This document shows positions 1-64,000 of a stretch of DNA of 64,000 bases, piece after piece. The translations under genes were made by a program, and so were the position numbers. The stretch covers positions 11,198-75,197 of the forward strand of contig CAVOXY010000056.1 of NCBI GenBank assembly GCA_963700515.1. The letters are read 5' to 3'. Position 1 is the first letter of the stretch. Every line of letters begins with the position of its first letter. This DNA is from an uncultured Planctomycetota bacterium (GTDB lineage: Bacteria > Planctomycetota > Planctomycetia > Pirellulales > Pirellulaceae). The notes under the pieces were generated by a model. That model saw nothing but the letters and a program-made list of their open reading frames with translations. It did not search any database and had not been told where the DNA came from.

Positions 1-944
1 CTTTGCCAACTGGCTCGAATTCAACGATGCCAAAATCCATATCGTAATGGTAACAGCCGCACTCGCGCAAGGTAATCGAGGCAACTCTCTCACCTTGCCC
101 GTACTGGTCCCACAGCGGACAGTGCCAAGCGCGCTCAATGGTTTCCCGATAAATCGCTTGTACGGTCTCCGACATACTGAAAGCGGCTCTGATCGGAAGG
201 TCGAAACGCAATCCGTTTTTTTGCATATAGTCGGCCACAACATACATGGCGGAAGGATAGCCCTGTATGTAAACGGGTCGATACTGATTCAAGTTGTGGA
301 TGTAAGCGGGAAGATTCGCCGCACTAAGATGAAAGACCGAATATAGTCGCTGATTGGCAGCGCGATTGGTCCTCCAAAAAGGAGGCCGTCCCTGATCGAA
401 TGCGATCAGGTGCTGCCCCTTGAAATGCCGCATAGCGTTCCCCCCGCTCGACGCCCGGTCGCCAGCGAGCCCAAAAAAAACCATATTGTGCCGGCCAGGT
501 TTCTGGTGAGAAATAGAGTTTCGTGGGCGTGCCGGTACTACCTCCCGTGAAACCGAAACTGAGTTTCCGCGCGTCATATTCATCGCTGATCAAGTCGAGA
601 GCACGCCGTCGAATCGTATTCTTATCGAGCAGGGGAATGTTGGGCAGATCCCGGATGTCACGAATGTCCCGCGGCTCGATACCATGCGAGGCGAAAAGTG
701 CTTCGTAGTACGGAGTATGTGCGGCACAATAGGCGACGATCTCGCGCAGACGCTGATTCTGAAACGCGACCAACTTCGTCAGGGGCCAGGTGTCGGCCTC
801 CGTGAAAAATGAGTAGTATTGTTGCGTTAGACCAGTGTATCGTTTCTTCTGAAGCCGCCACCCTTCGAACGTACATAAGCCATCTAGCACGATCGCTGGC
901 AGTCTCCGCAGTGCAAATTCCTTCGCATGCCCGAGCATCATCAC
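1..944 (-). pseudogene. CapK/PaaK-like adenylate-forming ligase (coenzyme F390 synthetase family); 3' end beyond window; one frameshift as read
   Basis: ORF 324..944 is the N-terminal half (FGFTGGSTGTPTKLYFS AMP-binding-type motif). Hand translation of the adjacent frame below ~412 continues the family: FKGQHLIAFDQGRPPFWRTNRAANQRLYSVFHLS...YIQGYPSAMYVVADY...WDQYGQGE to position 1. The junction is at TTTCAAGGGG (about 405-415). Confidence 0.7.
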
Positions 945-1837
945 AACTGCCTATAGCTGATCAATTCCACACCTTCTTCGAGACAAATGGATCTTGTTGC
1001 CGGATTGCTGAACAGGGTCAGCTCGGCAAGGCGACGCTTCCGATACGCAAGTCGGTCCCGTGGATCGTCGCTCATATATCCTGGGTGTGTCACCAATTCT
1101 GTCACGCCGGGAGGTACATTTCTGACAAATCGCACCCAGCTATCGACGTCATACACCAACGGCTGCGCTGCCACGATCGTGTGAAAACCATATTTCCGAT
1201 CGGGAGATCGATAACCACGTGTCTTGAGTCGACGGTGCATCCACTCGTAGACCATCAACTTAGGTGCCCGCTGAAGATTCTTCAGGATCATCGTGGGCAG
1301 GAGACGAATGTGGCGTGATTCAGATCCGTCACTCCGATACCATGCGCGATACGTTCGCAGTCGCTTGATCTGAGACGTCCCCACCGCTTCCAACATTGCT
1401 GCGTGGACTACGGGATAGACCGTTACGTTGTGGTGGCTATCCAGATGACTTGGTTCACACCCCAATGCTCTCATTCTTTGAATTTGTGCTGAAAACTCCC
1501 TCGATATTTCCCGCTTCGCACGATTCACAAAAAGCCCGTATCGCGTCCACCTTGACAGGCACCCGAATTCCCCTCGCTCGTCGACAAGGTTCCTTACGTC
1601 CTCTGGGTTACTAATTGGCGTCCCGAGTGTCACGTTTAGATGCAGACCGACAGAGAGAGCCTCGCAACTCTTCGCCAAGCCAACCGCGTATTCAGCTGCG
1701 GGCATATTGACCATGAGAGTCGTACTCGTCACACACCCCTGATTATGACACTCCAGGATGCCGTCTGTGATCTCTTTGTTAAATCCCAAATCGTCGGAGT
1801 TGACGATCAACTTCCGCACAACCCACCCCCCTAACAT
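941..1837 (-). CDS. YdjC/ChbG-family carbohydrate deacetylase
   Basis: ORF 941..1921. The ATG at 1837 overlaps the upstream stop (ATGTTAG). KLIVNSDDLGFNKEITDGILECHNQGCVTSTTLMVNMP and SHLDSHHNV are YdjC-family signatures. Confidence 0.75.
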   Translation of the reverse strand: MLGGWVVRKLIVNSDDLGFNKEITDGILECHNQGCVTSTTLMVNMPAAEYAVGLAKSCEALSVGLHLNVTLGTPISNPEDVRNLVDERGEFGCLSRWTRYGLFVNRAKREISREFSAQIQRMRALGCEPSHLDSHHNVTVYPVVHAAMLEAVGTSQIKRLRTYRAWYRSDGSESRHIRLLPTMILKNLQRAPKLMVYEWMHRRLKTRGYRSPDRKYGFHTIVAAQPLVYDVDSWVRFVRNVPPGVTELVTHPGYMSDDPRDRLAYRKRRLAELTLFSNPATRSICLEEGVELISYRQL

Positions 1838-2988
1838 GACAACTTCATGCGATAGAATTCCACAAGTCGTTGAATTTCGTGTTCCGCCGAATACCCGTTG
1901 TCGACGACATGGCACCGGCACTTCTGCGACATGGCCTCAGCCTTCTCCGGATTCGACAGCAGACCATTGATGGCCGCAGCCATGGATTCGGGATCTTCCG
2001 GCGGCACAAAAATGCAGTGCTCACCATCCGTCATAAAGGCACGCTCCGGGGGAAGATCGCTGGACACCACCGGAATCGCACAGGCCATGTACTCAAACAT
2101 TTTTGTGGCGATATTTCGTTGAAACTTTGGCAAGTTCTTCAGGCCTATCAGCCCCACCTTGCAGTCACAGAGCATGCCCGGAACATCACCGTGAGGTACT
2201 CGCCCGGAGAATGTGACGTTCTGTCCTATTCCTTTCTCGCGAATCAACCGCTGGGCATCATCCTTGATGTAACCCTCGGGCTCACCAATGAACAAAGCCC
2301 GTAGATTGGGCCGACTTTCCGCAACCGAGGCAATGGCCTCAAGCATCATGAACAAGCCACTTGTCCGCGACATAGTCCCCAGGTAGACCAAATCATACGA
2401 ACGGTTTTGCCATGGTTTAGAGCAGGGTGTGAAAAGTGACAGCAGTGGAAAATTGTAAAACAACACTCTCTTGCTTGCTGACACATTGAACCATTCAGCA
2501 GTGCCGGGATCCGCAAATACCAATCCGTCAAAGACCTTTCCGCTCAACCACAGAATGAACCGCGTTCCGATTGACAGCAACGGAAGGGCAAACTTGTGCA
2601 CGTAACCCTTGTGCTGTAGGAACGCGACGTAGTCCTCATGCGCATCAAACACAACGACTTTGCGCGTGATAATTTTCAAGAGAATCCCCACCGGTATCAA
2701 TTCCGGATCGACCAAGTGATACGCCTCATATCCCCTTCCAAGTAACTTGGGGAGTATCGCAAAAGTACTCAGAAACCTGACCAACCGATGATGGTGGCTG
2801 CGGAGCGGCTTGATATTGACTCCCTGAATGACCTCCGCCCGATCATGACGCACGAAATAGTCCACGTCGAGATCATGCGTCACCAACCCGCTGCATTGCT
2901 TATAGAGGAAGCGATGGTCGTGCAATGCGTGCACAACACTGACGTATGCTATCTTCTTACGCGAAATGCTTTTCGTCATTTTCGCCAT
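1831..2988 (-). CDS. Glycosyltransferase, GT4 (GT-B fold) family
   Basis: 385-aa ORF. C-terminal GRVPHGDVPGMLCDCKVGLIGL...FEYMACAIPVVSSDLPPERAFMTDGEHCIFVPPEDPESMAAAINGLLSNPE is the glycos_transf_1 region. It overlaps both neighbouring genes (operon coupling). Confidence 0.8.
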   Translation of the reverse strand: MAKMTKSISRKKIAYVSVVHALHDHRFLYKQCSGLVTHDLDVDYFVRHDRAEVIQGVNIKPLRSHHHRLVRFLSTFAILPKLLGRGYEAYHLVDPELIPVGILLKIITRKVVVFDAHEDYVAFLQHKGYVHKFALPLLSIGTRFILWLSGKVFDGLVFADPGTAEWFNVSASKRVLFYNFPLLSLFTPCSKPWQNRSYDLVYLGTMSRTSGLFMMLEAIASVAESRPNLRALFIGEPEGYIKDDAQRLIREKGIGQNVTFSGRVPHGDVPGMLCDCKVGLIGLKNLPKFQRNIATKMFEYMACAIPVVSSDLPPERAFMTDGEHCIFVPPEDPESMAAAINGLLSNPEKAEAMSQKCRCHVVDNGYSAEHEIQRLVEFYRMKLSC

Positions 2989-4055
2989 AACACCTTATTG
3001 AGCGCCAATCGTACATGATGTAGCCGGATCTTTGAGATCTTCCTGATGATCGCCCTGGCCCCTTCCGCCCGGTAGCTTCTACGAATCTCCCGATACTGCA
3101 TGGCCCAATAAGATTTGTTCATCTCCGCATAGTAAGCGCGGTCATTTTCGCCCGTTGACAATAATTCACTCAGATAGTCAATGTGCGATGAAATTTCCTC
3201 TGCCTGTTTTCCCTCGGCGATCTCCGGCTGATAATGCGAATTGATCCAGATGGGAATCGGGCGAACATCGACCAGTTTCCCTGAAGAGATTGTACACTCT
3301 AAGATGAACGTCCGACGATTCTCCGATGCGTCACAATCCGCCACGAAGTTGCCGAGGCCGTAAGCAATGACCCCCTGCCCATATCGTTCAATTCCATTGA
3401 TCACGTGCGGATGATGGCCAACCACCAACGATGCCCCATACTCCACGGCCTTTTGAGCCAACCTGCGATACTCCGGGGAAGGAAATCGACAGGTTCCCTC
3501 GTGCATAACCACGACAACGAAGTCCACGTGCTTTTTCAGATCGATGACATCACGTTCAATTAGACGCGATTCAATTGGAGCAACGACATACTCGTTAGAT
3601 TTTCTAGTAACCGTGGACGCACTGCAGTACGCCAAGAACCCCACACGATAGCCATTTACATCTACGATTAGTGGCCGGCGAGCTTCCGGTAATTGCCTCC
3701 CTATACCAACGTAACCCACGCCAGCCTTCCCAAGTGATCGAATCGTAGCAGCAACCCCTTCTGCGCCGTAATCATAGACGTGATTGTTGGCAAGGCAGAC
3801 CGCACCGATGTGGCAACCTGCAAGTGCTTGCGCAGTGGACGGGTCAGTATGATAAATCGCCTCAGCCACGAAACGTTGCGGGATCTTCTTTCGGGAAATT
3901 GGTGTCTCAAGATTACCGAACACAAAATCGGCATCCGACAAGAACGAGCGTATTCTTGCCAAGGGAAAATCGTATCTACCTGCTTTTCCTATCTCCCGCG
4001 CCACTCCGCCGGAGAACATCAAGTCACCCACAATAAGGATTCGAACTTTGCTCAT
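2976..4055 (-). CDS. CapA/PgsA-family (PGA_cap) metallophosphatase-like capsule synthesis protein
   Basis: 359-aa ORF. ILIVGDLMF, FVFGNLETPIS, CLANNHVYDYG, VVVMHEGTC and VVGHHPHVINGIE match CapA/YwtB signature blocks. Confidence 0.75.
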   Translation of the reverse strand: MSKVRILIVGDLMFSGGVAREIGKAGRYDFPLARIRSFLSDADFVFGNLETPISRKKIPQRFVAEAIYHTDPSTAQALAGCHIGAVCLANNHVYDYGAEGVAATIRSLGKAGVGYVGIGRQLPEARRPLIVDVNGYRVGFLAYCSASTVTRKSNEYVVAPIESRLIERDVIDLKKHVDFVVVVMHEGTCRFPSPEYRRLAQKAVEYGASLVVGHHPHVINGIERYGQGVIAYGLGNFVADCDASENRRTFILECTISSGKLVDVRPIPIWINSHYQPEIAEGKQAEEISSHIDYLSELLSTGENDRAYYAEMNKSYWAMQYREIRRSYRAEGARAIIRKISKIRLHHVRLALNKVLWRK

Positions 4056-4140
4056 AAGTAGCTGCCGTTAATTTATCCCCATTAAGGACTGCATTGCGAC
4101 AATCCATGTAACTCGATGTTGCATAAGGCATAATATCCAA

Positions 4141-5466
4141 TCACTCAAGTCTGCCCAACGCCACATTCCGATAACTGGCAGTGAAGGAATGCCGGACCGC
4201 ACTTTGTGCTGCAATGGAACGTTCCAGCGTTGAACTCGCGCCAAAAACAGCCGCTAACGCGAACCAAAGGAAGGCAGAGGTCATAATGCTGTTTGAAACG
4301 AGGCCCGCCACGAAGTAATGCACAAATACAACTCCAATCCAAGTCAGTTGCGATGAGCGCCGAGCAATGTAAAACGCCTTCCCTAACCCCATCAACATCA
4401 CTGCAACAAAAGGTATTCCCCCAATCACTCCGCTGATCATGAAACTCTCAAGTATGTGATTGTGCGGGTAAAGCCCGCCTTCAAGAGAAAGAGCCGCACC
4501 CCATATCGGAGAACTCCAGAAGAGGTCGATCGCATTGCGCCAGATCGAAACGCGAATATTGGGTGACGCGCCATCGAATTGTTCTGAAAGTGTCAGGAAG
4601 CGAGCAAACACTGAGCTTTCTGTGATATACGCAAAGTAGAATAAACCGACACCTACTAGGCCGAGGAAGCCAACAAAAACGAGCACTTTTCGTGCGCTCT
4701 GGAACTTCACGCGCCCAAACAGTAGCAAGAGCGAGCAGGCGAATATGGCGATCACAGACCCGCGGGAGGCACCTAACAAGAAAGCTGGAACGCCAGCAGC
4801 GATTGCTAGAAATGAAGCAAGCCTGCCGATGTGCTTATTCTTAAACGATTCCGAATCAATGAGTAAGGTCATGCCCAACACAATCATTGCGGAGCCAAGG
4901 TACGAAAGGTTAAGCGGATTAAGTGCCACGACGTCGCCCACAGACACACCTTCGTGTAGGCGGCCAATGCCGGACACAAAGGCACCACGATAGAGCCAAG
5001 TCGCGAAGACGCACGAAATGAAGCCAAATAGCATTAACCCCTTCAACCCTATTCGGTATGCAGGAAATGTGTAGCCGCGCCAGAAGGCGACCATCGGAAC
5101 GAAGCACTGTAAGAAGGACTGATAGAATAGGTCTCTGTACCTCAGGCTATCTACAGCAGTCGCTCCTCCCCATTCGACAAGAATTCGCATTCCGAGAATT
5201 ATCCAAAATGGCAAAATGAGCAAGAAGCACCCGCGACGCGGCATCGACAAGCCATTTATCAGCGCCCAAAGGACGACGGCTATCGATCCGAACAGAAACA
5301 ACACGCGATACGGCACGGTAATCATTCGACTCGACAGACCCGCGAAAACTACCAGTAGCAGTGTACAAGTGAATGCGAAAAAGCCGAAACAGAACAGAAA
5401 GCCGGCAGCTACCTTTTCCATCCTGTAGAAATTTACAGATCGACGGCAAAGAACTTTACTCACCAT
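4141..5466 (-). CDS. O-antigen ligase/polymerase-like (Wzy-type) integral membrane protein
   Basis: 441-aa ORF, hydrophobic throughout. GGLYPHNHILESFMISGVIGG resembles the Wzy_C motif. It lies between the flippase and CapA in a polysaccharide operon. The true start may be the internal MEKVAAG. Confidence 0.65.
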   Translation of the reverse strand: MVSKVLCRRSVNFYRMEKVAAGFLFCFGFFAFTCTLLLVVFAGLSSRMITVPYRVLFLFGSIAVVLWALINGLSMPRRGCFLLILPFWIILGMRILVEWGGATAVDSLRYRDLFYQSFLQCFVPMVAFWRGYTFPAYRIGLKGLMLFGFISCVFATWLYRGAFVSGIGRLHEGVSVGDVVALNPLNLSYLGSAMIVLGMTLLIDSESFKNKHIGRLASFLAIAAGVPAFLLGASRGSVIAIFACSLLLLFGRVKFQSARKVLVFVGFLGLVGVGLFYFAYITESSVFARFLTLSEQFDGASPNIRVSIWRNAIDLFWSSPIWGAALSLEGGLYPHNHILESFMISGVIGGIPFVAVMLMGLGKAFYIARRSSQLTWIGVVFVHYFVAGLVSNSIMTSAFLWFALAAVFGASSTLERSIAAQSAVRHSFTASYRNVALGRLE

Positions 5467-5947
5467 GATGCTACTCGCGATCAGCCAAATTGATGACCGG
5501 ATCCATATCTGACGCTGACTCGAAAATCTATCTCAGGCATAGTGTGCCGGTCGGTTGGAGTGAGAGAAACGTCGGCCTGCCCTGTAAAACACCGTGGCGC
5601 CGGCACCAGAAGAACAGACTTACGAACACCTCATGACCTGGAAAGCAAATATCTGTTGATTCTTTCACCGTCTCGAGCAAAAGCACAATCGTTCGTGCCG
5701 ATCATCACCATCCGGAATAAACATTTTGCGATGGATCAACACAATTGCTGTCAAATTGCCCCTGCCTCTCACTCGTGGCCACATCACGCGTGGCCACACG
5801 CAGTTTCCATTTCTCACATTCGGTTGCGCCACGCGCAGCCTTCGCCCGACGGAAGTTTATCATCGTACTTTCGCGACTAACGCACCTAATCAATAAATCA
5901 ATCATCAGCGCTTCCGGGTTACTCGGCCTCACATAATTCAACCGGGG

Positions 5948-7418
5948 TTACGTGCCATCGGAAATCGGGTGGGGTGAGTAAAGTCCGGCCAATATTAGCG
6001 ATTTCATTTCCATGAACGCCGAGAGTCTGGCCATGCGGCACAAGGCACAATACAGCACACCGCCCGTAATCACCTGCACCGTCAGTACCCACAGTTCACT
6101 CTTGAAGGGTAAGCAACCTATCGCGTACACACCAATGCCCATCAGGCACGCAACGAGCAGATAGGGAAAGAAGTCCCAAAACTGCTCCGACAGACGGTAC
6201 GACAATAACTGCCCTGACAAATATCCATTCAAACAATAGCTAATGAGCGACGTGACGATCTGTCCGTAGATCATCGCAGTGATGCCCCATTGCCAAGTAA
6301 CAGCAATGGCGACAACGACCAAGGCCTTCTTGACGATTTCTATTCTCAGGAAAAGATCAGAGCGACCTTGAGCTTTGAGCACATTCATATTAACGACCTG
6401 AAGCGGAATAAACAGGCCGACCACGCAGAGCAACTGTAAATATGGAACAGACGGACACCATTTTTGTGTAAGCACAACGTGCACCAAGGGTCTTGCAACA
6501 ACCGCCAAACCAATCATCACCGGAAAACTGACAACGGCCAATGTCGCAATTGCTTTTCGGACTGCTCGCTTTAGACGAGGCCTGTCATCCTGCATGGCTG
6601 AGAACACTGGGAAGGTGACACGGCCAAATCCGGCGGACAGATTCAGAGTAGGGAATTGCTGAGCATCTCTGGCCCGCGCGTAATAGCCAAGATCGGAAGG
6701 CGAAAACAATCTGCCAATAACTAATAAATAGAGATTATTGAAAATCGTTTCCAACAATCCAGAAAAAAGTAACCGCGATCCGAAAGCAAACATAGTTCGC
6801 AGTGACTCAACACTAAACATCCAGGACGGACGCCACCTCACTAGAATCCAGAGCAGCAAAGTGCGAAAGAAGTTGTTCGCGACGGACTGTGCCACCAGAC
6901 TCCAGACGCCGTAACCGAGGAGGGCCAGCGTCACCCCTAGTGCGCCTGACATCACAGCAGCGACGAGACTTATTTTCAGTTGAGCCTTAAAATTTACATT
7001 CTTCGTAAGCAACGTGGTTTGTATCAATCCAAATGCGTTAATAATCAGGTTGAGCGACAAAACTCTAGTTAGGGGAATAAGAGCCGGCACCTTGTAGAAA
7101 GCCGCGATCCACGGTGCAGCAACCAGACAATACACCTGCCGCGATTACACCGACCAAGACGTTGAAATAGAAGATCGAACATTCATCACGATGCGTTACA
7201 TCCTGCTTTTGAATCAGAGCAGAACCGAACCCGCTATCGATGCAGGACTGCGCCACCGCCATGAAAAGTGACAACATTGCTATCAAGCCGAATTCCTCTG
7301 GCAAGAGAAGACGCGCGAGGATAACGGCCACCAGGAACTGGATCCCTTGCTGACTGAAACGTTCCAAGAAACTCCACGTCAGTCCGCGAATAGCTCTCTG
7401 TTTCAAATCAATATTCAT
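5948..7418 (-). pseudogene. Wzx-type polysaccharide flippase (MOP superfamily), one frameshift as read
   Basis: ORF 7065..7418 (RGLTWSFLERFSQQGIQFLVAVILARLL, typical flippase N-terminus) and ORF 5948..7135 (remaining TM helices) are one protein. The junction ...VIAAGV / YCLVAAPWIAAFY is a 1-nt shift at about 7130-7140. Confidence 0.75.
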
Positions 7419-8831
7419 GATCGCGTGAAATCATTCGCATTCCAATAAGACTCGATCAGGAAACAGCGACAAACAACACACTTGACCGAATCTACGAGCG
7501 AGGACCGTCACATTTCCTTCTCGCTAGACATTAGCGACTAATTCTCCTGACCGTGCCAAAGATTTAGAAACCCAATTGCGTTCTGAGCGATAGATAAGAT
7601 TAGCTGCTCTCATTCAACTTGAGTAGGGTTGCGAGGCGATCGCTGAGGCATAGAGCACTCGATCGGTGGATTCCACGAAGTTGCATCAGAAGAAAACAGA
7701 AAAGACTCGGTCCATGAACAACCTGGCAATCACCAAGATGATTCGATGGGCGAACAGCGAACAATAACAACGACTCGATTACACGCGCCCTCCGCCATAT
7801 CGACCACATGATCGAATGATGTAAGTCACAACGACATCACGTTGATGGTCGTATCGTGGGATCCCCAGACCCCGGCGCAAAACGCCCCCGTGGGATGCAA
7901 ATTGATCCACTGCCGACATAGAGTGATTCTACATTGCAGCGAATGACCTGCTACAGGCGGGCCATCGCAGTTGCTGCACTGTGATCAATTGGGCACAAGC
8001 GAAGGGCCGTTTGTAGCGATTTAGCGGACGAGGCCAAGTGCAATGACCTTATGTCACGCATCACAAAGCGGAACCAGCGGCCGTTCTTGCCAGTCGATTG
8101 AGGGGGCTTCGCAGAATCTGCGCACCACCCGTACAGACATAATCCAATCCGAAAACGACTGCGAGATATCCACTCGATAGACACAGGCTGAGGAATGAGC
8201 CGATGGATTTTTCCATGTTTCGGAATTCCCGCATCAATGTGCCCGTATATATCAAACGTGGCGTCAGACGGATTGCACGTAGATACGTATCTTGGAACTA
8301 TTGGGCATGCGCATTCTCTCGTTGCCTTGAAATGCTGGACGAGCCGCTGCTATGCCATGTTTCAATACATGAAGCAAGCGTCCGAGTTTTCCGGTCCCGC
8401 GCAACTCCTAACCACCGGATGACAACAAAGGAGATGCGATACTGATCTCTGACCGTCACCCGAACGTGCACTGGACACCGTCGTCAAGGACTGTCACAGC
8501 CGCTTCCAGTCGCGAGGTCCTCGCTTGATGGAGGGCTAAGGGCTAGTTGGGAATTGACCCAGTCATCGACCGCAGAGTGCGCCTCAAATGACAATCGGCC
8601 ATGAACCGACCACGGGGTCGAGACATGACCGACTGCGTCAACCGCGACAAAGCGCGAAGATATCCTGTTCACGCGATATGCGTGGTGCTACACAACCAGT
8701 TCAAGGTGGCCAAAGCGCGAGCCTCCGAGTCTGCCGGCCTGAAAAAACAGGGCTGTTTGTTCGGCGCCGAAGGGCGATTACACCTTAGACACCGCACCCC
8801 GATCCACCGCCCTGTATGTGGAATTCTACGT

Positions 8832-10848
8832 TCATATTTCCTGTAAACGGCGAAGCACAACCGGATCCGGCCGCTCTGTGTTGGTCGAGGACCCCCGTGC
8901 GGCGACATATTCCGGAATCAACTCGCCCAACTTCCGGCGAATCGACTCCTCCGGACCGTGGCACAGAGTCGCAATCGCGTCAATATCGCGGCGCACATCT
9001 TCGGCGCGCAAACGGCCGGTGATAGGCGATCTGGAGCTTGGGATGGGTCGTCTCCATCGTCTGCTCTTGCTCGAAATACAGCTCCTCGTAGAGCTTCTCG
9101 CCCGGACGAGTCACCGTAAAGACGATGTCGATTGCATCTTCGGGCAGGCCGGAGAGCCGGATCAGATCCTTCGCCAGATCGACGATCTTCACCGGCTCGC
9201 CCATCTCGAGCACGAAGATCTCGCCGCCGCGGCCCATGGAGGCGGCCTGAAGCACCAGTTGCGATGCCTCGGGGATCGTCATGAAGAAGCGAGTCATATC
9301 GGGATGAGTGACCGTGATCGGGCCGCCACGACGGATCTGCTCCTGGAAGATCGGTACCACGCTGCCGGCGGATCCCAGCACGTTGCCGAACCGCGTGACG
9401 ACAAAACGCGTCTTGGATTCCGTCGATAAGGCATGCACGTACCGCTCGGCCAGGTGCTTGGACGCCCCCATGACGCTCGTCGGATGCACCGCCTTGTCGG
9501 TCGAGATCATCACGAATCGATCCACGTTCAAACTCATCGGCCAGGTCGGCCAGGCACTTCGTGCCCAGCACATTGTTCTTGATCGCTTCGCCAACATTCT
9601 CCTCCATCAGCGGCACGTGCTTGTGGGCAGCCGCGTGGAACACGACTTCCGGTCGGTACGTCTCGAACAACTGCCGCATGCGCGGCTCGTCGGTAATGTC
9701 ACCGATCAGCGTTCGCAACTGGGTTGCGTCTGCAAGCTGCGACAGTTCACGGTCAATCTCGAAAATACGGTTCTCGCCACGACCCACCAACAAGAGCATC
9801 TTGGGACTCAAATCTCAGAATCTGCCGGCAGATTTCCGAGCCGATACTCCCGCCGGCCCCGGTGACCATGATCGTTCGGCCGTGCACCAATTGACCAATT
9901 GCCTCGGTGTCGAGTTGCACGGGTTCACGTCGCAGCAAGTCGGTGATCTCGATATCGCGAATCGGCACCTGGCGGCCGCCGCCGAAAAGATCTTCGACGC
10001 GAGGGATGATCTTCAGTTCCAAGCCGCCTTCGTCACACTGCTTCATCATCGCACGCAGTTGGTGACCCGGCAGTGCGCCCGATAGCATCAGGATGTGATT
10101 GATGCCTCGCTTGGCCGCGACATTGGCCACCTCCCGTACGTGCCCGACCACGGGAATCTGGCCCAGACGACGACCGTGCGACGACGCGCCGTTGGTCTCG
10201 AGAAAACCGCCGAACGCGGTATGTCGATTCCGGATGGGACTGGATCTGGTGGGCCAGCAGTGCCGTCGTGTCGTCCGTCCCGACTACCAAGACGCCAACA
10301 CGGTCGTGTGAACCAAAGAGCGAGCGGAATTGCTCACGACCCAACCGCCAACTGGCTCGCAGCGCACCCAGCACGACGATGCTCAGCATGGCATCCAGGA
10401 CCAATACGCCACGTGGGATGAAGTAGGCACTGACCAGGTAGTCGACCGCGGCGAGTGCCAGAAACGACACCAGCGACGCCCGCATCAGCGCCGTCAGGTC
10501 GCTGAAAGTGACATACCGCCACCAACCATGATAGTGCCCCGAGGCGTAGAAAACGACAAATTTGACACCCAGCAACCACGGGAGGCTATTCCAGAAATGG
10601 ACCTGATGTTCCAGCGGAACACTTTTCCAGAAATGGACCTGATATTCCAGCGTATCAACAGGTAGAAAGCGAAGTACATAGGCCGTCCAATAGATCAAGC
10701 TGAACAGAATCAGATGCCCCACGGCCAGCAGCCAGAAGCGGGGCGAATGAAGGCCGGTGTCACGACGGCGCGAAATCAGGCCGGGGATCCAGGCGCGCAG
10801 GCCTTTGGCACCAAGAGTTACTGACTTCGGCTGCGGATTCTGTCGCAT
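8832..10848 (-). pseudogene. CapD/WbpM/PglF-like membrane-anchored NDP-sugar 4,6-dehydratase/epimerase, at least 4 frameshifts as read
   Basis: Fragments: 10033..10848 (TM N-terminus), 9753..10151 (VTGAGGSIGSEICRQI Rossmann motif), 8918..9811 and 8980..9597 ([38 protein letters not shown]). A further frame translated by hand gives [32 protein letters not shown], with the stop at 8832-8834. Confidence 0.8.
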
Positions 10849-10983
10849 ATGCGACGGGATAATCTTCGTTGGATTCGGAAAAGACTGGCTTCATGATGAG
10901 AATCTCGATGTACTAGACGCCACAAGATTTCTTCGAACAGATGTGGCTTTGCTTCCCCCTGTCACTAATTCCGATTTGTCGCA

Positions 10984-11628
10984 TCAAAGGTCTCTTGTCC
11001 ACGTGCGTACTTCAGCCGCAAAATTGCGGAGGCTCTCCAACGCCGCGGTCTCAGATGGAATGCATGGTGTGTCCAGCAGGACCTTCACAACGGGCGGCCA
11101 CTCGTGGCTGCCGATCATCTTGAGACGAGCCATGCAAGCTTGCGTGCGTGTGGTGCAAATTTGCGAGTCCCAGCGATACCAGTAGAGCACCAGAGAACGA
11201 CCGCCTTCGCGTTCGACGAGCAGAAGCTCCGCCTGAAACGGGTCGGCATCGTCCACTTCAATCGGTCTCACGCCGCAGGATCTGGGCACCGGCGGCCGGA
11301 TAACAGATACGTCGGAGGGTGGGGCAACGTGGGCGTTTTCAGACTGTCCCAATCGCCGATGTGCAACGTGACCGCGTGTCCCGATACAGCATCCCGGTAG
11401 CTGCGACTGATGCTGTGGCGAGCTCCGACCTTCTTGACAATCGTCCTCATCCAATTCCTGATCTTCGCCGTGCCAGTCGCCCAGGTCATAGGGAAATTGG
11501 TCCAGGTCCTTGCGCAGCGGGCGCACGTCGGACGATTTGGCTCGTTGCAGCAAGAAGAATGCACCGCCCTGCAGCAGCAGCAGGACAGCGGCGATGATCC
11601 AGAGTCGGCGAGTGAAGGATGTGGTCAT
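10984..11628 (-). pseudogene. epsI: Exosortase-associated EpsI-family protein, about 3 frameshifts as read
   Basis: N-terminal TM then DLDQFPYDLGDWHGED (frame A). The middle continues in ORF 11268..11564 (IVKKVGARHSISRSYRDAVSGHAVTLHIGDW...LPHPP). A third frame gives ICYPAAGAQILRRE (the EpsI H-P-x-x-C-Y-P-G motif region). It then returns to frame A (IEVDDADPFQAELLLVEREGGRSLVLYWY). Confidence 0.7.
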
Positions 11629-11699
11629 GTTATTGGTCGACTAGCGCGGCGTTGGGCCGCAAAGGACAAGGTCGTTGGCAAATCGGATTCGGAAAACGC

Positions 11700-11950
11700 C
11701 CAACCGGTCGCACGAATAGCGCGGCCCGTTGGGCCTCGGTCTTTAATGGGAACGCACCCAGGCCTCGCTTGCTACGGCCTGGGCTGGCATCGCGGCCCCT
11801 TGGGCCGGAACGCGACTTCAGCTCGCGCAGGCCTGGGCGGCATGCGGCCCCTTGGGCGGGATCCACGTTCTCGCAGGCCTGCGCATATCGGCTGCGGCAC
11901 GGGGCCTGGTTGGGCGGCCATTGGCCGTCGGTGAGCACTGCGTGCAAACA
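11700..11950. repeat. Cluster of REP family-1-like palindromic units
   Basis: CCTGGGCTGGCATCGCGGCCCCTTGGGCCGG and GCGCAGGCCTGGGCGGCATGCGGCCCCTTGGGCGGG closely resemble units of the 26-29 kb arrays (CTGGGCTGGCATAGCGCGCCCCGTTGGGGCGG; GCGCAGGCCTGGGCAAACCGG). Confidence 0.7.
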
Positions 11951-11972
11951 TGGCACGAGGTGCAGTGGCACA

Positions 11973-14256
11973 CTACGCCAGAGCATGCTCTTCGTGGTTA
12001 AGGTTGCGGGACATGTAGTAGGCTTCCTGACGAGCCGTCACGACCGTTCCCAGCATGCGAACGTTGAACGACTCGAGGATGTCGGTCGCGCGGCGGACCA
12101 GCGACAGGCGGCTGACGTCACGCAGTATGCAGCAGATGGCACCGTCCACGTAACGGCTCACCACGCGGGCGTCGGCCACCGGAACCAGCGGACTGCTGTC
12201 GATGATCACGTAATCAAACGATCCACGCAGTTCGTGGATCAGTGCGGGCAACTCGTGTGAGTTCATGGCCCGGGCACTCGACGCATCGGCCACACCGGCC
12301 GGCATCACGTAAAGATTGGGAAGGACGGTGTCGTTGACGATATCGGCAATGCCGCATCCGCCCCGCAACACGTCACAGATCCCCGGCTCGAGCCCCAAAT
12401 TAAAGACGCTACTGACCGAGGGACGCGGCAGATCGAAGTCGACCAGTGCCGTCCGCTTGCCGGCGCGGGCCAGGCTCATCGCCAGTTGCGTGGCCACGGT
12501 GGTCTTGCCTTCGCCACCCACGGCACTGGTGACCATCACGACCCGCACGTCATCCACTCGCAGCAGGTTGGCCCGGATCCCGGCGATCGATTCGCTCAGC
12601 AACGCCTGCCACCACCGGCTGCGCTCGCTGTGGCCACCCAGCTGCCGCGTGACTCGCGACGGCAGAATCGGTACCGAACCCATCATCGGCAGTCCCAAGC
12701 GTTCCGTCACTTCATCCGCCGTATTGACGCGCTGCGACCGGACATCCCACCACAACAAACCAACGCAGGGAAGCACGAAAGCAAACAGACCCGATGCTGC
12801 CGTGGTTAGCAGGCGACCAGGCTGATTGGCAGTCAGCGGTATCTGGGCGGGTGAAATCAACTCCAATCGCTCGATCCCTTCCAACTCGATCTCGGTGAGA
12901 CTGATCTCCGCCGAGACTTCGTCAATGGACTTGTCCAAACGTTCGATGTCTTTCTGCTGGATATCAATCGAATAGGACTTCTTCCCAATCAACTCCACGT
13001 CTTTCGCGTAGATTTGAGCATTGCTTTCCAGGTCAGCTACCAGTTCACCCAGGGCTGAGACTAGTGCGGACTTCTCCTGCAACTCCGCTTCCAGCTCCTT
13101 GCGCCGTTCAATTTTCCATTTCATGGCGATATTCGCCTCCAGAGCCTGACGTTGTAATTTCAGATCCTGGATGCGAATCTGCACTTGCCCCAGGCCCGCC
13201 AGATTCGGCCCGCCGGGTTTATTGGACATTTCCCCCGCTGATTCGACGGCACGCGAAAAGAGCATTCAGCTCTTCCGTGATCAGTCGCCCTTCCGGATCC
13301 ATGGCCAATTCGACTTCCAGCTCATCGGCAGGTATTGCCAGGGAATCCAGATTCTTGGCCCGTTCCTCCAAAACTTTCAGATCCGCTGCAGCTCGCTTGT
13401 ATTCAACGCTCGTCTTCAGAAACTCACGCTTCAGCTGTTGAGCCTGTTCCATCTTCATCTGTGTCTGCAGGGACAGAGCATCGCGTTCGATCGTGCCCAG
13501 TTGCTCGGCCATCGTTTCCAGCGAGGAGCGTTTCTTCCGCTCGCTGTCCGTCAAGCCGGCGAGAATACTCCTGAGACTCTTTAACTTCTCATCCATCTTG
13601 CCCTTGTCTCTCTCCACAACCTCTTCCATGTACGACTGGACGACGGCATTTACCAGGATGCTCGCATCCTTCGGATTCGGCGCGGTGAGGCTGACAATCA
13701 ACACTTCCGAATCCTTGGGATTGGAGACCTTCAATTCATCGGCCAGCCAGCGTTCCTGATCTGGTTCCTGCCTCACAATCTCCAGCTCCTTCACTTCATC
13801 CTTCCGCAGTGCCGAGGCAAGCGTCCTGCGGGCTTGAATCAACTGCTTCACGTTGCTGATGAACGTCTCGAACTTCTCGGACTGCTGGGGCTTCCCGTCG
13901 TTGATCAGTTGCTGGGGTCGCGAATAGGCTCGCAGTTCCGCGAAGGCGGTGTACCGGTCCGGGACCAGGAAGAAGACCGTGATGCCGGCTCCCACGGCAA
14001 AAGCGGTTCCCAACAGCAGGCACCAGAACCAGTTGCGACGCAAGGCATGCAAGTAGCGGTCCAAGCCGCTCGCACCTGGCGCGGCCTGTTCCATGCCCAT
14101 CATCCCGTCACCGCCGACGATCATCGCCGTGGGGCGTTGATGACTGTGAGCGATCACACCAGCCTGTGGAATATTCTGCTGATCGTCGTTGCAAATCATG
14201 TGAGAATTCCCTTGTTCATTTCGTGCCATGTGGGAAACGTGGCTCCGGAAAGTCAT
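11973..14256 (-). pseudogene. Polysaccharide co-polymerase / tyrosine autokinase (Wzc/GumC/EpsG-like), one frameshift as read
   Basis: ORF 13219..14256 has a Wzz-like N-terminus with a TM helix and coiled coil. ORF 11973..13265 has a second TM helix and a P-loop ATPase (VTSAVGGEGKTTVATQLAMSLARAG, Walker B FDYVIIDSSPL). The junction ...ITEELNALF / SRAVESAG lies at 13219-13265. Confidence 0.8.
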
Positions 14257-14300
14257 ATCAGTTCAAACGAGTGAGGAACAAAGAAAAAGTAACGCCGAGA

Positions 14301-15202
14301 CTACTTGCTCGCCAAGACACCGGCCAGGGTTGGGCCCTCGGGCGGCTCAGTCGTGAGCCGAGACAAGATGACGATCTCCAACCAGAGTAATCCGACGGCC
14401 ATCGGCATCATCAGCAGTCCGGCCACATCGTGAAAAACCTTCTCGGCGACTTCCTGGCCGAAATACTCGTAGCAGATGCCCGTCACGGTGATCCGAATGA
14501 TGTTGGTCAACAACGCGATGGGCACGGCACTGGCCAGTATAACAAGTCGCTCCCAGACCGGGCGATTCAAAATAAAGGCCAAAGCGAAAGTTAACGCCGC
14601 GCTGGTCATCAGCATCCGCAGGCCGCTGCAGGCCTCAGCTACCCCAATCGGGTAGTCACTGAGCTGGATCACATTCCCCTCGGCCACGGCCGGCAGGCCG
14701 AGCGTCTGCAGTATGTACGTACTGGCCCGCGTGCCGATCTTCTGCAGCGGAATCCGCGCCATGGTCTCGAGGGCCACTGGCAACGGAATCATGAATACCA
14801 GGAACAGGATCGCCGGCCAGCTCCAACGCATGAGCGGCCAGCCGCCCAGCATCAGGACAATGCCCGCCACGCAGGGGATCAGGGCAAAGGCAATGATCAA
14901 GTTGAAGCCCAAAACGCCCGGCACCCAGGTACATTAGTGCGCTGAGCAAGAATGAGCACGCCCCCCCACACGGAGCCTCGCAGCGCACCGCTGGGGTACT
15001 TTTCGCGGCGCACCCACAGCAGAACGCAGGCGAACACGGGCACCAAGTAACCGTGTGAATAGTCGGGCTTGTCCCAATGCCTGATCAAGACCCGAATTGA
15101 GGACCAATAGACAACACCCAACACAGCGACGATCGCGACGATCGCCGCGATGGCTGCGTACTGCAAATGGGCTCTCTCTACCTGCTTCTCTGTTTTTTTC
15201 AT
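14301..15202 (-). pseudogene. Exosortase (Xrt family) transpeptidase, one frameshift as read
   Basis: ORF 14897..15226 has WDKPDYSHGYLVPVFACVLLW (exosortase N-terminal motif). ORF 14301..14924 carries catalytic-type motifs: AEACSGLRM (Cys), NIIRITVTG (Arg) and FHDVAGLL (His). The ATG at 15202 is preferred over the tracked TTG at 15226. Confidence 0.8.
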
Positions 15203-15630
15203 GAACAACGCCCGATGCTGATTCAACAGGCTGTGATGCTAGATTCCCGACCGGGTAGGGTGCGGCGGAATGAGCGAAGAAAACGGCGAAACTCAGCAGC
15301 CGCCCCGGCACCCTCGGGGTAGACTCCGTCCTCTTGGGCTGCAATAGAAAAGTGAGTGCCGCATCTCCACCCAGCATAACCAGGGTTGCGTTTCTGTCAA
15401 CGGTTTGGCCCCTCGCCGGGCGGCGGAAAGTCCGTATTTCGTAAGGGTTAAGGGCCACGCTGCAGTCGCGCTGTCGCACCGGAAATTCGGATTCTCGGGG
15501 TAAGTGGGGGATTGGGTGAAATCGGGCCCGCGAAATACCGCAACTTTAGGGGGTGTGCAAGCGGAAAACAAAAAATCTTCCATGCGATGACACCCACACG
15601 TCCGGCAGACTTCGGGCCGCTGAGGAAATT

Positions 15631-15668
15631 GTAGATATTGCCACACTTGGTAGATATTGCCACACTTG
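15631..15668 (+). promoter_or_regulatory. Perfect tandem duplication of a 19-mer (GTAGATATTGCCACACTTG x2) in the divergent exosortase/sigma intergenic region
   Basis: Read directly: copy 1 is 15631-15649 and copy 2 is 15650-15668, head to tail. A regulatory role is inferred only from position. Confidence 0.4.
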
Positions 15669-16214
15669 GGAACGGGGCGGGAAGGTGGCACGGCCCACTT
15701 TGAAACACAGGAAGTTGCCCTACGACGATCTTTTGCCTCGCTATCTGAGAGCCGTCGGCGGGCCACCCGCAGCCTGGCTGCGGGTCCGGAACGGGCACAC
15801 GCAGTTGAAGTGAACAAACCGCTTGCAAAACCCACACGATTGGTTTAGGCTGTCTTTTGTAGACGTGACGTTTGGTGGGAGCAGCTTAGGTCTCTCGAGA
15901 CCTTTCTGTAGCTCGACGGAGTTTTGTGTTTGCTGGTCGAGGGCTGCGCCCAGGGGAACGGAGTTTGCGCTGTAGCGACCGTTTCCCACGACGCTGCACG
16001 TCTTTTCTCTTTCGCTGGTAGTCGCTAACTGCCACCGCATTTCACTACCGCTTCGGGTCCTCTGACGGTTCTTTGACGCGTCGTAAACAGCAAATTGATT
16101 CTCCCGTACCCCCGACCGGGACCAACGGCAAAGCTGCGTCGCCACCGGAGGCGGCGAAACGCCACGGCAAAGGATCGAAGAAAAACGGCCACCCGAAGCC
16201 GGATAAGGTGAACG

Positions 16215-16856
16215 GTGAGCACAGTACCCGGCAACACCATTCACAGCGACACCATTCGCAGCAACAAAGTGCCGGGCGAGAACGGCGCCAGTGAGTTGAG
16301 CGAACAGGATCAAGCACGACAAGATCAAGTGAACCTGGTCGAGCGGTGCCGCGATGGAGACGAATCGGCCTGGGCAGAGATACACGGTCAGTGCCAAACG
16401 TATGTCCTCAGACAGATCCGGTACATGCTGCGCGATCGAGGCCGAGATGCCAATCTGGTTGAAGAAATAGCCGCGCGGGTCTGGTTTGGACTCATCTCGC
16501 ACGACGGGCACTTGTTGCATCGATTCCAGCCGCATGACGGGAAGGGACTCGAGAAATACCTGGCCGCAATGGCCCGGTACGAAGTGCTACGCCATCTGCG
16601 GGGCGAGTTCCGCCGCAAGCGACGAGAACATGAAACGCGCGTGATGAGAACGGGAGATCGGGACGACCGCTTGCTGACCGAAATGACCATGGACGTCAAC
16701 GAGTTCCTGCCGCAACTCACGCCACGCGAACGCGAATTCTTCCACCATGTCTTGCTCGGTAACAACGGTCATCATTTACGAATCTCGGCACCCAACGCCT
16801 GGCAATTGAAACATCGCATCCGCAAAAAGCTGCTGGAGTTCTTGGAAATGGCTTAG
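16215..16856 (+). CDS. Sigma-70 family (ECF-like) RNA polymerase sigma factor
   Basis: Region-2-like VNLVERCRDGDESAWAEIHGQCQTYVLRQIRYML...LEKYLAAMARYEVLRHLR and region-4-like LTPREREFFHHVLLG...AWQLKHRIRKKLLEFL. A Lys-rich ORF 16073..16294 in another frame may be a frameshifted N-terminal extension, so the start is uncertain. Confidence 0.6.
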   Translation: MSTVPGNTIHSDTIRSNKVPGENGASELSEQDQARQDQVNLVERCRDGDESAWAEIHGQCQTYVLRQIRYMLRDRGRDANLVEEIAARVWFGLISHDGHLLHRFQPHDGKGLEKYLAAMARYEVLRHLRGEFRRKRREHETRVMRTGDRDDRLLTEMTMDVNEFLPQLTPREREFFHHVLLGNNGHHLRISAPNAWQLKHRIRKKLLEFLEMA

Positions 16857-16974
16857 TGCTGGATGGCCCCATGCGGCTTACGTCGGTCTTGGGGCGGACT
16901 GGATTTTTCAGGCAGTGGTTGTGAAACCACTGCCTTTTTTTGTGCGTCCATCGGTCACCTCCGTGACTCCCGGG

Positions 16975-17085
16975 GAAGTGGTGAGCGGGGGTTTGCTTCC
17001 ACACTGGCTCCGCTCGCGGTTGGGGGTTCTGAGGTTGGTTGGGTGTGGGACGCTCGCTCAGCCAGTGCCACCCAATGCCAGAATC
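16975..17085. repeat. Copy of a palindrome-rich dispersed repeat (family C, also at 63060-63470)
   Basis: GAGCGGGGGTTTGCTTCCACACTGGCTCCGCTCGCG ... GACGCTCGCTCAGCCAGTGCCACC matches 63203-63295 (GAGCGGGGGTTTGCTTCAGCACTGGCTCCGCTCGCG ... GACGCTCGCTCAGCCAGTGGCACC). Confidence 0.75.
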
Positions 17086-17345
17086 TTCTTGAGTCTTCTC
17101 TGAGGCTTTAAGTTCCGAGACCGCAACAGGTTGGGGGAGATTATGTCGAGAGGAAGTGACGTGGTTTCGCAGAATTGCTAGTGCAGAAAAAAGCCGTTCC
17201 GCACATGATTGGCGTCAACAAACCCGCCAAGTCATGGAGGAACGGCTAATGGCTAAGCTTAGCAGGGAAGCGTAGTGAGCGTCGCCAGCGAGGGCGAGCC
17301 AGAACAGTTGCCGAATCGATACGCGATTTTGTCACACCGACGGTA

Positions 17346-18626
17346 TTGAGGCAAGTGCGAAAAGCAACGAACCGAAGAAGGAAGCCGCGTTGGGACCTGT
17401 ATCCACTGGTCCATGTGTTGCTTGTGATGACTTGGTGCTGCGGAGACTCCTTGCCGGAAAAGTTTGAGGTTGCTCGCGGATTCTACGTGGTCTGCTGCCC
17501 GAAACGTAAACGTCCTGGCAAATCGTTTCAGGGATTCGAGAAAGCCGTACGGAAGCTCCCTATGCCCGTGTTGCGCACGCTGGCTGGGGGGATTCGAGGT
17601 CGGATTGAAGTGTTGTTTGGAGACCGACTACGGTTTGGTGACTTCATTCCACTGGGCTGCGATGGAACCAAACATGAATGTCCTCGTAGCGAAGAGTTGG
17701 AAGAACGGTTGGGCACATCCTGCAAGCAAAAAGGTTCCGGTGAGAAGAACTCGGCTCCGATGATTTGGAATACTTCGATCGTACATTTGACACTGGGCAT
17801 CCCTTGGTGTTGGCGATGGGGAAAGGCCAAGAAGGCCAGTGAGCGGAATCATTTGATACAAATGTTGCCATTGTTGCCGCGTTTGGCGTTGATCGTGACC
17901 GATGCGGGGTATGTAGGTTACGACGTCATACGAACGCTTCTGGAAAGGAAAGTGTTCTTCTTGATGCGCATGTCGTCGCAGGCGACGTTCTATACGGAAA
18001 GCAACGAGCCGCTGGAGAGTTTTGAAGAAGGGATCGCTTACTACTGGCCGAAAAAACATCGCGAAAAAGGCTGCCCTCCACTTCGTGGCCGGCTCATATG
18101 TGTACGAAGTAAGAGGCGCAAAATAGATGTTTGGTTGTTTAGCAACGTGGAGGATCAGAAACAACTGCCGATCGCTCTGGTGTCGAAATTGTATCGTCTC
18201 CGGTGGGAAAGCGAAGGCTTCTTCCGCACGTACAAGCGGACGATGAAGAAAGTCAAGTTGATGAGCCGCACGGTGCGATCGGTTCATCGTGAAGCAGAAG
18301 CGTCGATGATCGCCACACAAATCTTGCTCTGCCAAGGAGCATTGGCTATGCCCACTCCTTCGTCCAAAGAGAGTCTGCCCGTAACGTGCAGCCCACGAAA
18401 AGTTCTGCTTGAAATCCGTCGCGAAATAACGGGACAGAAACCGAATGGCCAACCCTTCGGTGAACGACTTGCCAAACACCAACGCGATCGAAGGGACCGG
18501 AAAACGGCGAAAGAGAAACGCAAGTGGCCGCGCCGCAAGGCACACAAACCACCTAAGTCACCGATTCTCCTGAAGATAACCACCGACCTTAAAGCTGAAA
18601 TGGAACAGTACTTACATGCAGCCTAG
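17346..18626 (+). CDS. IS4-family DDE transposase
   Basis: 426-aa ORF (tracked TTG start; true start uncertain). LIVTDAGYVGYDVIRTLL and LYRLRWESEGFFRTYKRTMK are DDE_Tnp_1/IS4-type blocks. I could not identify terminal inverted repeats by eye. Confidence 0.75.
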   Translation: MRQVRKATNRRRKPRWDLYPLVHVLLVMTWCCGDSLPEKFEVARGFYVVCCPKRKRPGKSFQGFEKAVRKLPMPVLRTLAGGIRGRIEVLFGDRLRFGDFIPLGCDGTKHECPRSEELEERLGTSCKQKGSGEKNSAPMIWNTSIVHLTLGIPWCWRWGKAKKASERNHLIQMLPLLPRLALIVTDAGYVGYDVIRTLLERKVFFLMRMSSQATFYTESNEPLESFEEGIAYYWPKKHREKGCPPLRGRLICVRSKRRKIDVWLFSNVEDQKQLPIALVSKLYRLRWESEGFFRTYKRTMKKVKLMSRTVRSVHREAEASMIATQILLCQGALAMPTPSSKESLPVTCSPRKVLLEIRREITGQKPNGQPFGERLAKHQRDRRDRKTAKEKRKWPRRKAHKPPKSPILLKITTDLKAEMEQYLHAA

Positions 18627-18905
18627 AAGTGCAAAACGAGGACGTCATTGAGTGCCACCCCGACGACCGGAACCTGGCACCCTCTGGAGGGGAGCCTCTC
18701 GTTGAAAGGCGTGGCAGATCGGAATAAACTGCCAAGCTGTTGCATATTACCTGATCCGACCTTAAACTGCGCTTGTCTTGTACTCGGTTTTCTGATGCAC
18801 CCGATTGGCCGCTTTCAGCGGGCGAGCACACTTGGACCGGAAACGTTGGTTGACGGCAGTACGCTCGGCTGGCGGCTCATTGATCGACACCAATTCTGAG
18901 GAACG

Positions 18906-19559
18906 ATGTTCATGAAAAAGGCGCTATTGGCCGGCCTAGTGGCTTGCTTCTTGATGGTCACTCCGGTGTCGCGCGAATATATGGACGTGTTTGCCGGGGA
19001 CCATGACGTCTGGGAGCAGACGCCTGATCAGAAGTTCTACATTGTCGTGCAGGGTGATGGAAACGTCGAAGGCGTGCTCTTGCAGATGCAGATTGGCAAT
19101 GGCGATAACGGGGTAGTACCCATGATCACCAATGTCGATCTGTTTGGATCCGGTTTCCTGTTTGCTACGAATAATAACGCGGACTACGGCGGGGGTAGTG
19201 GTGTACTGTACGGCAAAGGGGGTTACTGGGAATCCCAAACAGATGTCGCCTCCGGCACCGTGACACCTGGTGGAAACAAAGTGGTACTTGCTGAAGTTAC
19301 CATCGATACGACGGGCTTTGGCCCGGGAACGTATGATTTCTATCTCAACGGCTTGGCCGGAGACGGGACGAGGATCGTCACCAATTTCGGCGGTTGGGAA
19401 GGTGTGCCGGGTAACGACTTGACCGTGTCCAACGGCACGATCACTGTGAACGCGATACCCGAACCAGCCTCCTTGGCTCTGTTCGGCTGCGGGGCACTAG
19501 GGCTGGGATTGCTCACGCTCGCTCGTCGCCGCCGCAATCGTCAGCCTGTCGGCCAGTAG
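18906..19559 (+). CDS. PEP-CTERM sorting-domain secreted protein (putative exosortase substrate)
   Basis: N-terminal signal peptide (MKKALLAGLVACFLMV). The C-terminus IPEPASLALFGCGALGLGLLTLARRRRNR has a PEP motif, a TM helix and an Arg cluster. Confidence 0.85.
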   Translation: MFMKKALLAGLVACFLMVTPVSREYMDVFAGDHDVWEQTPDQKFYIVVQGDGNVEGVLLQMQIGNGDNGVVPMITNVDLFGSGFLFATNNNADYGGGSGVLYGKGGYWESQTDVASGTVTPGGNKVVLAEVTIDTTGFGPGTYDFYLNGLAGDGTRIVTNFGGWEGVPGNDLTVSNGTITVNAIPEPASLALFGCGALGLGLLTLARRRRNRQPVGQ

Positions 19560-19670
19560 CCACCGCCAGGCTACCGGCAGGCAATACCGTTTCGAACACG
19601 CTACGTGTGGGGGAGGACTGGAGGACTGGGGATTGAACATCCCTCACTCCCCCACTCCACCACTCCCTCC

Positions 19671-22600
19671 CTAACCCGGCGGCGCCAGAATCAGCTTCAA
19701 GGAGTCAAAGCGGCCGGTAGGATTATGGCGTGCAATCAAAACATCCGTGACATTGACCTGCGAGTCACGATTGAAATCGTACTCATCAAAGATTGTCGCG
19801 GGATTGAATCGTCCGTGGACGTTGTCGCGTGCGCCGAGCACATCCATGACATTCACCCAGGCATCGTCGCTGGAACCTCCTGATTCCCCGATCGCATTGC
19901 CCCAGTAGTGAACGTCTCGCAGCGCGAGTCCGGTGTTCAGATTGGCCTTGACGGTCACCTGCAACCACTGCTTGGTAATCGTCTGGTCGGGCCAAGTGAT
20001 GGTAATTCGATCGGAACCGCCGAGGCCCGCTCCCACCCGCACCGAGACCTGTGCCGCCGCCGCGACCAGGTCCCAAGTGGATGGTGTATTGACTGTTGCC
20101 TACCCGGAACTCGAAGTCGGCGGCCGTGATCGCTTCCGGGCGAGCCAGTCCGACCATGTCGATCATGATACCGTTGATCCCCGCAGCGTAGCTCGTGTAA
20201 TTCTCGAAAAGTGGCTTGCTGGCCGGGCAACAACGGCGTCTTGCCGAAAGCCGGATCCTGCCCCAGGGCGGTCAGCTCGTCCGGGGTGGGAGCCACCGCT
20301 GCATCATCCGTATCGCCAGGGCTAATATCGTAGCCATCGAACGTCGACCCGTTGTAGAAGATCCGCCGGTCCACCACCGCCGTGGCCGTTTCCCGAATCA
20401 CCACCAATTCCTGCAGCGCGAAGGCCTCCAGGTACTCATTGTCGATCGTATCGATGATGTGCGAGATATAGGCTTCGTGCCTGCCTTCCTCGATCCCGTC
20501 GTCGACGGCCGTCACCAGCACCGTCTGCGGCACGCTCCAGTTGGCCGAGGTAAAGGTCAGGAAGTGATCCTGCGGATTGGCCGCGTTGACAGCGGTCAGC
20601 TGGCCCTGCGCGTGGTCCAAGTAGAATCGTCACGTTCTGAGTGGGCGGAGTAGGTCAGAGACCACCTGATACGTGTCGGTCGCTGCCGCCTTCCACCACC
20701 TCGGTCGCGCCATCGCTGGGGATAATCATCACACCGGCGATAGTCGTTGTCGATGATGTTGACGATCACCCGCGGCATACCGACACCTTGATAGGCCGGA
20801 TCGGCACTGGAACTGACGTGCCGGACCGAGCTGCGATGAAAATTCTCGACGGTGCCGTCGTCGATCGCCGACACCAGCACCGTCTGCGGGATGTACCAGT
20901 TGGCTGGCGTGAATACCAGGATACCCGTGGCTCGGATTCGCCGCGTCGACGGCGGTCAGTTGGTTGGGGGCGGTACCGCAGAATCGACATCCAACGTGAT
21001 GGTCACGTTCTCGGTTGGCGGCTGCGTGAGCACGATCTCGTACGTGTCGTCGATCCCCGTCTCGCTGACCGTCGTCGCTCCACCGGTCTCGATGATCCTC
21101 GCCCCGGGGCCCATCGGATCGATCAGCTGGTCGACCTCCGGATTCAGGTCGAAGTAAATCACTCCCGTGCCGTCGGTCCCCATGTTGCGAAAATCCAGCT
21201 GGGCCTGCATGATGTAGCCGGATTGCCCGTCCACGGCAAACGCTTCGATCCAGCCGCTGGTCATCAGGTCGAAGCCGAGCACTCCGTCGATCCGTCGACG
21301 ATGTCGAGTACCAGCCACTGCAGGTCGGTCCACACCAGGTCCACACCCTGCTGCGTCGGCACGCGGACTTCGTCAAACAGGAAGACCGGCGCATCGACTG
21401 GTCCCGCCGATGCCCCCGACCGTCTCGTAGCGGGCAAAGTTGGCGTCATTCTCGTCCAGCACGCCATCGTCGTTGGAATCCAAGCCGATGTCCTTCGCCA
21501 GCTTGCGTCGACATGACGCTCAGCTGGGCACCGCTGTCGTAGATGAAGTCGCCGCTGGCAGCCACTCCGTTGTGCACGGGAATGACCGTCAGGAACGGGC
21601 ACGTCACCCCACATGGGCGGATCGTCGCCTTCGATCACCTGCTCGTCGGGACTGAAGGTCATCCGCGTATCGACCGGCACACCGTAGCGATGACCGTCGC
21701 CCGACCGGCACCTCGTCCGCGAAATTCACTCTCATCAGCAGCTCGCCAAAAATATCGACGTACGTCCACACGGTGAAGTCGAATGTCGTGACGCGGCCTT
21801 CCATGGCAGGCATTCCGACTATGCCATAGGGACCAAAGATGCTGATGTCGTCGTTCGGATCCGAGATGATTCGCCCGTCGAGCAACGTGTGGCGCTCGCC
21901 GTCGTTGCCGGCGAAATCGAAGCGGTAGGCAGCCGAGATATCGAACGTGTGCGCACCGGCCACGCCGTATTCCACGAACCTCCCATCGGTCTGATACACG
22001 TACGGCGGCTGACGCATATCGTCGACCGCCGACGCGAACGCGATCGTCGTGTTGGCTCCCGTATCTAACAGCCAGGTGTTGAGATACGTCGGCCCCACGC
22101 TCCGCGTCCCGGCGGCATCCTCCAGCAGCTCAACCGCCACACGCGGCTGGTCCCAGGCCACGTTGTCCGACGTACCCAGATCGACATAGGGAGTCGTTGC
22201 CAGTGACCAATCGTTGTCCTCGATGAACGTCTGCATGGGCTCAATCTTGAGGTTGCTGTAGCTCAGATCCGCACTCGACGAGGAGTGCGAGATCTGGGCA
22301 AAACGCGGGCCTTCGACCAGGGTATCGTCCACGGCCTGTACCACCACTTGCTGGGGTACATCCCAATTGTCGGCCGTGAAGACCAGCTGTGGTGGCGTCA
22401 CGATCAGCTGGCTGCCAGCATCAATATTCACCGTCACCGATTTGGACGGAGCCCTGCTCAGAACCACGTTGTAAAGGTCCGTCGCTCCCCCTCGAAAACC
22501 GCCGTCCCCCCGTCAGTGGGCGTGATCACCACTTCGCTTCCAAACAGTATGGAGTTGATGAAATCGAGGTACGCTTGCACCACCATCCCACCACCGCCCG

Positions 22601-23678
22601 AGCCGAAGTAGGGGGCATCGGGCGAATTCCAGGCAAATTGAGTCGTGAAAGTATTGAGCCCGAACAGCTTCAGGCCGCCGTTGCCGTCGTCGATGAACGA
22701 CGGTCCGCCCGAGTCGCCGCCGCCAAGCGTCGTCTCAATGTCGTTGCCCAACGACTCCGGTGAATTGGGAAAATCAAAATCGAACTGGAACGTCTCGCGA
22801 GCACCGCTCCCTTCGTCGTCCGTGAAGTAGTAGTCGATGACGTTCCCACCGGAACGCTTCACGGTGTACGAAGCGCCGGTCGTGTATCCACTCACGCCGG
22901 TGCCCGACCGTCCGTAGCCGACCATCGTCGCCGTGACCGGCTGGTCAAACGGCACATCATTCAATGCGTAAATCGGCACGTCAGCCGGTAACAAGCTGGC
23001 CAGTTCGATCACCGCGACGTCGTCGTTGATGCTCGGATGGCCAAAACCGGTCCAATCAGGATGCACGTATAGCTCGCTGGCCGTGAGAACATACGTGGAC
23101 GACGAGCCACTCATGTTGACGTTGAATTTCACGTTCTCCGGCGTCGCATCAATGCTGCCATCCGCGTTCTTGTCCAGACAATGAGCCGCCGTCACCACGT
23201 GAAACGGACTGATGGCTGTGGCAGTGCAGATGGAGTCACCCGACGACGTGTGAATCTTCAAGCTCCCCACACCAGCAAAAAGCGAATCCGCTGTGTTGGG
23301 ATCGACACGATCGGCAGGTGAATCGGTCGGCGTCAAGTTGGGATCGCCGGCCACAATGACCGGTTCGATCTTGTACACATCGGCCGGCGGCAATTGACGT
23401 AGCATGGAGCCAGGCAACTGCCGCGGCTGGTCCCAGGTCGCGGCTTGCTGAGTCGTCTGCTCAGTCGTGGATGACTCCACGCCGCTTGGGCTGGCAAAAC
23501 TCAAACTGGGGATTAACGGTATCGAATTGAGCGCTGAAGAACTCGAGCCCCCTCCCATAAGCAAAGATAATACGACGCGAGGTTCGAGTTGCTCCACGCG
23601 AAGTTTGCGCGCACGAAGTAGTCGACTTGACCTGCTGGAGATTTTACTGCCCCTGTCGCGACGGAATCGTCGTCTCAT
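19671..23678 (-). pseudogene. Giant secreted multidomain protease (trypsin-like S1 + bilobed retropepsin-like aspartyl domain + Calx-beta-like repeats + dockerin-like C-terminus), at least 7 frameshifts as read
   Basis: The ATG at 23678 follows GGGAGGGAGA. The N-terminus has LRVEQLEPRVVLS (LEPR-XLL-like). S1 motifs VVTAAHC and GGDSGGP lie in 22458..23714. WLLDTGANTTIAF is at ~22065 and FIYDSGAQLSVMS (hand-translated) at ~21540. There are repeated LTAV(D/N)AANP...ANW.VPQTVLV.A(I/V)DDG blocks. The C-terminus has DFNRDSQVNVTDVLIARHN. Fragments 22458..23714, 21604..22467, 21264..21680, 20956..21333, 20596..20880, 19955..20620 and 19671..20042 tile one protein. Confidence 0.75.
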
Positions 23679-24543
23679 AAGTCTCCCTCCCTGACACCTG
23701 ACGCGTTGCACCAAGGGGTAGTATATCGCGCTGTCTCGAATTGTTGAGTAGCAATATCGTGAGTTCGAGAAAACGTTTTCCGATCAAATCCCGCCGATGT
23801 ATTGTGGGGTGGCACGCCGTAAACCTCTCCTTTAGTGGAGACGACGCCACCCGACGTGAGGTCGTTACTCGCTTCGGACGGGAAGACTGTCACGCCTGTC
23901 ACGCCGTCGCATGACAACCGCCTGGCCCGGGCAGCGGGCCTGCAGATGAGTTCGCTCAGGGCAGCCAGAACAAATGCTGATTCAGCCGACGTTACAGGGT
24001 GGATTGTTCGGGCGCCAGAGGCCCGAAAACTACTCCTTCATGGTGTCGCTGAGGGCTCCATCGCAGGTGGCTGCGGGATGCCGCAGCTGCCAACGCGAGT
24101 CGTTTCGGGATCGGCTATCGACGTACCTCGCTCATCAACGACGGTCCCGCTGGTCTCTTGAGAGGAGCAGTACCGGGCCGACTAACCCGACTACAAATCT
24201 CCAGAAAGTGGCTGCGACGTCTCTCGCAGCAGCTGCGGCAGGATGCCGCAGCCACGAACATCCGCGCACCATGAGCAAATGTTGGCGACCAACACTCCAA
24301 TTCATCACTTTGGCACATCAAAGAACACAAGAAGAGGGGGATGCGAGTCCACAGACCATAGCCGGGGAACGGTGAGACGGATCGACTCGTAAAGAAAAGT
24401 CAGCAGGATTGGTCGCTGGCCGTAAGACGCGGTGTCAGGAACGGGCTCTCAACGGCGAATTAATAGTAGTCAACAGGTATATTCGCGGATGTCGTGGTAT
24501 GGAGAACCGCACCACCGGCGGCGTCCGTTGCTCGCAAAGGCGA

Positions 24544-24626
24544 CCACCAGGAGCAGAGCAGCGTTGCATGAGCTGCTGTGGCGCTGCGCTGGCTGCTACC
24601 TGGTGGAGCTTTTTGCCTTTTTTGGG
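24544..24626 (+). terminator. Candidate orphan rho-independent terminator
   Basis: CCACCAGGAGCAG (24544-24556) pairs with CTGCTACCTGGTGG (24593-24606). An inner AGCAGC/GCTGCT hairpin is present, and AGCTTTTTGCCTTTTTTGGG follows. No convincing upstream + strand gene. Confidence 0.35.
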
Positions 24627-24780
24627 TAGACCGTGAGGCGCGAATTCCGGTAGATTATGCGGACGAGTGGAATAACGCCAGGCGAACAGCTGCCAGAAGA
24701 ACTATCGTGGCCCGGCGATGTTTATATAATCGCGGGGACGTTTAATTCCAAGGACTGGACTTCAGGGATTTGGAGTCGCC

Positions 24781-25053
24781 ATGAATCTCTCTCTGTACAG
24801 CGGCAAACGCATTGCACTCGTCATGGAAGTGCAGGGACGCGAAGTGATGCTACGGGGCACGACATCGCTGCGTAACGACACCGCCAATGGCCACGTGCTG
24901 AAGGTGGCAGTCACCGAATGCCAAGAAGCGGCCATCGGCTCTCCCATTTTCCTCATTAGCGAAGCACGGTGGAAAGACCACATCGTCAGTGGTTTTGCCT
25001 TCGGCTGCGACTATCTGCTGGATCTCTCCAACAGCACCGTTGCGGCACAGTAG
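24781..25053 (+). CDS. Hypothetical protein (90 aa)
   Basis: The ORF has GGAG 7 nt upstream of the ATG. A GCGCGTC..GACGCGC hairpin follows the stop. No recognisable family. Confidence 0.4.
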   Translation: MNLSLYSGKRIALVMEVQGREVMLRGTTSLRNDTANGHVLKVAVTECQEAAIGSPIFLISEARWKDHIVSGFAFGCDYLLDLSNSTVAAQ

Positions 25054-25270
25054 GCCCATAGCACCGTACGCCAGCTACCTTGTAGGCGCGTCACCTTGAG
25101 ACGCGCGTGCACCCAGGTTCTCGTCCGCCCGCGACCTGGATTCTTCTGGCCCAGTCCGTTGCAGCGCGGGACGAATGCCAGCCGAATCGTGTGCGGCGTC
25201 CGCGAAGGACCGAAGGTTACCGCGCCATCGAACAGCGCGAGAATATCGAGCGGCGATGGGGCGGGCAACT

Positions 25271-25504
25271 CTAAAACAGCGTGTAGATGAACGGCGCGAG
25301 GGCCGTGCTGGACAGAAAGACGAATACCCCCAGAACGACCAGCGTCAGGATGATGGGTAATAGCCACCACTTCTTGTTGTAACGCAAGAAATCCCAGAAC
25401 TCGCGCAGCAGACCAGGCTGCCGGCCCTCGGCGAACCGGTCCAATTCACCGTTCTCGAGCGGCTGCGGAGTGTCGACTGGATCAGGTTGCTTGGCGCTCA
25501 TCAC
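25271..25504 (-). CDS. DUF5989-family small membrane protein
   Basis: 77 aa. LLREFWDFLRYNKKWWLLPIILTLVVLGVFVFL...APFIYTLF is the characteristic DUF5989 sequence. It lies immediately downstream of SxtJ. Confidence 0.8.
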   Translation of the reverse strand: MMSAKQPDPVDTPQPLENGELDRFAEGRQPGLLREFWDFLRYNKKWWLLPIILTLVVLGVFVFLSSTALAPFIYTLF

Positions 25505-25511
25505 ATGTCAC

Positions 25512-25931
25512 TCAGAACTGACGAAAGTACCTCGACCGGTCCGACGGCATGTCACGCGGCTCCCAATACGACTCGCGCTGGACGTCGAATTTGCGCTGCA
25601 GCGGTTCCCGTCCCAGCCATCGCATCACCAGCGCGATGGGAGTCAGCACGAGAAAGAATATCACGCCGACCACCACATGGCCAATCACCCAGCCCACGGG
25701 ATAGGCCGCATAGATCCAGCCCACGTAGGCCGGGCGCACCACCGCCGGGCGGACCAACCCCGCCACGCAAATCGCCGCCGCGATCACCGCCACGATCCAA
25801 GCAGCGGTGGGGTGAGCCAGACGCCAAGCCAGGATCACCGCCGCCACCAGCCCGACGAGCGGTAACACGACGCCGGCGAATTGACGCAACTGTCGATCGG
25901 TCGGGTTCGTGTTGATCTCAATCAAAGCCAT
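25512..25931 (-). CDS. SxtJ-family membrane protein
   Basis: Start at the ATG at 25931 (MALIEINTNPTDRQLRQFAGVVLPLVG...). The upstream part of tracked ORF 25512..26150 runs into REP repeats. C-terminal ...LVLTPIALVMRWLGREPLQRKFD is typical of SxtJ. Confidence 0.75.
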   Translation of the reverse strand: MALIEINTNPTDRQLRQFAGVVLPLVGLVAAVILAWRLAHPTAAWIVAVIAAAICVAGLVRPAVVRPAYVGWIYAAYPVGWVIGHVVVGVIFFLVLTPIALVMRWLGREPLQRKFDVQRESYWEPRDMPSDRSRYFRQF

Positions 25932-26049
25932 GGTCGCGGCAGGTTCCGGCAAGGCCAACGGTCGTGATGCAGGTTCTAGTTTAGCACACCGACGCAACCG
26001 AGATAGTGGAACCCAGTCACGATTGCCCAAACCCAGTTGCAGCCGGCTG

Positions 26050-27293
26050 GCAGCGCGCTGCCAGGCCCAGGGCTGCGCAGGCCAGGCCCAAAGGGCCGCG
26101 CTACCAGCCCAGGCCGCAGCGAAGCGCAGGCCTGGGCAACCGGCCTCCACCTGGCTCCCAGGCCCAAAGGGCCGCTAGGCCAGGCCCAAAGGGCGCTATG
26201 CCAGCCCAGGCCGCAGCGAAGCGCAGGCCTGGGCAAACCGGCCTCCACCTCGCTCCCAGGCCCAAAGGGCCGCGCTAATCGAGGTCGACCCGATACGATC
26301 GATCCGCCGAACGCATTAGCGGCGCCCCGTTGGGGCTCCGAGCATGGTGGTGGGCGTCCTACCCAGGGCGGCGGTCGGCCGCCGTTGGCGGCCTCCCTTC
26401 GCCCTGGGCTGGCATAGCGCGCCCCGTTGGGGCGGATGATGGACGCCGGATTGCAGGCCTGGGCAAACCGGCCTCCACCTGGCTCCCAGGCCCAAAGGGC
26501 CGCGCTAGGCCAGGTGCAGGCCGCAGCGAAGCGCAGGCCTGGGTAGACCGGCCACCATCTCGCCCCCAGGCCCAAAGGGCCGCGCAATCGAGGTCGACCC
26601 GATACGATCGATCCCCCGAACGCGTTAGCGCGCCCCGTTGGGGCTCCGAGCATGGTGGTGGGCGTCCTACCCAGGGCGGCGGTCGGCCGCCGTTGGCGGC
26701 CTCCCTTCGCCCTGGGCTGGCATAGCGCGCCCCGTTGGGGCGGATGATGGACGCCGGATTGCAGGCCTGGGCAAACCGGCCTCCACCTGGCTCCCAGGCC
26801 CAAAGGGCCGCGCTAGGCCAGGTGCAGGCCGCAGCGAAGCGCAGGCCTGGGTAGACCGGCCACCATCTCGCCCCCAGGCCCAACGGGCCGCGCTAATCGA
26901 GGTCGGCCCGATACGATCGATCCGCCGAACGCATTAGCGCGCCCCGTTGGGGCTCCGAGCATGGTGGTGGGCGTCCTACCCAGGGCGGCGGTCGGCCGCC
27001 GTTGGCGGCCTCCCTTCGCCCTGGGCTGGCATAGCGCGCCCCGTTGGGGCGGATGATGGACGCCGGATTGCAGGCCTGGGTATACCGGCCTCCATCTCGC
27101 TCCCAGGCCCAAAGGGCCGCGCTATGCCAGCCCAGGCCGTAGCGAAGCGCAGGCCTGGGCAAACCGGCCACCACCTCGCTCCCAGGCCCAAAGGGCCGCG
27201 CTATACCAGGTGCAGGCCGTAGCGAAGCGCAGGCCTGGGCAAACCGGCCGCCACCTCGCTCCCAGGCCCAAAGGGCCGCGCTAGGCCGGTGAG
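26050..27293. repeat. REP family-1 array (left flank of RAYT), higher-order period about 307-310 bp
   Basis: AATCGAGGTCGACCCGATACGATCGATC recurs at 26278, 26588 and 26895. Each long unit contains short palindromic sub-units (AGGCCTGGG..CCCAGGCC, GGCCCAAAGGGCC, GCCCCGTTGGGGC). All six-frame ORFs here are repeat artefacts. Confidence 0.9.
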
Positions 27294-27302
27294 AAACCGC
27301 GT

Positions 27303-27758
27303 TTAGTCCCAAACGTATCGTTCGTCCAATTCGACGCCATGTCGAGCGCAAATTGCTCGAAACTCCTCCTGAAACGTCATGCGTTTGTGATGTTCTTTCT
27401 GATTGCGAATGTATTCCCGCACCGAATCGATTTGCGACAGGCTCACTGAGAACACGCCATAACCAGCTTGCCAGTGAAAGTCCCGGTATTGTCGGCCCTT
27501 CTTCTTGATCCATTTTGACGAGTCGGTCTTGATCCTGCTAATCAATGTCTTGATGGCATAGTTGCGTGACAGAAAACACAGGATGTGTATGTGATCCTCC
27601 GTCCCGTTGATGATGACTGCCGGTGAGTCGAGCGATTTCAGGCACGTCGCCACGTATTTGTACAGTTCGTCGCAATGGCCAGTATCACGCAGGAACGGTT
27701 TTCGGTTTTTCGTACTGTAAGTGATGTGGATAGCCACCCGGGCATGGGATTGCGGCAT
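27303..27758 (-). CDS. REP-associated tyrosine transposase (RAYT; IS200/Y1 HUH family)
   Basis: 151 aa. IHITYSTKNRKPFL, HUH motif EDHIHILCF, WQAGYGVFSVS and catalytic-Tyr region YIRNQKEHHKR are typical of the Y1_Tnp/RayT family. Flanked on both sides by REP arrays. Confidence 0.8.
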   Translation of the reverse strand: MPQSHARVAIHITYSTKNRKPFLRDTGHCDELYKYVATCLKSLDSPAVIINGTEDHIHILCFLSRNYAIKTLISRIKTDSSKWIKKKGRQYRDFHWQAGYGVFSVSLSQIDSVREYIRNQKEHHKRMTFQEEFRAICARHGVELDERYVWD

Positions 27759-27890
27759 GTCGGCCTCCGGTCGTTTGGTGTGGTAGGTGAAATTCGCAAT
27801 TCACGGTTGGTTCCTCTAATGGTTCATCGCGAACGGCGCGCGAAACCCTTCACGGGTCGGCCAGAATTTCGATTTTTTTTTCAGATCGTT

Positions 27891-29022
27891 GGCGCGCCCC
27901 GTTGGAGCGGATGATGGACGCCGAATTGCAGGCCTGGGCAAACCGGCCATCCACCTGGCTCCCAGGCCCAAAGGGCCGCGCTAATCGAGGTCGGCCCGAT
28001 ACGATCCATCCGCCGAACGCATTAGCGCGGCCCCGTTGGGGCTTCGTGCGTGGTGGTGGCGTCCTACCCAGGGCGGCGGTCGGCCGCCGTTGGCGGCCTC
28101 CCTTCGCCCTGCACCTGGCATAGCGCGGCCCCGTTGGGGCGGATGTTGGACGCCGGATCGCAGGCCCGGGTATCCGGCCTCCATCTGATTCTCTGGCCCG
28201 AACGCCGCCGCGCTACACCAGGCCGCAAAGGGCCGCGCGCTATGCCAGGTGCAGGCCGCAGCGAAGCGCAGGCCTGGGCAGACCGGCCACCACCTGGCTC
28301 CCGGGCCCAAAGGGCCGCGCTAATCGAGGTCGGCCCGATACGATCCATCCGCCGAACCCGTTAGCGCAGCCCCGTTGGGGCTTCGTGCGTGGTGGTGGGC
28401 GTCCTACCCAGGGCGGCGGTCGGCCGCCGTTGGCGGCCTCCCTTCGCCCTGGGCTGGCATAGTGCGCCCCGTTGGGGCGGATGACGGTCGCCGGATCGCA
28501 GGCCCGGGTATCCGGCCTCCATCTCATTCTCTGGCCCAACGCGCCGCGCTAGGCCAGGTGCAGGCCGTAGCAAAGCGCAGGCCTGGGTAGACCGGCCTCC
28601 ATCTCGCTCCCAGGCCCAAAGGGCCGCGCTATACCAGCCCAGGCCGCAGCGAAGCGCAGGCCTGGGCAAACCGGCCTCCATCTCGCTCCCAGGCCCAACG
28701 GGCCGCGTGAATCGAGGTCGGCCCGATACGATCCATCCGCCGAACGCGTTAGCCGCGCCCCGTTGGGGCTTCGTGCGTGGTGGTGGGCGTCCTACCCAGG
28801 GCGGCGGTCGGCCGCCGTTGGCGGCCTCCCTTCGCCCTGGGCTGGCAGAGCGCGCCCCGTTGGGGCGGATGATGGACGCCGGATTGCAGGCCTGGGTAAC
28901 CGGCCTCCACCTCGCTCCCAGGCCCAAAGGGCCGCGCTAGGCCAGGTGCAGGCCGTAGCGAAGCGCAGGCCTGGGCAAACCGGCCTCCACCTCGCTCCCA
29001 GGCCCAACGGGCCGCGCTAATC
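27891..29022. repeat. REP family-1 array (right flank of RAYT), same orientation as left array
   Basis: AATCGAGGTCGGCCCGATACGATCCATCCGCCGAAC recurs at 27983, 28321 and 28708. A truncated copy at 29019 abuts the carbamoyltransferase 3' end. Confidence 0.9.
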
Positions 29023-30901
29023 GAGTTGGAAGCTCAGCCAGATATTGGTCCATCTCGTGCCGAGTTGCATCCGGCTGCTGGGACTTCAGCAGCAGATAGT
29101 GTCCCATGACCAATGCGTCCATGTTCGTGGCCAGGAAACACCGATACGCTTCCGGGGGCGCACAGACAATCGGCTCGCCGCGGATGTTGAAGCTGGTGTT
29201 GATCAGCACCGCACAACCGGTCTTGCCGCTCGAAAGGCTTCGAGCAGCCGATGGTAGAGCGGATTGCGTTGGCGATCGACGGTCTGCACGCGAGCCGAAT
29301 AGTCGACGTGGGTAACGGCCGGAATATCCGAGCGGATCTCATTGCGTAATGCCAGGGATCGCTCGGGTTCTTCCTGTCCGGTACGTACCGATTCAACTCG
29401 GTCCTGCCAGATTGAGCTGTGGGGTGTCACACACCGCTCGCCCTTCACCGGTGCGACCAGCAGCATGTAGGGACTGGACTGGTCGGGCGGCATCGCAAAA
29501 TACTCGTGCACGCTGTTCCTGCAACACGGACGGCGCAAACGGCCGAAACGACTCGCGAAACTTGATCTTCAAGTTCATCACGGCCTGCATCTGCGGGTTG
29601 CGCGCGTCACCCAGGATACTGCGGCTTCCCAGCGCCCGCGGACCGAACTCCATCCGTCCCTGCATCCAACCGACCACGTTGCCGTCCGCCAGCAGGTCGG
29701 CCACACGATCGCAGAGCTGCTGCGTCATCTCGAGTCGCTGGTGCACAGCGCCCTGCTCGCTGCAAGAACGCCAAGATCTCGTCGTCCGAAAAGGCCGGCC
29801 CCAGCCGCGAACCTTGCTGGCTGTCGAGCGTCGTCGATTTGCCGCGGTTGGTCCATCAGCTGATGCCAGATGAACAGTGCCACTCCCAACGCTCCGCCCG
29901 CGTCCCCGGCCGCCGGCTGGATCCACAACTGCTCGAACGGTCCTTCCCGCAAGATGCGACCGTTGGCCACGCAGTTGAGCGCCACGCCGCCGGCCAGGCA
30001 GAGCTTGGTCATACCCGTCGCGCGATGCACGTGCTGCGGCCATCCGCAACATGATCTCTTCGGTCACCAGCTGGATCGAGGCGGCCAGATCCATCTCGCG
30101 CTGCGTGATCGGCGACTCGGCTCTCCGCGGCGGGCCGCCAAACAACTGCTCAAACCGCCGATTGGTCATCGTCAAGCCCTGGCAGTAATTGAAGTACCGC
30201 ATGTCCATTCGAAACGAACCGTCGGACTTGATATCCAACAACCGGTCGCGAATCAGCTCGGCATACGTCGGCTCGCCATAGGGTGCCAGCCCCATCAGCT
30301 TGTACTCGCCCGAGTTCACGCGGAATCCGCAGAAGTAGGTGAAGGCGCTGTAGAGCAGCCCGAGCGAATGCGGGAAATCGAGCTGGTGGGTCAACTCGAT
30401 GCGGTTGCCGCGTCCGGTCCCCAGCGAAGCGGTCGCCCATTCCCCCACCCCATCGACGGTCAGAATCGCCGCTTCTTCAAACGGCGACGGGAAGAAAGCG
30501 CTGGCCGCATGCGACTGGTGATGGTCCGTGAACACGAACCGCTTACGATACTGGCCGTGCAGACCGCGTCGCATCTCGCGCGGCAAATGCAGCTTGGTCC
30601 GCAGCCAGAGCGGCATGGCCATCAGGAACGAACGGAAGCCGCGCGGAGCATAAGCCAGGTAGGTCTCCAACAAACGATCGAATTTCAGAAACGGCTTGTC
30701 GTAGAACCCCACCACATCCAGGTCACCGGTCTCAAGTCTCGCTTCGTGCAAGCAGTACTCGATCGCGTGCTGCGGGAAATTGAAGTCGTGCTTCTTCCGC
30801 GTAAATCGCTCTTCCTGCGCGGCGGCCACGATCCGGCCGTCGATCACCAGCGCCGCCGCCGAATCGTGATAGAACGCCGAAATGCCGAGGATTGCCGTCA
30901 C
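28937..30901 (-). pseudogene. NodU/CmcH-family carbamoyltransferase, at least 4 frameshifts as read; 3' end runs into REP repeat
   Basis: 29393..30901 starts MTAILGISAFYHDSAAALVIDGRIVAAAQEERFTRKKHD. It continues in 29725..30030 (KLCLAGGVALNCVANG...IQPAAGDAGGALG), returns to the first frame (VGWMQGRMEFGPRALGSRSILGDARNP), then continues in 29203..29538 (IPAVTHVDYSARVQTV) and 28937..29209 (LINTSFNIRGEPIVCAPPEAY). Confidence 0.85.
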
Positions 30902-31126
30902 GAGAATTCAAGATCGCCAAACGAGTGGAGCAGTTGGAGGAATCAGGACCGTTGGACCAAGTCTAGCACGACGCCCCGTGCAACGGCACTCTACCAACAC
31001 GTCGATTCCAACAATCTGTCTGCCATCGGCCCCCGGGGGCGTCCGGACCCGGGTCGGACCGCCCCGAAAAGCACGAGCCTAAAGGCCGGAGCGGTGCAGA
31101 AGAGAATCCTCATGCCTAGGGGGAAC

Positions 31127-31236
31127 GAATGCGGAATGCGGAATGCGGAATGCGGAATGCGGAATGCGGAATGCGGAATGCGGACCGGAATGCGGAATGC
31201 GGAATGCGGAATGCGGAATGCGGAATGCGGAATGCG
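31127..31236. repeat. Heptamer array (GAATGCG)n, about 15 units
   Basis: Read directly. One interruption (GACCGGAATGCG) near 31176-31185. Confidence 0.95.
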
Positions 31237-31268
31237 TATCAAGCGTTCCAGGCACCCGTTACCAACTA

Positions 31269-32127
31269 TCAAATAACCAAGTAACAAGTAACAAATAACC
31301 ATTGACCATTGAGTCGGACGGACCTAGTAGCTGATGAATCTGGAGAGGCCGGCGCAGCCGGTTTCTGGCTCCGCTGAGCCGCCATGCGGGTCGATGGAGA
31401 CGTTTCGTCCAAGGCCTCGCTCACGGTGCGAAACAGCTCGTTCGCCGCCGCGCTGGCCGGCTCGATGGCCGGTCCCATGATGACCGGTCGGGAGATCGAC
31501 TGAGCACGCGACATCGGAGGACCAGCACTCGGCGGAGACTTCGGCAGTTCCGGTTCGAGAGCTGGTACGCTGACCGGATCCGGTTCCACATTACCGGGTA
31601 CCGCAGCCGGCTGTTTCGCCGCGGGCTCGGCCGGTGTTTCGAGCGGCTGATCGCTCTTGGGCGTCTCTTCCGTCTCCGGGGTCGCTGGAGTATCGGGCAT
31701 ACGCGTCCGGCTGGACGATACGTGGAATGTCGTTCAACGGATTGGGATCGGGCACGCTTTCCAACGTCGGTTGTTCCGGCGCTGTCGCAGCTTCGTCTAT
31801 CGGCGGCGCAGCGGGCTCCGCTGGCGCGACCACCGAGGGCGCGGCAGAGGGCACGTGCACCACTTCGTTCGGGATCATCCGCAACGTCTGCTGGCAATCC
31901 CCGCCCATCGTTCGCCACACCGTCGGCTCGTAGCCGAAACAGCCTTGTTCCAACTGTTCGTAGGCCGGATGGTGAACGATCGCTTGCTCCTGACAGCCAA
32001 CCTGGCAGCCGACGGATAGCGGAACCAGCAAGCACACTGCGGCGAGCCCCAATAGCGCACTGGGCGAGCCCACGCGGGACCAAACCGGCGCAGCAGCACA
32101 TCGATCGTGTGAGAAGTTGTTATTCAC
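31269..32127 (-). pseudogene. Pro/Ala-rich putative lipoprotein downstream of Wza, one frameshift as read
   Basis: ORF 31591..32127 has signal/lipobox-like LLGLAAVCLLVPLSVGC. ORF 31269..31700 continues the P/A/E-rich sequence. The junction is near 31700. The last residues (VTCYLVI) are encoded by the heptamer array. Confidence 0.5.
31271..31313. repeat. Heptamer array (AAGTAAC/AAATAAC)n plus degenerate CATTGAC units
   Basis: AAATAACCAAGTAACAAGTAACAAATAACCATTGACCATTGAG. It overlaps the last codons of the 31269..32127 gene. Confidence 0.85.
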
Positions 32128-32363
32128 AATACCCCCCCAAAAACGTTCTCGCCTCGCGGGTCGTCTATCACGAGAACAATCTGCCGTGCCAACTCACAGT
32201 TTGGCACCGGTTGTCGTTGCGTTCCATTTCACCGCAGCCGAGTTGGCTGCGCCGGCAAGGCTCATTCGCCTGCCACTTCGTCTTCCTCACTCAGGCCCAG
32301 ACACCTGCGATACAGTCACCGTCTCCTCGGGTCGTTCGGCGACCCTGCCGGCAACTCGCCTTA

Positions 32364-33503
32364 CTAGTTGTTACGAAACGGGTTGCCGCCACCTTTAAGC
32401 GGGGAACCGGAGAATCGTGTGGCCGTCCCGACACCGAGCAGCGAGAATCCCATGACTCGTTCAAACGGTGCCAGAAATTTGCCCAGGTTGTTGTCGACCG
32501 CGATTAACGAATCTTCCGCCACAAAGATCCGGTCGCCCGGCATCACTTGGTAGTTCGTGGCGGTCGCTCCCTGAGCGGTAATCGCACGCCAGTCCACGGG
32601 CAGGATCTGAACTTTGCAGTTGTCGCTTGTCGGCCGAGCGATCCAGATCTTCTTCGAAGAAACGGAATCGAGGCCGTTCACGTTGGCAATCGCATCCAGC
32701 ACGGTTTCATTACCGGTGACCGGAAACATCGTCACGTTGTCACCTAACCCGGCGCCCTCGGTAATGACATAGTACTTCTTGCTGTTGTAGGCAAAAACAC
32801 TTACCGAAATCTGCGGCTCCGAGAGATACTGCGTCAGGTGGCGCTCAATCGCCTGGCGGGTTTCATTCAAGGTCATCCCCACCACGGAAACGCTGCCGTA
32901 GGAACCGAGATTGACCATGCCATCCGGGCCGACGATGTGTTCACCTGCAATCGGTTGCAGGGTCGGCAAGGCCGAGACGCGAAAGCTCACATTCGCCAGC
33001 TCCGCCTTGACCTGCCTGCCAATCGCTTCGTTGACGGCCTTCTTCGCCTCGGGAATTAACATGCCGGCGATCGCTACCGAGCCGTAGGTCGGACCCAAGT
33101 CGATCGTGCCGTCAATGCCGACGACGAATTCAGCCGGATCAATGTTGAACAACGGTGTCTCGGACGAGACGAACACCGCCACCGTCACGACATCCTGGAT
33201 GTGCAGCTTGTAGTCGGGACCAGGCAATAGCCGTACCGCCTCAATGGACAAAATGTCCGGCGGCTCCACTCGGTATTCCGGCAACGCGGCTTTGTACAGC
33301 TCGCGCGGCGTCTCGTCAGGACAACGATCCGGAGCTATGACCGTGGGTGCGTCCTTGTACATGACATGGCACCCGGCGCTCGAGCTGAAAAGGATCGCCA
33401 ACAGCGGGATGATGGCCAATAGTCGGTGTGTTCCAGACATCGCTTCGTATTCTTGTTGAGAGAGTGGAATCGGCTGGTGGGGTCCAAACGGTGTCCCGTG
33501 CAT
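32364..33503 (-). CDS. Wza-like polysaccharide export protein (Poly_export + SLBB domains)
   Basis: 379 aa. Signal/lipobox LLAILFSSSAGC, YRVEPPDILSIEA, repeated SLBB-like segments and MPGDRIFVAED. AGGTGA lies upstream of the ATG at 33503. An alternative start is MSGTHRLL at 33440. Confidence 0.75.
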   Translation of the reverse strand: MHGTPFGPHQPIPLSQQEYEAMSGTHRLLAIIPLLAILFSSSAGCHVMYKDAPTVIAPDRCPDETPRELYKAALPEYRVEPPDILSIEAVRLLPGPDYKLHIQDVVTVAVFVSSETPLFNIDPAEFVVGIDGTIDLGPTYGSVAIAGMLIPEAKKAVNEAIGRQVKAELANVSFRVSALPTLQPIAGEHIVGPDGMVNLGSYGSVSVVGMTLNETRQAIERHLTQYLSEPQISVSVFAYNSKKYYVITEGAGLGDNVTMFPVTGNETVLDAIANVNGLDSVSSKKIWIARPTSDNCKVQILPVDWRAITAQGATATNYQVMPGDRIFVAEDSLIAVDNNLGKFLAPFERVMGFSLLGVGTATRFSGSPLKGGGNPFRNN

Positions 33504-33930
33504 ACTTCACCTAATCGGTATCCGAGCAAAAGGAATCACAGTTTTTTTCGGAACATCGGGAAAGACCCGTAAGATCGGCAAGTTGAGGATACTAGGCGCA
33601 TTCGACGATTCGATGGCCGGTCAGGGACTGGCTGTGACTTGGTAAGACGTAACGGCAAATGGAACATCCGGGAGCCGGGTGAGCATGCGGCGATGCGCAG
33701 GAAAGGGATAGTCCCATTTCTGCTCCGCTCGCCGCTGCAGCCGCGTCGGGTTCATCCCGGCGGACTGAGGATTGGCCGGCGACAGGCGATGGATGCCAAC
33801 CAGTGGTCGAGCTGTCACAGGGATGCGCTCGGCCGAGGCCGAAACAGGCCGCGGCTCGAGTCGGTCTCGAACGTGTGCCGGCGTCGATGGACACGTCGGG
33901 GAGCTCGACTCGACGGTGTGTCATGGTGCG

Positions 33931-34127
33931 ACGGTAGCGGACCAGTTGTGGCCCCGCCGGGATGAACCCGACGGAAGCCGGAAGTGGTGGATGCGCACGG
34001 TAGCGGACCAGTTGTGGCCCCGCCGGGATGAACCCGACGGAAGCCGGAAGTGGCGGATGCCGCACGGTTGCGGACCAGTTGTGGCCCCGCCGGGATGAAC
34101 CCGACGGAAGCCGGAAGAGCCGACTTT
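33931..34127. repeat. 66-67-bp tandem repeat x3
   Basis: ACGGTAGCGGACCAGTTGTGGCCCCGCCGGGATGAACCCGACGGAAGCCGGAAGTGG.GGATGC starts at 33931, 33997 and 34064. An inverted partial copy (CCGCGTCGGGTTCATCCCGGCGG) lies at 33742-33764. Confidence 0.9.
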
Positions 34128-34196
34128 TCAACGGTGCCAGCACGCGGCAGCCAATCCGGAATCCATCTCGAGCAGGGTCGGGACTATGGTCCCGAC

Positions 34197-34601
34197 CTAC
34201 GATTGTGCGAACCGAGCGTCAGCGGGGCCTCCGCATCTGGTAGAAGTGCGAGTACTGCATGAAAGTACTGCCGGTCCCAGTGGGCGCAACGCGCGTTGAC
34301 GCCTGTTCGGCGCGGGAACGGGCGCGGCGCGGGCCACTTCCTGGTAGTAGAGGCTGCTACTGCCATCTCCACCAATGAGCGGGGACGTCGCGGGCCCGCC
34401 GCTGGATCGCCTTTCGATTCCACTACCGCGGCGTGGTAGAAACGGAGTCATGAGGGGATCGTAAAAGTCCACGCCGCGGCGCAGAAAATCCGAATAGCCG
34501 CTCGAACGCGGCCGGCTCCCACGCTGGGCCCGCGCTTTGGGGACAGCAGCCAACATCAGGCAGGCAGTCGCTGCGACGATCAGAATTCCCGTGCGTGACA
34601 T
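34197..34601 (-). CDS. Hypothetical secreted protein (possibly frameshifted at 3' end)
   Basis: AGAGGAG lies about 10 nt upstream of the ATG. N-terminal signal peptide MSRTGILIVAATACLMLAAVPKARA. No family recognised. Confidence 0.35.
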   Translation of the reverse strand: MSRTGILIVAATACLMLAAVPKARAQRGSRPRSSGYSDFLRRGVDFYDPLMTPFLPRRGSGIERRSSGGPATSPLIGGDGSSSLYYQEVARAAPVPAPNRRQRALRPLGPAVLSCSTRTSTRCGGPADARFAQS

Positions 34602-34772
34602 GTCGTGGTCGCTCCTCTATCAACGGATGATTGATCCCCCAGCGCCCGTACTCCCGAACCGGGTCACGGGCCGGACCAACTCAGTATAGCCGATCGCGCA
34701 GAATCGGTCTCGTAGGTTTTATCGGTAGAACCGCACCAGAGATTCCAGGGAATCTCGGATGCCGCCAGGGCC

Positions 34773-35354
34773 CTACGCCGGTTCGACCATGAAATCGTCG
34801 ATTTCCACCGAGACACCATGCTGCAGAAATTCCACCGCGACCAACAGACGGCGTTGTCCCCCGCGGCGTTGGGTCACAATGCCCTCCAGCCCTCGCATCG
34901 GCCCACTTCGTATTCGCACACGTCGTCCGGGCTCTAGCCGCCGTTCGACGGTCAGCGGTGCGCCGACGCCAATCAGACGATTCAGCTGTTTCAGGTCGTT
35001 CTGCAATCGACATTGATCGTCGACCGTCAACAACTCGGACACGCGATTGGTGGTCAAGCAGCGCACCCGCTCATCTTCAGACCCCAGCATGAACACATAG
35101 CCACCGAACAGCGGAATATGCGATTCCACGATTCGATTGCGAATCATGTTCGTCTTGGGAACGAGGGGTAAGAAGAAGGGGATCTCAAACCGCAGCAGGT
35201 CGCGTGCTAGTGATTTCTCCTGGCGAGATCTGGTGAAGATCGCCCACCAACGGCGTTCAGATTTGCCAGGCTCTAAGTCCAGGGTCTCGAAGAGCCCTTC
35301 AGGAAAGACACTCGTCTCTTTCTCCAAAATGGGCATTTGCTCCGTTCCTTTCAT
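34773..35354 (-). CDS. NusG-family transcription antiterminator paralog (RfaH/UpxY-like)
   Basis: 193 aa. NGN-like WWAIFTRSRQEKSLARDLLRFEIPFFLPL...PLFGGYVFM and C-terminal KOW-like GRRVRIRSGPMRGLEGIV. It lies 1.3 kb from the Wza-type exporter. Confidence 0.75.
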   Translation of the reverse strand: MKGTEQMPILEKETSVFPEGLFETLDLEPGKSERRWWAIFTRSRQEKSLARDLLRFEIPFFLPLVPKTNMIRNRIVESHIPLFGGYVFMLGSEDERVRCLTTNRVSELLTVDDQCRLQNDLKQLNRLIGVGAPLTVERRLEPGRRVRIRSGPMRGLEGIVTQRRGGQRRLLVAVEFLQHGVSVEIDDFMVEPA

Positions 35355-36098
35355 GAACCAAGTTGACTCTCAATGTTTCAAATGCCGCTGGTAATCCAGC
35401 GCTCGGAGTACTCAAATGCGAAACCATTCCATTGCTTTGGTGGAGCCTCGTCTGCTCACACCAGCGTTCGCCATCCCGCTGTTTCGGTCGCTCCTTCACC
35501 GCCTCATTGGCGGTCAAAAAAGTAAAAGGACCCGTGTAATCACGTCGTCTGACAATGACTCCGCGAAGGCCACACCACAAATGCGGAAAGGCGTGGGCAG
35601 CCACTGCGGCCAGGGCGTCGACGGCACAGCTAAGTCGGTAGGCCACTCGGGTGTGTGTCACAGAATCATCGTGTTCCAGATGGTCATTCCAATTTATCTT
35701 TAACCACCACGATGGACTATGCAACACCCTCGGAAAATCCCCTGGAAGGGGTAATTCTGACAAAATTTCTGTTTCCGAGGCTGGAATCGACGTGGGTCCA
35801 TGCACCTGAGCCATATTGAGCAGCAAATCGGCTCAAGAAAATCGTGGCTCGCCGCCCTCTACCCGAGCGGCAGCGGGGCGCTGAGCGCGCCCCTAACGCG
35901 GTGCTAACGCGCGAAACCGTTCCGCAACTGCATCCGCAGCTCGGAAGGGGAGGGCGACCAGCGAATGAAAAAAGCACCGCTGGGTTGCCAGCGGTGCTTC
36001 GCCACCACCTCGTCAAGGAACGGTGGTGTACTGAAAATCAACGAACGAGGTGTGAGATTTCGTGGGAAATTTTCAGAATTAACCGGGTCGTGTGAGAA

Positions 36099-36533
36099 CT
36101 AGCGTGTTTTCGTGGCCGTGGCCGTCGTGACCGCCGCCGTTTCGACACGCAGGACGGTCGTCACATAAGCGTTGCCAATCCACTGGTACGGGTCAGCACC
36201 GTTGCCCACCCACATTGGCGAATAGACTCCCATGCTCGGTGTCGGATTCGCCGACGGTCGACTCTGTGAGTAGCCGTACCATTTCATCGCCGCCAATCGC
36301 TGGCGACGCTGATCACCCTTCCTCTCAGCCTTGCGGCGAATCACGGCCTGCGGGTCGTCATACCGCCGCAGCTCCTGCAGGTAGAACCACATGTCTTCGG
36401 TCTGAGCCACATCGTTGGCTCCGGCTTCCTGGTTCGCCGCCGGCTTGCTCAGCTTGTCCAAATCCTGGGCCGCCAGGACGCTGCAGACCAACATAGCTGG
36501 AAGGAAGGTAAAGCCGAGAATGAGCCGTTTCAT
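36099..36533 (-). CDS. Hypothetical secreted protein
   Basis: Start at the ATG at 36533 (MKRLILGFTFLPAMLVCSVLAAQD signal peptide). No family recognised. Confidence 0.45.
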   Translation of the reverse strand: MKRLILGFTFLPAMLVCSVLAAQDLDKLSKPAANQEAGANDVAQTEDMWFYLQELRRYDDPQAVIRRKAERKGDQRRQRLAAMKWYGYSQSRPSANPTPSMGVYSPMWVGNGADPYQWIGNAYVTTVLRVETAAVTTATATKTR

Positions 36534-36903
36534 GCCACATCTCCTGGTCCAGTCCTGATCTGAAATCCAGCACTGCGGGATTCTCAAACCGGTATTTATG
36601 TCGCTTTCCAAGGCGGTCAAGCCGCCATACACATTGGGGAGCGTGTCCATGGCAGCATCGGCACCACCGGCCCCGGCCGCAACATGCGCTCACCGCAGGC
36701 CAAGTAGGTTTCGGCCAGCAGTCTAATAAGGGATTCGGCCTGTGCCGTACGAAAAGATTAGCGCGATTAAGTGCAACGTAACGGATAATCGGCTTCGTCG
36801 AACCGCTTGACCCGCACAGCCCGCAAAGTCGACTCAGACCGCCGGAAGACGCCGAGAAGACGCGCGAGAAAGGCGTTCGATGATAGGGCGGACTGGTACT
36901 GAG

Positions 36904-36979
36904 AACGATTAGGGAATGCGGAATGCGGAATGCGGAATAGAAAGTAACAAGTAACAAGTAACAAGTAACAAGTAACAAA
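36904..36979. repeat. Composite heptamer module AACGATT-AGGGAAT-(GCGGAAT)3 then (AAGTAAC)5
   Basis: Read directly. Positions 36904-36938 are the exact reverse complement of 37866-37900. Confidence 0.95.
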
Positions 36980-36982
36980 TAT

Positions 36983-37802
36983 CTAGAGGCAACAGACGGC
37001 ACTTGGCTCGGGCAGCCCGGCAATCGACTGGAGATGCAGCAGGCGTCGATAGGCGTTCTGACTACCGGGAACGATCAGCACATACAGACAACCGTCACTC
37101 TTCCAGATCCCGACACAGAGATTGCCAGTGGTCGAGTCGGGAATGGCCGACGGAAACTTCGGCAAGTGGCGTCCGAGTCGCGTGCGAATCACCAGCAGAT
37201 AGGCAGACGACTGAGCCGGCGGGACGCTGGCTAAATACGCCACGGCATGTGAATCCCCCAACGCCAACGCCGAAAACTCCTGCCAACCCACCATCGGGAA
37301 CTGCAGCTGCTGGTTCCGCGGCAACCGATCACTTGGCGGTTGAGTCTCCTGCCAGGCTTCCGGATCCAATTTGCCGAGCCACTCGCGAGCGTACTGATCG
37401 ACCTGCGCGACGGTGAGCGTATCGCGCCAGACGAGCAACATAAACGACGACCGCCAACAGGGCCGCGACAGACAACACCGCCCCGGCAGTACTAAGCCAC
37501 CAGAGTCCGCTCGATCCGGTGCCGCCACGAACACCAGCGGGCGTCACCAGCTCGCCGCCCGGCACGGCCTGCTGCCCAGGTTCCTGCTCCACCGCCGCCA
37601 ACAGCCGATCACCCAGACCAGCAGGGACCGGAACATCTCGCATCGCTCGCTGAATCGCCCCGTCCCAGGCCTGAATCGCCTGCAACTCAGCACCTAACGC
37701 CGGATCTTCGGACACCGCCCGCAACAGCGCAGCCATGTCCGGATCAGCCGATTCGGTCGGCTCCGAGCGATAGCATTCCATGAGTTTGCGGAGGTTAGTC
37801 AT
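36983..37802 (-). pseudogene. Anti-sigma factor (single TM), one frameshift as read
   Basis: ORF 37329..37802 has an N-terminal anti-sigma-like domain and a TM helix (WWLSTAGAVLSVAALLAVVVYV). ORF 36983..37534 supplies the extracytoplasmic C-terminal domain. It lies directly downstream of the ECF sigma. Confidence 0.6.
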
Positions 37803-37900
37803 TGGTTATTGGTCACTGGTCACTTGGTTATTGGTCATTGGTCATTGGTCATTGGTCATTGGTCTATTCCGCATTCCGCATTCCGCATTCCGCATTCCCT
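37800..37900. repeat. Heptamer arrays (CATTGGT)n 37800-37865 followed by (ATTCCGC)3-ATTCCCT-AATCGTT 37866-37900
   Basis: Read directly. On the minus strand the last ACCAATG unit supplies the anti-sigma start codon (ATG at 37802). Confidence 0.95.
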
Positions 37901-37947
37901 AATCGTTAACCCGGCGTGGGCGATCAAGAGGCCATCTGTCGCAATAT

Positions 37948-38027
37948 CCACGGCTCCCTTACTCCACGGCTCCCTTACTCCACGGCTCCCTTACTCCACG
38001 GCTCCCTCGCTCCAGGGCTCCCTCACT
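37948..38027. repeat. 16-bp tandem repeat (CCACGGCTCCCTTACT) x5, last two degenerate
   Basis: Units start at 37948, 37964, 37980, 37996 and 38012. The ECF sigma stop codon (37991-37993) lies inside the array. Confidence 0.9.
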
Positions 38028-38608
38028 TGGCGAGTCATCAGCCGTTCACGCAGCCGGCTCTTGGCCCGTGCCAAACGGCTCATCACAGTCCCGATCGGCA
38101 CGTCCAACTCACCGGCGATCTCCTTGTACGACAGCTCATCAAAATAGAACAGGATCAAAATCAACCGGTGCTGATCGGGCAATTCTTGCAGTGCCAGGTC
38201 AAGCAGCTCGCCATCAATCGCCTGGTCCCCGGGCGGCTGGACCGCCACGGTTTCCATGTCCATATCTAAGTTAGCCGCAGAAGCCGGTCGGCGTCTGCGC
38301 CGATTCTTCAGAAAGCAACTTCGCAACACCGCGAACAGCCACCGATCCGCCTTGTCCGGATCCCGCAACTGCTGAATCTTCTGCTGCGCAATCAGGAATG
38401 TCTGCTGCGCCAAGTCCTCCGCATCCGGGACACTGCCAACCAACCGGTACGCATAGCGATAGACCGCCTCATGATGAGCCTTGACCAGCTGCACTATGCT
38501 GGGCTGTATCACGCTAGGCGGGGACGCCTCCTCCGCAGCACCCCCACCTCGGGCGGGGTGGTCTGCCTTGGATTCCGGCGTACCGTCCGGTTCGGATTGG
38601 TCACCCAT
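37991..38608 (-). CDS. ECF-type RNA polymerase sigma factor
   Basis: Start at the ATG at 38608 (MGDQSEPDG). Region 2: LVKAHHEAVYRYAYRLVGSVPDAEDLAQQTFL...DRWLFAVLRSCFL. Region 4: LPDQHRLILILFYFDELSYKEIAGELDVPIGTVMSRLARAKSRLRE. Confidence 0.85.
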   Translation of the reverse strand: MGDQSEPDGTPESKADHPARGGGAAEEASPPSVIQPSIVQLVKAHHEAVYRYAYRLVGSVPDAEDLAQQTFLIAQQKIQQLRDPDKADRWLFAVLRSCFLKNRRRRRPASAANLDMDMETVAVQPPGDQAIDGELLDLALQELPDQHRLILILFYFDELSYKEIAGELDVPIGTVMSRLARAKSRLRERLMTRQVREPWSEGAVE

Positions 38609-38815
38609 CGCGGAGTCCTGCTCTAGAAAATGTGAACCTCGGGTGTCGCTTTTTATTCCCGGTTCGTTGGGTTTTAGCAAATATTGGCTCGGAGCATCAG
38701 TCGCCAGAAAGTTTGGGAATATCCGGGGCCTGGTGGGGATCATGTTAGGGAGAAGCATGAAATGGCCTGTTGTGGCCGCAAACAATTCACATTTTCAGGT
38801 AGTAGAGGTCCCACA

Positions 38816-39027
38816 ATGAAGAAGATCGCATTTTGCCTGGTTCTGCTCGGGCTCAGCACCATCACGTTCGTAGGCTGTGGCGACGACGCCAAGACGAAGC
38901 CGGCACGAAGCCCGCCGCTGGTGCGGCCGACAAGAAGGCTGACGGCGGCGCCGCTGACAAGAAGGACGAGAAGACCGAGGCTCCCGCCGCTCCCAGCACC
39001 ACCCCCCCGGCTGACGAAACCAAGTAG
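38816..39027 (+). pseudogene. Small Lys/Ala-rich lipoprotein, one frameshift as read
   Basis: GAGG lies upstream of the ATG at 38816. MKKIAFCLVLLGLSTITFVGCGDDAKTKP (lipobox) then shifts near 38900 into the frame of ORF 38833..39027 (GTKPAAGAADKKADGGAADKKDEKTEAPAAP). A strong terminator follows. Confidence 0.55.
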
Positions 39028-39073
39028 TTGTGGGTGAGCAGCCGTTGCGCTGCGATCACTACGATTCATCGAA

Positions 39074-39109
39074 ACGAGCATCTCCCCAAGAGATGCTCGT
39101 TTTTTTTTG
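39074..39109 (+). terminator. Rho-independent terminator
   Basis: ACGAGCATCTC-CCCAA-GAGATGCTCGT stem-loop followed by T9. Confidence 0.85.
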
Positions 39110-39187
39110 GTCATTGGTCATTAGTCATTAGTCATTGTCATTAGTCATTGGTCACTGGTCATTCGGTATTGGTTATTGGTTGGTGGT
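39109..39187. repeat. Heptamer array (CATTGGT/CATTAGT)n, arm 1 of inverted pair
   Basis: Read directly. It degenerates into CGGTATTGGTTATTGGTTGGTGG at the loop side. Confidence 0.95.
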
Positions 39188-39327
39188 TACTTGACAGATA
39201 CCGGTTAGTGCTTGACAGTTGACGGGGGGCGTGCCGGGGCGGATCGGTGCAATACCAGATGAGTCCTTACACTGCCTCTTGTGTCGCACTGCTCGGTAAC
39301 TCGTCGCCATCCCTCCGCCATCGCGAA

Positions 39328-39430
39328 ACCAACCGATGACCAATGACCAATGACTAATGACAATGCAAGTGACAAGTGACCAATGACCAATGACCAATGA
39401 CCAATGACCAATGACCAATGACCAATGACC
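39328..39430. repeat. Heptamer array (ACCAATG/ACTAATG)n, arm 2 of inverted pair; contains the uvrB start codon
   Basis: Reverse complement of arm 1, including the irregular units CATTGT-CATTAGT-CATTGGT next to the loop. Confidence 0.95.
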
Positions 39431-41497
39431 ATCCCTTTGAACTTTGCGCCCCGTACCAACCGGCTGGTGACCAGCCGCAGGCGATCGAGGCTTTGGTGGA
39501 CGCCATCCGGCAGGACCGGCGCCGGCAAGTGCTGTTGGGCGTCACGGGGTCGGGCAAGACATTTACGATGGCCAATGTGATCCAGGCGATCCAGAAGCCA
39601 ACGCTGGTCATCTCGCACAACAAGACCCTCGCCGCTCAGCTTTATTCGGAGTTCCGCGACTTCTTTCCCCATAATTCGGTTCATTACTTCGTCAGCTATT
39701 ACGACTACTACCAGCCCGAAGCCTACATCCCTCAGCGGGACATCTACATCGAAAAAGATGCGTCCATCAATGAAGAAATCGATCGGCTCCGGCTCGCGAC
39801 CACCAGTGCGTTGGTGAGCCGCAGGGATGTGATTGTGGTGGCCAGTGTGTCGAGTATCTACGGGCTCGGTTCGCCGGACGATTACCGCGAGATGATGGTC
39901 GCCTTGGAGCGCGGCGGCCAGATTGACCGTGATGAGATGCTGGCGCGACTGATTGACATTCAGTACGAAAGAAACGACATCAGTTTCGAGCGTGGCCGGT
40001 TTCGCGTCCGGGGCGACTGTGTGGAGATCTGGCCCTCGTACGAGGAGTACGCGGTCCGTGTGGAGCTATGGGGGGACGAGATCGATCAGCTGTCGCTGCT
40101 CAACCCGACCAGTGGCGAGACGATTTCGGTGCAGGATCAGTTATTCATCTACCCGGCCAAGCACTTCGTGATGCCGGAGGAGCGGATTGAGGGCGCGGTC
40201 AAGTTGATCAAACAGGAACTGGATGAGCAACTGGAAAAGTTCCGCCAGGAAGGAAAATTGCTCGAGGCGCAGCGGTTGAGCGCACGCACGCGGTTCGATA
40301 TGGAAATGCTGCTGCAAGCGGGGGTGTGTCCGGGCATCGAGAACTACAGCCGACCGCTGTCCGGTCGCTCGGCCGGCGAGCCGCCTGACACGCTGTACGA
40401 TTTCTTCCCGCACGATTTCCTCCTGTTCGTCGACGAATCACACGTCAGTATTCCGCAAATCCGCGCGATGTTCGCTGGCGATCAGAGCCGCAAACGGACG
40501 TTGGTCGAGCATGGCTTTCGATTGCCCAGCGCGATGGACAACCGGCCCTTGAAGTTCGAAGAATGGGAACAGCGGGCACGTCAAGCCGTGTTCGTGTCGG
40601 CCACGCCTAGCGATTACGAGCTACAACAGACGGGCGGGGAGGTGGTGGAGCAGATCATCCGGCCGACCGGCTTGCTCGACCCGATCATTGAAGTCGTGCC
40701 GGCCCGCAACCAGGTCGTACACCTCCTGGAGGAGATCCGCCAGCAGGGCGAAAATCGGCGAACGGGTCCTGGTGACCGCCCTGACCAAACGACTGGCCGA
40801 AGATCTCTCGGCGTATTTCAGCGAGCAAGGAGTGGCCTGCAAGTGGCTGCATAGTGAGCTGGATGCGTTTGAGCGAGTCGATCTGCTGCGCGACCTGCGC
40901 GAAGGGCGCTTTGAGGCATTGGTCGGAGTGAATCTGCTGCGCGAAGGACTCGACCTCCCCGAAGTGTCACTGGTCGCCATTCTGGATGCCGACAAGGAAG
41001 GGTTCCTCCGCAGCGAAACGTCACTGATCCAAACGATCGGCCGAGCCGCTCGGAACGTCAATGCCAAGGTCATTCTCTATGCCGATAAAATCACCAATTC
41101 CATGCGGCTGGCGATCGACGAGACGAATCGACGTCGAGCGATGCAGGAGGCCTACAACAAAGAGCATGGCATTACGCCCGAGACGATTCGCAAAAACATC
41201 CGAGCGGGCATCGAATCCGACGTGGCAGCTCACCGAGCGGCCAATGCCGCGGTGGGACGAGCGGACGAGGAGCAATACGTGACGGCCGAGTACATGAACG
41301 AGCTGGAGGCCGAAATGCTCGAAGCAGCCGAACAACTGGAATTCGAACGAGCAGCCGCGATCCGCGACCGACTCATGCAACTCAAAGAACACGTCGGTAA
41401 GAAACTCAACCAGGTCGAAGTCAGCTCGTACAAACCCCGTGGCCGCCGCCACAGTTCCGGCTCGTCACAGAAAGTCCCCCGGCCAGGGAAGAAGTAG
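39418..41497 (+). pseudogene. uvrB: Excinuclease ABC subunit B, one frameshift as read
   Basis: 39418..40854 starts [27 protein letters not shown]...[15 protein letters not shown]. 40688..41497 continues [25 protein letters not shown]...[27 protein letters not shown]...[14 protein letters not shown]. The shift is at CAGCAGGGCGAAAAT, about 40745-40760. Confidence 0.9.
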
Positions 41498-41498
41498 A

Positions 41499-41543
41499 GT
41501 CATTGGTCATTGGTCATTGGTCATTGGTCATTGGTCACTGGTC
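41499..41543. repeat. Heptamer array (CATTGGT)n, arm 1
   Basis: Starts 2 nt after the uvrB stop. Confidence 0.95.
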
Positions 41544-41650
41544 CAACTTGTTCCGAACCCATCGTAAGTCGTTGCGCACCTTGACTTATCGTACTACATG
41601 CTGAGCATCGAAATCGTGCACCTTGCGCCGCTGTGGTTCACGACCCCCAC

Positions 41651-41712
41651 TGACCAATGACCAATGACTAATGACTAATGACCAATGACCAATGACACAA
41701 TGACCAATGACT
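41651..41712. repeat. Heptamer array (GACCAAT/GACTAAT)n, arm 2
   Basis: Inverted relative to 41499-41543, with a 107-nt spacer. CTTGACA follows directly. Confidence 0.95.
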
Positions 41713-41784
41713 ACCGCTTGACAAAGCACCCCCCGTTCCGGCAAAGTAACTACTGACGTGATCGTGGGCCAAGGGAGAAAACCC

Positions 41785-42165
41785 ATGGATCGCGATACGT
41801 CTCAATCGCCCGAAAACCGCTGGCGGCCTCTCTTGCGGCGTGCCGATCAGGCAACCGTGGCGGTACTCATGGGCGGTTGTTTCTGCGCCCTACTGCTGCA
41901 CTGGATCTGGCAACTCACTTTTCGTTCGGCCCTGATCGACATCGATCGAGCTGAACCCCTTGCAGTGCAATTCCAGATCCAGATAAACCAGGCCGACTGG
42001 CCCGAGTTTACTCTGTTGCCGGGGATCGGTGAAACGTTGGCTCGACGAATTGTCGAGTATCGCACACGCCACGGCCACTTTCGATCGATCGAGCAATTGG
42101 AGCGAGTCAAAGGGATCGGTCCCAAGACCATGCGGCGGATCGGGCCGTATTTGCGGGTGGATTGA
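41785..42165 (+). CDS. ComEA-family helix-hairpin-helix DNA-binding protein
   Basis: GGGAGA lies upstream of the ATG at 41785. One TM helix, then LLPGIGETLARRIVEYRTRHGHFRSIEQLERVKGIGPKTMRRI (HhH pair). Confidence 0.75.
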   Translation: MDRDTSQSPENRWRPLLRRADQATVAVLMGGCFCALLLHWIWQLTFRSALIDIDRAEPLAVQFQIQINQADWPEFTLLPGIGETLARRIVEYRTRHGHFRSIEQLERVKGIGPKTMRRIGPYLRVD

Positions 42166-42215
42166 GGTCATTTGTCGTTCGTTAATAGTTGCTCGTTACT
42201 GGAGAGGGAGCGAAA

Positions 42216-42629
42216 ATGGCGACCAAAGGATTTGAGAATTTGCGGGTGTATCAGATGGCTGAAGATTTAGCGGATACGATATGGGAGTTAGTTTGTCGAT
42301 GGGATCGGCTGGCAAAGGACACGATTGGCAGGCAGTTGATCCGAGCGACCGATAGCATTGGGGCCAATATTGCCGAGGGGAGTGGCCGTGGCACATACCC
42401 GGACAATCGCAGGTTCGTACGGGTGGCACGCGGTTCTTTGTACGAAACGCGACATTGGCTGCGCCGCGCATTTCGACGAGGACTATTGAGCTGCGAACAG
42501 ACCGCCGTATTGAAACCACTAATTGACGAACTCAGCCCAAAACTAAACGCCTACCTCAACTCAATCGGCAAGAAACAAGAACCAAGGGCTAACGAAAAAG
42601 AATCAAAGAAGAAGGAACACGACCAATGA
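42216..42629 (+). CDS. Four-helix-bundle protein (23S rRNA intervening-sequence protein / Avd-like family)
   Basis: GAGGGAG lies upstream of the ATG at 42216. FENLRVYQMAEDLADTIWELV...IGRQLIRATDSIGANIAEGSGRGTYPDNRRFVRVARGSLYETRHWL is the family signature. The stop TGA is inside the GACCAAT array. Confidence 0.8.
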   Translation: MATKGFENLRVYQMAEDLADTIWELVCRWDRLAKDTIGRQLIRATDSIGANIAEGSGRGTYPDNRRFVRVARGSLYETRHWLRRAFRRGLLSCEQTAVLKPLIDELSPKLNAYLNSIGKKQEPRANEKESKKKEHDQ

Positions 42630-42646
42630 CCAATGACCAATGACAA
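42621..42646. repeat. Heptamer array (GACCAAT)x3.5
   Basis: It fills the whole 10-nt gap between the upstream stop (42627-42629) and the nadC ATG (42640), and supplies both codons. Confidence 0.9.
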
Positions 42647-43587
42647 GGGACATTCATGTGACGAGCGACTTTCACCAGATTCAGTGGGATGCGGTGCTGG
42701 AGGACGATTGTCGTCAGTTGGTTCGGCTGGCGGTTCGCGAGGACCTGGACCGACGCTTTGACGTGACCACCTTGGCGCTGGTGGAGCGCGACGTGCGCGG
42801 AGCGGCGGTGGTCATGGCGCGGCAGCCGGGCATCGTGTGCGGGCTGCGGGCCGCTGAGTTGGTGTTGGACGAGATGGAGATCTCCGCCCTCTGGCAGCCA
42901 CACGTCGCGGACGGCGATGCGGTCTCGGCTCCCCAGCCGCTCGCCACGCTCTCCGGATCGGCGCGGGATCTGCTCACCGCCGAGCGACTGCTACTGAATC
43001 TGATGGGACGACTCTCGGGGATCGCGACGCTCACGCGCCAATATGTCGACTTGGTGGCGGGCAGCGGAGCGCGGATCTACGACACGCGGAAGACCACCCC
43101 CGGCTGGCGTCGGCTGGAAAAATATGCGGTCCGTTGCGGCGGTGGCTGCAATCATCGCACGGGCCTGTTTGACGCGGTATTGATCAAGGACAACCATCTG
43201 GCACTGGCGGCCGAGCACACAGCCGCGACTCTGTCCCCCGCCGACGCCGTCCGGAAAGCGCGTCAGCGGCTCGCTGAAATGCTGCCCGAGGACACCGGCA
43301 AGATGATTGTGGAGGTGGAAGTGGACACGCTGGCGCAGCTCGACCAGGCGCTCACTCAGCAGCCCGACATTGTGTTGTTGGACAACATGACTCTCGCCCA
43401 ACTGCTCGACGCAGTCGCTCGTCGCGATCGAGCGGGCGTGGTCACGCAGTTGGAGGCGTCCGGAGGAGTCAACCTGCAAACGGTGCGTGCCATCGCGCAG
43501 ACGGGAGTCGAACGGATCAGCGTCGGCGCCCTCACCCACTCGGCCATTTCGCTCGACGTGGCACTCGACTGGAAATCGCCCAACTGA
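42640..43587 (+). CDS. nadC: Nicotinate-nucleotide diphosphorylase (carboxylating) / quinolinate phosphoribosyltransferase
   Basis: 315 aa. YDTRKTTPGWRRLEKYAVRCGGGCNHRTGLFDAVLIKDNHLA and VEVEVDTLAQLDQAL...DIVLLDNM...LEASGGV are NadC blocks. Confidence 0.9.
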   Translation: MTRDIHVTSDFHQIQWDAVLEDDCRQLVRLAVREDLDRRFDVTTLALVERDVRGAAVVMARQPGIVCGLRAAELVLDEMEISALWQPHVADGDAVSAPQPLATLSGSARDLLTAERLLLNLMGRLSGIATLTRQYVDLVAGSGARIYDTRKTTPGWRRLEKYAVRCGGGCNHRTGLFDAVLIKDNHLALAAEHTAATLSPADAVRKARQRLAEMLPEDTGKMIVEVEVDTLAQLDQALTQQPDIVLLDNMTLAQLLDAVARRDRAGVVTQLEASGGVNLQTVRAIAQTGVERISVGALTHSAISLDVALDWKSPN

Positions 43588-43684
43588 GATCTTCTGGCGC
43601 GGCCCAGCAGCCGGACGGTCTAAATTCTGGTCAGCAGAAATCGTTTCCAGGATCACGAAAAGCGAACCCGTGATGGGAGGCCTG

Positions 43685-43741
43685 CTACTCACTACTCACT
43701 ACTCACTACTCACTACTCACTACTCACTACTCACTACTCAC
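43685..43741. repeat. Heptamer array (CTACTCA)x8
   Basis: Read directly. Its reverse complement is the GTGAGTA family seen at 46931. Confidence 0.95.
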
Positions 43742-44298
43742 CCCCTGGCACGCCTTACCTGGTGAAAACAAAGGCACCGTGCACTGCACACGGCAAAAGC
43801 GTTACAACCGTTAAACTCTTCCTGACCGGCCATCTCCGTGCAGTGGCCGCAGATCTCGTCTGGCGGTCCTACAACAGGACCAATCATCTTGCACGGCATA
43901 GATGTTACGTCACTCACACAAGTGAGAATCGAAACATCCGGCAAATCCGGCTAACGTGATTTCCCCGTCACATTCGATACATTCAGTAAGCGACGGTGCG
44001 TGGGCAGCGTCGTGGCACGCGATTTTCCCCACCAGACCTTCACACCTTCCGAGGCGGCAGGACCGCCAGCCCAGTTGGGAACAAAACGCCAATGCGCCGC
44101 CCCCGTCGGTCGCGACCGCGACTGGCGTGTACGGAGCACGCATGTTTTCCATAAAGACACGGGGTCGGACCTCGCACCAGTTACCAATGACGAGCTACCG
44201 CTCGAACTTCATTGGACCGCCCCCGTTGGTCGCTCGAACCCGACTCACAGCAACACGTTTTTCCCCATCAGCAGACTAATTGTTCCGGACAACAACCC

Positions 44299-46939
44299 AT
44301 GAGAATACCGGCGATCATGTCTTCTCGGTGTATGTGGCTGATCTATGTTTCCGTGCTCGTCAGCCTTGTTATCCAAACAGGTTGCAGTCGACGCCGCTTT
44401 CGCCTGGCAGCCGACGACCAGGCACAGGAGTTGATTGCCGAGAAGGGTGCCATGTGCCCGGATTGGGCGCTGCGCGACTGGAGCGTCTATGGTGACCAGC
44501 GCAGTCGCTACTACGACAACTGCAACCCCGACGGTCCTCCGATGCCACCCGACGACCCGTTGTCCCACGAGTTCATGTGCGAAGTGGATGGCATGAAGGG
44601 CTGGAAGCACTGGAACGACTTCGGCGTGCGCAGCCAGTTGGACAATAAGCGTTGGCGCGAACAGCTCGTGCAGTACGCCGAGTTCAACGAGAAGGACGAA
44701 GTGGTGCTGGATATTAACTCGGCACTTCAGCTGGCCCTGATCCATTCGCCATCGTACCAGCAGCAACTCGAAACCATTTACTTATCGGCGCTGGACGTCA
44801 GTACGGAACGGTTTCGGTTTGAAGTCCAGTTCTTTGGCGGCAACGGCACGCGTTTCACGCACGAGGGACGACTCGTCGGTAATCCTCTGCCGTCGAACCG
44901 CGGAGTGGGACTTGGTGGGACGCGGAACACGTCGAGCGGCGAGCGGAACTTGTTGCGCAACTCGTCCGACGTCTGGATGGAAAAGCAGTTCGCGACAGCC
45001 GGCGAGTTGGCGGTTGGGTTTGCCAACTCGATCGTGTGGACGTTTGCCGGCCCCGATACCAATGCCACCGGCTCCCTGCTCAATGCCAACCTGGTCCAAC
45101 CGTTGCTGCGCGGAGCGGGCCGGGACGTGGCGTTGGAACAGCTGACGATTGTCGAGCGGGCCTTGCTGGCCAACCTCCGCGCGTACCAGCGTTATCGCCA
45201 CGGATTCTATACGCAAGTGGCGGTCGGAGAACTGGGTGTCTCCGGCCCGTCGCGCCGTGGCGGCTTCTTCGGCGGCACGGGCTTGACCGGTTTCACGGGC
45301 CAAGGCTCCGGCGGTCTGGGTGGTGTCGGCTCGGCGACCGGCTTCGGCCGCTCCGGGTTCAGTACCGGCGGTACGGGAGGCGGCACGGGTGGCGGGACAG
45401 GCCTGGCAGGCGGTGGTGCCGGGATCGTGGGCGGCTTCATCGGACTGCTGCAGCGGCTGCAGGAGATCCGCAACACCGAAGACAGTCTCGCCCTGCAATT
45501 GAACCAGCTCGCCAAGTTGGAAGCCTACCACAGGGCGGGTTTGATCACGCTGATCCAAGTCGACAACTTGCGGCAGAACGTCGAGACCGAGCGGGCCAAT
45601 CTGCTGCAGTCGCAAAATGCTTTCGAAGCCACCCTCGATTCGTTCAATACCAACACCATGGGGCTCCCCCCCGATCTTCCCGTGGCGCTGAACGACAGTC
45701 TGATTCGCCAATTCCAGTTCCTCGATCCACGCGTCACTACGATGTCTCGCGAGTTGTCGATCTTGCGGTCGTCCGTGGGCGACCTCCCGGCCACGCCCAG
45801 CATCGAACAGCTGACGACCGCCGTCGCAACCGCCCGCGGTATCGAACAGAAGTTGGGGAATCACTTCGACAATATTCATGACGACTATGCCACGCTCGAC
45901 CAGCGGACCCCCGCGCGATTCACCACCTTGCCGCCAACGGAAGTCGAACGGTTACAGAGCGAAATGCAACAAGAAACGCGAGAAGCTGGCCGAAATCGAG
46001 TCCCGCTACGCGCGCTTCAAAGAAGAACTCGACGCCATCAACGACGGAGTGACCCCGGACAACGTTACCGAGTCACTCGGGACATTGGTGGAGTGGCTTG
46101 GCGCATTCGACCGGCTGATCGAGGAAGCATCGCTGGTCCAGGCCCGAGCGCGACTGGAGTCGGTCATTATGGAACCGATTCATCTGGCATCGCAAGAAGC
46201 GCTCCAGATCGCGCAAGCCAATCGGCTCGATGTGATGAACAACCGGGCGGCCCTCGTCGATTCGTGGCGATTGATCGCCTTCAACGCCGACGCGTTACAG
46301 TCCGACCTGACCGTGAATCTCGGTGGCGATATCAGCACCACCGGCAATAACCCACTCAAATTCCGCAGTCCCACCGGATCGATGCGAGCATCCCTGCAGA
46401 TCGACGCGCCCTTCACGCGACTGTTGGAACGTAACAACTATCGCCAGTCGCTGATCGACTATTCTCAAGATCGACGGCAGTATATCCAGTTCATGGACGG
46501 CATTCACCAGACGTTGCGGAACCTGCTGCGGAACCTGGAACAGCTGCAAACGAACCTGGAAATCCAACGCCGCGCGGTGGCCATCTCGATCCGCCGAGTG
46601 GACCTGACACGCGAGAACCTGTCGCAACCCCGACCACCGGCAGCACCCGGCGAACCTCCGGCCATGTTCGGCGATACGGCCGCCATGGACCTGCTCAACG
46701 CACTGTCCGATCTGCGTAATACCCAAAACAACTTCATGAGCGTCTGGTTGAACCATTACGCCACGCGGATGGTGCTCGAACGCGACCTCGGGATCATGGA
46801 ATTGGACGAAGACGGCCGCTGGATCGAACAACCCGGACGTTTGCCTCAGCCCAGCGATCTGGAGGACCTTGAACTGCCGCCACCGGTCCCCCAAAGCCTG
46901 ATCGAAGAACTCGACCACGCCGTTGCCGTTAGTGAGTAG
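44299..46939 (+). pseudogene. TolC-family outer membrane efflux protein with Gly-rich insert, one frameshift as read
   Basis: The ATG at 44299 gives lipoprotein-type signal LVSLVIQTGCS. SALQLALIHSPSYQQQLETIYLSALDVSTERFRF and LVQPLLRGAGRDVALEQL are in 44212..46350. ALQIAQANRLDVMNNRAALVDSWRL...LQIDAPFTRLLERNNY is in 45878..46939. The shift is near 45950-46000. Confidence 0.75.
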
Positions 46940-47013
46940 TGAGTAGTGAGTAGTGAGTAGTGAGTAGTGAGGAGTGAGTAGTGAGGAGTGAGGAGTGAGG
47001 AGTGAGGAGTGAG
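46931..47013. repeat. Heptamer array (GTGAGTA)x5 then (GTGAGGA)x5
   Basis: It begins at the last codons of the TolC-like gene. The stop TAG is part of the first unit. Confidence 0.95.
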
Positions 47014-47288
47014 GCTAGGCGATAACCATGTGCGCAAGTTTGTAGGACGGGGTCCCGTCCGCGCACGCACATAGGATCCCAAGCTACCCCATTTGGCGCT
47101 TCGGGGTTCTCACGGCTAAACCTAACGCGGCCTGCGGCCGCAACCAAAAAGGGTTTGAAAGCGTCCGGTTCTGCTGACTTGGTTCACCGGAATACCAGGG
47201 AATGCGCAATGCGGAATCAGCAGTAGCAAGTTCACGGTGCACGCTGTCGAAGTGTTCGCCACCCCATTGCACTTTCAACGCCATCTCT

Positions 47289-47755
47289 CATTCCGCACCC
47301 CGCACCCCGCACTCCGCACCCCACACCCCACACCCCACATTCCGCATTCCGCATTCCGCATTCCGCACTCCGCATTCCGCACTCCGCACTCCGCATTCCG
47401 CATTCCGCATTCCGCATTCCGCACCCCGCACCCCACACCCCACACCCCACACCCCACATTCCGCATTCCGCACTCCGCATTCCGCACCCCGCACTCCGCA
47501 CTCCGCACCCCGCATTCCGCACTCCGCACCCCGCACTCCGCACCCCGCACCCCGCACCCCGCACCCCGCATTCCGCACCCCGCACCCCGCACTCCGCACC
47601 CCGCACCCCGCACCCCGCACCCCGCACCCCGCACTCCGCACTCCGCACCCCGCACCCCGCACTCCGCACTCCGCACTCCGCACTCCGCATTCCGCATTCC
47701 GCACTCCAAACCCCGCACTCCGCATTCCGCACTCCGCATTCCGCATTCCGCATTC
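47289..47755. repeat. 467-bp heptamer array, about 66 units of CAYYCCR (CATTCCG, CACTCCG, CACCCCG, CACCCCA)
   Basis: Parsed unit by unit. The phase is kept except for one irregular stretch near 47706-47713. A short inverted partner AGGGAATGCGCAATGCGGAAT lies at 47198-47218. The long ORFs here (PHSAFRIPHSAF...) are repeat artefacts. Confidence 0.95.
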
Positions 47756-48384
47756 ATTACCGCAATATCAGTATCACCGCCCGGAAGGCACCCGCCCGGA
47801 AGGCACCCGCGGAAGCGCCCGCCAGATGCCGCCACCGACGCTCTCGGGTGTCTTACTTGGCGAGGGCCGATACTCCCGTGTGGAGCTCCGAGTAAGGGCG
47901 GCCATCCCAACGCTTTTCATCGCACACGGCTCGTTTCCCAACTGCAGCCGTCACCCAATTCGCTGCAGGATACGAGGTACTTGGCACATCCGTCCGAGCA
48001 GAATTCGGCAGACAGGGGGCGACATTCTGCTCCGGCGGTGGTTAAGATACAGGGGAAGATGAATGTGTGTTGTGCTGGCTCGCCGCAGCCCGAAGTCCCC
48101 GTTCGTGTGGGGGGGCAGGTGGCAGCGGGTCAGCGGCACCGGGGATGAATTCTGATTGCGATGGCCGCGAGCGGGTGCACGTAATCAAGTTCCGAGACTT
48201 CTCGCTGCTGTCCTCACCGTCGGGCGCAACGCCCCCTGGGGGGCCGTGGTGGCTGCGGTAGGTGCGAGGTCCCCTGCCATCCCACAGTCAACCCGTTCCC
48301 TTTGCGTACCGAGCGAGGCGGGGCCTTCTGTGGTTCCGGCAAGGGCATATTCCGAGGCAGCGATTTCTAAGGTAATGAGAAAAC

Positions 48385-50271
48385 ATGGCCAGTACGACTC
48401 AGCAACCACCCAGTTCAGCCAAAGTTCCCAGCGCAGGTCGAGGTCAAGTGGCGAGCGTTCGACGCCCCCCACCCTCGGAGAACTCCTGGGTAGCGCGTGT
48501 GATGGTGGTTGTGATCATCGTGGCCATTCTAGCTGGCGGAGCGTGGGGTACTGTTCACTTGATCGGCTCGCAGAGCCAGGACAAGGAATCGGCCATGCTC
48601 ACGGCACGAGTCGAGCGTGGCGAATTGTTGGTCACGGTTGTCGAAGACGGCAATTTGGAAAGCGCTGTCAACATCGACATCAAGTGCGAAGTGGCTGGCG
48701 GCACTTCCATCCTGTGGATTGTCGATGACGGCACGGAGGTGGAGAAGGGGGGGAAGATTGTGGAGCTCGATTCTGCCGCACTGGAAGAGTCGATCAATCA
48801 ACAGCGGATTGCTTACGAGAAGGCTCGGGCGGCGAAGATCCAAGCGGAGAAGGACTATGCGGCGGCGAAGCTGGCCGTCGACGAATACCTGCAAGGAACC
48901 TACGTGCAGGCGGTGCAGGACCAGGACGCTCAGATCACGATTTCGGAAGAGAATTTGCGGTCGGCTCAGAATGCGTTGGAACATTCCGAGCGGATGTTCC
49001 GCAAAGGCTACATCAGCGCCTTGGACCTGGAGAGCCAGAAGTTCTCGGTCCAACGAGCACAACTCGAATTAGACTCGGCACGCACAGCCAAGGACGTGCT
49101 GGTCAAGTTCACCAAGGAAAAAACCGTTCAGGAACTGGAAAGCAAACGCGACTCGTCGGAAGCGCAGATGCGGTCGGAAGGGGCGTCGTTTGATTTGGAG
49201 GAGTCGCGTCTGAAGCGACTCGAGGCACAGTTGGAAAAATGTGTCATCAAAGCTCCGGCAAGGCGGCATGGCGGTCTACGCGAACGAACAAGGGGGACGT
49301 TTCGGCGGGTCCCAGCAGCCTCAGATTGAAGAAGGAGCCATGGTTCGCGAGCGGCAGACGATCCTGCGACTTCCCGACTTGTCCAAGATGCAAGTCAAGG
49401 TGAACGTCCACGAATCGAAGGTGGAGATGCTGGGGGTCGCCTTGAAGGAGGCGCTGAAACGAGGTGAGGATCTGCGAGCGGTGATTCGGATCCTGGATCG
49501 TGAGCTGCTGGGCAAGCTGAGCAACATTGCCAATCAGCCGGAACCGTCCGGTTGGTGGACCGGCAACATCAAGGAGTATGCCACCACCATTTCGATCGAC
49601 GGCACGCCCGATGGCCTCCGCCCGGGCATGACGGCCGAGTGCGAGATTCTGGTGGAACATCTGGAGGACGTCCTGACCATCCCCGTCGCCGCCGTGGTCG
49701 AGCAGCGGGGCGGATACTTTGCCTGGATCAAGACGGCCGAAGTTCCGAACGTCGCCCGTTGGTGTTGGGGGCCACGAACGACCAGTTCGTGGAAGTGAAA
49801 GATGGCCTGGTGGAAGACATGGAAGTCATTCTGAACCCCCGTGCGATGATCCCGGAAGCGCGCGGCGTCAAAGACGCTGTGGAAGAAGTGAACGTCGATA
49901 AGAAGTTCGGTAAGGAACGGAAACGCGATGTCGAGGCCGAAGAGACTCCCGCAGCCGGCCCGGGAGGACCTGGTGCTGGTGGACCTGGGACCGGTGGACC
50001 TGGCGAGGCAACTCCTGGCGGTGCTGGTCCTGGTGCCGGCGGTCCGGAAGGACGGGGCAAACCGGGTGGTATGAACTTAATGCAACTCGACAAGGACGGG
50101 GACGGTAAGATTTCCAAGGACGAGGCCCCCGAACCGATGCAGCAGTACTTTGACATGATGGATGCCAACAAGGACGGGTTTATCGACCGGGCTGAAGCGA
50201 CGAAGGCGACGGCGATGCGGCGAGCTGCGGGCCAGGGTGGCGCTGGCGGTCCCGGCGGACCACCACAGTAG
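48385..50271 (+). pseudogene. HlyD/MacA-type periplasmic adaptor with C-terminal Gly/Pro linker and EF-hand pair, two frameshifts as read
   Basis: 48385..49329 has a TM helix, barrel-sandwich and coiled-coil regions. 49241..49798 has GMAVYANEQGG...LSKMQVKVNVHESKV...[24 protein letters not shown]. 49552..50271 has [18 protein letters not shown]..., then [14 protein letters not shown] and [14 protein letters not shown]. Confidence 0.75.
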
Positions 50272-50277
50272 CCTGGT

Positions 50278-50386
50278 ACTGGTCATTGGTCAGTCTGGTC
50301 ATTGGTCATTGGTCACTGGTCATTGGTCATTGGTCACTGGTCATTGGTCACTGCGTGCATTGAGTCATTGGTCATTGGTCATTGGC
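50278..50386. repeat. Heptamer array (CATTGGT/CACTGGT)n, arm 1
   Basis: Starts 7 nt after the adaptor stop. Confidence 0.95.
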
Positions 50387-50430
50387 ATGGTTCGGCTGAC
50401 TCAATACCAAGTGCATCCTCCGACCCTTAC

Positions 50431-50517
50431 AAATGACTAGTGACTAGTGACTAGTGACCAATGACTAGTGACAAATGACTAATGACTAGTGACTAATGAC
50501 TAGTGACCAACCACCAA
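50431..50517. repeat. Heptamer array (TGACTAG/TGACCAA/TGACTAA)n, arm 2
   Basis: Inverted relative to arm 1, with a 44-nt spacer. It ends 20 nt before the permease start. Confidence 0.95.
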
Positions 50518-50537
50518 TCTGACGCGGGATCGATAAC

Positions 50538-51867
50538 TTGTTCAAACGCATTCTTCTCACACTTCGCCTGGGGTTTAGCAGCCTGCTGCTTCACAAGCTC
50601 CGCTCGGGGCTCGCGGTGCTCGGTATTCTGATCGGCATCACGGCCGTGATCTGGCTCGTGGCGATGGGAGAAGGTGTCAGCTACCAGGCACAGCAACAGA
50701 TCAAGGATTTGGGTGCCAACAATATCATCGTCCGCAGCGTCAAGCCGGCGCAAACCTCGTCCAAGATGGGTAGTGCGCTCTTCATTCCGTACGGTGTTCT
50801 GCGCGACGACTATAAGCGCATCATCTCGAACATCCCGATTGTCGAGCAGGCCGTGCCGATGCGCGAGATCAAGCGCGAGGTGCGATCCGGTGCCAATGCC
50901 ACGGAAGTGCGACTGGTCGGCTGCACGCCCGAATACTACTCGCTCAATCATCTTTCGATGATGCGCGGCCGTTTCCTGGAGGACCGCGACAGCGATCCCC
51001 CGGACAACGTCTGCGTGATTGCCGAAGCGGCCGCCGAAAAACTGTTCGGATTTGAGAATCCGATTGGCCAGTCGATCCAGATCGATCGCGATTTCTATAC
51101 CGTCGTGGGCGAAACCGCGCGGCGCGACCCGACAGCAGCGATCGGGGGTAGCCTCGACTCGCAAGACTACAACATGGACGTCTACATTCCGCTGGAGACT
51201 TTGCGGTCTCGCATCGGAGACATGGTGTTGACCAGCCGATCGGGTAGCCGCGAAGGGGAAGTGGTGGAATTGAGTCAGATCACCGTGACGGTCGCCAACC
51301 TGGACCAGGTCGATCAGACCGCCGATATCATTCGCACGCTCGTCGAAAAATACCACCCCAACGAAGATGTGAAAGTGGTGGTTCCCAAAGAGCTGCTGCG
51401 GCAGGCTGAGTTGATGCGGATGTTGTTCAACTTCCTGTTGGTACTGATCGCAGGCATTTCGCTGGTCGTCGGCGGTATCGGCATCATGAACATCATGCTG
51501 GCTACGGTCACCGAACGAACGCGCGAGATCGGGATTCGCCGAGCGTTGGGTGCCACGCGGCGAGCGATCATTTACCAGTTCCTCGTGGAGGCCGTCGTAC
51601 TGACCGGCGTGGGGGGCAGCATTGGGAGTCGGATTCGGATTCCTGGTCGGGCCGGCAGTCAACCTGACTCGCCGAGCGGCAATTGGCATGTTCCCTGACG
51701 TCATGTCCAGCTTGCCCCCAACCATGATGCAACTCGAACCGCGCATCGCCAGCTGGTCCATCATCGCCTCGCTACTGATCTCTTTCGCCGTCGGCCTGGT
51801 CTTTGGACTCTACCCCGCTCGCCGAGCCGCCATGATGGACCCGATCGAAGCGCTGCGCCACGAGTAG
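50538..51867 (+). pseudogene. MacB-like ABC transporter permease (MacB_PCD + FtsX domains), one frameshift as read
   Basis: [29 protein letters not shown]...ANNIIVRS (N-terminus) and [43 protein letters not shown] (FtsX). The tail is in ORF 51622..51867. TTG start as tracked. No ATPase gene is adjacent. Confidence 0.8.
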
Positions 51868-51870
51868 GTG

Positions 51871-51946
51871 TTGGTTACTTGTTACTTGTTACTTGTTACT
51901 TGTGCACGTGTCATTCCGCATTCCGCATTCCGCATTCCGCATTCCC
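51871..51946. repeat. Composite heptamer module (GTTACTT)4 then (CATTCCG)4-CATTCCC-TATTCGTT
   Basis: Same module as 36904-36979 in the opposite orientation. It starts 4 nt after the permease stop. Confidence 0.95.
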
Positions 51947-52372
51947 TATTCGTTCCTGATGAGACCACCTGTGCGCGGTGCGAGTAAGACCGTAGGACGG
52001 GATCCCATCCCGTCCCAGCTCGCACGGCTATCTCGCTCCTACGGCACTTCTCCGGCAGACTCCGCAGGTGGGTGGAAAAGCTCGTCCAAGAGCCTGCCAG
52101 GTGCACTTTTTGCCGCCCCTGCGTAAACGTCCGTTTCCTGCCAATTTGCCTCCGCCCGGCTAGGCCCCAAGGGGCGCAGCGCAACGGGAACTGTCCCCCG
52201 ATTCACCACCGACTCGTTGCGGGTGGCGAAGCCAAGTCACGGACGGAGCGATCGCTACAATCCGATCATAAAATCTCCGGATTGTCACGATATCAGTGAT
52301 TTCACGCACCTCACGGGCGAAAAAAGTTTATGGTTTGGTGGACTCACGCCTTTGGGGAGAGGCGTCGTGTCA

Positions 52373-52431
52373 GCGGCGCGGCGGGGAAAAGCTGAGAGCT
52401 TGAGGGGACCCTGCCGCGCCTTATTTTTTTT
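52373..52431 (+). terminator. Candidate rho-independent terminator (+ strand)
   Basis: GCGGCGCGGCGGGG (52373-52386) pairs with CCCTGCCGCGCC (52409-52420, one mismatch), followed by TTATTTTTTTT. It overlaps the convergent amidase stop. Confidence 0.5.
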
Positions 52432-53722
52432 CTTGTAGAGCCACGCCTTCACACCACTGGGCCGCACGCAGCAGCGCTTCATCCTGGCCGTCGCGGGCGA
52501 TCAACTGCAGCCCGATCGGCAACCCCTCGGCCGACTTGCCGCAGGGGACAGTCATGGCGGGAAACCCGCAAAAGCTCCAGGGTGAATTGAACGACGGGTC
52601 ACCGGTCGTCTCACGCGGCGGCGGCGGAGTCGTTGTGGCGGGTGTCACCCAAATGGACGGTCCCTAGCCGAACGCTTGTCGCATCTCATCGATGAATTCC
52701 CTTCGATGTCGCAACGCGGCAGCGTAGTCAAGCGAGGAAGTGCGCAGGCCTTCTTCGATCAGCATGGCGATCCCCGGTGCGTATCGATCGCTCTGCCGCG
52801 CGTAGAGTGCGCGATGGTACCGGGCCAACTCCACCGCCATGATGCAGCGATGCTGAGCCAGCACTTCGTCGAACCGCGGGGGCAAGCGAACTGCTTCCAC
52901 CTGCGCACCAGCCGCGACTAACGAAGCCACTGCGGAATCGCAGCCTGAGATTAAAGACGGGTCGGCCCTCTCACGAAAGAACTCGGCAGCAACACCGAAT
53001 GTCGGCGGAGCCGTCTCGTCCAGCGCGCTGTCGTTGCCAAGCGGGGCGGATGCGATTCCCTCGACGGCAGTCCAGATCGGTCCCACATCTGCCACGTTGC
53101 GCACGAGCGGTCCTACATGATCCAAATGGACACTGACCGGTACGATCCCCTGCATGCTCCAGCGTCCCACGGTCGGTTTCAGCCCCACGACGCCACAATA
53201 CGCCGCCGGTCGCACAATCGAACCACCGGTTTGCGTGCCGAGTGCCGCGTAGCAGGAACCGGTCGCCACGGCCACAGCACTGCCACTGCTCGACCCGCCC
53301 GGAGTGCGGTGCGCGTCCCACGGGTTCACCGTCTCGGCCGGGTCAAAACAAGCGAACTGCGTCGTCACCGTCTTCCCGATCACGATCGCGCCGGCCGCTC
53401 GCAACCGTGCGACCACGGGCGCGTCCGTTTCGGCATCGCGCGCGTCGGTCAGCGGCGAACCGGCGCGAGTCGGCATGCCGGCCACATCGATGATGTCCTT
53501 GACACCCAGCGGGATCCCGTGCAACGGCCCGCGGTACGTGCCACGATGCAGCTCGCGTTCCAGCGATTCAGCCCTGCGCAAAGCCGCTTGGCCATCCACA
53601 TGCACCCAAGCATGCAGAGCCTGGTCGGTTTGCTCAATTCGCTGCAGACATTCGGCCACCAAGCTTTGTGGTGACACGCTGCCGACACGAATGGCCTCAG
53701 CGGCTTGAATGAGGGAAAGCAT
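52421..53722 (-). pseudogene. Amidase-signature family enzyme (GatA-like), one frameshift as read
   Basis: 52664..53722 has GPLHGIPLGVKDIIDVAGMPTRAGS and GGSSSGSAVAVATG...GTQTGGSIVRPAAYCG. The C-terminus is in 52421..52648 (FNSPWSFCGFPAMTVPCG...GLPIGLQLIA). The shift is near 52650-52670. Confidence 0.8.
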
Positions 53723-53724
53723 TG

Positions 53725-53785
53725 CTGGTGGTCACTGGTCACTGGTCATTGGTCATTGGTCACTGGTCACTGGTCACTGGCTATT
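53725..53785. repeat. Heptamer array (TGGTCAC/TGGTCAT)n, arm 1
   Basis: It abuts the amidase start codon (53722) and reads ACCAGTG/ACCAATG in the sense of that gene. Confidence 0.95.
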
Positions 53786-53942
53786 GACTTTGGTCTCCTA
53801 GGGTTCACTTCAGGACGATGGTGGAGGGAATTGATCAAGGGAATCGCATGTCGTCATTACGATCCAATTCCGTCCACGCGAGCGTCGCCGGAGTGGTGTG
53901 TGGGATGCGTCGCCGGCCACTGCCAGCGACACACCTGACATA

Positions 53943-54016
53943 GTGACCAATTGAAGCAATGACAAGTGACCAATGACCAATGACCAATGACCAATGACCA
54001 ATGACCAATGACCAAT
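53943..54016. repeat. Heptamer array (GACCAAT)n, arm 2
   Basis: Inverted relative to arm 1, with a 157-nt spacer. It lies just downstream of the leuD stop. Confidence 0.95.
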
Positions 54017-54038
54017 ACAGCGTACAACCTGCCGGCGG

Positions 54039-54650
54039 CTAACCGCTGACGATCCCCCGTTCTCGCTCGTACTGAGTGATTTTCTCCTCTTGCTGCAGCG
54101 TCACAGCGATATCATCGAGGCCCTCGAGGAGCGATTGTTGGCGGAACGGATCGATGGAGAAGCTGACATCCAGCTGCCCTGCGTCGGAGATACGACAGTT
54201 CTCCAGATCGATCAGCAGCTGGTATCCGGGCGTCTGGGCGACGAGTTGAAAGACCTGCTCAACCGTCTCCTCTGGCAGGCGAATGGGCAGCACGCCGTTC
54301 TTGAAGCAGTTGTTGTAGAAGATATCGGCAAAGCTGGGAGCAATCACCGCTCGCAATCCGTAGTCGGCCAAGGCCCACACCGCATGCTCACGGCTGGAAC
54401 CAGAACCGAAATTACGTCGCGAAACGAGGATCGATGCGCCCTGGTACTGCGGTTGATTCAGCTCGAACTCAGCGTTGTCGCTGCCATCTTCGTGGAATCG
54501 CCAATCGAAGAACAGAAACTGGCCGAACCCGGTCCGTTCGATCCGTTTGAGGAATTGCTTGGGAATAATCTGATCGGTATCGACGTTCGCTCGATCGAGC
54601 GTCGCCACCAGTCCACGATGTTTGCGGAACGGTTCCATGGTATTTTTCAC
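54039..54650 (-). CDS. leuD: 3-isopropylmalate dehydratase small subunit
   Basis: MEPFRKHRGLVATLDRANVDTDQIIPKQFLKRIERTGFGQFLFFDWRF...ILVSRRNFGSGSSREHAVWAL. The likely start is the ATG at 54638. Confidence 0.9.
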   Translation of the reverse strand: MKNTMEPFRKHRGLVATLDRANVDTDQIIPKQFLKRIERTGFGQFLFFDWRFHEDGSDNAEFELNQPQYQGASILVSRRNFGSGSSREHAVWALADYGLRAVIAPSFADIFYNNCFKNGVLPIRLPEETVEQVFQLVAQTPGYQLLIDLENCRISDAGQLDVSFSIDPFRQQSLLEGLDDIAVTLQQEEKITQYERERGIVSG

Positions 54651-54774
54651 CTACGTAGAACGGACTTCAGTCCGTTCCATGCGTTTGGTTGCGAGTTAAA
54701 TTCAGGATACGAAGAAGCAAGGGTCGAGCGTCCTCGGGATGGAGATCCTTTTCGCCAGCGGACTGCAGTCCGTG

Positions 54775-56164
54775 CTACGTATAGTTCCAAGCGCGGATGT
54801 CGACCAGGTGTCCGGTGATGGCGGCGGCGGCGGCCATGGCGGGGGAGACGAGGTGCGTGCGGCCACCTTTTCCCTGCCGGCCTTCGAAGTTGCGATTACT
54901 TGTCGAGGCACATCGTTCACCCGGTGCGAGCTTGTCCGGGTTCATGGCCAGGCACATACTGCACCCCGCTTCACGCCACTCAAAACCGGCCTCCCGAAAG
55001 ACGCGATGCAGGCCTTCATTTTCGGCTTGGGCTTTCACCGGAGCGCTGCCCGGCACGACCATGGCGCTCGACGTGCGGCGACACGTGGTGACCGCGGACG
55101 ACTGCCGCCGCGGCCCGCAGGTCCTCGATGCGCGAGTTGGTGCAGGAACCGATGAACACGCGGTCGATCGTGATATCGGTCATCGGAGTGCCGGGCTCCA
55201 ATCCCATGTACTGCAAGGCGTGGGCGGCCGATTTCCGCTGCGTCTCATCGGCGAAATCGGCGGGATCGGGCACTCGATCCACCACCGGCACGACCTGGCC
55301 GGGGTTCGTGCCCCACGTGACCTGAGGAGCGATCCGTGCGGCATCGAATTGGCGGACGATATCGTACTGTGCACCCTCATCGCTGGGCAGTTGCTCCCAC
55401 CGAGCGACCGCCGCATCGAAGTTGGCGGGTGCGTACTTGCGGGACTGCAGGTAGTCGAACGTGGTCTGATCGGGAGCGATCATGCCGGCGCGCGCCCCGG
55501 CCTCGATCGACATATTGCAGACCGTCATCCGCTCTTCCATGCTCAACGCCCGAATGGCGCTGCCGGTGTACTCGAGCACATAGCCCGTTCCGCCATCGGT
55601 CGTCAGCTGGCCGATCAAGTACAGGATCAGGTCCTTGGCGGTCACGCCGCGTGCGAGCAGGCCGTTGCAACGCAATTCCATGGTCCGCGGCTTGGATTGC
55701 AGCAGTGTCTGGGTCGCCAGCACGTGCTCGACTTCGCTGGTCCCGATGCCGAACGCCAGCGCCCCAAAGGCTCCGTGCGTGGCCGTGTGACTGTCGCCAC
55801 AGACGATCGTCATCCCGGGCTGCGTGTAACCCAGTTCGGGGCCAATCACGTGCACAATTCCCTGCTGTGGGTCGTTCAGATCGTACAGCCGGATCCCGAA
55901 CTGCTCACAGTTGTTGCGCAGCGTGTCGACCTGCTGGCGAGAAATCGGGTCCTCAATCGGCTTGTCCCGGTCGGTGGTCGGGATATTGTGGTCGGGCGTG
56001 GCAATCGTCAGTTTCGGACGTCGCACCTGACGGCCAGCCAGTCGCAGCCCCTCGAACGCCTGGGGACTGGTCACTTCGTGGACCAGGTGCAGGTCGATGT
56101 AGAGGATCGTCTGCTTGCCCGGTTCCGCGTGGACAACGTGGCTGTCCCAGATCTTCTGGAACAT
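54775..56164 (-). pseudogene. leuC: 3-isopropylmalate dehydratase large subunit, one frameshift as read
   Basis: [11 protein letters not shown]...[13 protein letters not shown]...[24 protein letters not shown] is in 55016..56194. The C-terminus [29 protein letters not shown] is in 54775..55062. The shift is near 55060-55090. Confidence 0.9.
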
Positions 56165-56285
56165 GGTACGCGGCAGAGAAGGCGGTGAAACCATCGGAGT
56201 ATCCGTCTAGAGCTAAAAGAATGAGTGCTGAGTTTGAGCCCCAAGTATAGTGGACTGACCGTAATTCAAGTAGGTGCGTTCGGCC

Positions 56286-57110
56286 ACGTAGCCACCCCCG
56301 TAGCTGAGCCCCGTAGCTGAGCCCGCCAGGGCTCAGCCGCAGCGCCACACGCCCTCGTAGCTGAGCCCGCCAGGGCTCAGCCGCAGCGCCACACGCCCTC
56401 GTAGCTGAGCCCGCCAGGGCTCAGCCGCAGCGCCACACGCCCTCGTAGCTGAGCCCGCCAGGGCTCAGCCGCAGCGCCACACACCCTCGTAGCTGAGCCC
56501 GCCCAGGGCTCAGCCGCAGCGCCACACGCCCTCGTAGCTGAGCCCGCCCAGGGCTCAGCCGCAGCGCCACACGCCCTCGTAGCTGAGCCCGCCAGGGCTC
56601 AGCCGCAGCGCCATACGCCCTCGTAGCTGAGCCCGCCCAGGGCTCAGCCGCAGGCCACCGCCCTCGTAGCGAGCCCGCCCAGGGCTCAGCCGCAGCGCCA
56701 CACGCCCTCGTAGCTGAGCCCGCCAGGGCTCAGCCGCAGCGCCATACGGCCGAACGCACCCGCTGAAGCCTGGGCGGCTTCAGCTACGACTTGATCCGTA
56801 TGCCGCTGCCGCTGAAGCCTCGGCGGCTTCAGCTACGTAGCTGAGCCCGCCGAGGGCTCACTTTTCTTTCCGAATATCACAATTCCGTGAGGGAATACTC
56901 CCCCTTTCCGTGATTCACTTGATGAAGACGTGTCGTAGCTGAGCCCGCCAAGGGCTCAGCTGAAGCGCGGACCATCACACCGCCGACTCTGAAGCCTGGC
57001 GGCTTCAGCTACGTGCGTCTGAAGCCTGGCGGCTTCAGCTACGTGCGTCTGAAGCCTGGCGGCTTCAGCTACGTGTGTCTGAAGCCTGGCGGCTTCAGCT
57101 ACGTGTGTGG
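56286..57110. repeat. REP family-2 arrays (left flank of RAYT-like gene): 44-bp units, mixed units, then 33-bp units
   Basis: CGTAGCTGAGCCCGCCAGGGCTCAGCCGCAGCGCCACACGCCCT has a 44-bp period (GCGCCACACG at 56341, 56385, 56429...). TCTGAAGCCTGGCGGCTTCAGCTACGTG.G occurs x4 at 56990-57115. Each unit contains a 9-bp-stem hairpin. Confidence 0.9.
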
Positions 57111-57728
57111 ATGACCTCCGCAGGGTTCACTACTAACGGAGATTGTCCAGTGAATCAACGAAAACACAGTTACCTAAAACGATTACCTGCCCAATACTAC
57201 AGGGGACATGCGTATGTCCATTGGTCAATGACGATGGAAGACCGATCCACAGGCTGGCTCACGCAGGGTTTTCACAACTGCTTTCGTGAGATCTTGATTC
57301 ACACGCTATTCCGTCACGCGATCACGTGCCCGATCTATTGCTGCATGCCGGACCATATTCACCTGTTATGGATGGGAATCCTGGAGAGCTCAGACCAACG
57401 CACGGGAATGCAGTTTCTCCGAAAGCATTTGAATCGAGAACTTGAAGAACTGGGGATGCGCCTACAATCGCAGCCATATGATCGTGTTCTGAAAAATGGA
57501 AGCAGAAACGAGAAATCCATTGAAGATCTTGTCGAGTACATCGCACGTAACCCAGAACGGAAAGGGTTGGTTCCGCCAGATCGATACCGCGATTATGCAT
57601 TCACCGGCGCCATCGTCCCAGGGTATCCCGAACTGAGAATATGGGACGACAGATACTGGGACCGCTTCTGGGCCACATATTCGTATTTGCGCAAGAACGG
57701 TCTGTTGCGATTGGCAGCTTCTTCGTAG
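57111..57728 (+). CDS. RAYT-like Y1 (HUH) transposase-family protein
   Basis: HUH motif MPDHIHLLWMG. C-terminal VEYIARNPERKGLV is the typical Y-I-x-x-N-P motif of REP-associated tyrosine transposases. The tracked start at 57075 lies in a REP unit, so the ATG at 57111 is preferred. The stop TAG is part of a CGTAGCTGAGCCC unit. Confidence 0.6.
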   Translation: MTSAGFTTNGDCPVNQRKHSYLKRLPAQYYRGHAYVHWSMTMEDRSTGWLTQGFHNCFREILIHTLFRHAITCPIYCCMPDHIHLLWMGILESSDQRTGMQFLRKHLNRELEELGMRLQSQPYDRVLKNGSRNEKSIEDLVEYIARNPERKGLVPPDRYRDYAFTGAIVPGYPELRIWDDRYWDRFWATYSYLRKNGLLRLAASS

Positions 57729-58336
57729 CTGAGCCCGCCGAGGGCTCAGCTGATCCGCGATCCGTATGCTGCTGCTGCTGAAGCCTCGGCGGCTTCAGCT
57801 ACGGCGATCCGTAGGCTGCTGCTGCTGAAGCCTCGGCGGCGTCAGCTACGGCTTGATCCGTAGGCTGCTGCTGCTGAAGCCTCGGCGGCGTCAGCTACGG
57901 CTTGATCCGTAGGCTGCTGCTGCTGAAGCCTCGGCGGCGTCAGCTACGGCTTGATCCGTAGGCCGCTGCTGCTGAAGCCTGGGCGGCTTCAGCTACGGCG
58001 TGATCCGTAGGCCGCTGCTGCTGAAGCCTCGGCGGCTTCAGCTACGGCTTGATCCGTAGGCCGCTGCTGCTGAAGCCTCGGCGGCGTCAGCTACGGCTTG
58101 ATCCGTAGGCCGCTGCTGCTGAAGCCTCGGCGGCTTCAGCTACGGCGTGATCCGTAGGCCGCTGCTGCTGAAGCCTCGGCGGCGTCAGCTACGACGCGAT
58201 CCGTAGGCCGCTGCTGCTGAAGCCTCGGCGGCTTCAGCTACGACTTGATCCGTATGCCGCTGCTGCTGAAGCCTCGGCGGCTTCAGCTACGACTTGATCC
58301 GTAGGCCGCTGCCGCTGATGCCTGGCGACTTCAGCC
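57723..58336. repeat. REP family-2 array (right flank): about 11 units with a 49-50-bp period
   Basis: GCTGAAGCCTCGGCGGC(G/T)TCAGCTACGGC.TGATCCGTAGGC.GCTGCT units (GTCAGCTACG at 57841, 57890...). The hairpin is GCTGAAGCC/GGCTTCAGC. Confidence 0.9.
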
Positions 58337-59945
58337 CACCAGGTGGAGGCCTTGGCATGCGACCACCGTGGAGCATGTTCACATTGCTCCAGCGCCTGAG
58401 CCAATTCGGTAGCAGCGGCAAAGCGATCGTCAGGTGATTTAGCCAGGCAGCGCATGACGACCGCTTCCAGGTCCGCGGGAATGTCCGGCTGGATCAGCGA
58501 CAGCGCCGGCGGCTGGCGTTGAGCATGGGCCACGAGGATCTTGATCGGCTGCGTCCCCTCAAAGGGAGGCCGGCCGCTCAGCAAATAATAGGCCACGACA
58601 CCCAACGAATAGATATCGCTACGTTCATCCGGCTCACTGTCCCCGGTCGCCTGCTCGGGAGACATGAACAGCGGTGAACCGGTGATCGAGCCGTCGTGAG
58701 TCAAATCGGGCGACTCGAAACTACCTACCGGTTTGACCATGCCGAAGTCCAAGAGCTTCGCCACGTCGTATACGTTCCCACGCTGCGCGGCGAAGATATT
58801 GGCCGGCTTGATATCGCGGTGAATCAACCCCATCGCATGAGCTTCCGATAACGCTTCACAAGTCTGCCGCAACAGGAAGATCACGCGTTCGGGCGGCAAC
58901 GGCCCATAACGGGTCACCAGTTCGGCCAGCGAGAGTCCGGGGAGATATTCCATGACGTAATAGAACGTACCATCGGCCGCTCGACCATAATCAAAGATGT
59001 CGATACTGTTCCAGTGCGAGAGCTTGGCCGTGGCGCGGACTTCACGTTCGAATCGTGCCAGCGTGCGTGGGTCACCAGCTTTTTCCGGCCGAATCACCTT
59101 GATCGCGACCGGCCGCTTCATCAGTTGATGCTCGGCCAGGTACACCTCCCCCATCCCGCCGCCACCAAGTCTTTCACCGAGCTTATACTGCCCCAATTGC
59201 TTCGCCTCAAAGGCCTCGAGACGCAGCGCGTTGATCGTATAAACTCCGATCACGGAAACCACTGCGCTGACCAGCATGATCAGAGCGCCTGACGCCATCG
59301 CCCACCAATCAGCCACAATCAGTTCGGCGCACAAGCTGTCGGTCGCCCAGAGGACGACAGTCAAAACGATGGGAGAGAGCGCCATCGCCCCGACCACCAC
59401 AGCTGCTCGTCGCCATGTATTGGGAATGAACATCGCGTAGGTATAGATCAGCATCAACCAGGGCGCATTGGGCGCGGCAGCATGTTATCCCGCACCGCAC
59501 ACTCGCGCATCATGGTGTACTGGAAGGCAAAAAAGAACACGGCAGGCGACCCGAATATCAACAGCTCTTCAATGCGGAGCGTCCGGCCGCTCGAGTCGCA
59601 GGTCCGGCAGAGCGGCATGGCGGAACTGAGCAATACCAGAAACACGACGAGCTGGCCGAAGAACGTGCCGTCTATGGCGACCGGCGATGTAACGAAGAAC
59701 GCCGCAATCACACGCCAGACAATGAAGACGCCGAACCCCAACGCCAACGCCAAGGCGGCCACGCGCAGCCGCGACCGTAGCAGGACCCGCGTTTCCCGCG
59801 TCAGCTCGGCACCGCTCCCCTCAACCAGCCGGACATACGGCCCATGCAGCGCCGGCGACACTTCCGCCGAGATACCCGCTTGACTGACGTCCCACGTTTC
59901 GTCATTCGGCCCCAGCTGGTGAGGCCCCTCTTTCATGCTATCCAT
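58234..59945 (-). pseudogene. Membrane-anchored Ser/Thr protein kinase (Hanks type), one frameshift as read; last ~30 codons encoded by REP units
   Basis: 59454..59945 has the N-terminal TM region. 58234..59457 has further TM helices, then LGGGGMGEVYLAEH, VAIKVI, HRDIKPANIF, DFGMVK and SPEQA. The shift is near 59457-59480. Confidence 0.85.
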
Positions 59946-60128
59946 GCGTCCGGCTCGTTAGGTAATCTCCCTCAAGTCAGCCCAGTCAGTACGCTCTGTC
60001 ATCCTACACAGTTCATCCCGCCCAGGCCAACCGGCTAACAACCACACCACAGAGGGGAACAAGACCAGCCGCTCGCTCGAAGTGAGTCGTGGGAACGTCC
60101 TGAGAACGCATGCGAAATGGAGTGCTCA

Positions 60129-60218
60129 CAAGTAACAAGTAACAAGTAACAAGACAATGACCAATGACCAATGACAGACAATGACCAATGACCAATGACC
60201 AATGACCAATGACCAACG
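60129..60218. repeat. Heptamer arrays (AAGTAAC)3 then (AATGACC)n
   Basis: Read directly. They lie directly downstream (minus sense) of the epimerase stop. Confidence 0.95.
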
Positions 60219-60223
60219 ACGAC

Positions 60224-61234
60224 TCACACACCGAAATACTCGCGATACCACTGCACAAAGCGCTCGATTCCGACTTCAATCGGTGTGGCGGGGCGGAAAC
60301 CGACATCGCGTATGAGATCATCGACGTCGGCGTACGTAGCGGGCACGTCGCCCGGTTGCATGGGGAGCAGGTTCTTCTCGGCGGTCTTTCCCAGTGCCTT
60401 CTCCAGCGTCGCAATGAAATGCTCCAATTCCACCGGCTGATTGTTCCCGATGTTGTAAATGCGATACGGAGCTCGACTGGTTCCCGGGTCCCCGTGGTCC
60501 CCCGACCATGCCGAGTTAGTGGTGGGAATGTGATCGGTCACGCGGACCACACCTTCCACGATATCGTCGATGAACGTGAAGTCGCGGCGCATCTTGCCGT
60601 GATTGAACACGTCGATCGGTCGGCCCTCGAGGATCGCCTTGGTAAAGAGGAAGAGCGCCATATCCGGGCGTCCCCAGGGCCCGTAAACCGTAAAGAAACG
60701 CAAGCCCGTGGTGGGCAGTTCATAGAGATGGCTGTAGGTGTGTGCCATCAGTTCGTTCGCCTTCTTCGTCGCGGCGTACAGGCTGACCGGGTGGTCCACG
60801 TTGTGGTGGATCGAGAACGGCATCTTCGTGTTCGCTCCGTACACGCTGCTCGACGAGGCATAGACGAGATGTTTGACACCCGAGTGGCGACAGCCCTCCA
60901 GGATATTGACGAATCCCACCAGATTACTGTCCACGTAGGCATGCGGATTCTCCAGGGAATAACGCACGCCTGCCTGAGCGGCCAGATTGACCACCTTGTC
61001 GAACTTCTCCCGCTGGAACAGTTTTCCAATGGCTCCGCGATCGGCCAGTTCCATTTCCTGAAAGCTGAACCCCAATACGGATGTCAGCTTCGCCAGGCGA
61101 TCCCGTTTCAACTGCACATCGTAGTAGTTGTTCAGGTTATCCAGCCCGACCACGGTGTCCCCCCGCTGCAGAAGCCGGTGGCTGAGGTGAAAACCGATGA
61201 AGCCGGCGGCGCCGGTGACCAGGATATGTGCCAT
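60224..61234 (-). CDS. NAD-dependent nucleotide-sugar epimerase (UDP-glucuronate 4-epimerase-like, SDR family)
   Basis: The ATG at 61234 gives [47 protein letters not shown]...ASSSSVYG...YAATKKANE. The specific substrate is inference. Confidence 0.8.
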
Positions 61235-61454
61235 GTCGGGAACCTGTTTCGGGGCGAAAAAGACCACACAATCCGCAGAACCGGCCAACGCGGCTCGCAG
61301 TCATCCAATCCATATGCACTAACTAACGATTACGCAAATTCTACCTCGGTAGGGTGGCAAATTTCTGTCCCCTGGCCTACCGTAACGAATGCATTTTCTG
61401 CACCCATGTTATAGTAATACGATACGTTCCAGGCGTCCAAGGGCTGGATGGATT

Positions 61455-61625
61455 CGTAGCGGAAGCCGCCAAGACGTAGCTGAAGCCGCCAAGGCTTCAG
61501 CGTGAAGCCGCCAAGGCTTCAGCAAGGGAAGGGCTGCACACACGCCGACGCGGCTGAACCCTGGCGGGTCCAGCTACGGGGCCGGGCCGACGCGGCTGAA
61601 CCCTGGCGGGTCCAGCTACGGGGGC
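61455..61625. repeat. Dispersed REP family-2-like hairpin units
   Basis: CGTAGCTGAAGCCGCCAAGGCTTCAGC, GTGAAGCCGCCAAGGCTTCAGC, and GCCGACGCGGCTGAACCCTGGCGGGTCCAGCTACGGGG x2. Confidence 0.8.
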
Positions 61626-61683
61626 GGGGGAAGATTCGTGCGAATCAAGAAGACCGAGACACAGAGAGAGACAGAGGAAAGGC

Positions 61684-63021
61684 ATGAGTACTGCAATTCA
61701 GACGACCCATCCGTTAATGGCTGCGATCGAGAACAAGACCGCCATCGTGGGGATCATGGGGCTCGGCTACGTTGGCTTGCCATTGGTGCAAGCGTTCATG
61801 GCTGCCGGCTACAAGACCATGGGGTTTGATGTCGATCAGCGGAAGGTCGACATGCTGCTGCAGGGGAAGAGCTACATTGGGCACATCAAGGGCGACTGGA
61901 TTGCGGGATGCATCGAAGACAAGAAATTCTTACCGACGGCCGACATGACCCGTCTGGCGGAAGCGGACGCGATCTTGATTTGTGTGCCGACTCCGCTGAG
62001 TGACAGCCGCGACCCGGACTTGTCTTACGTGGAGGCCACCACGCGGATGGCGGCCGAAACGCTGCGTCCAGGACAATTGGTGGTGCTCGAGAGCACGACT
62101 TATCCGGGAACGACGCGGGACGTCATGCTCCCCATCCTGGAGGCTTCCGGTTTGAAACCGGGCGAGGATTTCTTCCTGGCCTACAGCCCCGAGCGTGAAG
62201 ATCCCGGCAATATTGACTTCTCGGCCAGCGGCATTCCGAAAGTGGTCGGAGGCCTGGATCCGTTGAGCCTGCAGCTGGCCACCGCCTTGTACTCGCAGGC
62301 CGTGGTGCGCACCGTACCGGTCTCGACGTGTGAAGTAGCGGAAGCCTGCAAGATTCTGGAAAACACGTACCGCTCGGTGAACATTGCCATGGTCAACGAA
62401 CTGAAGGTACTGTTTGACCGCATCGGTATCGATGTGTGGGAAGTGATCGAGGCGGCCAAGACGAAGCCATTCGGCTTCCAGGCGTTCTATCCCGGTCCGG
62501 GACTCGGCGGACACTGCATTCCAATCGACCCGTTCTACTTGAGTTGGGTGGCACGAAAACACGAGATGCCCACGCGGTTCATCGAATTGGCCGGCGAGAT
62601 CAATACATCGATGCCGAAATACGTGGTCACTCGGACCATGGAAGCCTTAAATAACGTCGGCAAACCCATGCGTGACAGCAAGATTGGAATCCTGGGCGTC
62701 GCTTACAAAAGGGACGTGGATGACCCGCGTGAAAGCCCGTCGTTCAAGCTGATGGAACTGTACCAGGCGGCCGGAGCGGTCCTGAGCTACAACGATCCTC
62801 ACATTCCCACACTGCCGTCCATGCGCCACTACGATGTGCCTCGACTGGCCAGCGAGCCCTTGACGCCCGAATACCTGGCGTCGCTCGATTGCGTCGTGAT
62901 CGCCACCGATCACTCCGCCTACGACTGGGATTTCATCGTCCGCTACGCTCCCCTGGTCATCGACACGCGCAACGCCACCAAGAACGTGACAGCTGCACGC
63001 AAAAAGATCTGGAAAGCGTAA
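61684..63021 (+). CDS. Nucleotide-sugar dehydrogenase (UDP-GlcNAc/ManNAc 6-dehydrogenase-like; WbpA/TviB/WecC group)
   Basis: 445 aa. IVGIMGLGYVGLPLVQAF, ESTTYPGTTRD, AYSPEREDPGN, CKILENTYRSVNIAMVNEL and GGHCIPIDP (catalytic Cys). Confidence 0.85.
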   Translation: MSTAIQTTHPLMAAIENKTAIVGIMGLGYVGLPLVQAFMAAGYKTMGFDVDQRKVDMLLQGKSYIGHIKGDWIAGCIEDKKFLPTADMTRLAEADAILICVPTPLSDSRDPDLSYVEATTRMAAETLRPGQLVVLESTTYPGTTRDVMLPILEASGLKPGEDFFLAYSPEREDPGNIDFSASGIPKVVGGLDPLSLQLATALYSQAVVRTVPVSTCEVAEACKILENTYRSVNIAMVNELKVLFDRIGIDVWEVIEAAKTKPFGFQAFYPGPGLGGHCIPIDPFYLSWVARKHEMPTRFIELAGEINTSMPKYVVTRTMEALNNVGKPMRDSKIGILGVAYKRDVDDPRESPSFKLMELYQAAGAVLSYNDPHIPTLPSMRHYDVPRLASEPLTPEYLASLDCVVIATDHSAYDWDFIVRYAPLVIDTRNATKNVTAARKKIWKA

Positions 63022-63059
63022 GGCTCGATCGAGCCTCAATCGGTTCATCTGCCGCGAAC

Positions 63060-63470
63060 GTGCCACTTGTGCTGAGCGAGCGGAAACAATCCTTAGCCAT
63101 CATCACAAATCATCAATCGCGAGCGGATGTGAGTGCCGAGGCTGGTAACGATGTTCCACTTCCCAGGGTGCCACTTTCCTGAGCGAGCGGATGTGAGTGC
63201 CGAGCGGGGGTTTGCTTCAGCACTGGCTCCGCTCGCGATCAGCGTTTCTCGTTATGGGCAATGCCTTCGACGCTCGCTCAGCCAGTGGCACCCCGCATCG
63301 AATAAAGATGGCGCTTACGGCGCAGGGTGCCACTGGCTGAGCAAGCGGAAAAACCTTAGCCATCATCACAAATCATCAATCGCGAGCGGATGTGAGTGCC
63401 GAGGCTGGTAACGATGTTCCACTTCCCAGAGTGGCACCCCGCATCGAATAAAGATGGCGCTTACGCGGCG
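63060..63470. repeat. Composite palindrome-rich repeat region (family C), with an internal 76-bp direct repeat
   Basis: CCTTAGCCATCATCACAAATCATCAATCGCGAGCGGATGTGAGTGCCGAGGCTGGTAACGATGTTCCACTTCCCAG occurs at 63091-63166 and 63354-63429. GTGGCACCCCGCATCGAATAAAGATGGCGCTTACG occurs twice. There are inverted GGTGCCACTGGCTGAGC.AGCGG / CGCTCGCTCAGCCAGTGGCACC motifs. Confidence 0.85.
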
Positions 63471-63991
63471 CGGCGCAGGGGCATGCTGGCACCGGCCAAT
63501 CGTTGCACGGCCGCCCGGTCGAGCACGTCGTACGAGGCATCCTTGCCAGCGGCGTGAGTCTGCTCGACCAGCACCAGCGACTCGGAGTGCAGCATCCGTG
63601 GAACGTAGAACCACGCACGTTGCATGGCATCGCCCAACTGGTCCGCTCGGATCAAGATCAGATCCGTATCGAGCAGAGAGTTGGCATTGCGGGCCAACGC
63701 CGCGAACGGGTCACCCGGAACAAGCTGAACTCGCGCTTCGAGTTTATGCATCATCCGATGCGACTGCTTGAGCGACATGCGGGACCCCGAGTCGGGTCGC
63801 ATTTCGAACAGGTCGATACCGGTGAAGCGGACCTGGGGACGAGCTGTTTCTTGCCGAGCGAACAGGATCATCTTGCGGGCCAGCTCTCCATCGCTCAACC
63901 CAATAACAACCAGATGGCCTGCGCGGATTTTTCGGATAGTGCGGAATATGGGCCTGGCGGCGGCTGGTTTCGCAAAATAGGCAAGATGCAA
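63461..63991 (-). CDS. Hypothetical protein (176 aa)
   Basis: Uninterrupted ORF. VVIGLSDGELARKM...FTGIDLFE faintly resembles a Rossmann-type methyltransferase, but I cannot support a family call. Confidence 0.4.
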   Translation of the reverse strand: MHLAYFAKPAAARPIFRTIRKIRAGHLVVIGLSDGELARKMILFARQETARPQVRFTGIDLFEMRPDSGSRMSLKQSHRMMHKLEARVQLVPGDPFAALARNANSLLDTDLILIRADQLGDAMQRAWFYVPRMLHSESLVLVEQTHAAGKDASYDVLDRAAVQRLAGASMPLRRAA

Positions 63992-64000
63992 ATACTTGAA

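What the first reader, a model, noticed from the sequence alone, without database searches (positions are those of the whole stretch)
26050..29022. REPtron-like locus 1: RAYT gene embedded in about 2.4 kb of hierarchically organised REP arrays
A 151-aa Y1/HUH transposase (HIHIL, YIRNQKEHH) is flanked by 1.24 kb and 1.13 kb of repeats. The repeats have two levels: 50-80-bp palindromic sub-units (AGGCCTGGG/CCCAGGCC, GGCCC-AAA-GGGCC, GCCCC-GTT-GGGGC) nested in a 307-340-bp higher-order unit that recurs about 3 times on each side. Both flanking arrays are in the same orientation on the + strand, unlike the inverted arrangement I recall for proteobacterial REPtrons. RAYT/REP systems are well described in gammaproteobacteria. 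I am not aware of a described planctomycete example, nor of one with this higher-order array structure.
Basis: partly seen in the sequence, partly recalled or inferred. Interest (0 to 1): 0.65.

Follow-up and report, generated by a model that had tools for sequence, protein, structure and literature searches.

The report
Hairpin-repeat array around IS200-like transposase gene
A small single-strand-DNA transposase gene in a planctomycete sits inside 2.4 kb of its own hairpin repeats, and related genomes show the pairing is real and conserved; it is a REP/RAYT-like system built on a transposase subclass that the literature lists as having no such repeats.

Summary
A 151-aa Y1/HUH gene (27303-27758, minus strand) lies between 1.24 kb and 1.13 kb of structured repeats.

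The repeats are not a plain hierarchy. The basic piece is a roughly 100-nt "arm" of three hairpins. Two are 5-bp/3-nt-loop hairpins, each followed by GCGCTA, and a CCCAGG...CCTGGG hairpin lies between them. Arms occur in both orientations. A forward arm, a 37-nt centre and a reverse arm form a gene-less doublet that folds as a long palindrome. The locus is six such doublets plus one gene-bearing unit, all in one polarity, with extra 80-bp modules.

The same arms flank homologues of the gene as inverted repeats in 7 of 7 relatives chosen without regard to repeats. They also occur as dispersed gene-less doublets in another planctomycete genome.

The protein is not a canonical RAYT. It carries the signature of Quentin et al. 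(2018) subclass 1.2 (DHIH, WQ, YIRNQKEHH), which that paper lists as having no REPs.

The locus is a 3-kb insertion into an operon junction that is 5 bp long in a relative.

Best reading: a REPtron/TIRtron-like system with local amplification. This is a new variant of a known kind. The mechanism is inferred, not shown.

The parts
27303..27758 (-). Y1/HUH single-strand-DNA transposase-like gene, 151 aa. It fits subclass 1.2 of Quentin et al. 2018 (DHIH, WQ, YIRNQKEHH, conserved C-terminal tail ...DERYVWD).
   Evidence: DHxH, WQ, Y116, Q120 and H123-H124 are invariant in 12 homologues (alignment A1).
27759..27887 (-). About 129-nt non-repeat leader upstream of the gene, AT-richer, with an A9 tract. 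A leader of similar length, also carrying an A-rich tract, is present in the closest relative (L001/L002).
   Evidence: No sigma-70-like promoter match.
27888..27926 (+). Truncated reverse arm directly upstream of the gene: TGGCGC + GCCCC-GTT-GGAGC hairpin + 19-nt linker. Read on the gene strand it is hairpin + GCGCCA, the same orientation as the upstream arm in relatives.
   Evidence: weak nhmmer hit 27888-27908.
27265..27290 (+). Forward hairpin+foot (GGCCC-AAA-GGGCC GCGCTAGGCCGG) directly downstream of the gene. It is inverted relative to the upstream element.
26181..26442 (+). Gene-less doublet 1: forward arm, 37-nt centre, reverse arm.
   Evidence: nhmmer arm hits 26181-26282(+) and 26312-26442(-). 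96% identical to doublets 2 and 3.
26486..26750 (+). Gene-less doublet 2. As single-stranded DNA it folds into a long imperfect palindrome.
   Evidence: Fold of 26497-26813: -102.4 kcal/mol, z=-4.15.
26795..27059 (+). Gene-less doublet 3.
   Evidence: 98.5% identical to doublet 2.
27069..27287 (+). Run of 80-bp forward modules (foot, CCCAGGCC..GGCCTGGG hairpin, spacer, small hairpin), 2.7 copies.
   Evidence: (family D4).
26039..26180 (+). Left edge of the array: palindrome CTGGCAGCGCGCTGCCAG (26047-26064) and degenerate forward modules.
   Evidence: (family D9).
27927..28148 (+). Gene-less doublet 4 (forward arm partial).
28221..28485 (+). Gene-less doublet 5.
28609..28875 (+). Gene-less doublet 6, preceded by one extra forward module (28524-28632).
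28885..29026 (+). Terminal forward arm. Its last foot (GCGCTA, read TAGCGC on the minus strand) overlaps the native TAG stop codon of the carbamoyltransferase gene.
11712..11812 (-). Solo degenerate arm of the same family in the 11629-11972 intergenic region, 14 kb from the locus. Partial repeats of it lie beside it.
   Evidence: E=2.9e-13, 43.9 bits.
29021..30901 (-). Flanking gene: carbamoyltransferase, split into three reading frames (probably sequencing errors).
25271..25931 (-). Flanking genes SxtJ-like (25512-25931) and DUF5989 (25271-25504). They directly follow the carbamoyltransferase gene in relatives.

Best explanation
This is a REPtron/TIRtron-like system. A Y1 HUH protein of the IS200-proximal subclass 1.2 is paired with its own hairpin repeats.

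Shown:
- The repeat 'arm' is about 100 nt: small hairpin, GCGCTA foot, CCCAGG..CCTGGG hairpin, about 22 nt of spacer, small hairpin, GCGCTA foot.
- In relatives one arm lies upstream of the gene and its reverse complement lies downstream.
- Arm plus reverse arm without the gene forms a doublet resembling a REPIN or MITE.
- The window locus is six such doublets and one gene-bearing unit in the same polarity, plus iterated 80-bp modules. It is inserted at the stop codon of a carbamoyltransferase gene, in an operon junction that is 5 bp long in a relative.

Inferred:
- By analogy with IS608 TnpA and E. coli TnpAREP, the protein binds the folded hairpins on single-stranded DNA and reads the conserved foot (minimal core CTA, or TAG on the other strand).
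- It cuts and rejoins there, which mobilises and duplicates arms and doublets in trans.
- The array grew by such recombination, by unequal crossing-over between the near-identical hairpins, or by both ('local amplification').
For: Anatomy:
- 16 forward and about 12 reverse hairpin+foot elements.
- 10 forward and 6 reverse full arms by profile search.
- The doublet folds as a long palindrome, z=-4.15.

Conserved pairing:
- Arms of the window align with the arms flanking homologues in eight other planctomycete loci and with doublets in MAG CAZDHN01.
- 12 of 117 loci retrieved by the repeat motif alone carry the gene next to the motif, including Acidobacteriota.

Structure under selection:
- Fully complementary stem variants of the small hairpin: GCCCC/GGGGC, GGCCC/GGGCC, GTCCC/GGGAC, GCTCC/GGAGC, GCCCT/AGGGC.
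- At least 6 such variants of the larger hairpin.

Dispersal:
- Gene-less doublets on at least 21 contigs of CAZDHN01.
- One solo arm elsewhere in the window.

Insertion:
- The carbamoyltransferase-to-SxtJ gap is 5 bp in L125/L126 and 3005 bp here.

Protein:
- Catalytic DHxH and Y are intact and invariant.
- No TnpB nearby.

Precedent:
- E. coli TnpAREP cleaves and recombines BIMEs, and 'local amplification' was proposed for them (PMC3333891).
- Cognate REP recognition depends on the stem-loop and a conserved adjacent motif (PMC8266576).
Against: - No biochemical or population evidence here that this protein acts on these hairpins.
- Only one extra arm in the other 61 kb of the window, so genome-wide dispersal in the source organism is unknown. 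The source genome was not recovered.
- In the closest relative the gene itself is multi-copy: 4 tandem copies plus one at a second site with an identical protein. That looks more like an insertion sequence than a domesticated single-copy RAYT.
- The array could have grown purely by homologous recombination or slippage.
- The centre of the doublets shows no significant homology to the gene unit, so the doublets cannot be shown to be deletion derivatives of this copy.
Confidence: 0.6

Rival explanations
1. It is an autonomous insertion sequence. The unit arm-gene-arm (about 0.85 kb, with roughly 100-nt hairpin-rich terminal inverted repeats) moves as a whole. The gene-less doublets are its MITEs. 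The arrays here are a passive by-product of unequal recombination between repeated hairpins, not of the protein's activity.
For: - The gene with its arms sits in a different gene context in every genome examined, for example between a PSCyt2/PSD1 gene and a DUF1501 gene and inside a cas operon.
- The closest relative has at least 5 copies encoding an identical protein at two sites.
- 100%-identical 300-nt segments recur at a 1536-bp period there.
- The protein is nearest to IS200/IS608 TnpA: NF033573 scores 51.6 against a cut-off of 55, and IS608 TnpA is the best solved relative.
Against: - IS200/IS605 elements have no terminal inverted repeats and use hairpins in direct orientation on one strand. 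Here the arms are inverted.
- Quentin et al. found subclass 1.2 to be low-copy and not IS-like.
- Only one copy occurs in the 64-kb window.
- This rival overlaps strongly with the best explanation. They differ mainly in whether the gene moves with the arms.
Confidence: 0.25
2. The hairpin array has been taken over by the host. It would act as a transcription terminator or insulator, an mRNA-stabilising element or a protein-binding site between the carbamoyltransferase and SxtJ genes. The transposase gene would be incidental.
For: - The array starts exactly at the stop codon of the upstream gene.
- In relative L124 the same junction holds a different GTAG-tagged hairpin repeat, so this junction tolerates or attracts hairpin repeats.
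- Known REPs have such host roles (abstracts of PMC3733652 and PMC3479197).
Against: - One or two hairpins would be enough for such roles, not 28.
- The arms are tied to the Y1 gene across genomes whatever the neighbouring genes are.
- There are no T-runs after the hairpins.
Confidence: 0.07
3. The tandem array is wholly or partly an assembly artefact of an error-prone assembly.
For: The window has frameshifts in housekeeping genes: the carbamoyltransferase gene is in three frames and leuC is truncated. This indicates a noisy assembly, in which tandem-repeat copy number can be mis-estimated.
Against: - The units differ from each other by 1.5-8% with unit-specific substitutions.
- Two different periods and partial modules are interleaved.
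- Relatives from independent assemblies show the same kind of clusters (L001, L127).
Confidence: 0.05

Closest known systems
REPtron: TnpAREP/RAYT gene flanked by REP/BIME (Nunvar 2010; Ton-Hoang 2012, PMC3333891)
   Same: - A Y1 HUH gene is flanked by short GC-rich hairpins that carry a conserved unpaired tag next to the stem.
- The elements next to the gene are inverted.
- The same hairpins form inverted doublets and clusters elsewhere.
- Variable local amplification beside the gene was described for E. coli.
   Different: - The protein is outside the RAYT clade: Y-x3-Q rather than Y-x3-NP, and NF047646 scores 31.8 against 80.
- The repeat unit is a three-hairpin arm of about 100 nt, not a single 30-40-nt REP.
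- The tag is (GCG)CTA placed 3' of the hairpin, which reads TAGCGC 5' of it on the other strand, rather than GTAG.
- The gene is one unit of a same-polarity tandem array of doublets.
TnpA_Y1 subclass 1.2 (Quentin et al. 2018, PMC6006769)
   Same: - Signature DH[IV]H, WQ and YI[KR]NQKEHH.
- About 150 aa with a conserved C-terminal tail.
- Not accompanied by TnpB.
- Lacks typical IS200 ends.
   Different: - That paper lists the subclass as having no REPs and as found mostly in Cyanobacteria and Bacteroidetes.
- Here members from Planctomycetota and Acidobacteriota are consistently flanked by conserved hairpin arms.
TIRtron/TIRYT (Di Nocera et al. 2013, PMC3733652)
   Same: - A tyrosine-transposase gene is flanked by long terminal inverted repeats, some of them self-complementary.
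- Some of those repeats form moderately abundant families organised as dimers or clusters.
   Different: - The two R. baltica proteins seen in the passages read from that paper's supplementary alignment (rba11751, rba2408) do not carry the subclass 1.2 signature; the other proteins in that alignment were not checked.
- The arms here are made of REP-like tagged hairpins.
- No tandem array with an embedded gene is described there.
IS200/IS605 TnpA, for example IS608 and IS200 (subclass 1.1)
   Same: - Nearest by sequence.
- HUH and Y-x3-Q catalytic motifs.
- Small size.
- Hairpins near the ends of the gene-bearing unit.
   Different: - Falls just below the NCBIfam equivalog cut-off (51.6 against 55).
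- The ends are inverted repeats, not direct-orientation subterminal hairpins.
- No TnpB.
REPIN (Bertels and Rainey 2011, PMC3116915)
   Same: Two inverted repeat elements separated by a short spacer form a long hairpin. They are dispersed as non-autonomous units whose sequence matches the flanks of a Y1 gene.
   Different: - Each half is a three-hairpin arm.
- The partner protein is not a group 2 or 3 RAYT.
- In this window the doublets are tandem rather than dispersed.

Membership tests
RAYT / TnpAREP (class 2 Y1 transposases) | HUH motif and a single catalytic tyrosine | tested here: met
   D55-H56-x-H58 and Y116 are invariant in 12 homologues. Pfam Y1_Tnp scores 78.6 bits.
RAYT / TnpAREP (class 2 Y1 transposases) | RAYT-type tyrosine motif Y-x3-NP, and a score above the NCBIfam REP_Tyr_transpos cut-off | tested here: not met
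   The motif is YIRNQKEHH. NF047646 scores 31.8 bits against a cut-off of 80. No chain named as a REP-associated transposase (TnpAREP/RAYT) was found among solved structures at E<=1.
RAYT / TnpAREP (class 2 Y1 transposases) | Gene flanked by its cognate REPs, inverted relative to each other | tested here: met
   Window 27265-27290 (forward) and 27888-27908 (reverse). The same arrangement occurs in all relatives examined.
RAYT / TnpAREP (class 2 Y1 transposases) | The same REPs are dispersed in many copies through the host genome | tested here: inconclusive
   One solo arm in the other 61 kb of the window. At least 21 contigs carry doublets in relative CAZDHN01. The source genome was not available.
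RAYT / TnpAREP (class 2 Y1 transposases) | Single copy per genome and vertical inheritance | not testable with these tools
   One copy in the window. The closest relative has at least 5 identical copies. Gene context differs between genomes.
IS200/IS605 TnpA (subclass 1.1) | Score above the NCBIfam transpos_IS200 equivalog cut-off | tested here: not met
   NF033573 scores 51.6 bits against a cut-off of 55.
IS200/IS605 TnpA (subclass 1.1) | Subterminal hairpins in direct orientation on one strand, with no terminal inverted repeats | tested here: not met
   The arms are inverted repeats of about 100 nt.
IS200/IS605 TnpA (subclass 1.1) | Frequent companion tnpB gene | tested here: not met
   No TnpB-sized ORF or TnpB Pfam hit beside the gene in the window or in 9 relatives' loci.
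TnpA_Y1 subclass 1.2 (Quentin et al. 2018) | Motifs DH[IV]H, WQ and Y-x3-Q-x2-HH (YIKNQKEHH), with a median length of 148 aa | tested here: met
   EDHIHIL, HWQAGYG, YIRNQKEHH, 151 aa. These residues are invariant in alignment A1. The authors' own HMMs were not available, so the test is at motif level.
TnpA_Y1 subclass 1.2 (Quentin et al. 2018) | Conserved subclass-specific C-terminal tail of about 30 aa | tested here: inconclusive
   A conserved tail ...TFQEEFR...DERYVWD is present in all 12 homologues. It was not compared with the published tail profile.
TnpA_Y1 subclass 1.2 (Quentin et al. 2018) | No associated REP or secondary structures (as reported in the paper's Table 1) | tested here: not met
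   Arms flank the gene in 7 of 7 relatives sampled without regard to repeats, and in 10 further loci. This is the point of difference.
TIRtron / TIRYT (Di Nocera et al. 2013) | Tyrosine-transposase gene flanked by long terminal inverted repeats that can also occur as a repeat family in dimers or clusters | tested here: met
TIRtron / TIRYT (Di Nocera et al. 2013) | Protein belongs to one of the four TIRYT sequence groups | not tested
   Only fragments of the supplementary alignment were read. None of those fragments shows the subclass 1.2 signature.

The most novel reading that the evidence does not exclude
Subclass 1.2 Y1 proteins have thousands of homologues (6456 hits at E<=0.001) and are currently described as repeat-less and of unknown role. 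They may in fact be a third, independently arisen repeat-associated Y1 lineage. On this reading the lineage co-evolves with a conserved three-hairpin module across phyla (Planctomycetota and Acidobacteriota). Its HUH nicking activity, perhaps by priming local rolling-circle-like copying, would generate both dispersed doublets and the tandem higher-order arrays in which the gene itself is one repeat unit.
Probability: 0.3. Interest if true: 0.65.

Novelty: new variant of a known kind. Interest (0 to 1): 0.5.

Why it matters
REP/RAYT systems are the textbook case of a domesticated transposase living with its own non-autonomous repeats. So far they rest on the class 2 RAYT clade, mostly in Proteobacteria.

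Here an IS200-proximal clade shows the same lifestyle. This clade was reported as having neither IS ends nor REPs. The arm is recognisable across about 50% protein divergence and across phyla. That gives three things:
- A likely substrate for an orphan protein family.
- An intermediate form between IS200-type elements and REPtrons, useful for asking how domestication starts.
- A compact, sequence-defined system (151-aa protein plus a roughly 100-nt arm) that can be tested in vitro.

It also explains why this gene so often sits on very short metagenome contigs: the flanking repeats probably break assemblies.

Tried and rejected
- Rfam at gathering thresholds over the whole window gave no match, so the repeats are not a described RNA family.
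- There are no tRNA or tmRNA genes.
- An exact look-up of the window protein's contig found nothing on record.
- The scan of metagenome contigs with the window-specific 23-mer CCCAGGCCCAAAGGGCCGCGCTA gave 0 hits. A census of the source genome was therefore impossible.
- I tested whether the 37-nt centre of the doublets derives from the gene unit. The local alignment score fell within shuffles, so no support.
- A sigma-70 promoter scan of the leader found none.
- I considered that the arrays pre-existed and an ordinary IS200 landed in them. I rejected this because the same arms flank the gene in unrelated genomes.
- The last 9 nt of the carbamoyltransferase gene (CTCGATTAG) equal the inner junction of every doublet (CTCGAT + TAG of the foot). 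I considered this as evidence for a target site. Only about 4 nt lie beyond what the inverted repeat itself explains, so I leave it as an unexplained coincidence.
- I did not run structure prediction or the large representative search. The family assignment was already clear from motifs and HMMs.
Full report

Yes. ORF 27303-27758 on the minus strand encodes 151 aa containing EDHIHIL and YIRNQKEHH. It matches Pfam Y1_Tnp at 78.6 bits.

The flanks 26050-27290 and 27890-29022 are repeats.
- Tandem Repeats Finder reports period 308 x 3.3 copies (95% match) on the left.
- It reports period 388 x 2.1 on the right.
- An 80-bp period occurs on both sides.
- The repeat finder gives spacings of 308, 309, 340 and 388.
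- The core motifs occur 10-16 times where shuffles of the window give 0.00-0.04.

Rfam and tRNA searches are empty.

**2. What the repeats are made of**

The smallest element is a 5-bp stem with a 3-nt loop, directly followed by GCGCTA.
- On the plus strand there are 16 'forward' copies (GGCCC-AAA/AAC-GGGCC GCGCTA).
- There are about 12 'reverse' copies (TAGCGC GCCCC-GTT-GGGGC). These are the same element on the other strand with a compensatory G/C swap in the stem.

Two such hairpins with a larger hairpin between them (CCCAGGSC...GSCCTGGG) make an arm of about 100 nt. A profile built from arms finds the following in the locus:
- 10 forward arms;
- 6 reverse arms;
- one truncated reverse hairpin at 27888-27908.

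A forward arm, a 37-nt centre and a reverse arm make a doublet of about 260 nt. As single-stranded DNA it folds into one long imperfect palindrome (-102.4 kcal/mol, z=-4.15).

The '308-bp higher-order unit' is therefore one doublet plus a linker and a partial module. The '388-bp' unit is a doublet plus one extra 80-bp module. The six doublets are 92-98.5% identical to each other.

**3. Relation to the gene**

Read on the gene's strand, the element just upstream is hairpin+GCGCCA. The element just downstream is TAGCGC+hairpin. The immediate flanks are therefore inverted.

The upstream hairpin is of the GCCCC type and the downstream one of the GGCCC type. This is the same order as in each doublet read on that strand. 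The locus is thus a tandem series of seven units of one polarity, one of which holds the gene and a 129-nt leader.

**4. Is the pairing of gene and repeats meaningful?**

The protein search found 6456 homologues. The top 120 are 151-152 aa and 57-75% identical, and many sit on contigs of about 1 kb.

I fetched seven relatives chosen only for contig length: P0002, P0022, P0063, P0105, P0096, P0055 and P0036. All seven have arm-profile hits upstream on the + strand and downstream on the - strand.

- About half come from Planctomycetota.
- 12 carry a homologue of the gene directly beside the motif, including two from Acidobacteriota.

An alignment shows that the window's forward and reverse arms are homologous to these flanking arms.

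Both hairpins vary by compensatory changes.
- The small stem has five fully complementary versions.
- The larger stem has at least six.

In the MAG CAZDHN01, gene-less doublets of about 190 bp lie on at least 21 contigs. Their hairpins are conserved and their spacers vary. One gene copy in that MAG is flanked by the same arms.

The repeats are therefore the gene's own, not an array that an IS happened to hit.

**5. What the protein is**

- It falls just below the NCBIfam IS200 equivalog cut-off (51.6 against 55).
- It falls far below the REP-associated transposase model (31.8 against 80).
- The only solved relatives are IS608-type TnpA proteins (E=0.005), and no chain named as a REP-associated transposase (TnpAREP/RAYT) is among the matches.
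- Its motifs are DHIH, WQ and Y-x3-Q-x2-HH. With its length and conserved C-terminal tail, these match subclass 1.2 of Quentin et al. 2018 (PMC6006769). The authors describe that subclass as close to IS200 but not IS-like, low in copy number, without REPs, and found mainly in Cyanobacteria and Bacteroidetes.
- These residues are invariant in 12 homologues.
- No TnpB is present here or next to any relative.

**6. Genomic setting**

The locus separates a carbamoyltransferase gene from SxtJ-like and DUF5989 genes.
- In a Pirellulaceae relative with a 71% identical carbamoyltransferase, these genes are 5 bp apart.
- In another relative the gap is 223 bp and contains a different GTAG-tagged hairpin repeated twice.
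- Here the gap is 3005 bp.

The native end of the carbamoyltransferase (SFQLD, then TAG) is visible in a shifted frame. Its TAG is the TAG of the last repeat foot.

The carbamoyltransferase is split over three frames, and leuC is truncated. The assembly therefore carries indel errors. Small differences between repeat units should not be over-read.

Relatives of the Y1 gene sit in unrelated contexts:
- between a PSCyt2/PSD1 gene and a DUF1501 gene;
- inside a cas operon;
- next to uvrB.

The closest relative has four tandem gene copies at a 1536-bp period, plus another site with an identical protein.

**7. How it probably works**

Shown: the anatomy, the conservation, the compensatory changes, the dispersed doublets in a relative, and the insertion.

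Inferred: the mechanism. By analogy with IS608 TnpA and E. coli TnpAREP, the protein would recognise the folded hairpin together with the adjacent conserved foot on single-stranded DNA and cut and rejoin there. E. coli TnpAREP binds single-stranded REPs, needs the conserved tetranucleotide beside the stem, and recombines BIMEs in vitro (PMC3333891; PMC8266576). In more distant relatives the foot drifts to GACCTA, GTCCTA or GAACTA, so the conserved core is CTA/TAG.

Local amplification beside the gene was already proposed for E. coli REPtrons. Here near-identical inner and outer hairpins would also favour unequal crossing-over at 80-bp and 308-bp registers.

I put 0.6 on this reading. I put 0.25 on the closely related view that the whole arm-gene-arm unit is an active insertion sequence with MITEs and a passive array.

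**8. Comparison with what is known, and novelty**

REPtrons, REPINs and TIRtrons are known kinds. The window's second locus (57153-57728) resembles the R. baltica protein rba11751 from that paper.

Three things appear to be new:
- the partner protein belongs to subclass 1.2, which is listed as repeat-less;
- the repeat is a conserved three-hairpin arm shared across phyla;
- the gene is embedded as one unit of a same-polarity tandem array of doublets.

Literature searches found no description of this.

Verdict: new variant of a known kind, interest about 0.5.

**9. Limits**

- The source genome could not be retrieved, so dispersal in the source organism rests on one extra arm at 11712-11812.
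- The subclass assignment is at motif level.
- Nothing here shows activity.

Noticed in passing
window 56296-58335: A second repeat-flanked Y1-like gene. ORF 57153-57728 (+) has HIHLLW and YIARNPERKGLV motifs. It lies between a 44-nt x 10 array and a 49-nt x 12 array of GTAG-tagged hairpins (GTAGCTGAGCCCGCCAGGGCTCAGC; CTGAAGCCTCGGCGGCTTCAGCTAC). It has no Pfam hit at E<=0.001. By eye it resembles R. baltica rba11751 in Di Nocera et al.'s supplementary alignment. BLAST finds no similarity to the locus-1 protein.
   Followed up: partly
window 11629-11972: This intergenic region holds a degenerate solo arm of the locus-1 family (11712-11812, minus strand, E=2.9e-13), with partial repeats of the arm beside it.
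   Followed up: yes
window, many sites, e.g. 31127-31236, 37798-37898, 39107-39431, 41499-41711, 43685-43741, 46930-47013, 47292-47752, 50280-50507, 53729-54016, 60128-60220: More than 20 arrays of 7-nt tandem repeats with several unit sequences (GAATGCG, GTCATTG, CCAATGA, TAGTGAG, TCCGCAC x 66, and others) are scattered through the window. No explanation was sought.
   Followed up: no
window 28937-30901 and 54650-56194: The carbamoyltransferase gene is split over three reading frames. The leuC ORF covers only positions 1-379 of the 463-position aconitase profile. Broken genes of this kind, including a housekeeping gene, point to indel errors in the assembly rather than pseudogenes.
   Followed up: partly
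L124 5879-6101: In a relative, the same carbamoyltransferase-SxtJ junction holds two copies of an unrelated GTAG-tagged hairpin repeat (GTAGGGTGTGACAAGCTCGCCTCACACAACG...). This operon junction recurrently hosts hairpin repeats.
   Followed up: no
L127 2600-3720: Here a homologue of the Y1 gene, with five arms around it, lies inside a CRISPR-Cas operon, between a Cas3-like helicase gene region and a Cas_GSU0053 gene.
   Followed up: no
L001 1-7250: In the closest relative the gene and its arrays are themselves tandemly repeated: 4 copies at a period of 1536 bp, with 300-nt segments 100% identical. There are also 178-bp tandem arrays of reverse arms only.
   Followed up: partly
window 29012-29023 versus doublet centres, e.g. 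26271-26283: The last 9 nt of the carbamoyltransferase gene (CTCGATTAG) are identical to the inner junction of every doublet (CTCGAT followed by the TAG of the foot). This could reflect a target-site preference, capture of flanking DNA, or coincidence.
   Followed up: partly
window 33927-34117 and 61455-61628: Further short tandem or hairpin repeats are present. One is a 66-bp unit x 2.9. The other is a 42-bp unit x 2 that resembles the locus-2 hairpins.
   Followed up: no

Follow-up and report, generated by a model that had tools for sequence, protein, structure and literature searches.

The window is a 64-kb stretch of DNA with a G+C content of 59%. NadC and its neighbors place the contig in the Pirellulaceae, which is consistent with the planctomycete host proposed in a first-pass annotation. 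We located period-7 tandem arrays with TRF and a custom period-7 scan and compared them with a Pfam-supported gene map. Arrays of four unit families (TTGGTCA, GCGGAAT, GTAACAA, and GTGAGTA) are found in 12 intergenic regions, all of them at 31 to 64 kb; neither TRF nor the scan detected any at 1 to 31 kb. TRF, the scan, and the gene map all agree with the earlier count of regions and families and with the empty first 31 kb. About 20 arrays lie within this 33-kb stretch of the window, with a period of 7, 2 to 66 copies, and 85 to 100% matches (Table 1). With at most one mismatch, TTGGTCATTGGTCA occurs 53 times, compared with 0.03 times expected from shuffles. The arrays are real and far above chance. 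However, at least six genes of the contig carry frameshifts relative to intact orthologues, and so indel errors may affect individual irregular units and the precise copy numbers.

Table 1. Heptamer arrays and associated features in the window
Feature	Position	Strand	Basis or context
Intrinsic terminator of upstream small lipoprotein-like gene	39071..39108	+	Terminator scan; 14-bp stem + T9
Archetype arm 1, (TTGGTCA)-like on + strand, ~10.7 units	39107..39188		TRF, scan
Archetype loop, unique, 142 nt	39189..39330	+	Direct reading
Archetype arm 2, (ACCAATG)-like on + strand, ~14.6 units	39331..39433		TRF, scan
Second pair, arm 1, (GTCATTG)x6.4	41499..41543		2 nt past uvrB stop codon
Second pair, arm 2, (CCAATGA)x9	41647..41711		47 nt upstream of comEA-like (HHH_3) gene
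Single arm, (GACCAAT)x3.4	42621..42644		TRF; gene map
Third pair, arm 1, (TGGTCAT/TGGTCAC)x14	50280..50385		9 nt past MFP/EF-hand efflux gene stop
Third pair, arm 2, (TGACTAG/TGACCAA/TGACTAA)x10.6	50429..50507		30 nt upstream of MacB-like start (50538)
Fourth pair, (TGGTCAC/TGGTCAT)x7.4	53727..53783		Directly upstream of minus-strand amidase start (53722)
Fourth pair, (TGACCAA)x10	53944..54016		22 nt downstream of minus-strand leuD stop (54039)
Composite, (GTCATTG)x9.4 + (ATTCCGC)x4.7	37798..37898		TRF, scan
Composite, (ACAAGTA)x3.7 + (CAATGAC)x9	60128..60220		Directly downstream of minus-strand epimerase stop (60224)
Composite, AACGATTAGG(GAATGCG)x3.7 + (AAGTAAC)x5.3	36904..36978		Ends 6 nt from anti-sigma stop
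(GAATGCG)x16, 40-nt spacer, (CAAGTAA)x3, (ACCATTG)x2	31127..31312		Between two minus-strand genes
(CTACTCA)x8	43685..43741		96 nt past nadC stop
(TAGTGAG/GAGTGAG)x12	46930..47013		Overlaps TolC-like gene stop codon (46939)
(GCGGAAT)x3, 70-nt loop, 66-unit ATTCCGC/ACTCCGC/ACCCCGC array	47198..47218/47292..47752		TRF, scan
(GTTACTT)x4.3 + (CATTCCG)x4.9	51874..51945		Starts 6 nt past MacB-like stop

The archetype is the pair of arms upstream of uvrB. Arm 1 starts inside the T-run of the terminator, whose hairpin is conserved in a relative, L001, and its units degenerate in the direction of the loop. The 30 nt nearest the loop, CATTGTCATTAGTCATTGGTCA(C/T)TGGTCAT, are 97% complementary between the arms, irregular 6-mer unit included. 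This bears out the earlier view that the arms are true inverted copies with shared irregular units. Because a strong terminator stands just before arm 1, that arm should be transcribed only on read-through. The loop contains CTTGACAG-N13-CTTGACAGTT. The same motif recurs upstream of uvrB in L001, and the loop is therefore probably the uvrB promoter or operator region. The idea of a promoter within the loop is based on this one conserved motif. A sigma-70 consensus scan found no promoter in the loops of the pairs, and the TTGACA/T boxes present in two of them are weak evidence for promoters.

Some arrays extend into the adjacent genes. uvrB begins at the ATG (39418) of the penultimate arm 2 unit, giving the N terminus MTNDHPFEL. 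In relatives, UvrB begins MTNDEF (L001), MDFEL (L003), or MEFQL (L002); the last two fit M(D/E)F, unlike the array-encoded MTND. These N termini indicate that MTND is encoded by the array in the window and that L001 retains what reads as a decayed relic of it. Within the single arm at 42621..42644, the 23S_rRNA_IVP gene ends at a TGA (42627-42629) and nadC begins at an ATG (42640). On the minus strand, the anti-sigma gene begins at the ATG (37802) of the last CAATGAC unit in 37798..37898. Start codons of three genes (uvrB, nadC, and anti-sigma) thus lie inside arrays. For the amidase gene, the distance from array to start is 5 nt.

The window contains five inverted pairs, four of the TTGGTCA family and one of GCGGAAT. 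Arms within pairs are 82 to 93% complementary, and the predicted stems of the four TTGGTCA pairs are 45 to 80 bp long. Fold z scores were -12.7 for 39100-39440, -11.2 for 41495-41715, -13.2 for 50272-50520, and -17.0 for 53720-54025. Folding is therefore consistent with the earlier proposal of long RNA stems (z, -11 to -17). The same proposal had offered a DNA cruciform as an option, which is unlikely with loops of 41 to 160 nt. Long spacers such as these make cruciform extrusion unfavorable. In sense RNA, the non-Watson-Crick positions of the stems are G.U in 20 cases versus A.C in 5, counted over units of the four pairs that are not independent of one another. In the third pair, arm 2 pairs with arm 1 mostly through G.U wobbles in plus-strand (sense) RNA. 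For 3 of the 4 pairs, sense RNA gives the better fold, by up to 31 kcal/mol, and the pair at 41495-41715 folds slightly better as antisense. A bias toward C-to-T changes in the non-template strand could also produce the G.U excess. None of the second arms is followed by a T-run, so the arms do not look like intrinsic terminators, and the only strong terminator, at 39071-39108, is a separate element. A search of 30 to 64 kb against Rfam gave no match at the gathering threshold.

According to the first-pass annotation, a TTGGTCA-family arm that follows a stop codon reads CATTGGT in the sense of that gene, and an arm that precedes a start codon reads ACCAATG. Measured against the nearest real gene end, all 11 such arms in the window obey this rule. 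Counted as independent placements, these arms number 7: 4 pairs and 3 arms that stand singly. In the fourth pair, for example, the arm at 53727..53783 reads GTGACCA in the sense of the amidase gene and the arm at 53944..54016 reads TTGGTCA in the sense of leuD. The 60155-60220 arm conforms when assigned to the minus-strand epimerase gene (60224-61288), whose stop it follows. We rejected its placement as the pre-start arm of ORF 60209-61414, because this ORF is spurious. The reading frames are also as had been described: (CATTGGT)n is without stop codons, and each of the three frames of (ACCAATG)n contains TGA, with one ATG per unit. However, an orientation locked to gene direction is not a separate property. 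The rule amounts to a strand-symmetric arrangement: whichever strand carries TTGGTCA, it is read away from the neighboring ORF. Furthermore, all four pairs lie between co-directional genes, and so gene direction and simple pair polarity are inseparable in the window.

We also examined orientation in other genomes, using a sample of contigs selected on four perfect TTGGTCA units, so that all counts apply among the matches listed. In cyanobacteria, the nearest ORF lay 5' of the array, as read along TTGGTCA, in 47 cases and 3' of it in 16 (p = 1e-4), and the ratio for all groups was 72:31. Other Planctomycetota showed no significant bias with crude gene calls, at 12:9 among the matches listed and at 17:13 for high-GC loci, the latter with a GC3-based gene caller that erred in 3 of 8 cases on the window itself. 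Other heptamer families followed the same G/C rule, with G<C before starts (22:5) and G>C after stops (32:12), in agreement with Rehm et al. 2015 (PMC4692102). Pair polarity in other genomes was mixed, 9 versus 7 among the matches listed, and we rejected a universal pair polarity on this basis.

The remaining families are informative about dispersal. The first 35 nt of the composite at 36904..36978 are a 100% inverted copy of 37873-37907, so that the copies flank the anti-sigma gene. The array at 51874..51945 is the reverse complement of the 36904-36978 module, with its degenerate flank (GGAACGAATAGG) retained. GCGGAAT arrays at three genes have in common the degenerate flank AACGAWTAGG and a (GCGGAAT)n(AAGTAAC)n composite. 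These shared degenerate flanks show that arrays were copied to other sites. Metagenomes were scanned for the lineage-specific flank together with the array, with 0 matches. The two GTGAGTA arrays (43685 and 46930) are inverted relative to each other and enclose the TolC-like gene, but this family follows no simple orientation rule.

In relatives, the intergenic positions at uvrB and nadC carry different arrays: 8-mers and 6-mers in L001, and ATGTTCG and GTCATTC/GAGTGAC in L003 and L004. L177 has short 6/7-mer arrays, and L002, L175, and L176 have almost none. Comparison of these sequences indicates that arrays persist at intergenic positions while the unit sequence turns over. Orthologous arrays in different lineages can differ by one base, ATTGGTC versus ATTCGTC. 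However, rapid copy number change was not seen between L003 and L004, which are ~98% identical and have identical array copy numbers. This suggests that slippage is not fast for arrays of 4 to 6 units. As for phase variation, copy numbers are equal in these two genomes, and the array-associated genes are housekeeping genes (uvrB, nadC, and leuD). Compared with L001 through L004, the comEA-like segment that lies between inverted arrays has the opposite orientation, and the orientation of uvrB varies among relatives.

Arrays of this kind are widespread. Among the matches listed, (TTGGTCA)x4 arrays occur in Nostoc, Anabaena, Dolichospermum, Aulosira, Fischerella, Nodularia, and others, as well as in Coleofasciculus, Bacteroidota, and other phyla. 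This matches the earlier mention of such arrays in heterocystous cyanobacteria. Nor are they absent from other Planctomycetota: at least 14 other planctomycete assemblies have (TTGGTCA)x4 arrays, including Zavarzinella formosa DSM 19928. A literature search found no description of heptamer arrays in Planctomycetota. Period 7 dominates the cyanobacterial TTGGTCA loci (208 of 252 arrays among the matches listed). Adjacent arrays were inverted in 14 cases versus direct in 12 in cyanobacteria, and 10 versus 0 in other Planctomycetota, again among the matches listed. In viral contigs, TTGGTCA arrays were found at 20 loci, versus 6, 5, and 6 for composition-matched control heptamers. TTGGTCA is therefore not a uniquely privileged heptamer; the controls form arrays too, and its enrichment is only a few-fold.

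The heptamer arrays are a cyanobacterial/Xanthomonas-type heptamer repeat in another phylum rather than a new kind of element. The label STRR-like in the first-pass annotation is apt: the arrays have period 7, are head to tail and noncoding, and belong to several unit families that include TTGGTCA. Mazel et al. reportedly named three STRR units in 1990, STRR2 being TTGGTCA. As in the STRR of heterocystous cyanobacteria, there are many intergenic copies of 7-nt units in several families per genome, the TTGGTCA unit is identical, and cyanobacterial arrays have the same orientation bias and frequent inverted pairs (among the matches listed). However, the historical STRR host is a heterocystous cyanobacterium rather than a Pirellulaceae member with 59% G+C, and GCGGAAT, GTAACAA, and GTGAGTA are not classical STRR units. 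Three heptanucleotides are known from Calothrix PCC 7601, as cited in Rehm et al. 2015 (PMC4692102). The pairing, for which the first-pass annotation knew of no description, was also reported by Rehm et al. 2015 (PMC4692102), who described 70 to 75 convergent inverted heptamer-array pairs per Xanthomonas genome. The Xanthomonas/Nostoc heptamers GGGAATC and GGGGA(C/T)T have a gene-relative orientation preference, lie nearer the upstream ORF, are rare between divergent genes, and vary in length and sequence at the same loci among related species (PMC4692102). Their G-tracts form G-quadruplexes in vitro, and no regulatory effect was found (PMC4692102). The window resembles them in its convergent inverted pairs within one intergenic region and in its orientation preference. 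It differs in that TTGGTCA, GTAACAA, and GTGAGTA have no runs of three or more G's; TTGGTCA cannot form a G-quadruplex, and only the ACCCCGC part of 47292-47752, which is GGGG-rich on the minus strand, is G4-capable on that strand.

TAACTGA repeats are found in marine Beggiatoaceae, cyanobacteria, and Bacteroidetes (MacGregor 2015, PMC4679880). They are stop-rich, lie in "forward" orientation a few nucleotides from start codons, are short (2 to 6 copies), and are almost never inverted. Shine-Dalgarno sequences are seldom used in their hosts, and the repeats were proposed to act in translation initiation (MacGregor 2015, PMC4679880). The window arrays are likewise stop-rich heptamers scattered across phyla, in fixed orientation at or near start codons (uvrB, nadC, anti-sigma, and amidase). 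However, their units (TGACCAA, TGACTAA, and TGACTAG) are not rotations of TAACTGA, and a window array can include the start codon itself and pair with a complementary arm. The long SSRs of prokaryotes, reportedly described by Mrazek et al. 2007, have units of 5 to 11 nt with heptamers commonest, a sporadic phylogenetic distribution, and a proposed origin in polymerase slippage; they are a general statistical class, silent on inverted pairing and orientation. REP/BIME and MITE elements are also dispersed intergenic repeats able to form transcript hairpins, but REPs are 20- to 40-nt palindromes mobilized by RAYT, and heptamer units are not palindromic. The window does have a RAYT-like gene (57075-57728), flanked by distinct 30- to 49-nt palindromic REP repeats (56.3-58.3 kb) unrelated to the heptamers. 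We rejected MITEs, which have a conserved core, because the loops of the five pairs are unique, with no similarity to each other or to the rest of the window.

We think it somewhat more probable than otherwise that these are fast-turnover, STRR-type SSR arrays whose orientation is filtered at the mRNA level and whose paired arms insulate genes through double-stranded read-through RNA. The comparisons above establish the anatomy of the arrays, their class, dispersal, turnover, start codon capture, and orientation bias; selection on orientation in mRNA and an insulator or RNase III role of the pairs are what we infer. Arrays would arise and change length by slipped-strand mispairing, and recombination or template switching would copy them to other intergenic sites in either orientation. 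Expansion would stop at constrained sequence, that is, at the ORF ends on the outside and at the terminator and promoter core, which would become the "loop." Fast turnover would leave related genomes with different units at the same intergenic positions. In one orientation, (ACCAAUG)n, which is G-poor, stop-rich, and unstructured, would be tolerated or used as a 5' leader up to the start codon. In the other, (CAUUGGU)n, which is G/U-rich and stop-free, would lie in the 3' trailer of the gene before it. In transcripts that read through, both arms would fold around the intergenic core into 45 to 80 bp of dsRNA, burying the downstream start codon and providing an RNase III-type substrate. We propose that neighboring transcription units would thereby be insulated from each other. 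As a by-product, inverted arrays would promote inversions.

The arrays might instead be purely neutral satellite DNA, produced by slippage where selection is weak and with functionless pairs. Orientation and G.U variation would then come from mutational strand asymmetry (transcription or replication) plus the purging of harmful orientations. We consider this rather unlikely. In its favor, units and periods differ between relatives at the same sites, some close relatives are without arrays, arrays decay (the L001 relic at uvrB), composition-matched control heptamers form arrays too (5 or 6 versus 20 loci in viral contigs), and Rehm et al. 2015 found no regulatory effect (PMC4692102). However, three genes depend on array-supplied start codons, the orientation bias is common to several phyla and unit families, and arms remain 82 to 93% complementary although each array expands independently. 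Moreover, purging of harmful orientations is itself mRNA-level selection, and so the neutral account overlaps with the one we favor. A role at the DNA level, with the arrays as sites for a DNA-binding or nucleoid protein or as recombination substrates or cruciforms that organize or rearrange the chromosome, seems improbable. The inverted comEA-like segment and the variable uvrB orientation are in keeping with it, as are the inverted GCGGAAT copies around the anti-sigma gene, the inverted GTGAGTA arrays around the TolC-like gene, and the recurrence of TTGGTCA across many phyla. But any inverted repeat can be expected to cause inversions as a side effect, the loops of 41 to 160 nt disfavor cruciform extrusion, the unit sequences are not conserved even in close relatives, which speaks against a conserved binder with sequence specificity, and the G.U versus A.C asymmetry points to RNA.

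We give little credence to dedicated mobile or templated machinery, whether a MITE-like element with heptamer terminal inverted repeats or a polymerase or reverse transcriptase that copies a short template. Such machinery would explain genome-specific unit families. Each genome does use few unit families at many loci, arrays were copied together with degenerate flanks, and orthologous arrays can be one base apart (ATTGGTC versus ATTCGTC). However, the unique, unrelated loops leave no element core, target site duplications are not evident, and no transposase or reverse transcriptase adjoins the arrays in the window, where the only transposases are a DDE insertion sequence at 17.3-18.6 kb and the RAYT-like gene with its own REP repeats. 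The metagenome scan for flank plus array, with its 0 matches, also speaks against it. An assembly or sequencing artifact is hardly credible. The frameshifts in at least six genes are typical of an error-prone long-read assembly, but the arrays are set within unique sequence and directly adjoin conserved genes, the two archetype arms mirror each other in an irregular unit, L003 and L004, which were assembled independently, have identical arrays of this class, and isolate genomes contain such arrays, including complete Nostoc chromosomes and Zavarzinella formosa.

A bolder version of the mRNA-level reading, which we regard as doubtful, is that heptamer arrays are a cross-phylum, orientation-selected cis-regulatory device in genomes that rarely use Shine-Dalgarno sequences (Cyanobacteria, Bacteroidota, and Planctomycetota). 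If so, (UGACCAA)n would be a ribosome landing pad, and AUG ACC AAU GAC CAA UGA mini-ORFs with AUGA overlaps would feed ribosomes to the last AUG, the gene start. The upstream complementary arm would silence the pad on read-through transcripts or direct RNase III cleavage, and genes would be insulated. In a stronger version still, a trans-acting factor or templated synthesis may set the unit families of each genome.

Arrays create long spurious ORFs, such as 47202-48148 and 60209-61414, and also ambiguous start codons, both of which matter for annotation.

We know of no function established for STRR-type heptamer arrays since 1990. TTGGTCA arrays span Cyanobacteria, Bacteroidota, and Planctomycetota, and the cyanobacteria share the gene-relative orientation bias. 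Genes can become dependent on an array for their start codon, and arm mismatches favor pairing of sense RNA. These results yield a specific hypothesis, in which the arrays would act as mRNA leaders and trailers and in read-through insulation, and which is testable in cultivable carriers (Nostoc/Anabaena and Zavarzinella formosa).

Tandem Repeats Finder and an independent period-7 autocorrelation scan of the 64-kb window identified about 20 period-7 arrays, all of them located from 31.1 to 60.2 kb; 1-31 kb contained none. They belong to four unit families (TTGGTCA, GCGGAAT, GTAACAA, and GTGAGTA), and the window has 53 occurrences of the dimer TTGGTCATTGGTCA when up to one mismatch is allowed, versus 0.03 expected from dinucleotide-preserving shuffles. 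Our gene map, constructed from Pfam and NCBIfam matches and tblastn with intact orthologues, reproduced the first-pass annotation's count of 12 array-bearing intergenic regions. Direct reading of the sequence also bore out its description of 39109-39430. The genome was sampled over these 64 kb only, in which array density is unusually high relative to the other planctomycete loci compared. The array-free 1-31 kb is possibly recently acquired or operonic DNA without accumulated arrays.

One 66-unit array (47292-47752) mixes ATTCCGC, ACTCCGC, and ACCCCGC units, and its ACCCCGC blocks read (GGGGTGC)n on the minus strand. That strand is capable of forming G-quadruplexes, as are the Nostoc repeats of Rehm et al. 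(2015; PMC4692102). Arrays also create spurious long ORFs (see the table), with repeat "proteins" such as PHSAFRT... and MRNAECG... encoded on both strands. These are likely misannotated as genes in public records.

The arrays abut ORF ends, and their orientation is not random. When scored against real genes, all 11 TTGGTCA-family arms obeyed the proposed rule that a gene's sense strand reads TTGGTCA after the stop codon and TGACCAA before the start codon. The 60155-60220 arm comes after the stop of a minus-strand epimerase gene (60224-61288); a plus-strand ORF at 60209-61414 had no family match and was rejected as spurious. The rule is strand symmetric: read 5' to 3', the TTGGTCA strand points away from the ORF next to it, and a pair has the polarity 5'-(TTGGTCA)n...(TGACCAA)n-3'. 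The genes flanking each of the four pairs are codirectional. Therefore, within the window a gene-direction effect is inseparable from simple polarity, and the 11 arms represent seven independent placements (two-sided p ~0.016). A (GTTACTT)n(GCATTCC)n composite follows the stop codons of the anti-sigma and MacB-like genes; it also occurs a short distance downstream of a third ORF, on the minus strand at 31.3 kb, for which the exact stop position is uncertain. (GCGGAAT)n(CAATGAC)n is placed before a start, and the two GTGAGTA arrays follow no simple orientation rule.

We scanned one genome per GTDB species for (TTGGTCA)x4, with perfect arrays only as the entry criterion, and found at least 119 loci. 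At least 74 are cyanobacterial (including Nostoc, Anabaena, Dolichospermum, Coleofasciculus, and Microcoleus), in agreement with TTGGTCA being a cyanobacterial STRR unit. The supposed absence of such arrays from Planctomycetota did not hold, because at least 25 loci are in this phylum; carriers among the matches listed include several Pirellulales MAGs, Isosphaeraceae, Zavarzinella formosa DSM 19928, Planctomicrobium, Aureliella, and Phycisphaerae. Bacteroidota have at least nine loci, and further carriers among the matches listed include Verrucomicrobia, Victivallales, Polyangiaceae, Acidobacteriota, and Anaerolineae. In viral contigs, (TTGGTCA)x4 had 20 loci and (GCGGAAT)x4 had 14, versus 6, 5, and 6 for three composition-matched control heptamers. 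Arbitrary heptamers can form arrays too, and the preference for TTGGTCA is only a few-fold. The arrays in the window belong to this heptamer simple-sequence/STRR class.

Orientation outside the window was scored relative to the nearest long ORF, with gene calls that are crude in high-GC loci. Among the matches listed, placement of this ORF 5' rather than 3' of the TTGGTCA strand predominated: 47:16 for cyanobacteria (p = 1e-4), 9:2 for Bacteroidota, and 72:31 for all taxa together. In other Planctomycetota the bias was not significant (12:9, or 17:13 with an error-prone GC3-based caller). Other heptamer families at the cyanobacterial and Bacteroidota loci mostly had a G-poor sense strand ahead of starts (22:5) and a G-rich one following stops (32:12). 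Neighboring same-family arrays were inverted in 14 of 26 cyanobacterial cases and 10 of 10 in other Planctomycetota, and pair polarity was mixed (9 window-like versus 7 opposite), again among the matches listed.

As had been claimed, the arms are genuine inverted copies in all four TTGGTCA pairs and in the asymmetric GCGGAAT pair, with 82-93% complementarity. In the pair upstream of uvrB, the loop-proximal 30 nt are 97% complementary, and both arms contain an irregular 6-nt unit. The long RNA stems suggested for the four TTGGTCA pairs are also predicted by folding (z = -12.7, -11.2, -13.2, and -17.0). No Rfam family match was found in 30-64 kb. Intrinsic termination by the pairs is ruled out because they have no U-tracts, and DNA cruciforms are unlikely because the loops are 41-160 nt. 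The pairs' loops are unique and mutually unrelated, and therefore a MITE family with a common core is excluded. Non-Watson-Crick positions in the long stems are G.U 20 times versus A.C 5 times in sense RNA. In three pairs, predicted folding is more stable for the sense than for the antisense strand, by 7, 22, and 31 kcal/mol; in the fourth, the antisense is favored by 5 kcal/mol. This is consistent with pairing at the RNA level, but the G.U excess and better sense folding could equally come from a C-to-T bias on the nontemplate strand.

NadC (42640-43587) has a 100% match in public data, and its nearest relatives are annotated as Pirellulaceae or Planctomycetota. We compared syntenic loci of relatives L001 (84% NadC identity), L002 (73%), and L003/L004 (71%), plus L175, L176, and L177. 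In L001, nadC is preceded by (CCCTTCCT)15, and its stop is followed by (ACTCTT)9 and then by three oppositely oriented (GAGAGT/GAGTAA) blocks; octamer and hexamer arrays precede uvrB. In L003/L004, (ATGTTCG)n blocks precede uvrB, (GTCATTC)4 comes directly after its stop, and (GAATGAC/GAGTGAC)6 extends into the start of nadC; these last two arrays are mutually inverted around a comEA-like gene. Their unit ATTCGTC is one base from ATTGGTC of the window. In L177 the arrays are short, with 6- and 7-mer units and some inverted pairs, and L002, L175, and L176 are almost without arrays. Across these syntenic loci, the arrays prove clade-wide but patchy, with units that turn over. In L001, the closest relative, a ~130-nt unit followed by (GAGTAA)n is itself tandemly duplicated (6383-6723 and 11172-11592; periods 167 and 152 nt), coupling a hexamer array to a conserved segment.

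Three start codons (those of uvrB, nadC, and the anti-sigma gene) and one stop codon are provided by arrays. UvrB begins with MTNDHPFEL in the window, with MTNDEF in L001, with MDFEL in L003, and with MEFQL in L002, so the array-derived start predates the window-L001 divergence. Upstream of uvrB in L001, GTGACCC ATGACGA ACGACGA is a decayed heptamer array; after divergence, decay followed in L001 and expansion in the window. Arm 1 (39107-39188) of the pair upstream of uvrB lies exactly between the T-run of a terminator hairpin, common to the window and L001, and a conserved direct repeat within the loop, CTTGACAG-N13-CTTGACAGTT (39199-39232; also upstream of uvrB in L001, ~6250-6290). This repeat is a candidate promoter or operator site, possibly of the SOS type.

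The arrays spread by copying. A degenerate flank, AACGAWTAGG, is common to the GCGGAAT arrays at 36904 and, as reverse complements, at 37907 and 51960; the 35 nt of 36904-36938 are 100% complementary to 37873-37907, and these two copies enclose the anti-sigma gene. Therefore, arrays were copied with their decayed end units and in both orientations. Between uvrB and nadC, L001-L004 encode the comEA-like (HHH_3) gene on the minus strand, whereas the window has it on the plus strand; uvrB is inverted in L175, L176, and L177. In the window, the comEA-like segment (41544-42620) lies between inverted TTGGTCA-family arrays, so its inversion was probably array mediated. Such variable orientation is an expected recombinational by-product of inverted repeats.

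Other features are collected in the table. The RAYT-like gene and its flanking repeats (56308-58335; GTAGCTGAG...CTCAGC-type units) look like a classic RAYT with REP/BIME clusters, unrelated to the heptamers, and the repeats at 26056-29019 are probably another REP-like family. Frameshift errors are frequent in the contig, and the frameshifts relative to intact orthologues of relatives suggest an indel-error-prone (long-read) assembly rather than pseudogenes.

Other features of the window
Feature	Position	Details
Exopolysaccharide cluster	1-31000	YdjC, GT1, PGA_cap, Wzy, flippase, Wzz/ParA-like kinase
Low G+C	1-8 kb	0.49-0.53
DDE transposase	17346-18626	array-free half of window
Large composite tandem repeats	26056-29019	periods 80, 98, 308, 388 nt; GC-rich hairpin units, e.g., CCAGGCCCAAAGGGCCGCGC
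66-nt tandem repeat	33927-34117	2.9 copies; intergenic at 33.9-34.1 kb
Anti-sigma gene	37013-37802	frameshift
16-nt tandem repeat	37947-38027	(TCCACGGCTCCCTTAC)x5; overlaps ECF sigma gene 3' end
uvrB	39418-41497	frameshift
23S_rRNA_IVP four-helix-bundle gene	42189-42629	window only among compared loci
TolC-like gene	44212-46939	frameshift
MFP gene	48385-50271	two frameshifts
MacB-like gene	50538-51867	frameshift
leuC	54781-56194	frameshift
GC-rich palindromic repeats flanking RAYT-like gene	56308-56748	period 44 nt
GC-rich palindromic repeats flanking RAYT-like gene	56988-57105	period 30 nt
RAYT-like gene (REP-associated tyrosine transposase-like)	57075-57728	NF047646, E = 7e-10, below curated cutoff
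GC-rich palindromic repeats flanking RAYT-like gene	57746-58335	period 49/98 nt
Spurious array-made ORFs	30991-31302, 47202-48148, 47232-47910, 60209-61414	

Filtering of array orientation probably occurs at the mRNA level. The (ACCAAUG)n strand is poor in G, cannot self-pair, and contains UGA in all frames and one AUG per unit, forming overlapping mini-ORFs (MTNDQ-stop) with AUGA overlaps; earlier reading-frame statements proved correct on inspection. Shine-Dalgarno sequences are seldom used in Planctomycetota, and (ACCAAUG)n may be a suitable leader in such a setting. Its stop-free complement would sit in 3' trailers. Upstream of uvrB, a strong terminator lies before arm 1, which would therefore be transcribed mainly on read-through. 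Once transcribed, arm 1 would sequester the uvrB initiation region in ~75 bp of double-stranded RNA, a plausible RNase III substrate.

The paired, gene-oriented arrangement had been considered novel. However, the same G/C orientation pattern was reported for GGGAATC and GGGGA(C/T)T arrays, with 70 to 75 convergent inverted pairs per Xanthomonas genome and with interspecies variability at conserved loci and with no function identified (Rehm et al. 2015, PMC4692102). Stop-rich TAACTGA arrays occur immediately upstream of start codons, and a role in translation was proposed (MacGregor 2015, PMC4679880). Therefore, this arrangement was already described for this repeat class: the arrays are confirmed and striking, but their class, pairing, and orientation preference are known. 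What is new, at least within the literature searched, is the host phylum, Planctomycetota. Also new are the array density and nested multifamily organization, the evidence for unit turnover at fixed positions, the capture of start codons by arrays, and the TTGGTCA orientation bias demonstrated in cyanobacteria, with a similar trend in Bacteroidota.

Follow-up and report, generated by a model that had tools for sequence, protein, structure and literature searches.

Proteobacterial REPtrons have been characterized in detail, and REPs with a GTAG foot have already been catalogued in one planctomycete; the locus reported here leaves the category of element unchanged. In the REPtron of Escherichia coli K-12 (rayT/yafM, with Y and Z2 REPs; 4ER8), a single HUH-Y1 gene is flanked by its own GTAG-footed hairpins, which come in two subtypes paired in inverse orientation, and three REPINs are present (PMC6006769). 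In Marinomonas sp. MWYL1, the REPs of the REPtrons Ma and Mb are concentrated beside tnpAREP, which the authors take to mean that the element arrived recently and then multiplied locally; for the proteins, which belong to RAYT groups 2 and 3, cleavage at CT or CA has been demonstrated, and the accessible sections of the report mention no comparison with empty sites (PMC8266576). Rhodopirellula baltica, a member of the same phylum and family (Pirellulaceae) as the organism studied here, carries GTAG-20, GTAG-21 and GTAG-22 REPs, together with numerous tyrosine-transposase genes that have REPs on their flanks (Di Nocera et al., 2013; PMC3733652). Several transposase/repeat pairs per genome, REPs that lie within coding sequence and overlaps between REPs and the 3′-end of the transposase gene are described in that paper, which leaves the subfamily of the transposase protein undefined (PMC3733652). 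Insertion sequences of the IS200/IS605 type (IS608, ISDra2) also have a Y1 HUH fold, recognize hairpins in single-stranded DNA and use a guide tetranucleotide located 5′ of the hairpin. In the BIME-2 elements of E. coli, studied by Gilson and Bachellier, REPs reportedly form tandem series of as many as about twelve, and it is the whole inverted Y-Z2 pair that is said to be repeated.

The locus analyzed here lies within a 64-kb stretch of planctomycete DNA (the window) and is very probably a REPtron, in which a divergent RAYT gene with intact motifs is embedded in its cognate REPs; it would be a recent arrival, and its mechanism of spread is proposed by analogy. As in E. coli, a single HUH-Y1 gene is flanked by its own GTAG-footed hairpins, which form inverted pairs of two subtypes. 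The hairpins here have perfect stems and GNNA loops, whereas the stems of E. coli are bulged; one arm of each doublet has been amplified 4–12 times, unlike in E. coli; and, within the 64 kb covered, the REPs cluster at the gene, whereas those of E. coli, about 600 in number, are found across the genome. The concentration resembles that in Marinomonas, which represents another phylum and another RAYT group and whose proteins have demonstrated cleavage activity, whereas activity of the protein in the window is predicted. The locus is unusual only in the 10- to 12-fold amplification of its repeats and in being absent at the corresponding position of its nearest sequenced relatives. The novelty of the arrangement was overrated in the original prediction, because R. 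baltica was already known to have both GTAG REPs and more than one tyrosine-transposase gene flanked by REPs (PMC3733652).

The annotated gene begins at GTG 57150 and encodes 192 amino acids; an alternative start at ATG 57111 would give the 205 amino acids proposed originally. The predicted protein with HUH and tyrosine motifs is real, since PDHIHLLW and YIARNPERKGLV both lie in this ORF. The GC content of the gene is 49.9%, compared with 58.6% for the whole window, and its GC3 is also low. The protein was missed at the curated cut-offs of the standard profiles: NCBIfam REP_Tyr_transpos matched with E = 7e-10 and 39 bits (cut-off 80 bits), and Pfam Y1_Tnp with E = 0.03–0.04 and 14.5–14.9 bits (cut-off 23). 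Among 18 RAYT homologues, Y1_Tnp gave E ≤ 0.1 in 10, and none reached the gathering score. A sequence-profile search of the PDB returned marginal matches to ISDra2 alone (E about 0.5); it took hhalign and a structure search to establish homology to RAYT.

Profile alignment with E. coli RayT by hhalign (E = 3e-4) placed the HUH, GTAG-contact and tyrosine motifs in register, with the pairs MPDHIHLLW/LPEHMHCIW, LQSQPYDRVLK/WQPRFWEHAIR and EYIARNPERKGLV/DYIYINPVKHGWV (window protein first). H69 and H71 align with H59 and H61 of the E. coli HUH metal-binding motif, and the tyrosine helix contains YIxxNP followed by G-hydrophobic-V, as in E. coli. By alignment, the equivalents of the E. coli GTAG-contact residues Q95, E100, H101 and R104 are Q106, D111 and positions 112 and 115; position 112 is usually H among the homologues and R in the window protein, and position 115 is usually R and here K. 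E-to-D and H-to-R changes at GTAG-contact residues are known from subclasses 2.5 and 2.7 (PMC6006769). H69, H71, Q106, D111 and Y130 are invariant across the 18 homologues. The conserved WQ tryptophan, W94 in E. coli, whose role is described as unclear (PMC6006769), is replaced at position 105: the window protein has L, and the 18 homologues have F or L. The AF2 model (pLDDT 79.5) has as its top structural match in the PDB 4ER8_A, a RAYT–REP complex (E = 1.8e-6; TM-score (target) 0.66), followed by the TnpA proteins of ISDra2 and IS608. Identity to E. coli RayT in the structural alignment is just 18%, and the window protein, unlike that of E. coli, has an additional conserved segment at its C-terminus (PGYPEL...YWDRFW). 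The nearest database relative is 64–65% identical, and public assemblies gave no match when searched for the exact RAYT sequence. Judged by sequence alignment and the predicted structure, the protein is a divergent RAYT/TnpA_REP with an HUH-Y1 fold and intact motifs; the REPtron reading is thus supported by Y1/RAYT homology, though below curated cut-offs. In a profile comparison with the protein of the other RAYT-like locus in the window (locus 1), the HUH motif was shared and nothing more; the genes of the two loci are not closely paralogous.

The gene is flanked by repeat blocks of 0.8 and 0.6 kb (Table 1). These tandem hairpins, as well as two hairpin types, had been foreseen, and both are present: searches with two hairpin patterns found 12 and 21 occurrences, where 0.00 were expected from 100 shuffles. 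Of the three periods proposed (44, 33 and 49–50), 44 and 49 were recovered by TRF, which gives 30 in place of 33. Every unit is a canonical REP with an unpaired 5′ GTAG, an 8–9-bp stem and a 4–5-nt loop; 29 perfect or near-perfect REPs adjoin the gene, and their folds as single-stranded DNA have z-scores from −2.8 to −4.3. At this locus, subtype A (GTAGCTGAGCCC...) occurs on the plus strand only and subtype B (GTAGCTGAAGCC...) on the minus strand only; A and B are one GTAG-tagged REP family in opposite orientation. The two hairpin types can be described more precisely as the arms of REPIN-like inverted doublets: the window contains three head-to-head A/B doublets of 77 nt, each with a single amplified arm. 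In BIME-2 the whole pair is repeated, whereas here the repetition of a single arm produces same-orientation arrays. Head-to-tail repeats, absent or rare in most genomes according to Di Nocera et al. (PMC3733652), are dominant here. Within the last array, perfect (TTC) and mismatched (GTC) stem variants follow one another in irregular order. A constant CT or CA cleavage dinucleotide was sought at the unit boundaries; CT lies one base 5′ of GTAG in A units but not in B units, so that the cleavage site cannot be inferred from sequence. A scan for sigma-70 promoters found no promoter-like site.

Table 1. Features of the REPtron, its neighboring genes and related repeats (positions in the window).
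Feature	Position	Strand	Description	Basis
leuC	55016–56194	−	divergent from RAYT	ORFs, homology
Tandem half-REPs	56296–56324	+	GTAG + 5′ arm, period 13; outer edge of left array	TRF, sequence
Subtype A REP array	56308–56748	+	head-to-tail, GTAGCTGAGCCC-N4/5-GGGCTCAGC, 10 copies of 44–45 nt (TRF: period 44, 10.0 copies)	TRF, pattern search, ssDNA fold (one unit)
Doublet 1	56710–56787		head-to-head A(+)/B(−), 77 nt between GTAG ends; A arm amplified	hairpin census
Tail-to-tail pair	56811–56860		B(−)/A(+), CTACGTAG junction, then T-rich run (terminator-like)	hairpin census
Unique AT-rich spacer	56861–56934		74 nt, 44.6% GC, within left repeat block	sequence
Doublet 2	56935–57012		head-to-head A(+)/B(−); B arm amplified	hairpin census
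Subtype B REP array	56988–57105	−	head-to-tail, GTAGCTGAAGCC-GCCA-GGCTTCAG, 4 copies of 30 nt (TRF: period 30, 3.9 copies)	TRF, census
RAYT-like HUH-Y1 gene	57150–57728	+	192 aa; predicted catalytic Tyr Y130 in EYIARNP; HUH = H69-I-H71	
Doublet 3	57725–57802		head-to-head A(+)/B(−); A REP gives RAYT stop; B arm amplified	census
Subtype B REP array	57746–58335	−	head-to-tail, 12 copies of 49 nt (TRF: period 49, 12.1 copies)	TRF, pattern search
Ser/Thr kinase gene	58234–59945	−	convergent with RAYT; frameshift near 59457 splits gene; orthologues are single proteins of 560–575 aa	
Kinase C-terminal codons	58234–58335	−	last ~31 codons + stop, read from REP units	orthologue comparison
Junction pseudo-REP	58314–58345	−		sequence, orthologue comparison
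Third cluster of family 2 REPs	61455–61628		small; between epimerase gene and next ORF	TRF, hairpin census

The association between gene and repeats was examined in 80 loci of Planctomycetota carrying RAYT homologues of 52–64% identity. GTAG hairpins were found within 1.5 kb of the gene in 79 of the 80 loci and on both sides in 72, with a density of 2.31 per kb within 1.5 kb and 0.112 per kb beyond (about 20-fold). The tetranucleotide preceding the hairpins was GTAG in 478 cases, 28-fold more than the runner-up (17). In the REP alignment, all eight stem pairs covary, and GTAG, G13 and A16 are invariant; the rate of stem pairing itself is circular, as the sequences were picked as hairpins, and the evidence used was covariation, the invariant unpaired positions and enrichment. 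In 45 of the 80 loci, tandem arrays were found no more than 2 kb from the gene, and tandem half-REPs of 13–20 nt occur at the window locus and at several related ones. The homologues are found largely as one per locus, at 52–65% identity, phylum-wide and always among REPs, and the gene therefore looks domesticated. The RAYT stop codon (TAG, 57726–57728) is the TAG of a GTAG REP. That the stop lies in a repeat unit had been predicted correctly, but its interpretation as an invasion does not stand, because a stop codon within a REP is found in 25 of 79 homologous loci, which indicates a family-wide design.

In R. baltica, the intragenic GTAG-21 peptide SRIRQEF back-translates to AGCCGAATTCGCCAAGAATTC, which fits the consensus here, GTAGCnGAAnTCGCnAGAnTTCnG; GTAG-21 thus appears, from this sequence comparison, to share the REP consensus, whereas the stem sequences differ (CTGAGCCC and CTGAAGCC). 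Together with the association in 79 of 80 loci, this likeness marks the locus as another example of a known element type. The locus helps to define a RAYT subfamily in Planctomycetota, carried by roughly 200 genomes, that falls below standard HMM thresholds and that may therefore be under-counted in surveys relying on Pfam Y1_Tnp. The stems vary between lineages by compensatory changes, the GTAG(C) foot and the G..A loop are fixed and the protein evolves slowly, which makes these loci a natural data set for RAYT-hairpin recognition.

On its right side, the repeat block enters the kinase gene. The expectation that roughly the last 30 kinase codons are repeat-encoded was borne out: similarity to orthologues stops at WWAE, where the array ends (58335), and the orthologous kinases have unrelated tails of 17–35 aa at the REP-encoded position. 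The native codons TGG TGG GCT GAA GT (WWAE) resemble GT[AG]G-GCTGAAG and fuse into the last, degenerate REP unit. On the left, the array begins about 100 nt from the leuC start at ATG 56194, close to the 90 nt first estimated, and the element CTAC-N21-22-CTATACT, conserved upstream of leuC, is kept between leuC and the array. Both leuC and the kinase gene contain frameshifts, which indicates that the assembly has indel errors and that the exact copy numbers and the distinction between GCCA and GCCCA loops are uncertain.

Apart from paralogous kinases, no synteny links the 80 homologous loci to the window, and they are thus unfit for comparison of orthologous sites; kinase orthologues were used instead. 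In four relatives (L083, from ERZ25039549; L084, from ERZ25039603; L086; and L087), the kinase gene is followed directly by leuC and leuD, and in three of the four the amidase gene is also present. The kinase-leuC gap is 155–665 bp, and neither a RAYT gene nor a family 2 REP lies between kinase and leuC in any of the four. In a single-gene NJ tree of the kinase, the window is nested among these relatives; its flanking genes are 76–91% identical to theirs, and the best RAYT match is 64–65% identical. The four empty sites suggest, on sequence comparison, that the REPtron was recently gained between kinase and leuC, and the low GC and GC3 of the RAYT gene point the same way. This inference depends on the NJ tree of one gene and on which genomes the databases sample; separate losses in the relatives are a possible alternative. 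A recent gain gives the same picture as the recent arrival and local multiplication proposed for Marinomonas (PMC8266576). A more specific scenario, regarded as rather doubtful, is that the whole REPtron, with RAYT gene and REPIN doublets, came as a unit after the split from the closest sequenced relatives, either through the Y1 chemistry of its RAYT on flanking REPs of equal orientation or through horizontal transfer in which the ends were joined at microhomologies, and that single doublet arms were then amplified in place. If so, this would be a young REPtron caught in the act and would provide sequence evidence for tnpAREP mobility, which the field at present describes as lacking (PMC8266576).

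The following model is proposed. Each REP consists of an unpaired 5′ GTAG(C) foot and an 8–9-bp hairpin with a GNNA-type loop, and the basic unit is the 77-nt head-to-head doublet, A(+) B(−), which is REPIN- or BIME-like. Three such doublets flank the RAYT gene, and in each, one arm with part of the linker was reiterated head-to-tail (A ×10, B ×4 and B ×12). By analogy with the RAYTs of E. coli, Stenotrophomonas and Marinomonas, the protein would bind REPs folded in single-stranded DNA; a conserved patch, Q/D/H(R)/R(K), would read the GTAG foot, and Y130 would cleave at a nearby dinucleotide, forming a 5′-phosphotyrosine link before the strands are rejoined. Cleavage and rejoining may seed and spread REPs, and slippage or unequal recombination probably adds to local tandem growth. 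The arriving locus would have replaced the original tail of the kinase at the GCTGAAG microhomology and spared the leuC promoter. The empty sites, the arm-specific amplification and the microhomology junction bear directly on the arrival of REPtrons and the multiplication of REPs.

The alternatives concern either the growth of the arrays or the identity of the element. REPs may have been seeded once and the 10- to 12-copy arrays may have grown purely by replication slippage or unequal recombination, with the RAYT uninvolved in amplification and perhaps inactive; this has a substantial, if minority, chance of being correct. The array units carry linker DNA beside the hairpin, tandem half-REPs occur here and at related loci, the array-kinase junction falls within the microhomology, and tandem REP reiteration that includes flanking DNA has been described (PMC3733652). 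Against it, the predicted catalytic residues are intact and invariant among homologues, and both the arrays and the 20-fold higher REP density are concentrated near the gene, which indicates a gene-linked process. This explanation covers the amplification step only and is compatible with REPtron identity. The linker-containing head-to-tail units and the tandem half-REPs can be explained equally well by slippage or unequal crossing-over and by RAYT chemistry. It is very improbable that the long arrays are repeats mis-expanded or mis-joined in an error-prone long-read assembly: the frameshifts in leuC and the kinase gene can be read as indel errors, and some units differ in a homopolymer-like manner (GCCA vs GCCCA loops), but other units bear distinct substitutions in irregular order (TTC and GTC stems), the flanks join conserved genes correctly, related genomes, assembled independently, contain arrays of the same kind, and many short-read contigs end immediately beside the gene.

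An autonomous IS200/IS605-like insertion sequence, in which the gene and same-orientation flanking hairpins (B on the minus strand, A on the plus strand) moved as one unit into the kinase-leuC spacer, is unlikely. Such an element would agree with the empty site in four syntenic relatives, the same-strand REPs on both sides of the RAYT gene, its GC content below that of its neighbors and a Y1 fold akin to the TnpA of IS608 and ISDra2. The locus nevertheless lacks defined left and right ends and tnpB (no large adjoining ORF fits), has no second copy in the window, carries YIARNP of the class 2 type (YIxxNP) rather than Y---Q of subclass 1.1, and scores below threshold with Y1_Tnp; its nearest HMM and structure are RAYT, not IS200. 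The RAYT gene is conserved like a host gene, with homologues mostly one per locus across the phylum and always amid REPs, and no near-identical copy exists in the database. In addition, REP doublets occur without the gene on metagenome contigs: exact subtype B REPs are found on 37 contigs from other organisms, many of which share the 77-nt doublet architecture of the window. In the literature, no evidence for tnpAREP mobility is reported (PMC8266576). A CRISPR-like or structured-RNA array formed without transposase chemistry is extremely improbable; the repeats are palindromic and regularly spaced and give weak Rfam matches (e.g., isrG, 33 bits vs 100), yet nothing reached an Rfam gathering score and no cas-like ORF was identified in 53000–61500. 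A CRISPR array as such was rejected, as the segments between hairpins are repeated along with the hairpins and unique spacers are therefore lacking.

The REPtron thus remains the preferred reading, and the repeat families of the two RAYT loci are unmixed in the window, in line with the original prediction. Family 1 repeats are confined to locus 1 plus one copy at 11720, and family 2 repeats to 56296–58335 and 61455–61628, so that family 2 is barely dispersed in the 64 kb, with one extra cluster. This cluster, missing from the original prediction, contains a B unit on the plus strand (61476), subtype C (GTAGCTGGACCC...GGGTTCAGC) on the minus strand (61553 and 61595) and half-REPs.

In the window, leuC and a Ser/Thr kinase gene are separated by approximately 2.0 kb containing one plus-strand ORF and two repeat blocks. 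All of the array units were recovered by scanning for hairpins preceded by GTAG; they represent two subtypes of REP (a hairpin with an unpaired 5′ GTAG): subtype A (GTAGCTGAGCCC-N4/5-GGGCTCAGC) is located on the plus strand without exception, with 12 scanned copies from 56313 to 56960 and one more at 57725, and subtype B (GTAGCTGAAGCC-N4/5-GGCTTCAGC) is located at this locus without exception on the minus strand, in groups of 2, 4, and 11 copies. Each pattern has 0.00 expected matches in shuffled sequence, and the z-scores for folding of single units and doublets into single-stranded DNA hairpins range from −2.8 to −4.3. The repeats are organized as three doublets in head-to-head orientation, each comprising A(+) followed by B(−) and having outward-facing GTAG ends 77 nt apart; in each doublet, a single arm and part of the linker are reiterated head-to-tail (A ×10, B ×4, and B ×12, respectively). 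The arrays thus correspond to the original prediction, except that the period of the middle array, given there as 33, is 30 according to Tandem Repeats Finder.

Features of the leuC–kinase region and a nearby cluster of the same REP family
Feature	Position	Strand or arrangement	Details	Source
leuC	55016-56194	-	flanks the repeat/RAYT region
Tandem array	56308-56748		period 44, 10.0 copies, 96% matches	Tandem Repeats Finder
Doublet 1	56710-56787	A(+)/B(-)		GTAG-hairpin scan
Tail-to-tail pair	56811-56860		left block
Unique AT-rich stretch	56861-56934		74 nt, left block
Doublet 2	56935-57012	A(+)/B(-)		GTAG-hairpin scan
Tandem array	56988-57105		period 30, 3.9 copies	Tandem Repeats Finder
Doublet 3	57725-57802	A(+)/B(-)	starts on the RAYT stop codon	GTAG-hairpin scan
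Tandem array	57746-58335		period 49, 12.1 copies	Tandem Repeats Finder
Ser/Thr kinase	58234-59457	-	flanks the repeat/RAYT region
Third small cluster	61455-61628	B on +, C on -	subtype C, GTAGCTGGACCC..GGGTTCAGC	hairpin scan

The ORF is called in the database from a GTG at 57150 (192 aa), and an alternative ATG at 57111 yields 205 aa. Pfam Y1_Tnp matches the protein with an E-value of only 0.03–0.04, and NCBIfam REP_Tyr_transpos with E = 7e-10 and 39 bits, below the cut-off of 80. Six residues (H69, H71, Q106, Q108, D111, and Y130) are invariant among 18 homologues, and an hhalign comparison with Escherichia coli RayT (E = 3e-4) aligned three motifs: MPDHIHLLW with LPEHMHCIW, LQSQPYDRVLK with WQPRFWEHAIR, and EYIARNPERKGLV with DYIYINPVKHGWV. 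The counterparts of the GTAG-contacting residues of E. coli RayT, Q95, E100, H101, and R104 (PMC6006769), are retained or conservatively replaced in the subfamily, and the position of W94 is occupied by L or F. The AlphaFold model (pLDDT 79.5) best matches 4ER8, the E. coli RAYT in complex with REP (E = 1.8e-6), followed by the ISDra2 and IS608 transposases. On the basis of the HMM, invariant residue, motif, and structural matches, the protein is a predicted, divergent RAYT (REP-associated tyrosine transposase)-like HUH-Y1 enzyme, as originally proposed, nearer to TnpA_REP than to IS200 transposases, and its subfamily lies beyond the reach of curated models. Y1 proteins were classified by Quentin et al. 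(2018; PMC6006769) from Pfam Y1_Tnp matches at E < 0.01; given the value for the window protein, and since only 10 of the 18 homologues reach E ≤ 0.1, this threshold would miss some members. The subfamily signature (DH[IM]H, [LF]Q, YIARNP) has no exact counterpart among the motif sets they tabulate.

A homology search with this RAYT (E ≤ 0.001) identified 784 proteins, the top ones being 190–200 aa long with 55–65% identity; those with an organism name belong to Planctomycetota, and several were named RayT by JGI. Across 80 genomic loci of homologues, the density of GTAG plus 8-4-8 hairpins is 2.31 per kb up to 1.5 kb from the gene vs. 0.112 per kb beyond, with at least one in 79 loci and hairpins on both sides in 72; GTAG precedes the hairpin 478 times, and the runner-up tetranucleotide 17 times. 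The stems vary by lineage, with double changes at all eight pairs; GTAG and the loop bases G13 and A16 show no variation, and C5 is almost invariant. As pairing was a selection criterion for this set, the evidence consists of the covariation and the unpaired invariants. This RAYT homology and the flanking REPs support the proposed interpretation of the locus, which is a genuine REPtron (a RAYT gene with its own REPs). The RAYT stop codon (TAG, 57726–57728) is indeed repeat-encoded, being the TAG of the GTAG of doublet 3, and this is also a family-wide property: the stop is the TAG of a plus-strand REP in 25/79 loci, and the distance from the stop to the first REP is at most 30 nt in 54/74, indicating that a repeat-embedded stop is built into the design of the family. 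Of the 80 loci, 45 have tandem arrays no farther than 2 kb from the gene, with just 2–5 copies each; those of the window are the longest seen. Some MAGs carry two loci of the subfamily (L002/L007 in JTS-RE308, L020/L067 in MB_PLM_1, and L028/L076 in VAR_39_metabat_103_sub); REP variants are common to both loci in one MAG, and stems differ in another.

In four relatives with a syntenic kinase (L083, L084, L086, and L087), the kinase is followed directly by leuC and leuD, with a kinase–leuC spacer of 155–665 bp and, in all except L083, the amidase gene next; neither a RAYT homologue nor a REP of this family was found in the 5–8 kb examined to either side of the kinase. A neighbor-joining tree nests the window kinase with those of L083 and L084, leaving those of L086 and L087 outside. 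Flanking genes share 76–91% identity with these relatives vs. 64–65% for the closest RAYT relative anywhere, and the RAYT gene has a GC content of 49.9% and GC3 of 0.56 vs. 58.6% for the window and a GC3 of 0.67–0.80 for its neighbors. Separate losses of RAYT and REPs in each relative are a possible alternative; the simplest reading of these sequences is that the whole REPtron would have been gained recently in the window lineage.

The kinase orthologues (82–86% identity, 560–575 aa) align as far as WWAE, past which their tails of 17–35 aa are unrelated, and the window DNA matches the relatives through TGGTGGGCTGAAGT and then continues as a degenerate REP. The native sequence at this point resembles GT[AG]G-GCTGAAG, placing the array–kinase junction in microhomology. 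REP sequence supplies the final ~31 kinase codons and the kinase stop codon, in agreement with the ~30 codons predicted. Upstream of leuC, a CTAC-N21-22-CTATACT element conserved in three aligned relatives is intact in the window, and the left array begins a few tens of bases past it. Frameshifts split leuC (near 55016–55062; gene 54775–56194) and the kinase (near 59457; gene 58234–59945), which are single ORFs in orthologues, and the middle of a carbamoyltransferase-like ORF (29393–30901) looks garbled. As leuC is also split in L083, which derives from a long-read assembly, these defects are probably indel errors rather than signs of pseudogenes, and exact repeat-unit lengths need caution.

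Several metagenome samples also contain exact subtype B REPs, on 37 contigs in total, typically as the plus arm of a 65–77-nt head-to-head doublet with GTAGCTGAACCC or GTAGCGGAACCC as partner. All 37 contigs lack a RAYT gene, and the doublet thus behaves like a REPIN elsewhere. A 66-bp tandem repeat in the window (33927–34117, 2.9 copies) is ~73–75% identical to positions 179–307 of L093, a metagenome contig also bearing a subtype B REP, suggesting that the two organisms are related or that the repeat is shared.

The novelty originally claimed was overstated: GTAG REPs were catalogued in Rhodopirellula baltica, together with [quoted passage not shown] REPs that lie within genes or overlap the ends of transposase genes, and reiteration of REPs in tandem along with flanking DNA, head-to-tail pairs being rare (Di Nocera et al., 2013; PMC3733652). 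Back-translation of the R. baltica GTAG-21 peptide SRIRQEF yields the REP consensus obtained here. Corneloup et al. (2021; PMC8266576) state that evidence for tnpAREP mobility is lacking, and they explain Marinomonas REPs clustered at tnpAREP genes by recent arrival and subsequent local multiplication, a picture matching that of the present locus. The remaining interest lies in the arm-specific 10–12-fold amplification, the hybrid array–kinase junction within the kinase gene, the RAYT subfamily, which spans the phylum at sub-threshold scores and has co-varying REPs, and the empty sites as evidence for recent REPtron acquisition.

Several other repeats were observed. The other Y1 gene, ~30 kb away (27303–27758, minus strand, within 26056–29019), encodes a protein matching Pfam Y1_Tnp with E = 5.5e-22 and bearing the signature DHIH/WQ/YIRNQKEHH of subclass 1.2, reported without REP association (Quentin et al.; PMC6006769). 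Mosaic arrays of 1.2 kb and 1.1 kb flank the gene, with periods of 80, 98, 308, and 388; their repeats are unrelated to the REPs described here and confined to that locus plus one copy at 11720, in keeping with the predicted separate repeat family for each RAYT-like gene. Half-REP tandem duplications (GTAG plus the 5′ arm, sometimes the loop; period 13–20 nt) occur in the window (56296–56324 and 61455–61523) and in other RAYT loci (L002 540–588, L004 4762–4813, L056 5731–5818, L062 4763–4840, and L064 5056–5098); their recurrence beside RAYT genes in independent lineages hints at a specific mode of REP breakage or slippage. Isolated GTAG hairpins of another sequence type, GTAGG[TA]CGGGA...TCCCG[AT]CC, at 34176–34200 (−) and 51992–52015 (+) and in L084 (13256 and 13366) may constitute a third, dispersed GTAG REP family in this genome group. 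Heptanucleotide tandem arrays, such as (TCCGCAC)x66 over 461 bp and (GAATGCG)x16, occupy many intergenic regions (31127–31236, 36913–36978, 37798–37898, 39107–39431, 41499–41711, 43685–43741, 46930–47013, 47292–47752, 50280–50507, 51874–51945, 53729–54016, and 60128–60220), often as mutually inverted pairs around a 100–160-bp core, as in the interval from the amidase gene to leuD, with (TGGTCAC/T)n and (CAATGAC)n.
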